A stretch of DNA of 24,811 nucleotides from an uncultured Thermoleophilia bacterium (GTDB lineage: Bacteria; Actinomycetota; Thermoleophilia; UBA2241): assembly GCA_964393265.1 (NCBI GenBank), contig CAYMTC010000001.1, positions 1 to 24,811 on the forward strand, in the 5' to 3' direction. Shown here piece after piece: positions 1 to 24,811 of the stretch. Numbering within the stretch: position 1 is the first letter of the stretch; each line of letters begins with the position of its first letter. The notes beneath the pieces were generated by a model. It was not told where the DNA came from. It saw nothing but the letters and a program-made list of their open reading frames with translations, and made no database searches. The position numbers and the translations under genes were made by a program.

Positions 1-1932
1 CCCCTCTTCAAGCAGTTCGGCTCAAAGGCCTTGGACGGCCACCCCACACCGGCCACGCCGTTCGTGAGACTCTCCACCGGCGCCTCGGGCGTGGGCGTGG
101 CCAGCTCGCTGGGCCTCGCCTTCGGCGCCCGCGACCGCTTCGGCGCCGACGCCCCACGCGTCCACATCTCAGAGGGCGAGGGCGGCCTCACTCCGGGTCG
201 CGTCGTCGAGGCGCTCGCCGCTGCGGGTACCGCGTCGCTGTCGAACGCCATCCTCCACCTCGACTGGAACCAGGCGTCCATCGACAGCAACCATGTCTGC
301 CGTGAGGGCGACGTGCCCGGCGACTACGTGCAGTGGGATCCCAAGGAGTTGTTCTTCCTGCACGACTGGAACGTCATCTACGTCCCCGACGGCCACGACT
401 TCCAGCAGGTGGTCGCCGCACAGCGGCAGGCGCTGTCCCTGCAGAACAGTCAGCCCACCGCCATCGTGTACCGCACCCAGAAGGGGTGGCACTACGGCAT
501 CGAGGGCAAGGCGTCGCACGGCGCCGGGCACAAGCTGTGCTCAGAGGGCTTCTACGAGGCGCTCACCCCGCTCACAGGCGGCGAGCCGCTGCTGCCCACA
601 TGCCCGGCCGGCGAGCAGCGCTGCGAGGGCGGCAAGAAGAAAGAGGTCATCGAGGAGTGCTTCTGGCACGCTCTGGAACTCGTCCGGCACACTGTCGCCG
701 ACGACACCGACACCGCCGCGGCTATGGCTGCCCGCCTCACGGCGTCCAAGGAGCGGCTCGCGGCACGCGGTCGCGCACCGAGAGCCGGCGCGCCCAACGT
801 TGAGGCTGTGTACACGACCGCGGCGGCCGGTGCCACCCAGACCCCGCAAGAGCTGGCCCTCACGCCTGGCTCGTCCACCACGCTGCGCCAGGCGCTTGCT
901 GACGCTCTCCACCACCTCAACCAGGCATCCAACGGCGCCTTCCTCACCGCGTCAGCCGACCTGCTCGGCTCCACCAGCGTCAACACCATCGCCAAGGGCT
1001 TCCCGGACGGCTACTGGAACGCCGCCACCAACCCCGAGGCTCGGCTTCTCTCGGTGGGCGGCATCTGCGAGGACGCCATCGCCGGCGTCCTGTCAGGCCT
1101 CACCTCCTACGGCCACAACATCGGTGTGGGATCCAGCTACGGCGCCTTCATCGCGGCTCTGGGCCACGTCGCCGGGCGTCTGCACTGCATCGGCGCACAA
1201 GCCAAGGCTTCGGTCACCGGCGCGCCGTACAAGCCCATGGTGCTCGTCTGCGGTCACGCCGGCCTCAAGACGGGCGAGGACGGGCCTACTCACGCCGATC
1301 CTCAGGCGCTCCAGTTGGTCCAGGAGAACTTCCCCGATGACACGGCCATCTCCCTCACGCCGTGGGAGCCGCAGGAGATCTGGACGCTGGTGGCAGCGGC
1401 TTTCGCCGCCCGGCCAGCGCTGATCTCAGCGTTCGTCACACGGCCCAACGAGATGGTCCTCGACAGGGCCGCGTTGGGCCTGGCCGCGCCCGAGGCCGCG
1501 GCCGAGGGTCTGTATGTCTTGCGCGCTGCGCAGGGAACCCCCGACCTCACCATCGTCATCCAGGAGAGCGCGGTCGCCTACGCCTTCGTCCAGGAGACCA
1601 TGCCGCTGCTGGCCGACGCTGGTATCGACCCGCTCGTGTACTACGTCGCCAGTGCCGAGCTCTTCGACAGGCTGCCGGCTACGCGCCAGGCGCAGATCTT
1701 CCCTGCCGAGCGCGCCCAGGAAGCCCTGGGCATCACCGGCTTCACCCTCCCGACGCTGTACCGGTGGGTCCGCTCCGAGGCCGGCCTCCAGGCCTCTCTG
1801 CACCCGTACAAGAAGGGCCACTTCCTGGGCAGCGGACAGGGAGACATGGTGCTCGCCGAAGCCGGACTGGACGGCGTCGGCCAGATGGCCGCCATCAAGG
1901 GCTACCTGGATCTGCGCGCCCGCACACGGTGA
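1..1932 (+). CDS. tkt: Transketolase-family protein (5'-truncated by window edge)
   Basis: Frame 1 is open from base 1 (PLFKQFGSKALDGHPTP...). Transketolase motifs DGHP, TGxxGxG, SHG, GICED and GEDGPTH are present. The ThDP-binding motif reads GEG-x28-N instead of GDG-x28-N. Confidence 0.85.
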   Translation, partial: PLFKQFGSKALDGHPTPATPFVRLSTGASGVGVASSLGLAFGARDRFGADAPRVHISEGEGGLTPGRVVEALAAAGTASLSNAILHLDWNQASIDSNHVCREGDVPGDYVQWDPKELFFLHDWNVIYVPDGHDFQQVVAAQRQALSLQNSQPTAIVYRTQKGWHYGIEGKASHGAGHKLCSEGFYEALTPLTGGEPLLPTCPAGEQRCEGGKKKEVIEECFWHALELVRHTVADDTDTAAAMAARLTASKERLAARGRAPRAGAPNVEAVYTTAAAGATQTPQELALTPGSSTTLRQALADALHHLNQASNGAFLTASADLLGSTSVNTIAKGFPDGYWNAATNPEARLLSVGGICEDAIAGVLSGLTSYGHNIGVGSSYGAFIAALGHVAGRLHCIGAQAKASVTGAPYKPMVLVCGHAGLKTGEDGPTHADPQALQLVQENFPDDTAISLTPWEPQEIWTLVAAAFAARPALISAFVTRPNEMVLDRAALGLAAPEAAAEGLYVLRAAQGTPDLTIVIQESAVAYAFVQETMPLLADAGIDPLVYYVASAELFDRLPATRQAQIFPAERAQEALGITGFTLPTLYRWVRSEAGLQASLHPYKKGHFLGSGQGDMVLAEAGLDGVGQMAAIKGYLDLRARTR

Positions 1933-2024
1933 CCACGACGTCGCCGCGGAGGCCGGCAGCGGGCGGCTCCCAACGTGTACGCCCGCTCTTGCCTAGCCCA
2001 CGACGGTGACCAGAGACACACTGA

Positions 2025-2061
2025 GAGCGAGGGGGCGGTCCTACGGACCGCCCCCTCGCTC
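2025..2061. terminator. Perfect 17-bp hairpin between convergent genes (likely bidirectional terminator)
   Basis: GAGCGAGGGGGCGGTCC-TAC-GGACCGCCCCCTCGCTC, between the tkt stop (1932) and the convergent membrane-protein stop (2166). No U-tract, which is common in high-GC Actinomycetota. Confidence 0.7.
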
Positions 2062-2165
2062 CATGAGCCCACCAGCGTCGGCCTTTGGCGTCACGAGCGC
2101 CGACCGCTCGCCTCACCTTCGTTGGACGTTCGCTTGGCCAGGTCCAAGCCTTGGCCTCACCGTCG

Positions 2166-2579
2166 TCAAGCCTTGGCAGTCTCGGCACACGCCCGGACAC
2201 GGGACTCTGTCACAGTCGCCCACGCACCCAGTGCAGCGATGATGAGTCCGGCGATGAAGCAGGTGGGCTGCATCCAGCTGACGTAGCCGATGATCGCGAC
2301 CTGCACGATGATCCACACGACCAGGACCGAGCCCGCCAGCACGGAAAGACGCGGCGCGATACGCAGACGCAGGAGCCAGGCGGCTGTGGCCAGCACCATG
2401 CTGCCACCGACTGCTACCAGCAGGATCAAGCTGGGGATGATATAGCTCTTGAACGGCGTGCCGGCGAGCCAGCTAGGATCCACGCCCTCGGCTCCAGAGA
2501 GGCCGTAGAAGGCTCCACCGATGGCGTTCAGCAGGAGCACGAGTTGTAGGACGATGAGAGCGGTCTTGCGAGCCTTCAT
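2166..2579 (-). CDS. Small multi-pass (about 4 TM) membrane protein, function unknown
   Basis: ATG at 2579 preceded by GGAG; 137 aa with four hydrophobic segments (MKARKTALIVLQLVLLLNAIGG...); divergent from the TetR gene. Confidence 0.8.
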   Translation of the reverse strand: MKARKTALIVLQLVLLLNAIGGAFYGLSGAEGVDPSWLAGTPFKSYIIPSLILLVAVGGSMVLATAAWLLRLRIAPRLSVLAGSVLVVWIIVQVAIIGYVSWMQPTCFIAGLIIAALGAWATVTESRVRACAETAKA

Positions 2580-2675
2580 GCAGTCTCCTTCCATCTGCCC
2601 ACCTGGACGATCCCAGGAGGCTTTCCCTCGCTGATCCCTTGCGCCCGGCCGCGCCGTTCGCTAGAGTGGTTCGTG

Positions 2676-2728
2676 AAACGTCGTTACCGTCACTAAGTGA
2701 CCGTAATGCTGATACCGTAACGACGTTT
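2676..2728. promoter_or_regulatory. Palindromic operator region (probable TetR-family sites)
   Basis: 23-bp palindrome TTACCGTCACT-A-AGTGACCGTAA (2684-2706, one mismatched pair), plus a perfect 12-bp inverted pair AAACGTCGTTAC (2676-2687) / GTAACGACGTTT (2717-2728) whose right arm overlaps the -10 box and spacer. Confidence 0.6.
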
Positions 2729-2742
2729 ACATACCGTGTCAA
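2714..2742 (-). promoter_or_regulatory. Sigma70-type promoter for the membrane-protein gene
   Basis: Minus strand TTGACA (2742-2737), 17-nt spacer, TACGGT (2719-2714, TAnnnT). Confidence 0.65.
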
Positions 2743-2769
2743 GCGCCACTTCTCCTCGAAGGGAGTCGC

Positions 2770-3420
2770 ATGGGACATAAGACCTCGAAGAGACGAGACG
2801 CGCCGGTGACCGCGGAGAGCGTCATCGACACAGCGGTGCGTCTCATCGACGAGGAGGGTCTAGAGGCCCTCACTATGCGGCGCCTCGCCAAAGAGCTCGG
2901 GGTCGAGCCGGTGACCGTGTACCGACAGTTGCCGAACAAGGAGGCTATCCTCGCCGGCGTGGCAGAACGCCTTTGGGCTCAGGGGCCACGGGCCAAGGTG
3001 GCGCTACCGGCCGACGCGACGCCGGGAGACTGGCGGAATGAGATCCGCGCGATGTGGCTGGGGCTACATGCGCTGATGCAGGAGCATCCTAACGCCATCC
3101 CGATCCTGGCAAAGGGCAGCACGTACTCTGGCTCGGCGGGGGCCGGCACACTGACCATGGCCCGCATCTTCAACGAAGCCGGGCTGTCACCCGACGAGGC
3201 GGCGGAGCTGCTCCACATCATCGGCGCGTGTGTGGTGGGCTTCGGGTTCGCCACACTCTGGACGCGTCAGGTCACCGGCGGAGCGCGACCCGAGGCGCCA
3301 GCGGGAGAGGTGACCGCGCCATCGCCAGAGTTGGCGCCGTACCTGGCCAGAATGGCAGACTGGGACCCGCGACAGTTGCCGCGCGCACTTGACCTGATAT
3401 TGGGCGCTTTCGACGCCTGA
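2770..3420 (+). CDS. TetR/AcrR-family transcriptional regulator (TetR_C-like C-terminal domain)
   Basis: N-terminal HTH (VIDTAVRLIDEEGLEALTMRRLAKELGVEPVTVYRQLPNKEAIL); SD AAGGGAG upstream. Confidence 0.92.
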   Translation: MGHKTSKRRDAPVTAESVIDTAVRLIDEEGLEALTMRRLAKELGVEPVTVYRQLPNKEAILAGVAERLWAQGPRAKVALPADATPGDWRNEIRAMWLGLHALMQEHPNAIPILAKGSTYSGSAGAGTLTMARIFNEAGLSPDEAAELLHIIGACVVGFGFATLWTRQVTGGARPEAPAGEVTAPSPELAPYLARMADWDPRQLPRALDLILGAFDA

Positions 3421-3627
3421 GTCTGTGGCGCCGCCTAGCGGCAACCCCTGGGCGAGCGCCCACGTGTGGCCGCCCATACTCCTGGGAAGAACGTGGACAG
3501 ATACAGTCCACTCTGTCGCTCAGACTTCTGCGGCACGAGTGCCCGGCGAGAGGCGATCATTGCGCACACCGGCGACCTCGGCAGACAGGCCGCAGATGGA
3601 CTGAGCGCTCGTCAGGGAGGTGACGAC

Positions 3628-4806
3628 ATGACGGGCGGCATCCGTGTGGCGCGCATCCTTGGCTTCGACATCTCCATCCACCCGTCGTGGTTCATCATCC
3701 TGGCTCTCGTCGTGTGGTCGTTGGCAGCAGGTACGCTGCCGGCGCTCTACGCCGACTGGAGTCAGGCCACCTACTGGATGGTAGCTGTCGTGGCCGCCCT
3801 GCTGCTGTTCGCATCCGTGTTGGTCCACGAGTTAGCCCACTCGGTAGTGGCCCGTAGGCAGGGCACTCCTGTGGCAGGTATCACGCTGTTCCTCTTGGGC
3901 GGCGTGGCAAGTCTGGAGCGCGAGGCGACCAGCCCTGGCCGCGAGGCTGTCATGGCAGGCGTGGGACCGCTCACCAGCCTCGTGCTGGGCGGTGCCTTCT
4001 GGGGCATCGGGCAGACGATCAGTGGGCCGGAGGTCGTGCGTGCTGTCCTGCTCTACCTGGGGCTCATCAACGCCATGCTGGCCGCGTTCAACTTGCTCCC
4101 CGCCTTCCCTCTCGACGGCGGGCGCGTCTTCCGCGCGGCGCTCTGGAGTTGGAAGAGGGACTACCTGGCGGCCACGCGCATCGCCACTCGGGTCACCCTG
4201 GTCATAGGGTCGGGATTCATCGCCTACGCGGCGTTCAGCTTCCTGTGGACTGGCTTGCTGGGTGGCCTCTGGATCGGCTTCATCGGGTTCATGCTCATGC
4301 AGACCGCACGAGGCTCCTACCGACAGACGCTGGTGCAGCAACGCCTCGATGGCGTCCCAGTGACCAGAGTCATGACGACGCCGGCGACCTGGGTGGCGCC
4401 TGGTACCAGCCTGCGGCGTGCCGGCGAACGGCTGGCCGACGCTGAGATCCCTTGCCTGCCGGTGGGCCAAGCGGACGAGGGCCTGGCCGGCGTCGTCTGC
4501 CTCACCGATCTGGAGCGACCGCTGCCGGACGGCGTGGGCTCCGTGAGCCCGGCACGCCGCGCTGTAGCCGACGTCATGACCACTACGGAGCACATGCCGA
4601 TCGTCTCGCCCCACGACTCAGCTGCCGAGGCGCTGCGCAGGATGACCGGTGCGCAGAGCGACCGTGCCGCGGTGCTAGACGGACGGGCCCTCGTGGGCAT
4701 GGTGGACCGCGGCACGCTGCTGCGCTACCTCCGTGAGACGTCGCAGCGCGAGGATGCGAGCTCTTCTCGCGACTCGCATCGAGAGACGCAACGGCGGGCC
4801 GCCTGA
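3628..4806 (+). CDS. Site-2 protease (M50 zinc metalloprotease) with two C-terminal CBS domains
   Basis: HELAH zinc motif, NLLPAFPLDGG motif, TM helices, CBS-like C-terminus (VTRVMT..., VADVMT...). ATG 3628 follows GGAGG; the ORF-track start at 3466 is not supported. Confidence 0.9.
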   Translation: MTGGIRVARILGFDISIHPSWFIILALVVWSLAAGTLPALYADWSQATYWMVAVVAALLLFASVLVHELAHSVVARRQGTPVAGITLFLLGGVASLEREATSPGREAVMAGVGPLTSLVLGGAFWGIGQTISGPEVVRAVLLYLGLINAMLAAFNLLPAFPLDGGRVFRAALWSWKRDYLAATRIATRVTLVIGSGFIAYAAFSFLWTGLLGGLWIGFIGFMLMQTARGSYRQTLVQQRLDGVPVTRVMTTPATWVAPGTSLRRAGERLADAEIPCLPVGQADEGLAGVVCLTDLERPLPDGVGSVSPARRAVADVMTTTEHMPIVSPHDSAAEALRRMTGAQSDRAAVLDGRALVGMVDRGTLLRYLRETSQREDASSSRDSHRETQRRAA

Positions 4807-4818
4807 CACCTGGACGCA

Positions 4819-4842
4819 GTGAGCCGGCGTCCGCCGGCTCAC
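4819..4842. terminator. Hairpin between convergent genes
   Basis: GTGAGCCGGCG-TC-CGCCGGCTCAC; overlaps the stop codon of the RCC1 gene. Confidence 0.65.
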
Positions 4843-6695
4843 CTCACTCGCAAGTACCTCCAGCTGGCCGTCGTCTGCTTGTTGCCCGCCAGGTCCGTGG
4901 CAGCCACGTACCACTTGTAGGTGCCCCGTGGAAGCGTGCAGGCGAAGCGCCAGGTGAGGTTCTTGTCAGACGCGGCCTTGGCGATCGTGGTGCGCGGTCC
5001 GACTACCTTGCCCTTAGCATCGCGGATGGTGATGCGGACCTTGCAGGTGGGACTTATGTCGTTGATGCGATAGCGGAGCGCCGCGCGTGCGCCGCTTCGC
5101 ACCGTGACGTTGTCCAGTGCACTGGGCACGGGCCGGTGCGTGTCGATGCGTACGCTAATGCGTCTGGCGTGCTCCACGTTGCCGGCGACGTCGACCGAGT
5201 AGTAGTAGTACGTGCTGATGCCCTGGTACCATTCCGCGTCCAGGAACATGTGGCCAGTCGGTCGCCACGAGGTCGCTGGGGGGCTTACCGTGTACGTAGC
5301 CTGGATGGTGTTGCGCTCGTCCCTAGCCTGGAACGCCACGATCAGAGCCCTCGCGCTCGGGTTCTCGGGGTTCTTCAGCCGCGAGGGTCCGTTCCACCCG
5401 TTGGCGTTCGGCGCCGGATCAAGTACCACGGTCGTGACCGGAGGAGTCATGTCGCCGGCGACCACGTTCGTCTCCTGGAAGGTGCTGCGCCAGACTCCCT
5501 TGGCAAGGTTCACGCCGAGCTGGCCCCACTCGTTGGTACCACACGTGTACACGCCGCCGAGACGCTCCATGGCGACTGTGTACCAGCCGCCGGCACTCGC
5601 GACGACCCAGCGCTTGGCCAACGACACTCGGCGCGGCGCGCGGCGCTGAGCGGTACTGCCGATGCCCAGCTGACCACACTGGTTACGACCCCACGCCCAC
5701 AGGCTGCCGTCACGTCGTGTGGCCACGCTGTGCCGCCACGCCGCGCCCACGGTGGTCCACGTCGTCAGCTTGCCGACGCGCTTGGGCGTGACTCGCAGCG
5801 CCGTGTCGCCCAAGCCGAGCTGTCCGTTGCTGTTGGCACCCCACGACCACAGGGTGCCGTCGCGTCGCACCGCGAGGGTGTGGTATGAACCCAGCGCGAC
5901 CTCGACCCAGGCCTTGTTCCATGACGGGACCGCGCCGACACGTGTGGGGACAAGACGGTCTCTGCGATCCCCCACTCCGAGTTGCCCATAGCTGTTCGCA
6001 CCCCATGCCCACAGGCTGCCGTCCGCGCGAACGGCGACGCTGTGGTCGGCCACGCCTTGGCCGAGAGACCGCCAGCTCGTGGAGCCGCCCACCTGTCGGG
6101 GGTAGTCTGACTCGAGCTTGTTCCCGTACCCCAACTGTCCACGATGGTTGCGGCCCCACGACCAGAGCGACCCGTCCTCCGCCAAGGCCAGACTGTGCTG
6201 GTAGCCAGCGAGCACTGCCACCCAGTCGCTTCGGGTGCCCACGCGCGTCGGCTTGTTCCTGTTGGCCCGGTCCCCGAGACCAAGCTGACCGTAGTAGTTG
6301 GCGCCCCAGGCCCACAGACTGCCGTCGCGGCGTATGGCGAGGCTGTGTCCCCAACCTGCGGAAACGGCCGCCCACTTGTGCGCCGTATCGACGTACTGGG
6401 GGTAGGGAACGTAGCGATCGCCGATACCCAGACCGAGCTTCCCACAGTCGTTGCTGCCCCACGACTGCAACTGACCACCGTGGTCGATGGCCAGCACGTG
6501 GTGATCGCCGGCGTCAAGGGTGAGCGGTCCGGGCGCCGCATCTACGGTATCGGGCAGCGCCATCGTCGTGAGCCCCACCAGCATCAGAGCAGCAGCTGCT
6601 AGCGCTGTCAAGCCGGCTGCGGCTGGTCTGGAACGCCGTGCCGGCGCATGACGGACCACCGGCTGCGGCCCAGCCGATCGAATCGGCGTCGGCAT
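4839..6695 (-). CDS. Exported RCC1-repeat (7-bladed beta-propeller) protein with C-terminal Ig-like domain(s)
   Basis: Seven GxLWxWGxNxxGQLGxG repeats; N-terminal signal peptide (RRSRP + hydrophobic stretch + VDA-AP); beta-rich C-terminus ending GTYKWYVAATDLAGN. Start 6695 has GGAG upstream; alternative ATG at 6731. Confidence 0.88.
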   Translation of the reverse strand: MPTPIRSAGPQPVVRHAPARRSRPAAAGLTALAAAALMLVGLTTMALPDTVDAAPGPLTLDAGDHHVLAIDHGGQLQSWGSNDCGKLGLGIGDRYVPYPQYVDTAHKWAAVSAGWGHSLAIRRDGSLWAWGANYYGQLGLGDRANRNKPTRVGTRSDWVAVLAGYQHSLALAEDGSLWSWGRNHRGQLGYGNKLESDYPRQVGGSTSWRSLGQGVADHSVAVRADGSLWAWGANSYGQLGVGDRRDRLVPTRVGAVPSWNKAWVEVALGSYHTLAVRRDGTLWSWGANSNGQLGLGDTALRVTPKRVGKLTTWTTVGAAWRHSVATRRDGSLWAWGRNQCGQLGIGSTAQRRAPRRVSLAKRWVVASAGGWYTVAMERLGGVYTCGTNEWGQLGVNLAKGVWRSTFQETNVVAGDMTPPVTTVVLDPAPNANGWNGPSRLKNPENPSARALIVAFQARDERNTIQATYTVSPPATSWRPTGHMFLDAEWYQGISTYYYYSVDVAGNVEHARRISVRIDTHRPVPSALDNVTVRSGARAALRYRINDISPTCKVRITIRDAKGKVVGPRTTIAKAASDKNLTWRFACTLPRGTYKWYVAATDLAGNKQTTASWRYLRVR

Positions 6696-6797
6696 CGTTC
6701 TCCGCGCCACAATGGCACGCCCGACCGACATGACACCCTCCCCCCAAGAGGCCCACCATGGCTGTCCCATGGCACAGCACGCTCTCTTACCTATGTC

Positions 6798-6806
6798 ATG
6801 CTACCA
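6798..6806 (-). promoter_or_regulatory. Possible extended -10 promoter for the RCC1 gene
   Basis: Minus strand TGG-TAGCAT (TGn-TAnnnT); no clear -35 box. Confidence 0.3.
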
Positions 6807-7028
6807 ATGGCGTGCCACAATGACCAGGGAGAAGCTCCACCAAGTCATGCGGCAACCCCTGCCGCGTCCGGTGATAGGCAGACTCACCAAGCAGGACGGC
6901 TGTGCACTGCCGCCCCCTGAAGCAGCTCTCGGACATGCTCGCCAGCTTGGCGCGGCTGGCAGCACCCTCAAGCGCGCCAGCTCTCATGACGGCCGGAGTG
7001 CGGGACACGCGTGCGTCGGCCGGCCGGA

Positions 7029-7604
7029 TCAGTAGTTGTCGGCGTACAGCTCCTGGTACGCCTGCGGGTGCTTGCAGGCGGGACACACGCTCAGCGCCTT
7101 GGGCCCCTCGTGGACGTACCCGCACTTACGGCACATCCACATGCGCTTCTCTGGTCGCTCGAAGACCAGCCCGTGCTCGAGGTTCTCGAGCAGCTTGCGG
7201 TAGCGTCTCTCGTGCCACGACTCGGCCTTGGCTATCTGACGGAAGGTGTTGGCCACGTCCTTGAACCCCTCCTTCTCCGCCACATCGGCGAAGCCGGGGT
7301 ACAGGTCTGTCCACTCCTCGTGCTCGCCCTCAGCCGCTGCCAGCAGGTGCTGCGCCGTTCCCTCGATCTTGCCGGCCGGATAGCTCGCCGTGATCTCGAC
7401 CATGCCTCCTTCCAGATGCCTGAAGAACATCTTGGCATGCTGGAGCTCATGCTCGGCTGTCTCGAGGAAGATGGCGGCGATCTGCTCGTAGCCCTCCCTC
7501 GCCGCCTCCTTGGCGAAGTAGGTGTAGCGGTTGCGCGCCTGACTCTCGCCCGCAAACGCCTTGAGCAGGTTCTTCTCGGTCTGCGTACCCTTGATCCCCG
7601 CCAT
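7029..7604 (-). CDS. rbr: Rubrerythrin
   Basis: AFAGESQARNRY, ExxH di-iron motifs (ELQH, ESWH), C-terminal rubredoxin CRKC...CPAC; SD AAGGAG before ATG 7604. Confidence 0.96.
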   Translation of the reverse strand: MAGIKGTQTEKNLLKAFAGESQARNRYTYFAKEAAREGYEQIAAIFLETAEHELQHAKMFFRHLEGGMVEITASYPAGKIEGTAQHLLAAAEGEHEEWTDLYPGFADVAEKEGFKDVANTFRQIAKAESWHERRYRKLLENLEHGLVFERPEKRMWMCRKCGYVHEGPKALSVCPACKHPQAYQELYADNY

Positions 7605-7625
7605 GTCCAAGCTCCTTTCGAGAGA

Positions 7626-7645
7626 GCACTGCGCAGTGCACTGTA
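7626..7645 (-). promoter_or_regulatory. Candidate -10 box and palindrome upstream of rbr
   Basis: Minus-strand TACAGT (7645-7640) immediately followed by the perfect 14-bp palindrome GCACTGCGCAGTGC (7626-7639). Confidence 0.35.
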
Positions 7646-7775
7646 CGGTGGCGGGGGAGGAGGACCCGTCGCCGCCGCCAAGCTGTCCAGTCTGTACCGC
7701 GAGAGCGGCGTGTCGAAACGCCTGGCGCCGACCTCGCCTCGCTACAGCCCTCTCGTGACACGCACACAGAGCCGC

Positions 7776-7837
7776 GGGGAGGGCGCTCGCAGCGCTGCCG
7801 CGTACGACGGCCCGGCAGCGACAGCGGCGCCCTCCCC
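7776..7837 (-). terminator. Long GC-rich hairpin downstream of the membrane-protein gene
   Basis: GGGGAGGGCGC (7776-7786) / GCGCCCTCCCC (7827-7837), with inner stem CGCTGCCG (7793-7800) / CGGCAGCG (7813-7820); begins about 10 nt past the stop at 7848. Confidence 0.55.
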
Positions 7838-7847
7838 AGCGCGGTTC

Positions 7848-8450
7848 TCAGGCCTGCTCGACCGACTGCACCCGGCCGTCCGCCACGAAGTAGGCGACAC
7901 CGATGACAGCGATACTCAGTGGGACGGTCACCACCGCGAGCGGCCAACCGATGACTGAGTTGACGACGAGGAGCAGGAGGACGAGGGCCAAGTGCTCCCA
8001 GAAGCCCTTCTCCACGACCAAGTCCTTGCTTGCGCGCATGGCGTCCCCCAGACCCATGTCGCGTTCGACCATGAGTGGGAAGACGTAGACCCAGATAGTC
8101 GCCAGCAAGATCCCGCCGATGATCGTGATCGACGCTAGGCCGATCAGGACCGCCAGCGCCAACGCGGCGCCGACATACGCCCAGAAACGGCCCAGCCCGG
8201 CGAAGACGTCGCCCACCTCGGGGCGTCTGCCGTCGCGGACGCGTGCCACGACCATGCCGTAGAGGCCCGCGTACATCGGCCCCGCCAGGATGCCCAGCGT
8301 GACGACACTGAGCACACCCGCGATAAGCGCAGCGATGAGCAGCGAGCCGACATCCTTGACGAACAGGCGCCAGCCCTGTTTGAAGACCAGCCCCACATCC
8401 AACGCCGACGTACCCGTCAATTCGACCTGCGGTGCCGCCATAGTGCTCAT
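7848..8450 (-). CDS. Integral membrane protein (about 4 TM; uncharacterised, DUF975-like)
   Basis: ATG 8450 after AGGAGG; 200 aa; LDVGLVFKQGWRLF and RPEVGDVFAG patterns with hydrophobic helices. Confidence 0.8.
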   Translation of the reverse strand: MSTMAAPQVELTGTSALDVGLVFKQGWRLFVKDVGSLLIAALIAGVLSVVTLGILAGPMYAGLYGMVVARVRDGRRPEVGDVFAGLGRFWAYVGAALALAVLIGLASITIIGGILLATIWVYVFPLMVERDMGLGDAMRASKDLVVEKGFWEHLALVLLLLVVNSVIGWPLAVVTVPLSIAVIGVAYFVADGRVQSVEQA

Positions 8451-8525
8451 GTCGAGTCTCCTCCTGCTGATGTCCACACGCCGCCGGACGCGTCCTCGCC
8501 GGCGCGCATTGCTCGCACGTGACGA

Positions 8526-8560
8526 TCTGAGCGTGATGCTCTGAGCGTGACGCTCTGAGC
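8526..8560. repeat. 14-bp tandem repeat, 2.5 copies
   Basis: TCTGAGCGTGATGC / TCTGAGCGTGACGC / TCTGAGC in the divergent intergenic region. Confidence 0.8.
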
Positions 8561-8563
8561 TTA

Positions 8564-8646
8564 GAGGAGCTGCCAACGCCCGTCGTCTCCCGTCTGGAGG
8601 AGACTGCGGTCAACCGCGGTGGCATCTTTCTTGCGACGCAGCTCTC
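8564..8646. other. Candidate structured non-coding element (unassigned)
   Basis: Closing stem GAGCTGC (8567-8573) / GCAGCTC (8638-8644) enclosing hairpins GTCTCC/GGAGAC (8585-8604) and GCGG/CCGC (8606-8617); no match by eye to a riboswitch consensus. Confidence 0.3.
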
Positions 8647-8762
8647 ACCCTGGGGGTAGGTCACCCCATGAGCAGCCAGCTGCACTCCTGCGCCGCGCGG
8701 TCGGCTAGTATGGCAGCACACGGTCGCCGACCCTGGGAGGGACGCTGCACATCGAGTCGTTC

Positions 8763-9515
8763 ATGATCACGTTCGTCGTCGTGTGGCTGCTGATCGCGGT
8801 CGGCGTCCTGGTAGCGCTCTTCTTTGTCACGGCACCCTACGGACGCCACGCGCGGCAGGGCTGGGGAGCCACCGTGCCCGAGCATCTGGGCTGGCTCCTC
8901 ATGGAAGCACCGGCCGCGCTGATCTTCGCGTCCTGGTTCGTCCTCTGCCGCCGCTGGGACGACCCCGTGGCCTGGGTCTTCGTGGCCATGTGGGAGCTCC
9001 ACTACGTGTACCGGGCGTTCGTCTACCCGTTCACCCTGCGCAGCATCGGGAAGAGCATGCCCCTCAGCATCGTGGGCATGGCCGTGGTGTTCAACAGCGT
9101 CAACGTCTCGCTCAATGCGTGGTGGGTCTTCTCACCGCACGACGGCTCTGGCTATGGGCTCGCCTGGCTAGATGATCCGCGCTTCGTGGCCGGTACGCTC
9201 CTGTTCCTCGGCGGTCTCGTCGTGAACCGTGCCTCAGATGCGACGCTGCGGCGGCTTCGTCCACCGTCCGGCGGTGGTGGATACGGCATACCCCAGGGAG
9301 GCCTGTACCGCTGGGTCTCCTGTCCCAACTACTTCGGCGAGATCGTCCAGTGGACTGGCTGGGCGATCGCCACGTGGTCGCTGCCAGGCCTGACGTTTGC
9401 CGTCTGGACCGCGGCCAACCTGGTGCCGCGCGCGCACGCCAACCACGAATGGTACCGTCAGCAGTTCCCGGGGTACCCTGCTGAGCGACGCGCTCTCATA
9501 CCGGGCCTGTGGTGA
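8763..9515 (+). CDS. 3-oxo-5-alpha-steroid 4-dehydrogenase (SRD5A / steroid 5-alpha-reductase family)
   Basis: WLLMEAP (catalytic Glu), HYVYRA (Tyr/Arg), YGIPQGGLYRWVSCPNYFGEI, PRAHANHEWY (NADPH-binding). The start may be CTG at 8745 after GGGAGG. Confidence 0.9.
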   Translation: MITFVVVWLLIAVGVLVALFFVTAPYGRHARQGWGATVPEHLGWLLMEAPAALIFASWFVLCRRWDDPVAWVFVAMWELHYVYRAFVYPFTLRSIGKSMPLSIVGMAVVFNSVNVSLNAWWVFSPHDGSGYGLAWLDDPRFVAGTLLFLGGLVVNRASDATLRRLRPPSGGGGYGIPQGGLYRWVSCPNYFGEIVQWTGWAIATWSLPGLTFAVWTAANLVPRAHANHEWYRQQFPGYPAERRALIPGLW

Positions 9516-9530
9516 GTCGAGGAGGCTGGC

Positions 9531-10163
9531 ATCGACCACTTCATTGACGTACTTGTGCACTTCGATACCTACCTCGGCGGTTTCGTCGAGCAAGTAGGCG
9601 CCTGGGCGTATCCCACGATCTTCGCCGTCATCTTTGCCGAGACCGGCCTCGTGATCACGCCGTTCCTCCCCGGGGAGTCGCTGCTTCTCACGTCCGGCAC
9701 CCTCGCCGGTACCGACGCACTCGATATCGTCGTCCTGGCTCCGCTGCTGTTCACCGCCGCCTTACTCGGCGACGTGAGCAACTACCTCATCGGACGGTTC
9801 GTCGGCCACCGGCTGTTCGAGAGGCCGCGCCGGTTCGTGAAGCCAGAGCACTTGGCCAGCGCGCACGAGTTCTACGAGCGCCACGGTGGCCAAGCCATCG
9901 TCTTCGCACGCTTCCTTCCGGTAGTACGCACCCTGGCGCCCTTCGTAGCGGGCATCGCCGGCATGCCGCTCAAGCACTTGTTGGCGTACGCCTCGGTCGC
10001 CAGCGCGGGATGGGTGACGGTGTTCCTGGGCGCCGGCTACTGGTTCGGCAACATCCCTTGGATCAGAGACCACCTCACCGTGGCCCTCGCCGGCGCCGTG
10101 CTGCTGTCAGTGCTGCCCGGCGTGATCGTGTTCCTGCTGCGCAAGCTGCGGACGGAGCGGTAG
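9531..10163 (+). CDS. dedA: DedA/VTT-family membrane protein
   Basis: FAETGLVITPFLPGESLL, GDVSNYLIGR, ARFLPVVRTLAPFVAG. Homology extends upstream of GTG 9555 to an ATC at 9531 preceded by GAGGAGG. Confidence 0.92.
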   Translation: MDHFIDVLVHFDTYLGGFVEQVGAWAYPTIFAVIFAETGLVITPFLPGESLLLTSGTLAGTDALDIVVLAPLLFTAALLGDVSNYLIGRFVGHRLFERPRRFVKPEHLASAHEFYERHGGQAIVFARFLPVVRTLAPFVAGIAGMPLKHLLAYASVASAGWVTVFLGAGYWFGNIPWIRDHLTVALAGAVLLSVLPGVIVFLLRKLRTER

Positions 10164-10235
10164 CGGGACGAGGCATGCCGCCGGTATCCACAGCGGCAGC
10201 GCCCGCCCGAGCGCCCACCATCGAGAGGAGAGCAG

Positions 10236-11372
10236 ATGTCATCAGCCAGTGAACCCCGCAAGGGGACTCGGCAGACCCGCCGACTCAAGGAACTCAAGGG
10301 ACTCCTGCGCACCTTCTCTGAGCTGGAGGGAGTCTCAGGAGCGGAACAGGACGTCGCGCAGGCGCTGAAGGACGTCTGCGCCCCCGTCGCCGACGAGGTG
10401 CGCACCGACGTCCTGGGGAACGTGATCGTCACTCGGCGCGGCCGGGGAGGCGCCGGCAAGCAGCCCGCGCCAGTCCTCATGATCGCGGCCCACATGGATG
10501 AGATCGGCGCCATGGTCAAGTACGTCGATGAGCATGGCTTCCTGCGATTCGTGCCCATCGGGGGCTGGTTCGACCAGACCATCCTCGGCCAGCGTGTCAT
10601 CGTGCACGGTACTCAAGGCCGCATAGTGGGCGTCATCGGCTCCAAACCGCCACACATCATGGACCCAGAAGAGCGCAAGAACACCATCAAGATCAAGGAC
10701 ATGTTCATCGATGTCGGAGCCACCGACGCAGCCGACGCAGCCACTCTCGGCGTCGAGATCGGCAGCCCCGTCACCATGGACCGGTCCCTGCGCGAGATGG
10801 CCCACGACTTCGTCACCGGCAAGGCGCTCGATGACCGCTCCGGCGTCGTCATGATGGTGGCCGCCTTGCAGCGGCTCCGCGACGAGGACATCGTCACGAC
10901 CGTGCATGCAGTCGGCACGGTCCAGGAGGAGGTGGGCCTCAAAGGCGCCCGCACCTCCGCGTTCGGCCTGGACCCGGACGTAGCCCTCGTCAGTGAGACC
11001 ACCATTCCAGGCGACCACCCCGAAGTATCCAAGGAGCAGCGCCACGTGGAGGTAGGCAAGGGCCCCGTGCTCACCGTCGCCGACGCGGACGGCAGGGGCG
11101 TCATCGTGCCGCGCACGGTCTTGAGCTGGCTGCGCGGCGCCGCGGATACCGTTGCCGTTCCCTACCAGCTGGACGTGGGCAGTGGCGGCACCACCGACGC
11201 CACCGCCATCCACCTCACGCGGAGCGGCATCCCGTCAGGTGTGATCAGCATCGCCACGCGCTACCTGCACTCGCCCGTCGAGGTCCTGTCACTGAAGGAC
11301 GTGGACCTGGGCGCCGAGCTCATAGCCCAAGCGGTGCGTACGGCCCACGAGCACTTCTCAGGGCGCAGCTGA
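10236..11372 (+). CDS. M42-family metallo-aminopeptidase (TET/FrvX-like)
   Basis: AAHMDEIG, KALDDR, QEEVGLKGA, GGTTDA and RYLHSPVE metal-binding motifs; SD GAGGAG. Confidence 0.93.
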   Translation: MSSASEPRKGTRQTRRLKELKGLLRTFSELEGVSGAEQDVAQALKDVCAPVADEVRTDVLGNVIVTRRGRGGAGKQPAPVLMIAAHMDEIGAMVKYVDEHGFLRFVPIGGWFDQTILGQRVIVHGTQGRIVGVIGSKPPHIMDPEERKNTIKIKDMFIDVGATDAADAATLGVEIGSPVTMDRSLREMAHDFVTGKALDDRSGVVMMVAALQRLRDEDIVTTVHAVGTVQEEVGLKGARTSAFGLDPDVALVSETTIPGDHPEVSKEQRHVEVGKGPVLTVADADGRGVIVPRTVLSWLRGAADTVAVPYQLDVGSGGTTDATAIHLTRSGIPSGVISIATRYLHSPVEVLSLKDVDLGAELIAQAVRTAHEHFSGRS

Positions 11373-11409
11373 GCAGGCCGCGCTCGGCCGGCCTACGAAC
11401 GGGCGCCGT

Positions 11410-12603
11410 CTAGCCCGCGCTGGACGGGGCGCCAGCGAGGTAGTCGCCCGCAGAGCCGCCTACCACCAAACGGCAGTAGGGCGTAGCGGGCGCGCCCGCC
11501 GGCCGGGCAGACGGGCCCGTGTCGTGGACCGGCACGTCCGTTGGCGTGGCCACCAGGCCCGTACGCTGGGAGAGCGCGTCCGCGGGCGTGACTGGCGTGC
11601 GCGTACGCTGGGCCGGCGCGTCCGCGGAGTCGCTGGGCACGCGCGGTACGACTCGTTCGAGCGTACCGCGGGCAAGTGCGGTCTCGCCATCCCGAAGCTG
11701 TTCGGCGAACCGCCCCCTGAAGGAGACGATGTCGCGCACATGGTCCACGGGCTCGCCTGACAGGAACGACACCGAGTCGATCCCGTAGCGACACGGCGTG
11801 AACAACGCATCGGCAGCGTCGGTCACGCGGGCGCGGATCTCTGCCGGGCCCAGGTTCTCTACCGACTCCGCGCCGAACGCGGCTGCGGCCTCTGACCGGA
11901 GCTTCACGAAGCGCACGAACACCGAACGGTCTTGGTACCGGCACTCGTTCACCTTACGAGCCTGGAGGCGGGCGAACTCGCGGGCGTCTAGAGGCGTCTC
12001 GGAGGAGTGCGCCTCATGGATGACGCCCAGGTGCTCGGGTCGCGGACGTGTGATGGGGCCATCATCCTCATCCAGCAGTCTCCTCAGCGCCGCCGCGACA
12101 GTGCGGCAGTGCTTGTCGCCGTACACCACCACGTCGATGTCCGAGGAGTCGTGGTGCAGCCCCACGAGGATGGACCCGGTGACTCCCAGACACGACAGCG
12201 GGACCTGGGCAGCACGCGCGATCGTCGTGAGGAGACCGAGGGTCGCCCTCTCGAGATGGTCCGCACGACCGTGACGCAGGAGGCCTTCCAGCCGCAGTCG
12301 CGGATCGTGGACGCGACTCACCCGCTCCCAAGGAACGGACTGGACCGTGGCAGCCAGCTCAGCGTCGTACGCGAGGTACAGGTCTCCGTGCGGACGGAGC
12401 AGGGCCTCTTGATCCCGGAAGCCGTACACGCGGCGGAAGCGTGTACCACCGCGCACACGATCACCTGAGGGGTCGGGAAGGTACCGGAGGTAGGCGACGG
12501 TGCGGTGCGGAGGGTGGACGTGGCCCTTCACGGTGAAGACCAGTTGGTCCGCCGTCTCGAGAGCGAAGCCCTCGATAGCCATATCGACACTTGCCTCAGT
12601 CAT
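11410..12603 (-). CDS. Archaeal-type predicted nucleotidyltransferase (COG1665-like); start uncertain (12639, 12603 or 12582)
   Basis: F-x-VKG-x-x-HP...AYLRY N-terminal motif; Pol-beta-type GVTGSILVG...SDIDVVVYG; C-terminal FTPCRY...VSFRGRFAEQ...ARGTLERV. Confidence 0.75.
   Translation of the reverse strand: MTEASVDMAIEGFALETADQLVFTVKGHVHPPHRTVAYLRYLPDPSGDRVRGGTRFRRVYGFRDQEALLRPHGDLYLAYDAELAATVQSVPWERVSRVHDPRLRLEGLLRHGRADHLERATLGLLTTIARAAQVPLSCLGVTGSILVGLHHDSSDIDVVVYGDKHCRTVAAALRRLLDEDDGPITRPRPEHLGVIHEAHSSETPLDAREFARLQARKVNECRYQDRSVFVRFVKLRSEAAAAFGAESVENLGPAEIRARVTDAADALFTPCRYGIDSVSFLSGEPVDHVRDIVSFRGRFAEQLRDGETALARGTLERVVPRVPSDSADAPAQRTRTPVTPADALSQRTGLVATPTDVPVHDTGPSARPAGAPATPYCRLVVGGSAGDYLAGAPSSAG
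11479..11646 (-). repeat. In-frame degenerate 42-bp tandem repeat (4 x 14 aa) inside the nucleotidyltransferase
   Basis: PRVPSDSADAPAQR / TRTPVTPADALSQR / TGLVATPTDVPVHD / TGPSARPAGAPATP; DNA CGTACGCTGGG...GCGCGTCCGCGG recurs at 11560 and 11602 (42-bp period). Confidence 0.75.
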
Positions 12604-12682
12604 GGCCGTGACAGGTTTGTGCCCTTGTCGAAGAGACATGTAAGCTGGGTGAAAGAGTCAGATAACGACAACGGCGGCTACC

Positions 12683-13393
12683 ATGCAGTTGCTGATCAGT
12701 CTGGTCCGCGAGGATGAGATCGAGCCCGCTGTCGCGGGCGGCGCCGACATCATCGACGTCAAGCAGCCTCGTGAAGGGTCTCTGGGCGCGGGCCTGCCGC
12801 ACGTCATTCGGCGCGCACGCGAGCTCACGCCGGCCCACATCCCCGTCAGCGCCGCCATCGGCGACATGCCCAATCTGCCAGGGACCGCCGCGCTGGCCGC
12901 CGCCGGCGCCGCGGACTGTGGCGTGCAGTACGTCAAGGTGGGGCTCATGGGCACGCGCACCGGCGCTGAAGCAGAGGTGTTGCTCAGCGAGGTGTGCCGC
13001 GCCGTGCATGACAAGGCGCCCACAGCCCGCGTCATGGCCACGGCTTACGCCGACGCTCGCTCCGTAGGCTCGCTGCCTCCCAGCGAGCTCCCTCAGGTCG
13101 CCTCCAAGGCGGGTGCGTACGGCTGCATGATCGACACCGCCCGCAAACAGGACGGTACGCTCCTCTCCATCATGCCGACCGCCCAGATAGCTCAGTTCAT
13201 CGCCGCCGCTCGCGAGCTCGGCCTGCTGTGCGCCCTGGCTGGGTCGCTGCATGCCGACGACATGCAGACGATCTGCGAGCTGCAGCCCGACGTCGTGGGC
13301 TTTCGCGGCGCCGCCTGTCGCGGCACCCGCGCGGACGGCACCGTGGACAGCGCGGCCGTCGCCCATCTCAAGCACCTCTGCGCCTGCCACTGA
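12683..13393 (+). CDS. mfnB: (5-formylfuran-3-yl)methyl phosphate synthase (4-HFC-P synthase; Orf22/DUF556)
   Basis: GGADIIDVKQPREGSLGA, VSAAIGD, YVKVGL, MIDTARK and LAGSL motifs. Confidence 0.93.
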   Translation: MQLLISLVREDEIEPAVAGGADIIDVKQPREGSLGAGLPHVIRRARELTPAHIPVSAAIGDMPNLPGTAALAAAGAADCGVQYVKVGLMGTRTGAEAEVLLSEVCRAVHDKAPTARVMATAYADARSVGSLPPSELPQVASKAGAYGCMIDTARKQDGTLLSIMPTAQIAQFIAAARELGLLCALAGSLHADDMQTICELQPDVVGFRGAACRGTRADGTVDSAAVAHLKHLCACH

Positions 13394-14027
13394 GCTCGGC
13401 GTCCCGCGCACTCAGTACCAGCTCCACAAGCTCGTGCGATGGCGCGCCCGCGACGATCCATGCGTCCACGGGCTGCGACTGCAACTGGTGCGCAAGGTAG
13501 GCGTCGATGACCCCCCGCCGCGCAAGACCGACCGCAGAATCTGCGTCCAGGCGCGCCGACGTGAGAGCCCCGCCCCTGGACGACGTCAGCGCGCTAGGGT
13601 GCTTGAGCAGCACCAGCCGCGACCTGGCGAGCGCCGCCACCCATGCTGCGATCGAGTCCGAGGTCACGTCCCAAGAGTGCGGCAGCGGGTCTTCGCGACG
13701 CAGAAGGTCGCCGGGCAGCAGGACTGGCACGCATCCCTTCTCGATGACCTCCTCGGCAGAGGCCAACTCGCGCACCACAGCACCTCGGACGAGGTCTGCC
13801 AACTCCAGACCGAATTGCTCCATGGCCGCCACGGCCATCCAGTGAGCCGCCTCGTCTGAGAAGCCGTCGCGCGCCTGCGCGGAGCGCACGGTGTCCGCGT
13901 ACACACCGCCGCCCGGCACCAGCAGCAGACCCCGCTGACCGCCCAATCGGCCCATCTCGCTGCACAGCGCACCAAGACCCGTGCCGGCGGCGAGGCTGCC
14001 CCCCACCTTGAGCACCATGTCGATCAT
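13368..14027 (-). CDS. mfnE: Amino-acid-kinase-family protein, furan phosphate kinase (Orf21)
   Basis: VLKVGGSL, VPGGGVYADTVR, AHWMAVAAMEQFG, LPHSWDVTSDSIAAWVA; ATG 14027 forms an ATGA overlap with the mfnF stop. Confidence 0.88.
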   Translation of the reverse strand: MIDMVLKVGGSLAAGTGLGALCSEMGRLGGQRGLLLVPGGGVYADTVRSAQARDGFSDEAAHWMAVAAMEQFGLELADLVRGAVVRELASAEEVIEKGCVPVLLPGDLLRREDPLPHSWDVTSDSIAAWVAALARSRLVLLKHPSALTSSRGGALTSARLDADSAVGLARRGVIDAYLAHQLQSQPVDAWIVAGAPSHELVELVLSARDAELSGRRRGA

Positions 14028-15076
14028 GCGTGTCCACCCAGGTCCTGGGCGAGCAGACACGCCACGGCCGCTGCGGGAAGAGCCACGGCCTGCGCCGTCT
14101 GCTCGCTCAGGACGGCGGCGGTCCGCATGTCCAGACGCCGAGCGGCCTCCTCCGCCAGAAAGGCTCCTGCGCCGGCTGGGACGACAGACCTGCTCGCGCC
14201 GTCGGGCAGGCGGGACAGGACCTGGAGCACGCCGTCACCGATGCGGTGCAGCTGACACTCCATGAGGTACCGCGCCATCTGCACGACGTCCGGCTCGGCG
14301 AGCATCTCAAGGTCGGCACAGACCAGCCGGGCCAGGCGGCCAGCCGCCTCACCAGGTGTGGTGCCGCGCCCGTCTGCCGTGGGACAGGTGTAGTCAGCAG
14401 CACTCAGCTTCCCGAGAAGGAGGTAGACGTCGGCCATGAGAGCGAAGTGCTCGGCCGCGACGCGTGTCATGCGTCCGCGCACGGGCACGACATCGGTGAG
14501 GGACTGTGGTTCGCTGCGCAGCACCCCGGTGTAGAGGAGCTCGCCAGAGCCGAGCCTGCCTGTGTCGTCGCGGCCCTCGTTCTGGACTCGGCCACCGCTG
14601 ATGGGGATGATGTCGGTGGTCGTGCTGCCCACATCCACCAGCAGGCAGTCGGGGTGATACTGCGCCACATACAGCGCCGACGCCAGCCAGTTGGTCGCGG
14701 CCAAGTCCAGCGGCCGCGCGCGCGCCACCTCGTTTGAGACGAACTCGCCGTTGATGCTGAGCGCCCGCGCATCTGCGCCGGGGAATGCCTCCCGCACCGC
14801 GTCCAGCACGGTGAGCACACCGTCTCGCTTGCAGGCGAACGCGTCCGAGAGCTCAGCGGTCATCGTCAACGCCATGACGTACGCATCGGCCAGCGCGAAG
14901 CGCTCAGCCACGTCGCGCAGCACGGCGGCCAGCCGTATCGGGTCGCGCCAGATCTCGAACGGCTCTACGGCGACCTGCACGACCTGGGCGGACCCATCCG
15001 TCCACACCACGTGAGCGGCCTTCGTATTGACCCCCCCTATGTCCCAACCCACCACATGGAGCGTGTCTGCTGTCAC
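14024..15076 (-). CDS. mfnF: Hydantoinase/oxoprolinase-like ASKHA protein of the H4MPT/MFR cluster (Orf9)
   Basis: GWDIGGVNTKAA, TMTAELSDAF, AATNWLASA, LVDVGSTTTDIIPI; GTGA overlap with the mfnD stop. Confidence 0.9.
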   Translation of the reverse strand: MTADTLHVVGWDIGGVNTKAAHVVWTDGSAQVVQVAVEPFEIWRDPIRLAAVLRDVAERFALADAYVMALTMTAELSDAFACKRDGVLTVLDAVREAFPGADARALSINGEFVSNEVARARPLDLAATNWLASALYVAQYHPDCLLVDVGSTTTDIIPISGGRVQNEGRDDTGRLGSGELLYTGVLRSEPQSLTDVVPVRGRMTRVAAEHFALMADVYLLLGKLSAADYTCPTADGRGTTPGEAAGRLARLVCADLEMLAEPDVVQMARYLMECQLHRIGDGVLQVLSRLPDGASRSVVPAGAGAFLAEEAARRLDMRTAAVLSEQTAQAVALPAAAVACLLAQDLGGHA

Positions 15077-16098
15077 CAGGGACCCGCCTTCTGGAACGGG
15101 ACGGGGTGCTGCGGCGAAGCGTCAGGCGGCAGCACCCCATCGACACAAGCGCGCCAGAGAGCCTCGCCGAGGTCGATGGACAACGCCTCACGAAGACCGA
15201 TGTAGGAGGTCGTGAGCCGTGGATTGACCTCTATGAGCTGGCATCCAGAGTCACTGACGACCATGTCGACACCTACGTAGCCACGCAGCCCCGGAAGCAG
15301 AGACACCGCCTGCCGGGCAAGTGAGAACGCCTCTTCGCGCCGCTCGTGTGCAATGCCGGCGACGCCGCCAGTGTACTCGCAGGGGATCCCGAAGTGCATG
15401 CGCTGCTCATTCATGCCCAACACCGAGGCTGCTCCATCGGCGACCAGCAGCGACACGCTGGCCGCGGTGCCCGCGACGTACTCCTGGACGAGCAGGTCCT
15501 CCCGCGATGGCTCGCAGACGTGCAGCGCCCGGGTCCACTCCGCAGCGTCTTGCACGAGACACACGCGCTCACACCCGGCGCCGGAGCGCGGTTTCACGAT
15601 GACTGGATAGGCGATCTCCTGAGCGACCGCGAGCACCTTGGGCGGCGCCACCAGTCGGGTAGCAGGTACCGGCAGGCCTGCGGCATGCAGAAGACCGTAC
15701 AACTGCCACTTGTCGGCAGCACGAGCCACAGCTCCCGGGGCACTGCCCAGCACGTGGACACCCGCCGCAGCCAGATCGCGGGTGACGCACTCAAGGACTC
15801 TCCCTCCCTCAGGCGCTATCAGGAGCGCAGCGCCGCAGGAACGGGCGACGTCGATCAGGCCTCCCGGATAGACTTGGGGCGAGAGCGGCACCACGCGGTC
15901 GGCTTGCACAGCTCCCAGGGGCAGCCGTCGGTCACAGGTCGTGACGATTGGCAGCCCGCCCCACGCGCGGAGGTCCTCTACCACTGCGCTCAGCAGCGCG
16001 AGGGCCTCCCCGCCTAGCGGCTGCGGCAGCTCCGGCTCTGGCCAGCCGCCGCCCACGACGTACTCGTGTACCAGCAGAGCCGACGGAGAGAGACGCAT
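15073..16098 (-). CDS. mfnD: ATP-grasp ligase, tyramine--L-glutamate ligase-like
   Basis: LLVHEYVVGGG, LIAPE, DKWQLY, KPRSGAGC, QEYVAGTAASVS, GYVGVD, IEVNPRLTTSYIGLR. Alternative starts 16107 and 16125. Confidence 0.8.
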   Translation of the reverse strand: MRLSPSALLVHEYVVGGGWPEPELPQPLGGEALALLSAVVEDLRAWGGLPIVTTCDRRLPLGAVQADRVVPLSPQVYPGGLIDVARSCGAALLIAPEGGRVLECVTRDLAAAGVHVLGSAPGAVARAADKWQLYGLLHAAGLPVPATRLVAPPKVLAVAQEIAYPVIVKPRSGAGCERVCLVQDAAEWTRALHVCEPSREDLLVQEYVAGTAASVSLLVADGAASVLGMNEQRMHFGIPCEYTGGVAGIAHERREEAFSLARQAVSLLPGLRGYVGVDMVVSDSGCQLIEVNPRLTTSYIGLREALSIDLGEALWRACVDGVLPPDASPQHPVPFQKAGPW

Positions 16099-16858
16099 GG
16101 AGTGCATCCCAGTCCTAGACCTCATGAACGGGGCCGTCGTCCACGGCCACCGCGGTGAGCGCCAAGGCTATCGGCCTGTGGTGAGTCACTTGTTGGACGG
16201 AGCCGACCCACTCGACGTCGCGACGGCGCTCCTGTCGGTGACCGGCACCAAGCGGCTGTACGTCGCCGACCTCGACGCGATCAGCCGGCGAGGCGACCAC
16301 TGCGCCGTGCTGCAGCGACTGAGAGACTCGCTCAGCGCTGACTTGCTGGTGGATGCCGGCAGCGGCCAGACGGAGGCGGCCAGACAGGTGCTCGACTCCG
16401 GAGCCACCTGCGTGGTAGTGGGCACCGAGACACTGCCGGACGTGGCCTCGTTGCAGCACATCCGCGAGCGTCTTGGCCACGAGAGAGTGCTGCTGAGTGT
16501 GGACACCACCACTCACGGTGTGCTGAGTCGCTGTGACGCACTGCGCGGGAGGTCGCCCTTGGACGTGCTGCGGCTGCTCGACGCGGCGTCGCTCGGCCAG
16601 GCCCTGGTCCTGCACCTCGACCGCGTGGGCACAGGCACAGGGCCGGCCCGCGACGACCTTCGTGCGGTACGGTCGGCCTACCCTCAGCTGCGCCTGGTGG
16701 CAGGCGGCGGCGTGCGCACGCCCGCTCACTTGGCTGAGCTGGCCGCGGCAGGGGTGGATGCCGTGCTGGTCGCCACCGCGCTGCACGAGGGCTGGATCAC
16801 GCGCGGCGACATCGAGCGCACAGCACGGGGCACCCCAGAGTTCACCAACGCGTCGTGA
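16097..16858 (+). CDS. HisA/HisF-related TIM-barrel protein (Orf17 family, furan cofactor biosynthesis)
   Basis: IPVLDLMNGAVVH...RQGYRPV, LYVADLDAI, LDRVGTGTG, VAGGGVR; GGAG 8 nt before ATG 16097. Confidence 0.88.
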   Translation: MECIPVLDLMNGAVVHGHRGERQGYRPVVSHLLDGADPLDVATALLSVTGTKRLYVADLDAISRRGDHCAVLQRLRDSLSADLLVDAGSGQTEAARQVLDSGATCVVVGTETLPDVASLQHIRERLGHERVLLSVDTTTHGVLSRCDALRGRSPLDVLRLLDAASLGQALVLHLDRVGTGTGPARDDLRAVRSAYPQLRLVAGGGVRTPAHLAELAAAGVDAVLVATALHEGWITRGDIERTARGTPEFTNAS

Positions 16859-17732
16859 GCTCTGGCACATCGGCCAGCATGCCCCCCTCTGTGAGAAAGA
16901 CGAACAGCGACGCGGCGATCAAGTCGGCCGTGGTGCCAGGGTTGAGCCGGTGTGCATCGTCCCGTAGCTCGTCGTCAAGACGCTGCACTTCTCGGCGGCC
17001 CAGCTCGGTGTGCAGGCCGCCTGCGTCGAGCACTTCGCAGGCACGCCGCGAGACGTGCGCAGCTTCACGTTCCCCCAGCTTGCGCGCGATGAGGGTGTCG
17101 GGCACCTCAGAGAGGATCTGCAGGAACGCCGTCGTGATGGCCACCGACAGTGAGTCGCCGCGCTGCCACGAGTGCGACAGGGCCTGGGCTCCGCACTGGA
17201 ACGTGATCTGGTAGTCGGTGAGGTACTCACGAGCGATGCTGTCCCTATCCCGTGCACTGCGCATGGCCTCGAGCAAGCTCACGTCCACTTGCGCGCCAGC
17301 GACGTCGTGCTCCTGGACCCGACCCAACCCGCCGGGCTGCGCCATCGCGATGGCCGCATAGGCGCTGCGGGCATCCTCCACCGACAGACCAGCCAGCACG
17401 CCACGCAGTGCGTCACGTAGGCCGTGCTGAGAAGCGTCCATGGCTGCGGCTTTGGCCAGCGGGGCCAGGAGCAGCACGATGCCAAGGTTGGTGTTCGTGG
17501 CAGACACCTGACGGGTGGCAGCCACGGCTTCTCGGATGGTCTGGCCCACGCCGCGCTCGCCGGCGGCGGCGAAGGGAGGCCCGATAGCCGCCGCGCTCGT
17601 CAGGAAGTCCAGGACACCGACGTCGGCGAACCGCGCGCGAGGTGACACGTTGCCAGGCTTGTGCGCCATGACCTCGAACTGACAGGAGAGCTGCACCGCG
17701 AGCGCGATCTCTTGCCCCTGCAGTGGCCTCAT
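16842..17732 (-). CDS. citG: CitG/triphosphoribosyl-dephospho-CoA synthase-like protein (Orf7 family)
   Basis: EVMAHKPGNV, TNTNLGIVLL, PDTLIARKLG, NPGTTADLIAA; ATGA overlap with the orf5 stop. Confidence 0.87.
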   Translation of the reverse strand: MRPLQGQEIALAVQLSCQFEVMAHKPGNVSPRARFADVGVLDFLTSAAAIGPPFAAAGERGVGQTIREAVAATRQVSATNTNLGIVLLLAPLAKAAAMDASQHGLRDALRGVLAGLSVEDARSAYAAIAMAQPGGLGRVQEHDVAGAQVDVSLLEAMRSARDRDSIAREYLTDYQITFQCGAQALSHSWQRGDSLSVAITTAFLQILSEVPDTLIARKLGEREAAHVSRRACEVLDAGGLHTELGRREVQRLDDELRDDAHRLNPGTTADLIAASLFVFLTEGGMLADVPELTTRW

Positions 17733-18601
17733 CCGTACACATCCACGACGTACTGGACCAGCTCCTCCGCAGCATCGATGCCCGTGGCGCCCTTGAGAGC
17801 TCGCCAGCCCGGTATGGAGTTCACCTCCAGGACACGGTAGACGTCGTCCTCGCCAGGAAGGATGTCCACGCCGGCGTACTCGGCGCCCACCGTACGGGCC
17901 GCCCGCAGGCTGAGGTCGCAGAGGTGGTCGTCCGGATCGAGCGGGATGCTGCGCGCCCCTTGCGCTGCATTGGTCTTCCAGCTGGTGCCGCGCCGTATCA
18001 TGGCGCCGACGACGCGCGGACCGATGACGAACACGCGGATGTCCTCGTCCCGATGGGGGACGAACGCCTGCAAGTAGTACACGTACCGTCCCAACTCCAG
18101 GGCCCGGAAGGCGCGATACGCGGAGTCCGGGTCCGAGACGCGGACCATTCCCTTGCCCTCGGAGCCGAAGAGGGGCTTGAGCACGACGTCGCCACCGAGC
18201 TCCTCGAACGCTGCCAGAGCGTCTTCGAAGCGCTCGACGACCACCACTGGCGGTGTGGGAAGGCCCTCGGCGGCCAGCAGAGCTGTCGTGTAGTACTTGT
18301 CAACGCCGCACTCGATGGACCTGGCCGAGTTGATCACCGGCGTGCCGTTGCGCTCGAGCTCCCGTAGCGCGTCCATGCGGAAGATGACCTGCTCTAGGGA
18401 CCCTGTGGGGATGGCCCGTACGAACACCACGTCCATCCCGTCGAGCGACACGCCGTCGGCGTGCAGGCTCGGCGTGTCGCCGGCCCGTGCGACAAGGCGT
18501 GTGACTGGTACGACCTCGGTGGCTATGCCTTGGGCGCGGAGCGCCCCGAGCAGGCTCTCAGTGTGCCAGCCGCCGTTCTGTCCGAGGATCGCGGCTTTCA
18601 A
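17729..18601 (-). CDS. RimK-family alpha-L-glutamate ligase (Orf5/MyfB or MptN-like)
   Basis: VRAIPTGSLEQVIFRMDAL, DKYYT, VLKPLFGSEGKG, DIRVFV, WKTNAAQG, LEVNSIPGW; TTGA overlap with the mch stop. Confidence 0.9.
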   Translation of the reverse strand: MKAAILGQNGGWHTESLLGALRAQGIATEVVPVTRLVARAGDTPSLHADGVSLDGMDVVFVRAIPTGSLEQVIFRMDALRELERNGTPVINSARSIECGVDKYYTTALLAAEGLPTPPVVVVERFEDALAAFEELGGDVVLKPLFGSEGKGMVRVSDPDSAYRAFRALELGRYVYYLQAFVPHRDEDIRVFVIGPRVVGAMIRRGTSWKTNAAQGARSIPLDPDDHLCDLSLRAARTVGAEYAGVDILPGEDDVYRVLEVNSIPGWRALKGATGIDAAEELVQYVVDVYG

Positions 18602-19569
18602 CTGAGCAGAGAACGCTCGAGGAGATCCGCGTCAACGACGCCCGCCTGGACCGTACGGCCGCTGAGACTACTGGTGAGGAAGACCTCCGCCGGGCTGAAC
18701 AGCAGGGGGTCGATCTTGTAGAAGTCGCCACCGTAACGTTCGAACAGCTCTTTGAAGGGCACACCATGGTCGCGGGACGCCGCTGCAGGCAGCCGGTCGA
18801 TGACCGACGCGATCGCGTCGTCCTCGGCCTGCACCGTGTACCAGGAGCGCCCGCCGTAGAGGACGGCGTCGTTGGTGCGTCCTATCGCCGACAGGTCGTC
18901 GCGCGCCACAGGCGCCATGGGACACACCCCGAAGCCGGAGCGCACTGTGCCGATGTCAAAGCCTACCTCGTGCATCTTGTGCAGACCTGTCTCCACGATG
19001 CGCGCGGCGATCTGTACCGACCCCACGAGGCTTGCTGTGGGAGCCACCAGCAGCAGCAGTGAGCCCGCCGGCACGCCGCACTTCTTAGCCACCCAGGCGA
19101 CCGCCTCGTCGGTGGGCAGCTGCCGCGACTCGAGCGTGAGCACCGCTCGCGAGGCCGTGTCCTTGTATCCCAGGTCCTCGAAGAGCTGCTCGCCACAGTA
19201 CAGAGCGCGGGCCGGCCCCGAGCCCATGGCGAAGTAGCCCGGCGTCGACTCACTGCGCGGGACGTCGATGGCCCAGCCCGCGTACTGCGACGCCATGCAC
19301 GCCAGTACAGGCTGTCGTACGTCCACCTCGACACCCGGTAGCACCAGCGCGTCGAGTCGGACCTCGCACAGCCGGACGTCACCCAGGCCGCCGAGGCACA
19401 CCTCCGCGAACAGACGGCCCGCTTCCAGTGAGCCCGGCACCTCGACGCCGGCGTCCACGACCGTGGCGCCGCTGGCGAGCTGGTGCACTTGTAGAGCCAA
19501 GGCTTCTGCATCCTCGACCATGCGGTCGACGATGACGGCTGCTCGATCATTCAGACTGATCACGGACAA
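18598..19569 (-). CDS. mch: Methenyl-H4MPT cyclohydrolase
   Basis: MGSGPARAL, LTLES, APTASLVGSVQIAARIVETGLHK, GRTNDAVLYGG, KIDPLLFSPA; TTG 19569 (or GTG 19563) after GAGGGGAG. The ORF-track extension to 19776 is not protein-like. Confidence 0.96.
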   Translation of the reverse strand: MSVISLNDRAAVIVDRMVEDAEALALQVHQLASGATVVDAGVEVPGSLEAGRLFAEVCLGGLGDVRLCEVRLDALVLPGVEVDVRQPVLACMASQYAGWAIDVPRSESTPGYFAMGSGPARALYCGEQLFEDLGYKDTASRAVLTLESRQLPTDEAVAWVAKKCGVPAGSLLLLVAPTASLVGSVQIAARIVETGLHKMHEVGFDIGTVRSGFGVCPMAPVARDDLSAIGRTNDAVLYGGRSWYTVQAEDDAIASVIDRLPAAASRDHGVPFKELFERYGGDFYKIDPLLFSPAEVFLTSSLSGRTVQAGVVDADLLERSLLS

Positions 19570-19813
19570 GCATCTCCCCTCTGCGGCCTGTGCCGCGGTC
19601 GTCCGCAGAGCACTCGAGGTCGCCCTAAGGACCCTCCGCCAGGCCGTCGCATTCCAGGTCGGCTCAGTGCCGGCACGAAGCGGCGCACGATGGCTGGAGG
19701 CCATTGACGTGCGCACCGCCAGACCGGTGACATGGTGACAGGGCCGCCAGCGACGCGTTGATGGCGCGCACATCACCGCGCACGCGTGGCCAGCACACCC
19801 TGCGCCTCGCTCG

Positions 19814-20698
19814 CTAGCTGAGCAGCGCGTGGAGCGGGAACTGGTACTGCCCCAGCTCCCCGCCGTAGTTGCCCGCCGAGATGCGGGTGACTCCGGGGCG
19901 ACATGCGGCTCTCATGCCCACGCGCATGGCATCTCCGACCGCATCCTCGGTGAGGCCGTCGACCACGATCTCGAGCACGGCGTTCTCATCGGGGCCGAGC
20001 GGCGAGTCCACCTGCCCCTTGAGCGTGGGGCAGTAGAACGTGTTGCTGGACACGTGCTGACCCTTGTACATCGACGAGACCTTACTCCCGCTGCGCACGA
20101 CGCCTCCCGGGAAGGGCATGATGACGCCTGGGACACTGCGCATGGCCTCCACAGCCGCCTCGGCAGCGCCCAGAGCCTCAGCGATCCCGGTGGCCATGAT
20201 GAAGAAGTTGCCGCCGCCCACTGCCTTACACACCCCGAAGCTCTCGTCGATGACGAACTCCCCGTCCATCACCGGCACGCGCCACAGGCGCCTGCCGTCG
20301 ACCAGCTTGCTGCGCTGGAAGCCGTCGCCGAAGTACCGGAGCTTGCCGCCGACCTTGAGACGCTCGTCGGCCTGCAGACCGTTGTAGCAGGCCGACGTGG
20401 CCGAGGTCATGATGCTCTGCCCGATGCGCGCCAGCAGCTGCTGCTCCATGCTCTTGCGAGAGGTGGTGAAGATGAGGACGGCCACGCCCGGCCTGCCGTC
20501 TGGCGTCGCCTCGTCGGGGGGCAGCGTGTTGACACCGGCCTCGCAGCCGCAGCCGATGATGGACGTGGCAAAGCCAGTCGCCGAGGCCGCCGCGGTCTGA
20601 GCCCACGAGAGAGTGTCTGCTGTGACCACGAGCCGGGCACCCCACATGCCAAAGGCTTCCGCAAAGGTGTCTACGATCTCCACACCGTCGATCTTCAT
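19814..20698 (-). CDS. ftr: Formylmethanofuran--H4MPT N-formyltransferase (Ftr/FhcD)
   Basis: GVEIVDTFAEAF, GFATSIIGCGCEAG, TPDGRPG, RYFGDGFQ, PVMDGEF, GGGNF, FPGGVVRSGSK, YCPTL, EIVVDG, ISAGNYGG. Confidence 0.96.
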   Translation of the reverse strand: MKIDGVEIVDTFAEAFGMWGARLVVTADTLSWAQTAAASATGFATSIIGCGCEAGVNTLPPDEATPDGRPGVAVLIFTTSRKSMEQQLLARIGQSIMTSATSACYNGLQADERLKVGGKLRYFGDGFQRSKLVDGRRLWRVPVMDGEFVIDESFGVCKAVGGGNFFIMATGIAEALGAAEAAVEAMRSVPGVIMPFPGGVVRSGSKVSSMYKGQHVSSNTFYCPTLKGQVDSPLGPDENAVLEIVVDGLTEDAVGDAMRVGMRAACRPGVTRISAGNYGGELGQYQFPLHALLS

Positions 20699-22161
20699 CA
20701 GGTCCCGGCTCCTTTCCCAGAGACTGTGCCGTCGTACGCCGTCACGCCGCCCGCTTTGGCTGCCTGAGCAGGGTCTGTGTCCGCGGCACTACTCGATACT
20801 TCTCGTGGCGCATCGTCAAGGTACCCCCAACGGAGACCCGACTCTTGCGTGTACCTCTTGCCAAGAAGGACGGCAAGCGCGGCCCGCTCCAGTTCGCGCC
20901 CCATGTAGAACGCGTGCCCTGGGTCGGAGATCTCCAGCTGCTCGAAGAGACGCTGGGGGTCTGTACCACTGACGAATGTGTCACGATTGAACACGTACAC
21001 ACGCTGCGCGTCGGCGAAGATGCGGTAGTGCCGGTCCCGTACCCTGCTCTGCATGTCGCGGAGTTCGACCTCCGTGTACGGACGAAACGGCACATCCTTG
21101 AGCGCTATCAGGCGGTCATCGATGGACTTGGGCAGGACGCTGTTGGTGCGCGCGTAGTACATGAGCCTGCGCGCGACGTCGAGTTCCCGTACGGCGCCGC
21201 GACACCAGCTGATCACCTCGGTCGTAAGGACGTAGTCGATCTGCAGCTCGGTGAACACGCCGGCGATGACAGCGTTCACGCCATGGCTGTCGGCGTCGAG
21301 GAGCTCGGTGAGGTTGCCCACGCCCATGAGCATCTCCGCCGTAGGGTACCGGCGACGCACCTCCTGGAAACGGACCACCGACTCGGTGAAGCCCATGCCC
21401 AGCGGATCGAGGATGGGATCGAGGACGTAGGGCGCACCAAGCTCCGCCACCGTCTGCACGTTCCGCTCGAGCGAGTCGACGCCCTCACCGAAGTCCGGGA
21501 CCACCACGACCTTGCAGTGCAGGTGGGGAACGACATCGATGTTCTCGGAGTTGACGCTCAACACGAGGTCTACCCCGGCGTCGTCCGCCTCCCTGATCGT
21601 GTCACTATGGAACGTGTCGATACTGACGACGAAGCCGCGCTCCTTGAGTGCCGCGACCGCGTCTCCGACGCCCACGAACGGCTCCATAGGCGGACATCCG
21701 AGGTCGATGATGTCGGCGCCCTGCGCGCGGTAGCGCTCGGCCTCCGCGAGGATGCTTTCGAGAGACAGGTGCCACGCCTCGACGATCTCGGCAAGCAGCT
21801 TGATCTTGTACGCGCCGTAGCCGTGGAGCTGGGGCTCCTGGCCGTAGAACCGCGGCAGGTCGCGGAGGTCCTTTGGACCGCGTACCACGGGGACGCCGAC
21901 CTGTCGCTCGATGACGGACAGATCGCCACGACAGAGACCCGGGATCACGACCAGCTCGCAGCCGCGCGCGTCGTGCAGACGCCGCGCTATCCACTCCGTG
22001 CGCATGAGCGCAGCGACCGAGCCATTGAGGACGGCTGTCTCGTATGGGAAGTCCGGGGCCAGGCGTTCGAGCGTGAGCTGGAGCGCCGCAGCAGCCAGCC
22101 GGCCGGTGACGAAGAGCGTCTTTGGCACTGCCTCGTCGCTTTGGCTCAAGGGGCCAGCCAC
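20698..22161 (-). CDS. Dihydropteroate-synthase-like protein of methanopterin biosynthesis (Orf20; DUF6513 + pterin-binding barrel + C-terminal DUF4346-like)
   Basis: LFVTGRLA, VAALM, GPKDLRDLP, GADIIDLGC, LDPILDP, MLMGVGNLTELLDADS, TTEV, HAFYMGRELERA; TGATG coupling to ftr. Alternative start GTG 22128. Confidence 0.88.
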   Translation of the reverse strand: MAGPLSQSDEAVPKTLFVTGRLAAAALQLTLERLAPDFPYETAVLNGSVAALMRTEWIARRLHDARGCELVVIPGLCRGDLSVIERQVGVPVVRGPKDLRDLPRFYGQEPQLHGYGAYKIKLLAEIVEAWHLSLESILAEAERYRAQGADIIDLGCPPMEPFVGVGDAVAALKERGFVVSIDTFHSDTIREADDAGVDLVLSVNSENIDVVPHLHCKVVVVPDFGEGVDSLERNVQTVAELGAPYVLDPILDPLGMGFTESVVRFQEVRRRYPTAEMLMGVGNLTELLDADSHGVNAVIAGVFTELQIDYVLTTEVISWCRGAVRELDVARRLMYYARTNSVLPKSIDDRLIALKDVPFRPYTEVELRDMQSRVRDRHYRIFADAQRVYVFNRDTFVSGTDPQRLFEQLEISDPGHAFYMGRELERAALAVLLGKRYTQESGLRWGYLDDAPREVSSSAADTDPAQAAKAGGVTAYDGTVSGKGAGT

Positions 22162-23123
22162 TCTTCCAGCGTGATGTGCCGCTCTACCGGCGCCCCGCCG
22201 GCGAGCTCGTGACGGATGTCGCCGAGGGTGCCGTAGCGCTCGGCGAAGGCGTTGTGGTCGTGGATGCCTTCGAAGTTCTCCTGACGAGCGATGATGAAGT
22301 CTTCGTCAGGGAGGTTGGGGTAGGCAGCCACGGCAAGGCGCAGCATCTCGCGCACAGCGTCCTCGACGAAGCGCGGATTGCGGTGCGCCTTGTCCACCAC
22401 GTAGAGCTCGTCCGGACGCTTGAGCAGCTCGTAGATCTCCGAGCTCATCGACTGCTCGACGAGCTTGACGAGGTCCTCGGCGCGGAGCGACTCGCGCGAG
22501 CCCACTAGCAACGTGCCGCGTCCTCGCTGGTTATGCGAGGCCACAGGCACGACACTGAGGATGCAGCTGATCTGGTCCTCTGTGAACCCCTCTTGCAGCA
22601 GCTGCTCGCGGGACTGCGCCCGTACCATGTCCTGAGCGCAAGGACACACCGTGAGCCCGTTGACCTCGACACCGACCACCAGCCGTGTGGCATGGGGAGT
22701 GGCGGCAGCGATGCCGACGAGCGTGTAGAGCTGCTCGGTGGGACGATCCGTCACGGGAGTGCGGCGCACCAGAGGGGATTGGGTCTTGATCCGTACCTCG
22801 GCGCGATACGCCGCCTGCGTAGCCACGATCTGCTCTGCCATGCGGCTGGCCAGCGACTCGATGTCGGGGAACGGCCTGCGCGTGAAACCCTCGGCAAGCC
22901 CTTCCACCACCTCGCTGAAACGCGACATGTGGACACCGGCATACTCGGGACTGAGATCAGCGAAGAGATCGATGCTGGCGTAGAAGAGCTGAGGCTTGTT
23001 GCCGGCATTGATCGAGATGATGCGACGTAGATCGGTGACGCCCGCGCGGCTCAGTGCCACCGGCACAGCCGGCCGCGCATTCTGTGTGTCTCTGAGAGTC
23101 ATCTGCGGAGTGCTCTGTTCCAT
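22146..23123 (-). CDS. mptA: GTP cyclohydrolase, archaeal MptA type (FolE2/MptA family)
   Basis: GVHMSRF, CPCAQ followed by a long helical insert, then SHNQRGRG, YELLKRPDE, NPRFVEDAVR, ENFEGIHDHNAFA. Confidence 0.88.
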   Translation of the reverse strand: MEQSTPQMTLRDTQNARPAVPVALSRAGVTDLRRIISINAGNKPQLFYASIDLFADLSPEYAGVHMSRFSEVVEGLAEGFTRRPFPDIESLASRMAEQIVATQAAYRAEVRIKTQSPLVRRTPVTDRPTEQLYTLVGIAAATPHATRLVVGVEVNGLTVCPCAQDMVRAQSREQLLQEGFTEDQISCILSVVPVASHNQRGRGTLLVGSRESLRAEDLVKLVEQSMSSEIYELLKRPDELYVVDKAHRNPRFVEDAVREMLRLAVAAYPNLPDEDFIIARQENFEGIHDHNAFAERYGTLGDIRHELAGGAPVERHITLEEWLAP

Positions 23124-23130
23124 CGCCCGC

Positions 23131-23613
23131 CTACTTGCCTGTGCTCGCGAGGGCCTCGGTACACACGAGGTGACCGTAAGCGACCGCGCAGCTGCCGAAC
23201 AACAGATCCATGTCAGTGCGCCGTATCACGGCTTTCGCTAAGTCGGACTGCCGGGACTCGGTGGGTACGATATCTCTGCCTGACTCGATGGCCACGCCGC
23301 TGTTCATCCACCCGTCCCGCGTCGTACAGCACCGGCTGTATCGGGGGAAGCCGTGCGAAGGCGTGGGGGCCTTTGACCCGGCGTCGCTCTGGTCGACAGA
23401 GACCGAGATCTTGGCGTCCGCATTGACAGCCTCCGCCACTTTGGCGGCTTCCACCAGGGTAGTGTAGCCCATCTTGGAGTGCGCGCACTCCGTGATCGGC
23501 GACCCGGCTACGGTGCCACCTGTGGCCGAGGCCAGACCGTGCTCACGGCCGCTGTCCAGGTCGACACGCTGCTCACGACCGCGCCCGGCGACCGGCCTGA
23601 GCCGATGGCTCAC
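23131..23613 (-). CDS. Hypothetical protein, 160 aa, no recognised family
   Basis: AGGAGGT SD (23625-23619) 5 nt before GTG 23613; stop lies 7 nt before the mptA ATG; fills the operon slot exactly. Confidence 0.55.
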   Translation of the reverse strand: MSHRLRPVAGRGREQRVDLDSGREHGLASATGGTVAGSPITECAHSKMGYTTLVEAAKVAEAVNADAKISVSVDQSDAGSKAPTPSHGFPRYSRCCTTRDGWMNSGVAIESGRDIVPTESRQSDLAKAVIRRTDMDLLFGSCAVAYGHLVCTEALASTGK

Positions 23614-24784
23614 GAGCCACCTCCTCTCGCTGCTCGATCTCGGCGTAGACAGCCGCCACCTGGTCAAAGAGGTCGCGCATACATGCCGCGCGGCCGTCGC
23701 CATGGGCGAGGACCGTGCAGACGGGATGGCCGGGCTTGAAGATCTGCGCCGGCCGCGGTACGTCACGCAGGCCACGGAGCAGCCAGTGGTCCGTGTCCGG
23801 CGCGGCACTCACCCGTCGCGCAAAGACGACACCCTTAGCGTGACAGCCAGCCGCTGGCCAGGCCGGAACCGCCTCGGGAAGCCTGCCCTCCAGCGCCTCC
23901 AGGTGGAGCTTGAAGACGTTCACCCCGTAGGCGCGTTCTATGAGCTCCAGGGAGGCTGAAGGCCGAGGGTTGACCTCGACCAGGTGAGCCTCGACGTCGC
24001 CATCCGACAGCGGCGTGACGACCAGGTCGAGACCGTTGAGCCCCACCAGCCCGAACCGCGCGGTAAGGAGCTGTGCCATGTGTGCCACGCGCTCGTAGAG
24101 TGCGTCGCCAGCGGCGGCCACGGTCGGCGTGGGACCCAGCGCGAGCGGCAAGACATTGCCACACCACGCGAAGCCGCTCGCGCCCAGATCGTGCCGGCCC
24201 AGGAGCTGTTCCGTGAGGCCAAGCAGCACGCAGTCGCGTCCGTCGGCGACAAAGGCCGCGGAGGCCGCCACGCCCTCTATACGCGCCTGCAAGAAGTGGT
24301 CGCCGTCGATGGGCTCCCCACGCCACGGTCGTACTCCGTGGCCGCCGCCACTGCGGATCCGCTTGCGCAGCCAGACACGTCCGTCAGCGGCCTGCGACTC
24401 CTCGCCCGAGAGGAGGGTGGGCGGGTAGGCGATCCCCACCTCGCCGCAGAAGCGCCGCAGGACACGCTGATCGCGCACCTGTTCGAGCGTCGCCGCGGCG
24501 TTGCCCCGCACCCTGCGGTGCTGGGCAAGTCGCCGCACGGCTTGCGGATGGTTCTCAAGATTGGCGCCGTAGACGACTGCGTCAGCAGGGATGCGCAGCG
24601 CTGCCTCGACCAACCCGTCGGCTGTCATGGGCAACGCAAGGTCTCGAGGCAGCGCGTAGCTCTCTGCCACGCGTTCCTGATCACGGTCGCCGAAGAAGTC
24701 GGCGGCGGCGGCACGTACCCCGCCTGCCGCCGCCGACTCGGCGATCATCCGCGTGCTGACGCCGATGAGAAGGACGCGGTCTAC
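23573..24784 (-). CDS. ATP-grasp carboligase of the OrfY/MyfA (COG2232-like) family
   Basis: RVLLIGVSTR...DFFGDRD, GANLENHP, KRIRSGGGHGV, LQARIEG..AS, GLNGLD, VEVNPRPSASLE, GHPVCTV. The conserved N-terminus lies upstream of ATG 24748; the only SD-supported position is GTA 24784. Confidence 0.85.
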   Translation of the reverse strand, partial: VDRVLLIGVSTRMIAESAAAGGVRAAAADFFGDRDQERVAESYALPRDLALPMTADGLVEAALRIPADAVVYGANLENHPQAVRRLAQHRRVRGNAAATLEQVRDQRVLRRFCGEVGIAYPPTLLSGEESQAADGRVWLRKRIRSGGGHGVRPWRGEPIDGDHFLQARIEGVAASAAFVADGRDCVLLGLTEQLLGRHDLGASGFAWCGNVLPLALGPTPTVAAAGDALYERVAHMAQLLTARFGLVGLNGLDLVVTPLSDGDVEAHLVEVNPRPSASLELIERAYGVNVFKLHLEALEGRLPEAVPAWPAAGCHAKGVVFARRVSAAPDTDHWLLRGLRDVPRPAQIFKPGHPVCTVLAHGDGRAACMRDLFDQVAAVYAEIEQREEVAREPSAQAGRRARS

Positions 24785-24811
24785 TGTGCAAGCTCCTTCG
24801 CCAGCTCGAAG
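24781..24811 (-). CDS. C-terminal 9 residues (FELAKELAQ*) of a truncated upstream gene, possibly MtdA/MtdB methylene-H4MPT dehydrogenase
   Basis: Resembles the Mtd C-terminal helix (xYKLAKEMA-like), and mtdB-orfY adjacency is the usual order in methylotroph clusters; only 31 nt are visible. Confidence 0.35.
   Translation of the reverse strand, partial: FELAKELAQ

Follow-up and report, generated by a model that had tools for sequence, protein, structure and literature searches.

A methanofuran/tetrahydromethanopterin C1 gene island that has lost its formyl-methanofuran-step genes in an uncultured Thermoleophilia actinobacterium

The genes at the locus

In this article, I describe a genuine methanofuran/tetrahydromethanopterin (H4MPT) C1 gene island in an uncultured Thermoleophilia actinobacterium, carried on a stretch of 24,811 nucleotides that I will call the window (Table 1). 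Between positions 12683 and 24811 lie 12 intact genes (mfnB, mfnE-, mfnF- and mfnD-like genes, orf17, orf7, orf5/myfB, mch, ftr, orf20, mptA and orfY/myfA) and the 3' end of an MtdA/B-type dehydrogenase gene, and every gene named in the original prediction was recovered at its position with strong profile matches (Pfam, NCBIfam). The island is longer than that prediction had it, since a nucleotidyltransferase-like gene belongs to its left end, and to the right of the window it continues through mtdB, a DUF447 gene and mptG. The genes had been described as joined mostly by overlaps of 1-4 bp, and this holds for six junctions read from the sequence (TGATG, TTGA, ATGA, GTGA, ATGA and TTGA), but two others are spacers, one of 449 bp with a decayed piece of FwdA in it and one of 250 bp with a short tail of FwdC.

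Table 1. Coordinates of the island genes, gene remnants and a flanking gene in the window, with supporting matches
Feature	Coordinates	Strand	Evidence
Rubrerythrin	7029-7610	-	NF045767, 286 bits
Nucleotidyltransferase-like, Pol-beta superfamily, uncharacterised	11410..12582	-	Weak PF01909 match in 27/27 homologues
mfnB, (5-formylfuran-3-yl)methyl phosphate synthase (M. extorquens orf22)	12683..13393	+	PF04476, 250 bits; NF002575, 241 bits, below equivalog cut-off 304
mfnE-like, amino-acid-kinase family (orf21)	13368..14027	-	PF00696, E 4e-8; NF040622 (MfnE), 79 bits, far under cut-off 300; gene call in L001, 219 aa
mfnF-like (orf9), hydantoinase-A-fold, H4MPT-linked pathway	14024..15076	-	TIGR03123, 315 bits vs cut-off 244; NF040623 (MfnF), 216 bits, below cut-off 520
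mfnD-like ATP-grasp ligase, tyramine-glutamate ligase family (M. flagellatus orf1)	15073..16107	-	PF02655, 131 bits; preATP-grasp_3; NF040722 (MfnD), 96 bits, under cut-off
orf17, HisA/HisF family	16124..16858	+	PF00977, 125 bits; TIGR00734, 115 bits, below cut-off 180
orf7, CitG-like triphosphoribosyl-transferase family	16842..17732	-	PF01874, 237 bits
orf5/MyfB/MptN-like RimK-family glutamate ligase	17729..18601	-	TIGR00768, 190 bits vs cut-off 143; NF040720 (MptN), 247 bits, below cut-off 350
mch, methenyl-H4MPT cyclohydrolase	18598..19563	-	TIGR03120, 392 bits vs cut-off 229; gene call in L001, 321 aa
fwdC-deletion spacer	19556..19813	-	Last roughly 8-38 FwdC codons recognisable
ftr/fhcD, formylmethanofuran:H4MPT formyltransferase	19814..20698	-	TIGR03119, 404 bits vs cut-off 293; NF002554, 419 bits
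orf20, dihydropteroate-synthase-like	20698..22149	-	DUF6513, Pterin_bind and DUF4346 domains (Pfam); TIGR00284, 198 bits, below cut-off 257
mptA, GTP cyclohydrolase IV-type, pterin of H4MPT	22146..23123	-	TIGR00294, 284 bits vs cut-off 220
Decayed fwdA remnant	23134..23604	-	FwdA residues about 82-120 and 280-363 fused in one frame
orfY/MyfA-like ATP-grasp glutamate ligase	23573..24784 (first canonical in-frame ATG at 24748)	-	PF02655, 50 bits
mtdB 3' end, MtdA/B-family NAD(P)-dependent methylene-H4MPT dehydrogenase	24781..24811	-	Read from sequence

The methanofuran/methylofuran-type cofactor would be made by the products of mfnB, the mfnE-, mfnF- and mfnD-like genes and orf17, together with the ligases orfY/MyfA and orf5/MyfB; in Methylorubrum extorquens, orf17 is essential for methylofuran synthesis, and the MyfB role of orf5 comes from the same study (PMC8141765). 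MfnB is 63-69% and orfY 49-60% identical to their orthologues (those of MfnB from Thermoleophilia). A partial route to H4MPT would consist of mptA, the dihydropteroate-synthase-like orf20 and the CitG-like orf7, with mptG and the DUF447 gene lying just past the window. The window's final 31 nt encode '...FELAKELAQ' and a stop, which the original prediction had taken as a probable mtd end, and the overlapping Logan contig L083 (99.9% identity over 2845 bp) settles the type by completing mtdB to a 290-aa Mpt_N protein of the MtdA/B kind, which among solved structures is most similar to M. extorquens MtdA (260 bits) and which shares 75% identity with the orthologue in L005. This NAD(P) dehydrogenase, Mch and Ftr would interconvert methylene-, methenyl- and formyl-H4MPT and formyl-methanofuran. 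The nucleotidyltransferase-like gene adjoins mfnB syntenically in about 17 Thermoleophilia loci and directly follows the CitG-like orf7 in two loci from other lineages (L087 and L088); the AlphaFold2 model of its product (pLDDT 83) gave no significant fold match against the PDB.

Host and relatives

The proposed actinomycete-lineage host is borne out both inside the island and beside it. Species-representative MAGs with the closest Ftr (28 of them, at 68-77% identity) are labelled Thermoleophilia, Actinomycetota or Actinomycetes in all but one case, a short contig labelled Deltaproteobacteria, and no protein closer than 78% identity to the window's Ftr was found among the 5.8 billion searched. 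All cluster genes have uncultured Thermoleophilia/Actinomycetota MAGs as their best named relatives, and Thermoleophilia/Actinobacteria MAGs are also among the best named matches of a flanking M42 peptidase gene that is unrelated to the island. The window forms the deepest branch within the ingroup.

About 17 of these loci have enough sequence for gene order to be compared, and all share the order mptG-(DUF447)-mtdB-orfY-fwdD-fwdB-fwdA-mptA-orf20-DUF1464-ftr-fwdC-mch-orf5-orf7-orf17-mfnD-mfnF-mfnE-mfnB-nucleotidyltransferase. The kind of island is not new, since dozens of public genomes from relatives carry it, and the caveat that such genes occur in Actinomycetota was well placed, H4MPT genes being already known in Actinomycetes (Chistoserdova, 2016, PMC5020050) and in anoxic Thermoleophilia (McDaniel, 2020, PMC7438021); what is unusual is the deletion of the genes for the formyl-methanofuran step.

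Judged by its sequence, the relatives' enzyme is a predicted true dehydrogenase of the archaeal tungsten/molybdenum type, given that FwdB conserves the Fe-S Cys motif and 'SVCHGP' and scores 403 bits against M. wolfeii FwdB versus 52 bits against M. extorquens FhcB, and that a FwdD-like subunit is present. The ancestral island would likewise have encoded such a formyl-methanofuran dehydrogenase (fwdD, fwdB, fwdA, fwdC) and a DUF1464 protein. Thus, the original idea of a hybrid system with archaeal-type parts fits the clade, with its FwdD and its Fe-S/Cys-His FwdB, but not the window, where those parts are deleted. The archaeal marks that had been read from Ftr and MfnD are not distinctive, as the window's Ftr scores about the same against M. 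extorquens FhcD, at 297 bits, as against M. kandleri Ftr, at 295 bits, and mfnD, like fwdD, is kept in non-proteobacterial bacteria (PMC5020050).

Five deleted genes at three junctions

Compared with its relatives, the window lacks exactly five genes at three junctions: fwdD-fwdB-fwdA, which sits between orfY and mptA; DUF1464, between orf20 and ftr; and fwdC, between ftr and mch. They were deleted in the window's lineage, leaving the rest of the island intact. At the first junction, a FwdA profile built from the relatives matches the frame of the orfY-mptA spacer in two collinear pieces (E 7.9e-12; by tblastn, E 1.4e-8 and 7e-4) with 34-36% amino-acid identity. At the second, the orf20 stop overlaps the ftr start (TGATG) exactly where the relatives have DUF1464, and the DUF1464 profile, which matches in the relatives, finds nothing in the window. 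At the third, where the relatives have a 285-aa FwdC gene, tblastn aligns FwdC residues 246-283 (E 0.03, weak, though the position is exact), and the FwdC profile aligns 'GEMLVRDQ', overlapping the mch start, precisely at its C-terminal end, again a weak match (E 0.011 in a spacer-only search).

Misjoins are possible in high-GC metagenome contigs, and in a 4.6-Mb related genome the island does not lie beside the M42 gene, so one might suspect an assembly artefact, a chimera, or an island acquired recently by horizontal transfer from a methylotroph, a planctomycete or an archaeon. I consider this extremely improbable: all three junctions recur at 99.9% identity in the assemblies from two further sequencing runs, giving three independent concordant assemblies (the fwdA-remnant junction is present in L083 and L084), GC content varies little along the window (64-71%), each island gene has its nearest orthologues in Thermoleophilia, where the gene order is shared, and the Ftr proteins of Methylococcales and archaea are only 55-61% and 48-51% identical, respectively, to that of the window.

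Constraint on the retained genes

Could the island then be a decaying relic, its terminal enzyme lost, its pathway non-functional and its other genes heading to pseudogenisation? Besides the loss of five genes, such a reading can point to orfY, where the ancestral GTG start is now GAC and start-codon analysis found no canonical start before the conserved N-terminal strand, and where all three strain-level SNPs are non-synonymous (5 of 10 overall), which hints at possible erosion of methylofuran tailoring; it can also point to the partial clusters of Nitrosococcus oceani and N. watsonii, which were read as recent loss of function (PMC5020050). However, the 12 retained genes contain no premature stop in 3793 codons, where simulation at 5% neutral substitution gives about 11, and a relative-rate test found no acceleration in any of them, their identity to outgroups equalling that of the Fwd-containing relatives (for example, Ftr 58% versus 56-59%). 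Such normal evolutionary rates mean that the retained genes are still constrained. Moreover, codon positions 1+2 are 0.70-0.86 identical to L005 in the intact genes and 0.50-0.68 in the fwdA remnant, and since the remnant lost this identity and its neighbours did not, selection acted on the retained genes long after the deletion. A relic is therefore unlikely.

What the pathway may do

The reading that I favor as probable is that this is the lineage's copy of a clade-wide syntenic C1-transfer island, from which the fwd genes were lost while the remaining pathway works with a final step supplied from elsewhere. The retained enzymes would still serve as a route for oxidation or detoxification of formaldehyde or C1 units, and the conversion of formyl-methanofuran to CO2 or formate would depend on genes elsewhere in the genome. 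The original prediction held that a genome lacking Fwd/Fhc would make the pathway a relic, and at the level of the locus only, these genes are indeed lacking, as a search of the roughly 27 kb available turned up neither fwd nor fhc genes; fae was not seen in this sequence either. The final step is either encoded elsewhere or truly missing. Two related loci, one with a cluster that lacks fwdDBA and keeps fwdC (L014) and one with a second, inverted fwdC-fwdB-fwdD set (L013), provide precedent for fwd gene movement within the clade, although fwdC was lost too, a pattern that wholesale loss explains no worse than relocation does. In methylotrophs, the Fhc complex carries methylofuran as a prosthetic group (PMC6926001), and because that complex is the partner of methylofuran there, cofactor synthesis without the partner is hard to rationalize.

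The locus was first read as a hybrid archaeal/methylotroph system for anaerobic oxidation of methyl or formaldehyde units, or as an H4MPT methyl branch of a Wood-Ljungdahl-type pathway. Relatives do carry archaeal-type FwdDBA/C, one related lineage has hdrCBA-mvhD-like genes immediately after the island, and related Thermoleophilia with hgcA come from an anoxic hypolimnion and permafrost (PMC7438021). The window gives a different picture, which makes such a physiology distinctly improbable, more so than a relic: the fwd genes are gone, the dehydrogenase is of the NAD(P)-linked MtdA/B type rather than F420-Mtd or Hmd, no mer, F420-synthesis, CODH/ACS or methyltransferase genes occur in the roughly 27 kb examined, and the hdr adjacency is limited to the L009 lineage among the loci examined. 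The rubrerythrin gene, put forward as an anaerobe marker, is real, but it is a weak pointer to anaerobiosis, as rubrerythrin is not known to be confined to strict anaerobes.

Comparison with known systems

The closest counterparts are islands of Thermoleophilia/Actinomycetota MAGs from the same host class, such as PKYM01000351 (palsa_645), CAWCSR010000003 (MFD04428.bin.2.40) and JAHJSA010000052, in which the shared genes, from mptG through the nucleotidyltransferase-like one, are arranged and oriented as in the window, with 43-77% amino-acid identity per gene and comparably high GC; they have fwdD-fwdB-fwdA, DUF1464 and fwdC, whereas the window has only the FwdA fragment and the FwdC tail. With the C1 island termed 'archaeal-like' and the Fhc complex known from M. 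extorquens and further methylotrophic Proteobacteria (Hemmann, 2019, PMC6926001; Hemmann, 2021, PMC8141765), the window has in common the MtdA/B-type dehydrogenase, Mch, FhcD/Ftr and homologues of orf5/MyfB, orfY/MyfA, orf17, orf7, orf9/MfnF, orf20, orf21/MfnE and orf22/MfnB, and gammaproteobacterial loci, too, have orfY-mch-orf5 side by side; in contrast to M. extorquens, the window's locus has no FhcA, FhcB, FhcC or visible fae and does have MfnD and MptA, and the clade's ancestral enzyme would be a Cys- and Fe-S-containing Fwd with FwdD rather than a hydrolase-type Fhc. Homologues of Ftr, Mch, MptA and MfnB/D/E/F also link the window to the archaeal CO2-reduction module Fwd-Ftr-Mch-Mtd/Hmd-Mer (M. 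wolfeii FwdABCDFG, PDB 5T5I), with whose FwdB the relatives' FwdB aligns at the catalytic Cys-His, but Fwd, F420-dependent Mtd, Hmd and Mer are absent, the NAD(P)-type MtdA/B stands in their place, and the glutamate ligases are of the methylofuran type. Finally, the truncated H4MPT clusters of N. oceani and N. watsonii (Chistoserdova, 2016, PMC5020050) resemble the window in that some key genes are absent while close relatives have the full set; there the case was read as a recent loss of function, whereas in the window, long after the five genes were deleted, the retained ones show normal rates with their frames intact.

Loss of fwd and DUF1464 genes from the island

About 17 of the related Thermoleophilia loci hold enough sequence for gene order to be read, and these share the order mptG-(DUF447)-mtdB-orfY-fwdD-fwdB-fwdA-mptA-orf20-DUF1464-ftr-fwdC-mch-orf5-orf7-orf17-mfnD-mfnF-mfnE-mfnB, closed by a nucleotidyltransferase-like gene, from which the window is missing exactly fwdD-fwdB-fwdA, DUF1464 and fwdC. 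Neither the window nor L083, the overlapping contig of another sequencing run that continues past the window's right end, encodes a formyl-methanofuran-converting complex, whether FhcABC or FwdABC, and just a decayed FwdA fragment and the tail of FwdC are left. In the 449-bp orfY-mptA spacer, a FwdA profile from the relatives matches at E 7.9e-12 (also by tblastn) as two collinear pieces in a single frame, residues ~82-120 and 280-363. The 250-bp ftr-mch spacer ends in 'GEMLVRDQ', the FwdC C-terminus, where fwdC overlaps mch in relatives, and this remnant is short and weak (E 0.011 in a spacer-only search), yet positionally exact. No trace of DUF1464 was seen at the orf20-ftr junction, at which the stop codon of orf20 and the start codon of ftr now overlap, and no FwdB remnant was detectable in the window. 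A match to the FwdD N-terminus (E 4e-6) sits on the 3' end of orfY and was rejected as a remnant because orfY and fwdD overlap in relatives too.

Since all three junctions, at about 19.56-19.81, 20.70 and 23.12-23.57 kb of the window, are repeated in assemblies from two other runs, they are not assembly errors, and since remnants are present, the architecture results from deletions and not from an ancestral fwd-less state. What is novel in the window specifically is this Fwd-less, DUF1464-less arrangement with ongoing constraint on the remaining genes. At the DUF1464 deletion site, orf20 ends in a low-complexity tail reaching the ftr start, ~30 residues beyond the orthologue in the related locus L005 (483-487 vs 456 aa) and with no detectable DUF1464 similarity.

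Identity of the retained genes

The window has an even and high GC content (64-71%) and gave zero matches in an Rfam scan. All genes named in the original prediction were recovered by ORF listing and profile searches, and the 1-4 bp stop/start overlaps that it described were seen at six junctions read directly from the sequence. Mch (TIGR03120, 392 bits vs a cut-off of 229) and Ftr/FhcD (TIGR03119, 404 bits vs 293; 297 bits to PDB 6S6Y chain D) are clear assignments. The archaeal-type N-terminus once proposed for Ftr has to be dropped, because the protein's scores to bacterial FhcD and to archaeal Ftr structures are equal. Only 10 mtdB codons lie inside the window, whose final 31 nt (minus strand) read '...FELAKELAQ*', and L083, 99.9% identical to the window over 2845 bp and reaching 2.5 kb farther, encodes the full-length product of 290 aa with an Mpt_N domain. 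Because this protein carries the same C-terminal peptide and matches M. extorquens MtdA structures at 260 bits, the "probable mtd end" can now be called an MtdA/B-type gene. On L083, mtdB is preceded by a DUF447 gene and by most of mptG, and this mptG (TIGR00144, 150 bits vs 113.5) was among the genes that the original prediction had listed to be searched for. The co-located cofactor genes mfnB/E/F, orf5, orf7, orf17, orf20 and orfY are all in the window, with mptG on L083.

MfnB is covered over its full length by PF04476 (250 bits) and scores 241 against the NCBIfam equivalog cut-off of 304. The homologues of MfnE (79 bits vs 300), MfnD (96 bits vs 400) and MfnF (216 vs 520) fall below the archaeal equivalog cut-offs, MfnF being above the bacterial TIGR03123 (315 vs 244), and all three presumably have the same function as their namesakes. 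Fae had no family match among the scanned proteins of the window or L083, and neither MfnA (tyrosine decarboxylase) nor MfnC (transaminase) is encoded within the ~27 kb that the two contigs cover.

Constraint on what remains

Partial clusters in Nitrosococcus have been taken as signs of loss (PMC5020050), and the island could likewise be a relic in decay, a reading that is disfavoured by the evidence of constraint on its genes. With the Thermovirgaceae locus L038 and the Acidobacteriota locus L037 as outgroups, 12 retained proteins match the outgroup orthologues as well as those of Fwd-containing relatives do, with no acceleration (for Ftr, 58% in the window vs 56-59% in relatives). dS is saturated against all relatives. 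Identity to L005 at codon positions 1+2 is 0.70-0.86 in the intact genes, with position 3 saturated at 0.45-0.54, and falls to 0.50-0.68 at positions 1+2 of the FwdA remnant; from this contrast it follows that the deletion is old relative to the divergence and that the neighbouring genes were meanwhile protected by selection. Simulated neutral substitution of 5% produces ~11 premature stops in the 3793 retained codons, and 0 are observed. Rates, codon positions and simulation all point to genes that are still alive, with some contrary signs in orfY. Strain-level SNPs (n=10; 5 synonymous and 5 non-synonymous, including all 3 in orfY) are too scarce for any conclusion on present-day selection.

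In orfY, which encodes the MyfA-like ligase, the ancestral GTG start has been lost ('GTAGTG' in L005 vs 'GTAGAC' in the window), and from the upstream stop codon to Met12 there is no in-frame ATG, GTG or TTG. The first strand, 'RVLLIGVSTR', lies ahead of Met12 and is still conserved, the first canonical start in frame is the ATG at 24748, and a single ATC is the near-cognate start candidate. The frame is uninterrupted, and its rate of evolution is normal.

Positions of features in the window and in compared loci
Feature	Sequence	Position	Strand	Remarks
Divergent transketolase-family gene	window	1-1932	+	runs off left window end; best NCBIfam transketolase 96 bits vs cut-off 488
643-aa protein	window	4839-6770	-	six RCC1 repeats and C-terminal bacterial Ig-like (Big_13) domain
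Rubrerythrin	window	7029-7610	-	canonical; NF045767, 286 bits; ferritin-like and rubredoxin-like domains
Nucleotidyltransferase-like gene	window	11410-12582	-	Pol-beta type, uncharacterised; neighbour kept in ~17 Thermoleophilia loci
Nucleotidyltransferase-like homologue	L087 (other lineage)	8001-9080
Nucleotidyltransferase-like homologue	L088 (other lineage)	8001-9125
orf20 C-terminal tail	window	20698-20810	-
Lost orfY start	window	24748-24784	-
Lost orfY start	L083	2516-2552
ATC start candidate of orfY	window	24766-24764
hdr/mvhD-like genes	JAHJSA010000052 (L086/L085)	11380-18550		directly after island
Genes upstream of mptG	L014	32-2715

The enzyme of the relatives and a fluid clade

The extra genes of the relatives encode a formyl-methanofuran dehydrogenase, with subunits A (TIGR03121, 698 bits), B (TIGR03129, 520 bits) and C (TIGR03122, 272 bits) together with a FwdD-like subunit. 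Because the N-terminal Fe-S cysteines and the 'SVCHGP' Cys-His are conserved in the B subunit, which matches the tungsten FwdB of M. wolfeii at 403 bits and FhcB of M. extorquens at only 52, the ancestral enzyme of the clade was of the archaeal dehydrogenase type and not of the methylotroph hydrolase type. An Fhc-like B subunit, without these Fe-S and Cys-His residues, is encoded in the Solirubrobacterales loci L059 and L077.

Within the clade, the make-up of the island is fluid: fwdDBA is missing from L014, which has kept fwdC and DUF1464, an additional, inverted fwdC-fwdB-fwdD set lies between orf5 and orf7 in L013, and in L026 and L027 mptA is missing at its usual place. Upstream of mptG, L014 also carries a DUF2193 gene ('conserved in archaea'), a MIP-family channel, an NADPH-dependent FMN reductase and a PF02441 flavoprotein, which is AfpA/DmrB-like and may be a dihydromethanopterin reductase. 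The matching region lies beyond the end of the window's contig. Directly after the island of the relative JAHJSA010000052 lie hdrC-, hdrB-, hdrA- and mvhD/FlpD-like genes, plus two Fe-S proteins and an NAD-binding/DHODB Fe-S protein, a set that resembles an electron-bifurcating complex and might supply a Fwd-type enzyme. As a clade-wide anaerobic signature this adjacency was rejected, being confined to the L009 lineage among the loci compared and absent in the window.

How the pathway may run

MtdA/B carries out the NAD(P)-dependent oxidation of methylene-H4MPT, Mch opens methenyl-H4MPT to formyl-H4MPT, from which Ftr transfers formyl to methanofuran or methylofuran. MfnB, E, F, D, Orf17, MyfA (OrfY) and MyfB (Orf5) make the furan cofactor, including its tail of glutamates (PMC8141765). 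Judged by their families, MptA and MptG would act in H4MPT synthesis, and we suggest a role there for the DHPS-like orf20 and the CitG-like orf7 as well. In the relatives, formyl-methanofuran would go to CO2 by Fwd, reversibly, whereas in the window's lineage the island has no gene for this last step. Methylofuran is a prosthetic group of the Fhc complex in methylotrophs (PMC6926001), and this, together with the kept cofactor synthesis and Ftr and the fluidity seen in L014, L013, L026 and L027, argues that a formyl-methanofuran-converting enzyme is probably encoded elsewhere in the genome. We think it rather improbable that this lineage keeps full methanofuran/methylofuran and H4MPT biosynthesis, Mtd, Mch and Ftr under purifying selection with no Fwd/Fhc anywhere in its genome; if this were true, the fate of formyl-methanofuran would be one undescribed so far, and its turnover by a non-homologous hydrolase or dehydrogenase, or its use as a formyl donor, could follow.

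The original prediction also raised anaerobic oxidation of methyl or formaldehyde units, or an H4MPT methyl branch, in a host carrying rubrerythrin, a protein that hints weakly at an oxygen-sensitive lifestyle without proving it. For the window this reading is disfavoured: its sole dehydrogenase, MtdA/B, is of the NAD(P) type and not an F420-dependent Mtd or Hmd, mer, F420 and CODH genes are absent from the ~27 kb (with no Mer-like match in the window or L083), and Fwd/Fmd has been deleted from the locus.

Host lineage and neighbouring genes

An Ftr scan of a collection with one genome per GTDB species, from which the window's own lineage is absent at species level, returned 28 loci at 68-77% identity, 27 of them in MAGs that are labelled Thermoleophilia, Actinomycetota or Actinomycetes and come from peat, permafrost, lakes, soils and the subsurface, and one a short contig labelled Deltaproteobacteria. 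Acidobacteriota, Synergistota and Methylococcales form a second tier at 55-61%, and Archaea reach only 48-51%. The M42 peptidase adjoining the island is unrelated to C1 metabolism and has its named best matches in Thermoleophilia/Actinobacteria MAGs (60-70% identity), so that, with the Ftr relatives, the earlier call of an actinomycete-lineage host is right. This peptidase was rejected as a flank for positional orthology, lying in a uvrC-whiA-gap neighbourhood away from the island in a 4.6-Mb related genome. Among 5.8 billion proteins no Ftr is nearer than 78% to that of the window, which is the deepest ingroup branch in a simple neighbour-joining tree on p-distances of 12 concatenated proteins; judged by these distances, its own lineage is isolated. 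Searches for identical proteins led only to fragments of the window's own contig.

The nucleotidyltransferase-like protein beside the island has invariant G133/G136/S137 and S147-D148-x-D150, and a weak Pol-beta nucleotidyltransferase core is the only signal in its confident model (pLDDT 83), for which Foldseek found nothing below E 0.03 in the PDB. Its gene directly follows the CitG-like orf7 in one Chloroflexota-labelled contig and one JGI contig (order fwdDBA-ftr-fwdC-mch-orf5-orf7-NTase), and one of 27 homologues matched MdcG, not significantly (E 0.06). Taking the CitG/CitX and MdcB/MdcG pairs as a model, one may speculate that it acts in an unassigned step of the H4MPT side chain. Farther from the island, and seemingly unrelated to it, the 643-aa RCC1-repeat protein has an apparent N-terminal hydrophobic, signal-like segment, as read from its translation.

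Relation to known systems

H4MPT/methanofuran genes have already been catalogued in 'Actinomycetes, Synergistetes, Chloroflexi...', in agreement with the original prediction that they were known in Actinomycetota, and retention of fwdD and mfnD outside Proteobacteria is also on record (PMC5020050). From the oxygen-free hypolimnion of a lake, one Thermoleophilia MAG (order UBA2241) is reported to encode mch and fwdAB (PMC7438021). The island occurs in no fewer than 28 species-level genomes, and metagenomic protein clusters add well over a hundred further examples. It is therefore of a known kind, never studied experimentally in this phylum, and taken alone it only enlarges a family that dozens of public MAGs already contain.

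The H4MPT/methanofuran pathway has a central place in the debate on how methanogenesis and methylotrophy evolved, and its hosts here are non-methylotrophic, possibly anaerobic Thermoleophilia. The window is a natural 'knock-out' lineage, its island without the dehydrogenase genes and its cofactor and C1 genes still constrained, which bears on whether Ftr and methanofuran are useful without Fwd/Fhc or the enzyme has moved. The clade joins an archaeal-type tungsten/molybdenum dehydrogenase, an NAD(P) MtdA/B-type dehydrogenase and methylofuran-type glutamate ligases, a combination that stands midway between the archaeal form of the pathway and the proteobacterial one and deserves study. Set against archaeal Fwd, the dehydrogenase of the relatives is of the same type, whereas from the window's locus it has been deleted.

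Follow-up and report, generated by a model that had tools for sequence, protein, structure and literature searches.

The closest described relatives of the locus studied here are the 'archaeal-like' H4MPT/methylofuran islands of methylotrophs and other Proteobacteria. In these islands, orf17 adjoins the block orf1(mfnD)-orf9(mfnF)... on one side and the block mch-orfY/orf5-orf7-fae on the other. We know of no study of the expression consequences of this layout, and to our knowledge Orf17 is among the last enzymes of methanofuran/methylofuran biosynthesis without an assigned reaction. Excludons, described in Listeria, consist of divergent genes with long 5' or 3' UTRs that overlap each other in antisense. 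Short divergent overlapping pairs of genes are often annotation errors. The gene names of the islands are used here as in PMC8141765 and PMC5020050, with NZ_CP054618, NC_020548, NZ_CP020372 and NZ_CP104969 as examples. Deletion and complementation, in M. extorquens PA1 only, established that orf17 is needed for methylofuran synthesis (PMC8141765). The non-contiguous operons of S. aureus, for example menE-menC...ytkD, contain an embedded opposite-strand gene (concept, PMC7154746; atlas, PMC11034616). Divergent overlaps are very rare: of the 663 overlapping pairs of E. coli, only 2 are of this type (PMC4161906).

We analysed a single stretch of DNA of 24,811 nucleotides, called the window here. 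The genes around orf17 are the following.

12683..13393, plus strand: mfnB (4-HFC-P synthase), PF04476 at E 3e-74
13368..14060, minus strand: mfnE-like gene of the amino-acid-kinase fold, PF00696
14024..15076, minus strand: mfnF-like gene, TIGR03123 (H4MPT-linked C1 pathway protein); overlaps mfnD by 4 nt
15073..16107, minus strand: ATP-grasp ligase, mfnD-like (Orf1-type); coordinates given from the ATG conserved in the clade, 16107, with alternative starts at 16098 and 16125
16097..16858, plus strand: orf17, HisA/HisF-related TIM-barrel protein of the Orf17/MJ0703 type, 253 aa
16842..17732, minus strand: orf7, CitG-like triphosphoribosyl-dephospho-CoA synthase family, PF01874 at E 4e-70
17729..18601, minus strand: RimK/MptN-like glutamate ligase, NF040720 at E 2e-73 but below its cut-off, RimK; 4-nt overlap with orf7
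18598..19776, minus strand: mch, methenyl-H4MPT cyclohydrolase, TIGR03120 at E 1.6e-117, longest ORF

The product of mfnD has the ATP-grasp fold, with matches to ATP-grasp_3 (PF02655, E 7e-38) and preATP-grasp_3 (PF18301, E 1e-8). Its alignment to NF040722 (MfnD_Meth) is partial (residues 209-316) and scores 96 bits against a cut-off of 400; it is therefore named MfnD-like only. mfnB is a second plus-strand gene, and it converges on mfnE with a 26-nt overlap that is also present in three other loci.

orf17 is a genuine plus-strand gene related to HisA and HisF. The full-length His_biosynth (beta/alpha)8-barrel domain (PF00977) matches residues 4-234 with an E value of 2.4e-36. The best NCBIfam match, TIGR00734 (hisAF_rel), aligns end to end with residues 1-234. 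The score of 116.2 bits lies under the curated cut-off of 179.85, which is reached by none of the genomes of the phylum. Matches in the PDB are distant, the best being HisF and HisA chains. A separate HisA-like paralogue with 31% identity is located on another contig of the same genome, and a search of genome contigs with the single protein returned only one unrelated HisA-like match. The context of orf17 consists of methanofuran/H4MPT genes, apart from the histidine-pathway hisA and hisF, and pathway genes adjoin it in 62 of 88 loci. The N-terminal sequence MxxIPVLDL (P5, V6 and D8) is kept among homologues, which supports the start at 16097. The stop codon is a TGA at 16856-16858.

An earlier reading of this DNA, made from the letters alone (the sequence-only reading), had proposed a survey of orf17 orientation in homologous clusters. 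Among 88 non-redundant orf17 loci, orf17 and the upstream pathway gene are on opposite strands in 60 of 62 cases, and orf17 and the downstream pathway gene in 31 of 32. The opposite-strand layout is thus far above chance. Where both neighbours are known, both flanks are opposite to orf17 in 26 of 28 loci, so that an opposite-strand gene is kept between co-directional genes. The same wedge occurs in a genome of the same family, in two genomes of the same class and in many metagenome contigs. It is also present on plasmids annotated in RefSeq, from cultured Alpha- and Betaproteobacteria as well as from the enrichment-derived Ca. Thiodictyon (Gamma). Within the host phylum the cluster is rare (5/401 genomes). 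In low-GC loci, orf17 and mfnB-mfnD-mfnF are transcribed away from each other, with a spacer of ~135 nt between them, so that what has been conserved is divergent transcription. Judged from these comparisons, the gene order is ancient, conserved across bacterial phyla and an already known arrangement. As a separate observation, RadA adjoins orf17 in two other low-GC loci.

The head-to-head junction of orf17 and mfnD contains three elements.

16096..16099, both strands: CATG palindrome with the orf17 ATG (16097-16099, plus) and a possible mfnD ATG (16098-16096, minus)
16085..16088, plus strand: Shine-Dalgarno GGAG of orf17, 8-nt spacer to the ATG, within the first codons of mfnD
16113..16116, minus strand: AGGA resembling a Shine-Dalgarno sequence, 5-nt spacer to the mfnD start at 16107, within orf17 codons 6-7

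The sequence-only reading had described the palindrome with its two ATGs, the GGAG 8 nt ahead of orf17 and the overlap of every mfnD start at 16098, 16107 and 16125 with orf17; all of these are read directly from the sequence. The minus-strand ATG at 16098-16096 is in frame with the ATP-grasp ORF. The three candidates are those that retain the first strand of MfnD, and the exact start is set by alignment only. With start positions taken from sequence comparison, each coding sequence crosses the start codon of its partner. The proposal that both genes share the CATG as a start fared less well. In the nearest relatives, orf17 starts with GTG, and the mfnD ATG is formed by orf17 nt 9-11. This ATG corresponds to 16107, and the shared CATG is therefore probably incidental in this lineage. 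It looks like a by-product of a GTG-to-ATG change in orf17. The conserved mfnD start in the window's clade is 16107, with an 11-nt overlap with orf17.

The same CATG junction was found in L008, L011, L012, L017, L019, L022-L025, L034 and L043. Only one canonical mfnD start is left in L017 and L023, and it overlaps orf17; L004, L022 and L034 each retain a second, lower candidate. The ATG at 16125 was rejected as the main mfnD start, since it has no Shine-Dalgarno sequence and is absent in L004 and L093. GGAG or GGGAG is found at the equivalent site in relatives. The orf17 GGAG imposes a Ser-Pro/Leu-Pro motif on the N-terminal tail of MfnD. The AGGA of mfnD occurs in relatives only where Val6 is encoded by GTC, and elsewhere the site reads AGCA or AGAA. 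On the mfnD side, a conserved GAGG lies 12 nt upstream in the relatives compared.

At the other end of orf17, the junction with orf7 is tail-to-tail.

16842..16858, both strands: stop-region overlap of orf17 and orf7, 17 nt
16835..16865, plus strand: inverted repeat CCAGAGTTCAC / GTGAGCTCTGG, 11 pairs with a 9-nt loop, spanning both stop codons

The orf7 stop codon is at 16842-16844 (TCA on the plus strand), and the stop coordinates bear out the 17-nt overlap given in the sequence-only reading. An identical 17-nt tail geometry is present in six other loci. In L093 and L094 the coordinates of the two genes overlap, and the stop spacing is shared too. The inverted repeat could form a hairpin at the 3' end of the orf17 mRNA. 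It is weak evidence, because the 11 pairs of the window are reduced to only 5-9 in relatives.

A sigma-70 pattern scan of the window, L011, L012, L097 and L098 gave no promoter. A terminator pattern scan of the same sequences gave one weak terminator-like match, in the L012 gap beyond orf17, and neither the window nor the proteobacterial loci yielded a sigma-70-like promoter or an intrinsic terminator. Synonymous sites showed no excess conservation at the 5' ends, where embedded promoters would sit, and the peak at orf17 codons 53-66 is due to preferred codons at invariant residues. The negative pattern scans and the lack of excess synonymous conservation count against the crossed promoters proposed below. 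Leaderless transcripts were considered and rejected, as there is no TANNNT at -12 to -7 of the orf17 or mfnD start. RNAalifold proposed a hairpin around the Shine-Dalgarno sequence and start of orf17 in relatives, with little covariation; 3 of its 7 pairs are broken in the window itself.

We consider it most likely, with a probability of roughly 0.6, that orf17 and the mfn operon are an ancestral divergent pair, that the spacer between them was lost, and that the locus is expressed as three transcription units with crossed promoters. The mfn operon (mfnD-mfnF-mfnE) diverges from orf17 as an ancient pairing, and a second minus-strand H4MPT operon (...mch, RimK-like ligase, orf7) converges on the 3' end of orf17. 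All of the spacer DNA would have been lost in this lineage. The start regions interlock, with the ribosome-binding site (RBS) of each gene within the first codons of its partner and an 11-nt overlap of the start codons, which shrinks to 2 nt if mfnD starts at the CATG. The orf17 promoter is predicted to lie within mfnD and the mfnD promoter within orf17. The absence of intergenic DNA on either side of orf17, claimed in the sequence-only reading, was confirmed. It follows that opposite-strand transcripts must overlap and that promoters and terminators are confined to coding DNA. Complementarity would be expected between the orf17 and mfnD mRNAs over the 5' ends and between the orf17 and orf7 mRNAs over the 3' ends, and an antisense consequence of the layout for expression seems plausible. 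The same reading had placed orf17 inside an operon. The opposite-strand wedge is real, but the comparative data make a divergent partner of the mfn operon the more apt description.

It had also offered two modes of expression, of which promoters within each other's coding DNA is the better supported. The other is a single minus-strand mRNA that runs from the H4MPT genes through orf7 and the antisense of orf17 into mfnD-mfnF-mfnE. The orf17 mRNA would be complementary to its middle and allow mutual regulation, for example by RNase III. We regard this as doubtful. Between orf7 and mfnD, the clade has zero spacer and no recognisable terminator, the minus-strand genes on either side of orf17 are tightly packed with 4-nt overlaps, and the geometry of the wedge is that of the S. 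aureus non-contiguous operons (PMC11034616, PMC7154746). The window's clade also has no hairpin-bearing gap after orf7. This counts against three units and makes read-through into the orf17 antisense possible in the clade. However, what is conserved as a unit is orf17 with the divergent mfn genes, and this pair is present without an upstream minus-strand operon in low-GC loci and in Azoarcus. Azoarcus KH32C keeps the CATG-sharing pair and has only plus-strand genes beyond orf17; mfnD there thus cannot depend on read-through. In Thiodictyon (z = -9.0) and Phyllobacterium (z = -4.2), strong hairpins lie between fae and orf17. A spanning mRNA would also contain a 762-nt untranslated or accidentally open stretch that is probably exposed to Rho termination, and in the window the 11-pair hairpin lies over the stop codons. 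Because of the Azoarcus locus and the fae hairpins, separate crossed promoters are favoured over a single read-through mRNA.

A special form of read-through involves the antisense strand of orf17 and two further features.

16115..16870, minus strand: shadow ORF X (251 aa) in the codon-aligned antisense frame of orf17, considered non-coding as a protein
16115..16117, plus strand: rare Leu codon CTA (orf17 codon 7); its complement is a minus-strand TAG that precedes the mfnD ATG at 16107 by 7 nt

ORF X was rejected as a protein, with no family match and no raised synonymous constraint in orf17. It could still act as a bridge: frame X of the read-through mRNA (16870-16115) would be translated as a meaningless spacer up to the conserved TAG stop (16117-16115), which ends 7 nt short of the mfnD ATG. 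Such translation would protect the mRNA from polarity and couple mfnD to orf7. We think this improbable. CTA is kept at codon 7 in 11 of 15 clade members while nearby wobble sites vary; clade usage of this codon is 2%, and the other CTAs are all singletons. The simplest element to place a constraint on that base alone is a stop codon. In our reading of the alignment, L017 and L095, which lack the CTA, contain another X-frame stop, a TGA a short way into mfnD. The rest of orf17 has 1 CTA or TCA among 503 codons over 13 clade loci, compared with 46/2067 in six minus-strand neighbours of equal GC3 (p about 7e-4). This depletion is, however, not specific (0/239 in a DHPS-like gene and 0/95 in DUF1464), and it was not replicated in other high-GC lineages (6/467 versus 30/1501, p = 0.43). 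Selection that keeps X open was rejected, as the first significant test failed these two controls, the other minus-strand genes and the other high-GC lineages. In low-GC relatives X holds 4-24 stops, which speaks against both the protein and the bridge. The start of X is not positionally conserved, the CAT codon at His230 is found in an unremarkable 8 of 15, and the idea was conceived post hoc, with the data already seen. If true, a bridge of this kind, closed by a TAG that selection maintains, would let an opposite-strand gene sit in an operon with transcription-translation coupling unbroken.

It is very unlikely that the starts were mis-chosen and that no true overlap exists, with mfnD beginning at the next canonical start, GTG 16056, or orf17 at ATG 16124, and a short spacer left between them. 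The database gene call of orf17 does begin at 16124 (244 aa), gene callers pick non-overlapping starts in several relatives, and in the longest version of MfnD the Pfam ATP-grasp domains start at residue 60. However, the start at 16124 loses MxxIPVLDL, including IPVLD with the near-invariant Asp8, and TIGR00734 aligns from residue 1. Likewise, GTG 16056 would drop LLVHEY, the conserved first strand of MfnD, which is kept by all relatives. The sole canonical mfnD start of L017 and L023 also argues for a true overlap, as does the 2-nt CATG start overlap annotated by the RefSeq/NCBI pipeline in the plasmids of two isolates, Azospirillum and Azoarcus. Finally, the MAG is fragmented (343 contigs, 83% complete), but an assembly artefact or recent local inversion, a worry raised in the earlier reading, is refuted, since the same orientation recurs in dozens of separate assemblies and also on closed plasmids from cultured bacteria of three proteobacterial classes.

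Because divergent overlaps are very rare, the conservation of the orf17/mfnD overlap is notable, and the pair is one of the few kept across phyla; interlocked start regions of the two genes recur in many bacteria. Gene callers truncate orf17 or mfnD systematically at this junction. An obligatory antisense overlap between mRNAs of the same pathway is predicted, and the cultivable Azospirillum oryzae KACC 14407 and Azoarcus sp. KH32C, both with the CATG type of junction, carry the pair. A deletion or insertion in orf17 or mfnD hits the RBS of the partner and probably its promoter also; knock-out phenotypes of orf17 and orf1 therefore need care in interpretation.

The arrangement itself is not new, and the built-in mutual regulation proposed in the sequence-only reading is a prediction from the layout of the genes. 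The window shares with the proteobacterial islands the same genes, their order and the opposite-strand orf17, and CATG start sharing identical to that of the window is seen in the Azospirillum and Azoarcus islands. It differs in belonging to a high-GC, probably actinomycetotal MAG and in having no fae between orf7 and orf17. Its conserved mfnD start overlap is 11 nt, and its tail overlap is 17 nt compared with 22 nt in Azospirillum. As in the non-contiguous operons of S. aureus, a gene on the opposite strand is enclosed by functionally related genes that share one direction, with spacers short or absent. Those operons are by definition a single spanning transcript, whereas for the window the comparative data favour separate units. 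Unlike the embedded gene of S. aureus, orf17 is a member of its neighbours' pathway rather than an antagonist. As in excludons, orf17 and mfnD are divergent, and with zero spacer their transcripts would be complementary at the 5' ends. In contrast to excludons, this overlap would arise from the zero spacer and from signals embedded in coding DNA rather than from a long UTR, and opposing functions are not evident. The junction most resembles short head-to-head overlapping pairs, with start codons that overlap by 2-11 nt and each RBS in the coding sequence of the partner. Unlike typical pairs of this kind, orf17/mfnD is conserved across phyla, and the N-termini of both proteins are conserved.

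A fragmented MAG (2.09 Mb in 343 contigs, 83% complete, 67% G+C) is the source of the window, which covers bases 1-24,811 of a contig 27,980 bases long. From about 12.7 kb to its end, the window carries a single cluster for both methanofuran and tetrahydromethanopterin (H4MPT), with two plus-strand genes, orf17 and mfnB. Among named homologues, those closest to orf17 belong to Actinomycetota MAGs. The genes of the cluster are as follows.

Genes of the cofactor cluster
23123-22146, minus strand, mptA
22161-20698, minus strand, DHPS-like DUF6513 protein
20698-19814, minus strand, ftr/fhcD
19776-18598, minus strand, mch
18601-17729, minus strand, RimK/MptN-like ligase
17732-16842, minus strand, orf7 (CitG family)
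16097-16858, plus strand, orf17
about 16107-15073, minus strand, MfnD-like ATP-grasp ligase (mfnD)
15076-14024, minus strand, mfnF-like (TIGR03123)
14060-13368, minus strand, amino-acid-kinase-fold gene (mfnE-like)
12683-13393, plus strand, mfnB

A 391-aa ATP-grasp_3 protein at the far end of the cluster (23573-24748, minus strand) is the third of its kind, so that the cluster encodes three ATP-grasp ligases. The mfnB gene and the mfnE-like gene are convergent and overlap by 26 nt, as they also do in loci L007, L099 and L101. A 409-aa minus-strand gene with a weak nucleotidyltransferase match (11410-12639) diverges from mfnB across about 43 nt. A 643-aa RCC1-repeat protein with a bacterial Ig-like domain (4839-6770, minus strand), a nearby M50 peptidase with CBS domains (3466-4806) and an M42 aminopeptidase (10236-11372) bear no relation to the cofactor cluster.

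The sequence-only reading had placed orf17 antisense within the operon, and its coordinates for the CATG, the GGAG, the ATGs, the stops and the 17-nt overlap all proved correct when the sequence was re-read. The survey of homologous clusters that it proposed showed that the opposite-strand layout recurs widely: in the series mfnF, mfnD, orf17, orf7 and RimK-like gene, only orf17 is on the opposite strand. We found it in a genome of the same family (56% Orf17 identity), in two genomes of the same class, on long contigs from ENA, JGI, NCBI and Logan assemblies, in many of 80 metagenome loci, and on RefSeq-annotated plasmids of Azospirillum oryzae, Azoarcus sp. KH32C, Ca. Thiodictyon syntrophicum and Phyllobacterium zundukense. 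Across 88 non-redundant orf17 loci, the upstream pathway gene was on the opposite strand in 60 of 62 cases (33 mfnD, 20 mfnB, 7 mfnF) and the downstream one in 31 of 32 (20 orf7, 5 fae, 3 RimK-like, 2 mfnD, 1 mch); where both neighbours were known, both were opposite in 26/28. Judged by these sequence comparisons, the layout is not an artefact. The cluster itself is patchy: an orf17 homologue is present in just 4 of 41 close relatives and, across the phylum, in 5 of 401 genomes, a pattern that fits repeated loss or lateral transfer. In two relatives, mfnD, mfnF or RimK-like genes were called in fragments, for example of 140 + 279 aa or 70 + 180 aa (L093 1137-2388 and 4624-4905; L095/L100 4633-5357 and 5925-6977); the breaks reflect frameshifts, pseudogenes or errors of assembly in the contigs concerned.

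Profile searches identify plus-strand orf17, and not the ORF antisense to it, as the real gene. It matches PF00977 (E 2.4e-36) and its TIGR00734 alignment begins at residue 1, and the 251-aa minus-strand ORF (16870-16115) gave no family match. The database call for orf17 is 244 aa, starting at ATG 16124; it lacks the conserved MxxIPVLD motif and loses the near-invariant Asp8. Since the N-terminus MxxIPVLDL is kept in homologues down to 36% identity, sequence conservation indicates that the start at 16097 is right and the 244-aa call truncated. Many homologues are likewise listed at 244 aa rather than 253 aa: to avoid the head-to-head overlap, gene callers systematically truncate orf17 or mfnD.

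At the 5' junction, CATG occupies 16096-16099 and contains the orf17 ATG (16097), with GGAG (16085-16088) 8 nt upstream. In-frame minus-strand ATGs of mfnD lie at 16098, 16107 and 16125. Below 16098, the next canonical start is GTG 16056, which would delete the LLVHEY strand kept by all relatives. An adjacent divergent mfnD is present in about 28 distinct loci, 12 of which have the CATG junction. In Azospirillum and Azoarcus, the NCBI pipeline annotates a 2-nt start overlap (ATP-grasp gene end 6002, orf17 begin 6001) whose sequence is CATG; in L017 and L023, the CATG start is the only start codon that retains the MfnD first strand. The nearest relatives of the window form a second group (L003, L007, L013, L014 and L016; also L018, L093, L094 and L096), in which orf17 starts with GTG and the mfnD ATG lies at orf17 nt 9-11, giving an 11-nt overlap. 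Their MfnD N-terminal tails align residue for residue with the 16107 form of the window (MASTSALPSAILVHEY versus MHSMRLSPSALLVHEY). In other lineages, the two genes are 1-135 nt apart. The CATG of the window is one transition from the CGTG of its relatives, and this transition changes the orf17 GTG to ATG and MfnD Thr4 to Met together. The CATG and both ATGs are thus present, as the sequence-only reading described, but the relatives' junction suggests that 16107 is the conserved mfnD start and that sharing of the CATG is probably incidental in this lineage. The two genes overlap whichever start (16107 or 16098) is used. Their translation signals are interleaved: the mfnD AGGA (16116-16113, 5-nt spacer) lies within orf17 codons 6-7, and the orf17 GGAG lies within mfnD codons, which accounts for a recurrent Ser-Pro/Leu-Pro motif before the MfnD first strand in many lineages.

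At the 3' junction, the stop codons of orf17 (16856-16858) and orf7 (16844-16842) give a 17-nt overlap. The tail geometry is identical in L003, L007, L013, L014, L016 and L018 and indicated likewise in L093 and L094; other lineages show overlaps of 11, 22-23 or 53-108 nt, or short gaps. Both stops lie, in the window, within an inverted repeat of 11 pairs (16835-16845 with 16855-16865), of which relatives keep only 5-9.

The deepest conserved feature, to judge from gene order, is the divergent transcription of orf17 from the methanofuran genes. A spacer of about 135 nt separates orf17 from a divergent mfnB-mfnD-mfnF series in low-GC loci. A minus-strand ORF of about 245-250 aa lies upstream of orf17 in L042, L029, L035, L053, L061, L066, L028 and L056, ending about 85-380 nt from it (about 135 nt in five loci); in L042 and L029 it was confirmed as mfnB. 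Two other low-GC loci, with RadA next door (L050, L054) are probably archaeal. With mfnB upstream in low-GC loci, the divergent pairing may predate the bacterial islands. Azoarcus has the CATG-sharing pair, and beyond orf17 its genes are on the plus strand throughout, so no upstream minus-strand operon can feed mfnD there. The convergent fae-orf17 gaps of the Thiodictyon (L097 5700-5849; −108.6 kcal/mol, z = −9.0) and Phyllobacterium (L098 5709-5828; −53.2 kcal/mol, z = −4.2) plasmids hold very stable GC-rich hairpins without U-tracts, which are likely terminators or 3' stabilisers. Taken together, these three observations favour three transcription units. Of the two possibilities raised from the sequence alone, promoters inside each other's coding sequence are therefore the better candidate and a single read-through mRNA the lesser one, although read-through from orf7 may contribute in the clade of the window, where the spacer is absent. 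The orf17 promoter would then lie within mfnD and the mfnD promoter within orf17; such crossed promoters would make the two mRNAs complementary at their 5' ends, and the orf17 and orf7 mRNAs would be complementary at their 3' ends. Motif scans of the window, L011, L012, L097 and L098 did not find promoters, terminator scans of the same loci gave one weak terminator-like match (L012), and a synonymous-site conservation scan showed no sign of embedded promoters.

Codon 7 of orf17 is the rare leucine codon CTA (16115-16117) in 11 of 15 members of the clade. CTA usage there is 2%, every other CTA is a singleton, and codons 4-6 vary freely at the wobble base. Read on the minus strand, this CTA is a TAG that precedes the conserved mfnD ATG by 7 nt and closes the codon-aligned antisense frame. 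That this frame is maintained as an open, translated bridge ORF is improbable: in 13 clade loci, CTA and TCA codons make up 1/503 in orf17 against 46/2067 in six neighbouring genes of equal GC3, but with more control genes the depletion is common to the DHPS-like gene (0/239) and DUF1464 (0/95), it was not replicated in other high-GC lineages (p = 0.43), and the frame has no conserved start and is closed in low-GC relatives. The conservation of CTA at codon 7 holds regardless of this idea.

No class of gene overlap is rarer than the divergent one, to which 2 of the 663 overlapping pairs of E. coli belong (PMC4161906). The locus holds an unusually well conserved divergent overlap and yields a testable expression hypothesis. 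By genetic evidence, Orf17 is indispensable for methylofuran in M. extorquens PA1. OrfY and Orf5 correspond to the glutamate ligases MyfA and MyfB, and the MfnD homologue is Orf1 (PMC8141765). The arrangement resembles both non-contiguous operons and excludons (PMC7154746, PMC11034616), the likeness here being one of gene layout. Proteobacteria have the same gene order in their 'archaeal-like' H4MPT/methylofuran islands (PMC5020050, PMC3615186); the window is a further case of a known arrangement, from a phylum in which few genomes have the cluster (5/401).

Follow-up and report, generated by a model that had tools for sequence, protein, structure and literature searches.

Position of mptA in a C1 island

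The window, meaning the whole stretch of 24,811 nucleotides that was analysed, belongs to a MAG of a soil Thermoleophilia (Actinomycetota) and carries an H4MPT/methanofuran C1 island, inside which lies a gene, mptA, coding for a protein of the MptA subfamily of GTP cyclohydrolases. The features discussed are collected in Table 1. Further island genes present in the window are MptN-like and MfnD/E/F-like, and mtdB, mptG and the gene of an AfpA-like flavoprotein are found just outside it on the same contig. The synteny of the island is kept in Thermoleophilia and Desulfobacterota.

Table 1. Features of the island discussed in the text (positions in the window).
Feature	Position	Strand	Remarks
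mch, methenyl-H4MPT cyclohydrolase	18598..19776	-	TIGR03120, 392 bits
fhcD/ftr, formylmethanofuran:H4MPT formyltransferase	19814..20698	-	TIGR03119, 403.7 bits
orf20-type dihydropteroate-synthase-like (DHPS-like) protein (DUF6513 + Pterin_bind + DUF4346)	20698..22161	-	GTG start
mptA, MptA-subfamily GTP cyclohydrolase (COG1469/PF02649)	22146..23123	-	ATG start, 325 aa
CPCAQ + 31-residue helix-turn-helix insert + SHNQRGRG	22515..22646	-	residues 160-203, between invariant Cys160/Cys162 and His197
fhcA/fwdA remnant	23197..23469	-	91 aa, 34% identity to residues 275-365 of relatives' FhcA (tblastn)
ATP-grasp ligase (orfY-like)	23573..24748	-	PF02655; island neighbour upstream of mptA

The start of the DHPS-like gene overlaps the 3' end of mptA by 16 nt, and this pair recurs in the island loci of Thermoleophilia and Desulfobacterota that have enough downstream sequence; mptA is probably co-translated with this pterin-condensing gene of the island. 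On the upstream side, an orthologue of the ATP-grasp ligase, 39% to 59% identical, precedes mptA in most island loci. The gap between these two genes holds the fhcA/fwdA remnant, at the position where the relatives have fwdD-like, fhcB and fhcA genes.

Assignment to the MptA subfamily

With regard to profile searches, the 325-residue protein gives a PF02649 match far above chance (219 bits, E 1e-64), passes the MptA equivalog model TIGR00294 (284.2 bits, E 1e-84, for a cut-off of 220) and fails the FolE2 model NF010200 (139.9 bits, for a cut-off of 215). M. jannaschii, H. volcanii and M. acetivorans were the only control genomes to exceed the TIGR00294 cut-off. NCBI already names the orthologues of the protein "GTP cyclohydrolase MptA". 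All 19 columns that are invariant across MptA-type and FolE2 proteins are conserved in it, including C160, P161, C162, H197, Q199, E239, E285 and H288.

The CPCAQ motif (residues 160-164) is followed by exactly 31 residues and then by SHNQRGRG (residues 196-203). Counted from CPC to HNQ, the spacer of this protein is 34 residues long, as it is in nearly all MptA-type rows that match the motif pattern, with a few at 20 to 38 and about two dozen rows unmatched, versus 9 residues in 12 out of 12 FolE2 proteins examined, as CPCSKAISDYGAHNQR. The insert thus exceeds its FolE2 counterpart by about 25 residues, and the short CPCSK-x6-AHNQR motif of the latter is not found in the protein. In an AlphaFold2 model (mean pLDDT 93), the spacer is predicted to form a helix (161-177), a turn and a second helix (182-191), and HMMER alignments to solved FolE2 structures are interrupted at the insert. 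The best PDB matches of the model are GCYH-IB structures (TM 0.84-0.87 on the target), and we know of no solved structure of any MptA.

Both trees, obtained by 'quick' searches with SH-aLRT as their only support, separate FolE2 from MptA-type proteins with 100% SH-aLRT, the branch between them being very long (about 1.5 substitutions per site on either side of a root placed there). The earlier note on this DNA had recognised an MptA-type enzyme by CPCAQ and a roughly 30-residue helical insert before SHNQRGRG, unlike the short FolE2 motif, and had proposed a FolE2/MptA tree as a check. The residue count, the predicted helix-turn-helix and the spacer comparison bear out this description, and in the tree the protein groups with the MptA type, far from FolE2. 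Judged on HMM cut-offs, insert and tree, the 325-residue protein is a member of the MptA subfamily and not a FolE2.

A bacterial MptA-type clade

All named bacterial MptA-type rows fall on one side of a single branch (98% SH-aLRT), in a labelling that left out a high-GC clade (P0143, P0164 and others) and did not place haloarchaeal MptA. The 325-residue protein belongs to a bacterial subclade (97-98% SH-aLRT) located beside or within archaeal diversity. More precisely, it is part of a Thermoleophilia island clade (99-100%) that is nested among FolK-fused proteins (96-97%), its nearest outgroup being FolK-MptA fusions. The bacterial clade as a whole extends over Thermoleophilia, Desulfobacterota, Spirochaetota, Caldisericota, Eremiobacterota and Synergistota, with fusion to FolK being frequent among its members. 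No description of bacterial MptA or of FolK-MptA fusions was found in the literature searched.

The survey of 151 Thermoleophilia genomes revealed MptA in 79 and FolE in 91 (both in 26, MptA only in 53, FolE only in 65 and neither in 7). Mch is present in just seven of these genomes, and FolK in 143, among them 52 of the 53 with MptA but without FolE. In this class, the MptA-type enzyme mostly takes the place of FolE. Furthermore, in three genomes of Desulfobacterota the island mptA is extended at its N-terminus, the similarity of this extension to FolK being confirmed in one locus (L030), and no folE was found in any of the three. The non-island MptA genes of other Thermoleophilia have no folP, folB or folK beside them in the flanks examined, and hence these loci provide no operon evidence.

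Partner genes in the genome

The product of M. jannaschii MptA is 7,8-dihydroneopterin 2',3'-cyclic phosphate, which requires MptB (cited in PMC8305020); dependence on Fe2+ is a further trait of GTP cyclohydrolase IV. In the MAG, which is 83% complete, no protein exceeds the MptB cut-off (TIGR00295, 172 bits), the best score being 28.8 bits; two HD-domain candidates, on contigs C249 and C158, were rejected since they match at 24-29 bits, far under this cut-off. The MptD aldolase (PF04038) and the MptE kinase (PF01973) have no match in the genome either, and neither does PTPS/QueD (PF01242), which was sought as a bypass of FolB (PTPS-III). At the level of the class, MptB exceeds the cut-off in none of the 151 genomes, including the 79 with MptA, and MptE-like proteins appear in three, as marginal partial matches only.

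By contrast with these archaeal partners, FolP, FolB and FolK are encoded in the genome, one copy each, in a bacterial folP-folB-folK set on contig C27. Four relatives that keep folE (G139, G074, G080 and G119) have the order ftsH-folE-folP-folB-folK; in the genome studied here (G000), ftsH is followed by a 163-bp gap and then folP, so that folE is absent from its conserved site. Nor was folE found elsewhere in the genome, with no PF01227 match and a best tblastn E value of 0.5 for the FolE of the same genus. The three remaining genomes of this family that bear the island have retained folE, indicating that a dual role is not general to the island enzyme.

According to the earlier note, the enzyme opens an archaeal entry route to methanopterin that is separate from folate synthesis. 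Its observation that mptB, mptD and mptE are not recognisable in the window extends to the 83%-complete MAG, and the genome search that it had suggested yielded folB and folK but not mptB, mptD, mptE or folE. The link to methanopterin agrees with the place of the gene in the island, but neither the archaeal entry route nor the separation from folate synthesis is supported, in view of the undetected MptB, MptD and MptE, the single bacterial folP-folB-folK set, the empty folE site and the FolK-MptA fusions in the nearest outgroup.

The MAG consists of 343 contigs, and at its level of completeness, sequence that escaped assembly could harbour a folE that has moved or an mptB that has diverged. 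The island contig (C1) and the contig with the fol genes (C27) are connected by binning only. Their GC contents are 67.4% and 65.9%, respectively, for a genome mean of 67.1 +/- 1.4%, their tetranucleotide distances are typical, and the non-island half of C1 shares 72% to 83% DNA identity with genomes of the same family. Mis-binning of C1 or C27 therefore finds no support in GC, tetranucleotides or family similarity, which falls short of ruling it out absolutely.

Proposed function and alternatives

Given the deletion of folE at its conserved site, the MptA-type enzyme is most likely the only GTP cyclohydrolase I of the cell, feeding both folate and methanopterin via FolB and FolK; because it probably feeds these two enzymes and supplies folate, it would not belong to a separate archaeal pathway. 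The predicted active enzyme would open the imidazole ring of GTP to give a phosphorylated 7,8-dihydroneopterin which, once dephosphorylated by some other enzyme, would be converted by the single FolB and FolK into 6-hydroxymethyl-dihydropterin diphosphate. From this shared pool, FolP would draw for folate, and the DHPS-like enzyme would combine the same diphosphate with beta-RFAP from MptG for methanopterin. How the pathway is wired, that the enzyme is the sole source and what it makes are inferred here, the product not being readable from a sequence. Counting against this proposal, a product of the M. jannaschii type needs MptB, and no equivalent enzyme was identified here.

For bacterial MptA-type enzymes operating without MptB, either the product differs from that of the archaeal enzyme, or a non-homologous phosphodiesterase for dihydroneopterin cyclic phosphate is present in bacteria. 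The first option, in which the bacterial clade makes 7,8-dihydroneopterin triphosphate instead of the 2',3'-cyclic phosphate, as FolE2 and FolE make the triphosphate, would render MptB unnecessary, and we entertain it as a serious, if tentative, possibility. It is consistent with the lack of MptB in all 79 MptA-bearing Thermoleophilia sampled, with the pairing of the enzyme with FolB, FolK and FolP in MptA-bearing genomes, with the FolK-MptA fusions in genomes without detected folE, and with the clade formed by the bacterial proteins apart from the named archaeal ones. However, the insert, which is the clearest sequence difference between MptA and FolE2 here, has the same length in bacteria and archaea; in haloarchaea, which likewise have an MptA but no recognised MptB, the missing enzyme counts as a gap in the pathway and is not taken as a sign of a different product (PMC8305020); and the literature searched contains no biochemistry on any bacterial member, hence no characterised one.

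The chances seem to us about even that this large, biochemically unstudied bacterial clade replaced FolE as a general GTP cyclohydrolase I, working with FolB and FolK and without MptB, and that in the present lineage the gain of the H4MPT island, which brought its own MptA, freed folE for deletion.

Another reading regards MptA as a second, island-dedicated cyclohydrolase that boosts the pterin supply for H4MPT, with folate depending on an unassembled or unbinned folE. Island MptA and folE do coexist in five genomes (G074, G080, G119, G100 and G431), and the completeness of 83% leaves room for a missing gene. We nevertheless judge this reading unlikely: folE of the same genus or family always lies between ftsH and folP, a junction that is assembled in the present genome, no folE fragment occurs anywhere in the assembly, and with one FolB and one FolK the pools would merge even if two cyclohydrolases were present. 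A complete archaeal MptA-MptB-MptD-MptE route dedicated to methanopterin, with its partner genes outside the window, is very improbable and has for the most part been refuted by the searches of the genome and of the class, since the MptA equivalog score, the insert, the island position and the incompleteness of the MAG, which would speak for it, are opposed by the lack of the three partners in the genome and of MptB throughout the class (with MptE marginal at most), by single-copy bacterial folB, folK and folP, by sister proteins fused to FolK and not to MptE, and by the absence of a folE that could run a separate folate branch.

The annotation "MptA" in a bacterium is thus no proof of an MptB/MptD/MptE route or of a branch dedicated to one cofactor, and the pathway reconstruction is corrected in this respect. 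The FolK-MptA fusions and the folE-deleted genome represent good material for finding the enzyme that removes the phosphate(s) from the bacterial MptA product.

Comparison with known systems

To our knowledge, the M. jannaschii enzyme (MJ0775; GTP cyclohydrolase IV, EC 3.5.4.39) is the sole characterised MptA. The present protein resembles it in passing TIGR00294, in its CPC-HNQR spacer of about 34 residues, in the same invariant Cys, His and Glu columns and in grouping with named archaeal MptA, away from FolE2. It differs from it by its membership of a bacterial clade set apart from the named archaeal sequences and by its partners, which are FolB and FolK instead of MptB, MptD and MptE.

With FolE2/GCYH-IB, represented by the proteins of Neisseria gonorrhoeae (3D2O), Nitrosomonas (2R5R) and Ilumatobacter (P0271), it shares the Pfam family and the bimodular T-fold, and probably also its role, no other GTP cyclohydrolase I being at hand where folE is lacking but folB, folK and folP are present. 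The failed FolE2 cut-off (140 versus 215 bits), the 25 additional spacer residues and the very long tree branch distinguish the two.

In the H4MPT island of methylotrophs, orf19 reportedly codes for a COG1469 member, the orf19 and orf20 mutants being those of Kalyuzhnaya et al. in 2005. The proteobacterial island has the order orf19-orf20-afpA-orf21-orf22, and both there and here a cyclohydrolase-like gene lies directly upstream of the DHPS-like orf20, with afpA and mptG close by (PMC3615186). The present island differs in its actinobacterial host, in the methanofuran genes merged into it and in the loss of fhcB and fhcA; furthermore, as folE is missing here, the role of the enzyme is probably not confined to H4MPT.

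In Haloferax volcanii, the MptA protein HVO_2348 serves the pterin trunk, including folate, and the lack of a recognised MptB is described as a pathway gap (PMC8305020). Both cases would thus involve an MptA-type enzyme acting in the common pterin trunk of an organism without a recognised MptB, but HVO_2348 is archaeal and its host has no methanopterin, whereas the enzyme described here is accompanied by an H4MPT island and by bacterial FolB and FolK.

Family Assignment of the MptA Protein

The product of mptA is covered end to end by PF02649 (219 bits in the Pfam profile search), a family shared with the short-spacer bacterial FolE2, or GCYH-IB. Against NCBIfam TIGR00294, "GTP cyclohydrolase MptA", it scores 284.2 bits, above the cut-off of 220; the FolE2 equivalog NF010200 gives 139.9 bits, short of its cut-off of 215. 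Two trees were built by quick searches, one with 110 rows and one with 49 rows under a site-heterogeneous model, and in both a very long branch with 100% SH-aLRT support splits FolE2 from the MptA-type proteins. Cut-offs and split thus bear out the assignment made in an earlier note, namely, MptA-type and not FolE2. The label is correct, but standard annotation already, bacterial MptA-type proteins being named MptA or GTP cyclohydrolase IV by NCBI and JGI. In the trees, the nameable archaeal proteins (Methanobrevibacter, Asgard groups, Micrarchaeia) form or fall among the basal MptA lineages, and a 97–98% branch places all named bacterial MptA-type proteins on one side. By this branching, mptA, "archaeal-type" as to subfamily, is yet part of a broad bacterial radiation, which spans Thermoleophilia, Desulfobacterota, Spirochaetota, Caldisericota, Eremiobacterota, and Synergistota.

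The long insert described by the same note proved exact, with 31 residues separating CPCAQ from SHNQRGRG. Counted from CPC to HNQ, the spacer has 34 residues in nearly all pattern-matched MptA-type sequences, versus 9 in 12 of 12 collected FolE2 sequences, in the form CPCSKAISDYGAHNQR. In the AlphaFold2 model (pLDDT 93), it folds as a helix (161–177), a turn, and a second helix (182–191), flanked by the invariant Cys160/Cys162 and His197. GCYH-IB (FolE2) crystal structures account for all of the best structural matches to this model. The PDB contains no structure of an MptA, an absence likewise stated in a 2026 paper (PMC13397572).

Genomic Context of mptA

The MAG that carries mptA belongs to the Thermoleophilia (Actinomycetota); it comprises 2.09 Mb in 343 contigs and is 83% complete. 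Its mptA lies in an island of H4MPT and methanofuran genes extending beyond the window, where the beta-RFAP synthase gene mptG is located (157 bits). We take the methylotroph orf19 to be a member of the same family as the mptA product. The pair formed by mptA and the DHPS-like gene is reminiscent of the orf19-orf20-afpA-orf21-orf22 island known from proteobacterial methylotrophs (order from PMC3615186). The same island is present at every homologue with at least 55% identity and long enough flanks, including Dethiosulfatarculus sandiegensis and other Desulfobacterota, and no island genes were found near the 45–49%-identity homologues of Miltoncostaeales and other Thermoleophilia. H4MPT genes were previously noted in Actinomycetes and Deltaproteobacteria (PMC5020050).

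Coordinates of mptA, its island, and related features (window positions unless another contig is named)
Feature	Position	Strand	Remarks
mptA ORF	23123..22146	-	ATG start, 325 aa
CPCAQ	residues 160–164 of mptA product
SHNQRGRG	residues 196–203 of mptA product		CPCAQ-to-SHNQRGRG stretch, nt 22515–22646
FhcA-like remnant	23197–23469	-	91 aa
orf20-type DHPS-like gene			DUF6513 + Pterin_bind + DUF4346; start overlapped 16 nt by mptA
Genes after DHPS-like gene			fhcD, mch, MptN-like ligase, CitG-like gene, MfnD-, MfnF-, MfnE-like genes
mch ORF as listed	18598–19776	-
mtdB, unassigned 234-aa ORF, mptG, AfpA-like flavoprotein	G000 C1:24822–27980		island continuation past the window, same contig
FolK-MptA fusions	P0080–P0119, P0121–P0129; L030, L032, L034, L037, L054		tree rows (P) and compared loci (L)
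FolK-NadA frame	G000 C27:8643–10166 (= L058)	-	507 aa
Split folE	G432:C3:974861–975398		two frames, model positions 2–130 and 127–178

Relatives have fwdD-like, fhcB, and fhcA genes between an ATP-grasp gene and mptA. All three are lost from the window's island, where the FhcA-like remnant persists, and contig C119 of the same genome carries a second, divergent fwdD-like/fhcB/fhcA/fhcC set, 36–51% identical to the island type. Two more genes of the relatives are absent from the window's island: one with DUF1464, placed between the DHPS-like gene and fhcD, and fhcC, placed between fhcD and mch (window 20698 and 19776–19814 vs. L011:8305–9435 and L011:10376–11233 at a homologous locus). No DUF1464 was found across the whole MAG. 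The listed mch ORF has a 73-residue N-terminal extension ahead of the Mch domain, and since its alignments to relatives start only at about 19563, translation probably begins at a site downstream of the first GTG.

Downstream Enzymes and Loss of folE

The proposal that mptA opens the archaeal route, through MptB, MptD, and MptE, is not supported by the genome search. In the window's own genome (G000), MptB was not found (best TIGR00295 match 28.8 bits vs. a cut-off of 172, exceeded only in two methanogen controls), nor were MptD (PF04038), MptE (PF01973), or PTPS (PF01242); instead, single FolP, FolB, and FolK genes adjoin on contig C27. Among 151 Thermoleophilia genomes, each at least 90% complete except G000, an MptA-type gene is present in 79 and FolK in 143, whereas MptB exceeds the cut-off in none and MptE-like matches, marginal and partial, appear in three. 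The incomplete state of the MAG therefore cannot account for the absence of the archaeal genes. This gene content points to a bacterial, not archaeal, route downstream of mptA. A similar MptB gap occurs in haloarchaea (PMC8305020).

The supposed separation from folate synthesis is not supported either. No folE (PF01227) was found in G000, the best tblastn match to FolE of the same-genus genome G139 having E = 0.5. In G139 and three same-family genomes, the order is ftsH-folE-folP-folB-folK-nadA/B; because the G000 junction is assembled with just 163 bp from ftsH to folP, folE has been deleted from this conserved site. The mptA contig and C27 are linked by binning only, with fitting composition and relatedness, in an incomplete and fragmented MAG.

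FolK-MptA Fusions and Proposed Pathway

Beside the island clade, the tree places FolK-MptA fusions of ~484 aa (HPPK as precomputed Pfam domain), whose FolK part is 40–42% identical to the FolK of G000. They constitute a Rosetta-stone link between the MptA-type cyclohydrolase lineage and the bacterial pyrophosphokinase. Numerous such fusions, of about 460–500 aa, are encoded in Desulfobacterota, Spirochaetales, Caldisericota, and Eremiobacterota, and part of them lie within H4MPT islands. In three Desulfobacterota genomes, where the island mptA has a fused-type N-terminal extension, the search for folE found none. In G000, FolK is also in a single uninterrupted frame with quinolinate synthase NadA; the alignment is continuous across both in G139, and in two pieces in the same-family genome G074, making a FolK-NadA fusion in the G000/G139 genus possible.

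With the family and context of mptA and the gene content of its genome demonstrated, we infer the following wiring, in which the MptA-type enzyme would be the sole source. It would convert GTP to a phosphorylated 7,8-dihydroneopterin, from which a putative phosphodiesterase or phosphatase would free dihydroneopterin. FolB, then FolK, would yield 6-hydroxymethyl-dihydropterin diphosphate, a pool feeding folate via FolP and, together with beta-RFAP from MptG, H4MPT via the DHPS-like orf20 product. That the insert is equally long in bacterial and in archaeal members argues for MptA chemistry. The consistent absence of MptB and the fusions to FolK, in turn, would fit a triphosphate product and a putative diesterase equally well.

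Distribution of FolE and MptA in Thermoleophilia

In the 151-genome sample, MptA-type and FolE are largely complementary: 53 genomes have MptA without FolE, 65 FolE without MptA, 26 both, and seven neither. FolK is also missing from six of these seven and present in 52 of the 53 MptA-only genomes. Mch, the H4MPT marker, occurs in only seven genomes. By this distribution, the MptA-type enzyme in this class is mainly a FolE substitute, unrelated to methanopterin. Within the window's family, MptA occurs only together with the island; as the genomes concerned (G074, G080, and G119) yet retain folE, the island MptA was probably first an add-on, dependence on it being reached in G000 only. The points added are modest, namely, the folE deletion, this complementarity, the FolK-MptA fusions, and the question of how bacterial MptA products are dephosphorylated. 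In G432, the island-bearing Thermoleophilia genome of locus L011, folE is split in two frames, either because the gene has decayed to a frameshifted pseudogene or because the long-read assembly is in error.

Follow-up and report, generated by a model that had tools for sequence, protein, structure and literature searches.

The window, meaning the whole stretch of DNA that was analysed (24,811 nt, 67% GC), belongs to an uncultured Thermoleophilia bacterium, the genome of which is an 83%-complete MAG in 343 contigs. The gene order at the locus is orfY, an open reading frame designated P0001, mptA and a DHPS-like gene, with ftr, mch and cofactor-biosynthesis genes further downstream. orfY (23573..24748, minus strand) is intact, encodes an ATP-grasp_3 protein and stops at the same position as in relatives. 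mptA (22146..23123, minus strand) is the gene after fwdA in relatives; its product, GTP cyclohydrolase MptA, scores 284 bits against TIGR00294 (cut-off 220). Both neighbours had been named in this way in an initial annotation made from the letters, and the names stand. Positions 11410-24811 of the window, with the rest of the contig (C1), hold a large H4MPT/methanofuran C1 cluster in a Thermoleophilia MAG, containing mch, ftr, mtdB, mptA, a beta-RFAP synthase gene, a CitG-like gene, several ATP-grasp genes and a DUF447 gene. No paper in the literature searched names both Thermoleophilia and formylmethanofuran dehydrogenase.

P0001 (23131..23613, minus strand) runs from 23613 to 23131, has 160 codons and specifies a product of 160 aa. 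Its start codon is GTG (23613-23611), preceded by the Shine-Dalgarno sequence AGGAGGT (23619..23625) at a spacing of 5 nt (GGCTC). The Shine-Dalgarno sequence lies inside the coding tail of orfY, the stop codon of which is at 23575-23573, so that the two frames overlap by 41 bp. The TAG stop of P0001 (23133-23131) is placed 7 nt before the ATG of mptA (23123-23121). The motifs ECAH, RCC and SCAVAYGHLVC are all present in the translation. The initial annotation had described the initiation signals, the overlap, the stop and these Cys/His motifs exactly. The window contains 76 listed ORFs of at least 120 aa, compared with about 23 real genes; with so many spurious frames at 67% GC, the length of P0001 is no evidence of a gene. 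GC3 is 0.80 and CAI is 0.63 (11th percentile of real-gene windows; off-frame mean 0.45); the frame thus bears a coding signature, as would be expected had it once been a gene. The stretch matches no RNA family in Rfam, its RNA folding is not unusual (z = -0.67), and a scan of it for promoters and terminators was negative. A perfect 16-bp palindrome, GGAGTGCGCGCACTCC (23476-23491), lies just upstream of an internal ATG at codon 48. It is probably meaningless, about 0.4 such palindromes being expected by chance in 25 kb.

FwdA/FhcA, an amidohydrolase, is a subunit both of formylmethanofuran dehydrogenase and of the formyltransferase/hydrolase complex. The genes fwdD, fwdB and fwdA encode subunits D, B and A of the tungsten/molybdenum formylmethanofuran dehydrogenase, of which FwdD is small and molybdopterin-binding. 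Whereas the initial annotation could place P0001 in no family, whichever frame was read, matches to FwdA/FhcA come from NCBIfam, from PDB and from custom HMMs. NCBIfam and PDB (5t5i) searches give two weak collinear matches each, and the custom FwdA HMM, built from 25 sequences, resolves the same two pieces, with a gap of about 160 HMM positions between them. Fragment 1 comprises residues 20-57 (23443..23556, minus strand), corresponds to FwdA ~83-120 (...GGTV...MGYTTLVEAA) and is found by the FwdA HMM (E 3.5e-7), tblastn and PDB 5t5i. Fragment 2 comprises residues 55-138 (23200..23451, minus strand), corresponds to FwdA ~281-364 and is found by the FwdA HMM (E 1.4e-13), BLASTP and tblastn. 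Residues 1-24 (23542..23613, minus strand) are derived from the FwdD N-terminus, reading VSHRLRPVAGRGREQRVDLDSGRE against the consensus VSERLTLITGRTRKQAIGMHKGKD and matching positions 1-24 of the FwdD HMM (E 6e-4). The first 41 nt of this piece are also the 3' end of orfY, and the FwdD signal comes mostly from the first 13 codons, which belong to the same orfY tail; taken by themselves, residues 14-30 show no significant match to FwdD (30/300 shuffles reach the score). Residues 143-160 (23134..23187, minus strand) probably stem from the far C-terminal end of FwdA, AVAYGHLVCTEALASTGK against SVLSGHGVPTEIVACG. The best local match of AVAYGHLVCTEALASTGK within the whole FwdA of locus L032 is at 528-542 of 544 (shuffle p ~0.06), which for the last ~15 residues of P0001 is suggestive only of descent from the FwdA C-terminus. 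Placement of the tail on internal FwdA motifs (GHLGVGA; MAFFT placement) was dropped for the extreme C-terminus after the local-alignment test. No FwdB piece and no fragments in other frames of the stretch are detected by tblastn. Identity of P0001 is 27% with the genome's own FwdA (BLASTP) and 37-46% with FwdA of same-family relatives over the two matched pieces (fragment 2: 37-39%); P0001 is thus closer to the relatives' FwdA than to the genome's own copy, encoded on contig C119.

The active site of FwdA is absent from P0001. Two zinc ions in FhcA/FwdA are held by four His, one Asp and one carboxy-Lys (PMC6926001; PMC11656701). The ligand columns H57, H59, K183, H234/236, H265 and D379 (numbering of the genome's own FwdA) are all gaps in P0001. 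Among the columns invariant across five intact FwdA/FhcA sequences, 22/56 are retained. The Cys and His residues of P0001 stand in for unrelated FwdA residues (e.g. ECAH for GYLY) and are conserved nowhere. The score against TIGR03121 is 25 bits, far under the curated cut-off of 392.75, and a complete amidohydrolase barrel of ~545 aa is not present, P0001 having 160 aa, 119 of them aligned. The molybdopterin dinucleotide-binding domain of FwdD (NF042908) is absent, and no NCBIfam FwdD match is obtained. Pfam searches with the 160-aa and a 225-aa version return no family at E <= 1, HD and MptD domains included. With AlphaFold2, the single sequence reaches a pLDDT of 31.5, and a model given a FwdA alignment reaches 37 (pTM 0.25; range of pTM 0.16-0.25); in these models no fold is predicted for P0001, with or without an alignment.

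Constraint on the frame is strongly relaxed relative to intact orthologues. In a maximum-likelihood tree P0001 attaches among the syntenic Thermoleophilia FwdA sequences, on a terminal branch of 2.8 substitutions/site, compared with a median of 0.086 for intact FwdA (~30x). Identity at codon positions 1, 2 and 3 is 0.55-0.64, 0.57-0.66 and 0.41-0.54 between P0001 and intact genes, and ~0.8, 0.86 and 0.6 between intact pairs within Thermoleophilia. Intact pairs at positions 1 and 2 range over 0.77-0.86 within Thermoleophilia and 0.60-0.86 over all pairs listed. Three-taxon NG86 estimates for the relic branch are dN ~0.47 and omega 0.64-0.81, against mostly 0.04-0.28 on intact branches; these values of omega are rough (119 codons, dS near saturation, one triplet unstable). 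At the same codons, GC3 is 0.91 in the intact genes and 0.80 in the relic, and GC2 is 0.51 and 0.56, respectively.

P0001 is restricted to one lineage. A collection of 15 billion proteins contains no stand-alone small-protein homologue. A search of 5.8 billion clusters returned only the 113-aa gene call of P0001 itself, and a phmmer search of 1.84 billion representatives returned only that self match and P0003. The latter was rejected as a homologue: it is a 1068-aa tandem-repeat protein in which 14 weak repeated matches inflate the score, and the match is an artefact. Related-locus searches returned no relative from either GTDB genomes or JGI metagenomes. Apart from the window, P0001 occurs only on two Logan contigs, L029 and L030, from two sequencing runs (SRR32971144 and SRR32971142, respectively). 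L029 differs from the window at 3 positions over 2845 nt aligned (99.9% identity). The third base of the GTG start (23611, minus strand) is A in both contigs, giving GTA, which is no start codon; the start codon of P0001 is therefore not fixed. The remaining two SNPs of L029 are close together in orfY, at window positions 24443 and 24452 (columns 305 and 314 of the alignment), no more than 10 nt apart.

An MptA scan of GTDB genomes gave 50 loci, mostly from Thermoleophilia/Actinomycetota MAGs, with some from Desulfobacteraceae and relatives. The order orfY-fwdD-fwdB-fwdA-mptA-DHPS-like is found in about 27 of the 50. Since fwdDBA lies between orfY and mptA in relatives, P0001 occupies the fwdDBA slot. 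In G013 (AAGGAGG...GTG AGC) and other relatives, too, the Shine-Dalgarno sequence and GTG start of fwdD are contained in the 3' end of orfY; across about 20 loci, FwdD starts line up with the initiation site of P0001. Two genomes of the same genus (G001, G002) lack mptA and fwdA entirely. Losses at the same place upstream of mptA, partial or complete and independent, are seen in other Thermoleophilia: fwdD and fwdB are lost in MAG loci L036 and L037, nearly all of fwdB is lost in L075, and all that L047 retains is the first ~15 codons of fwdD, orfY and mptA being ~58 nt apart. The genome holding L047 (G043) has no FwdA at E <= 1e-20. The Cys-type fwdDBA block beside mptA has thus been trimmed or lost several times in Thermoleophilia, and the cases form a small evolutionary series. 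The gene order of Thermoleophilia, orfY-fwdD-fwdB-fwdA-mptA-DHPS-like, recurs in four loci of Desulfobacteraceae and Dethiosulfatarculus (L053, L056, L059, L077), where MptA is 58-61% identical; conserved order and sequence suggest inter-phylum transfer of the whole orfY-fwdDBA-mptA-DHPS-like module.

A second fwd operon, fwdD-fwdB-fwdA-fwdC, is intact on contig C119. Its FwdA has 545 aa, scores 711.6 bits against TIGR03121 and is 50-54% identical to syntenic-type FwdA. C119 is assigned to the same organism by binning, by GC match (0.662 vs 0.671) and by the precedent of G112, a genome of the same family that has both fwd types, its C119-type FwdA being 71% identical. Judged by that precedent, the second operon is a real feature of the lineage. 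In a short tree, the C119-type FwdA clusters with a sequence from Desulfobacteraceae; both are long branches, and the grouping is to be read with caution. The fwdB gene (C119:3002-4267, minus strand) has an in-frame TGA at C119:3938-3940, the position of the active-site Cys, and reads SSY*HGP, compared with SSVCHGP in relatives; the C119-type fwdB of G112 has the same TGA (SSYUHGP). A selB gene is present on contig C49 (304 bits, cut-off 242); aragorn finds no tRNA-Sec in the 83%-complete MAG. C119-type FwdB of this Thermoleophilia formylmethanofuran dehydrogenase apparently contains selenocysteine. In this genome, loss of the mptA-adjacent fwdDBA coincides with the presence of this second, apparently selenocysteine-using fwd operon.

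Descent of P0001 from a FwdA gene is shown by homology together with synteny. The preferred explanation, with a probability of roughly three in four, is that P0001 is what ordinary gene decay has left of an ancestral fwdD-fwdB-fwdA block between orfY and mptA: a chimeric in-frame relic. Deletions have taken most of fwdD, all of fwdB and ~420 of the ~545 fwdA codons. They have fused the fwdD start region with two FwdA fragments in one frame, a C-terminal piece being suggested only, and ~3.3 kb has shrunk to 0.48 kb via two or three in-frame deletions. The old fwdD Shine-Dalgarno sequence and GTG survive because they are embedded in the 3' end of orfY, which is still under selection. The stop beside mptA corresponds to the old end of fwdA by position, the homology of the tail being only suggestive (p ~0.06). 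The product would have neither an enzymatic nor a structural role, and any translation would be incidental. Loss of fwdDBA was plausibly tolerated because the divergent operon on C119 supplies the function. The initial annotation had named a decaying remnant as its fallback, and that part is borne out: P0001 is a fragment of known genes, formed through in-frame deletions and not through frameshifts. In annotation, P0001 is to be marked as a fwdD/fwdA remnant; neither 'hypothetical protein' nor 'candidate pterin enzyme' is a suitable label.

Several properties count against simple decay. The frame is open over 160 codons and is interrupted by neither stop nor frameshift, two well-supported junctions are in frame (three with the tail), and CAI and GC3 are still gene-like. 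Neutral simulations give a probability of 0.07-0.24 that the frame stays open, depending on the assumed equilibrium GC, and in-frame junctions are expected by chance in 1/9 to 1/27 of cases. Taken together, 160 codons free of stops and two or three junctions that kept the frame, at dN ~0.47, have a chance expectation of roughly 0.3-3%, which is somewhat unlikely under pure neutrality. The same properties are accommodated if the fwdDBA relic is held open by selection on translation and not on the protein. Ribosomes loaded at the initiation site left by fwdD would translate on to the stop before mptA across a sequence-independent bridge, so that coupling would be kept and Rho-dependent polarity avoided at the orfY-mptA junction. 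Both ends of P0001 abut functional signals of neighbouring genes, the lack of promoter-like and terminator-like sites fits a single transcription unit, and an open frame together with omega near 0.7-0.8 is what selection on readability alone would be expected to leave. However, GTG is replaced by GTA in the two near-identical sister contigs and the next in-frame ATG (codon 48) has no well-spaced Shine-Dalgarno sequence, which indicates that translation from the fwdD site is dispensable in those strains. In L047, moreover, orfY and mptA work ~58 nt apart without any bridge. P0001 was also picked for follow-up for being open (ascertainment bias), and a GC-rich equilibrium raises the chance of staying open to 0.24. 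Selection for readability is accordingly considered unlikely, although it is the alternative to be taken most seriously. If true, the case would illustrate neatly, in nature, how readability can be selected without selection on the protein, and would be of modest interest.

Far less probable is recruitment of the relic as a small protein, serving either the remaining (selenocysteine-type) Fwd complex as accessory or scaffold, or the pterin pathway as a helper, a role for the sake of which frame, Shine-Dalgarno sequence and start would persist. MptB is the archaeal cyclic phosphodiesterase (HD-domain), and MptD is dihydroneopterin aldolase (PF04038). The initial annotation had favoured an undescribed pterin enzyme replacing one of these. 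Its observation that MptD is missing is correct for the 83%-complete genome, in which PF04038 finds nothing, and it has no bearing on P0001. That absence may nevertheless be listed in favour of recruitment, with the open frame, the strong Shine-Dalgarno sequence and GTG, the gene-like codon usage and the several Cys and His residues. Against it, P0001 consists of FwdD and FwdA fragments without catalytic residues, its Cys and His positions are those of unrelated FwdA residues, and neither a Pfam domain nor a predicted fold is obtained. No small-protein homologue occurs in any collection searched, omega is about 0.7, sister strains lack the start codon, and relatives with the full pathway have no extra gene at the orfY-mptA position, where the slot holds fwdDBA and no pterin gene. 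The recruitment reading is already largely refuted, and the proposed pterin enzyme falls with it. An assembly artefact, in which a collapsed or chimeric contig runs through a real fwdDBA operon, is scarcely credible. The MAG is fragmented (343 contigs), but two Logan assemblies, made independently from different runs, contain the same 480-nt arrangement, with a single base changed over the ORF and the sequence directly adjoining it. The fragments are just 28-39% identical in amino acids to the intact FwdA sequences compared; they are therefore old and not a mis-join of a present-day gene.

Compared with FwdA/FhcA (TIGR03121; 5T5I chain A), P0001 has 119 residues of common descent in two collinear segments, lies immediately before mptA in the place of fwdA and keeps the local motifs GGTV, MGYTT, AEAVNA and W.N..V..E.G..VP. 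It differs in that ~22% of the protein is left and the metal ligands (HxH, carboxy-Lys, His, His, Asp) are deleted. With FwdD (NF042908) it shares the Shine-Dalgarno sequence, the GTG, the first ~13-24 codons and the same overlap with the orfY 3' end as in relatives; it differs in lacking the whole domain, which in G013 spans residues 107-214 of the listed 220-aa ORF. MptB and MptD are resembled only in the location of P0001 next to mptA. No resemblance to them exists in sequence, domain or fold, and the ancestry of P0001 is in unrelated families. In-operon pseudogene relics share with P0001 positional orthology, catalytic loss, relaxed dN/dS, lineage restriction and parallel losses in sister lineages. 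P0001 differs from them in having no frameshift or stop, which is unusual at such divergence and leaves room for a translated bridge.
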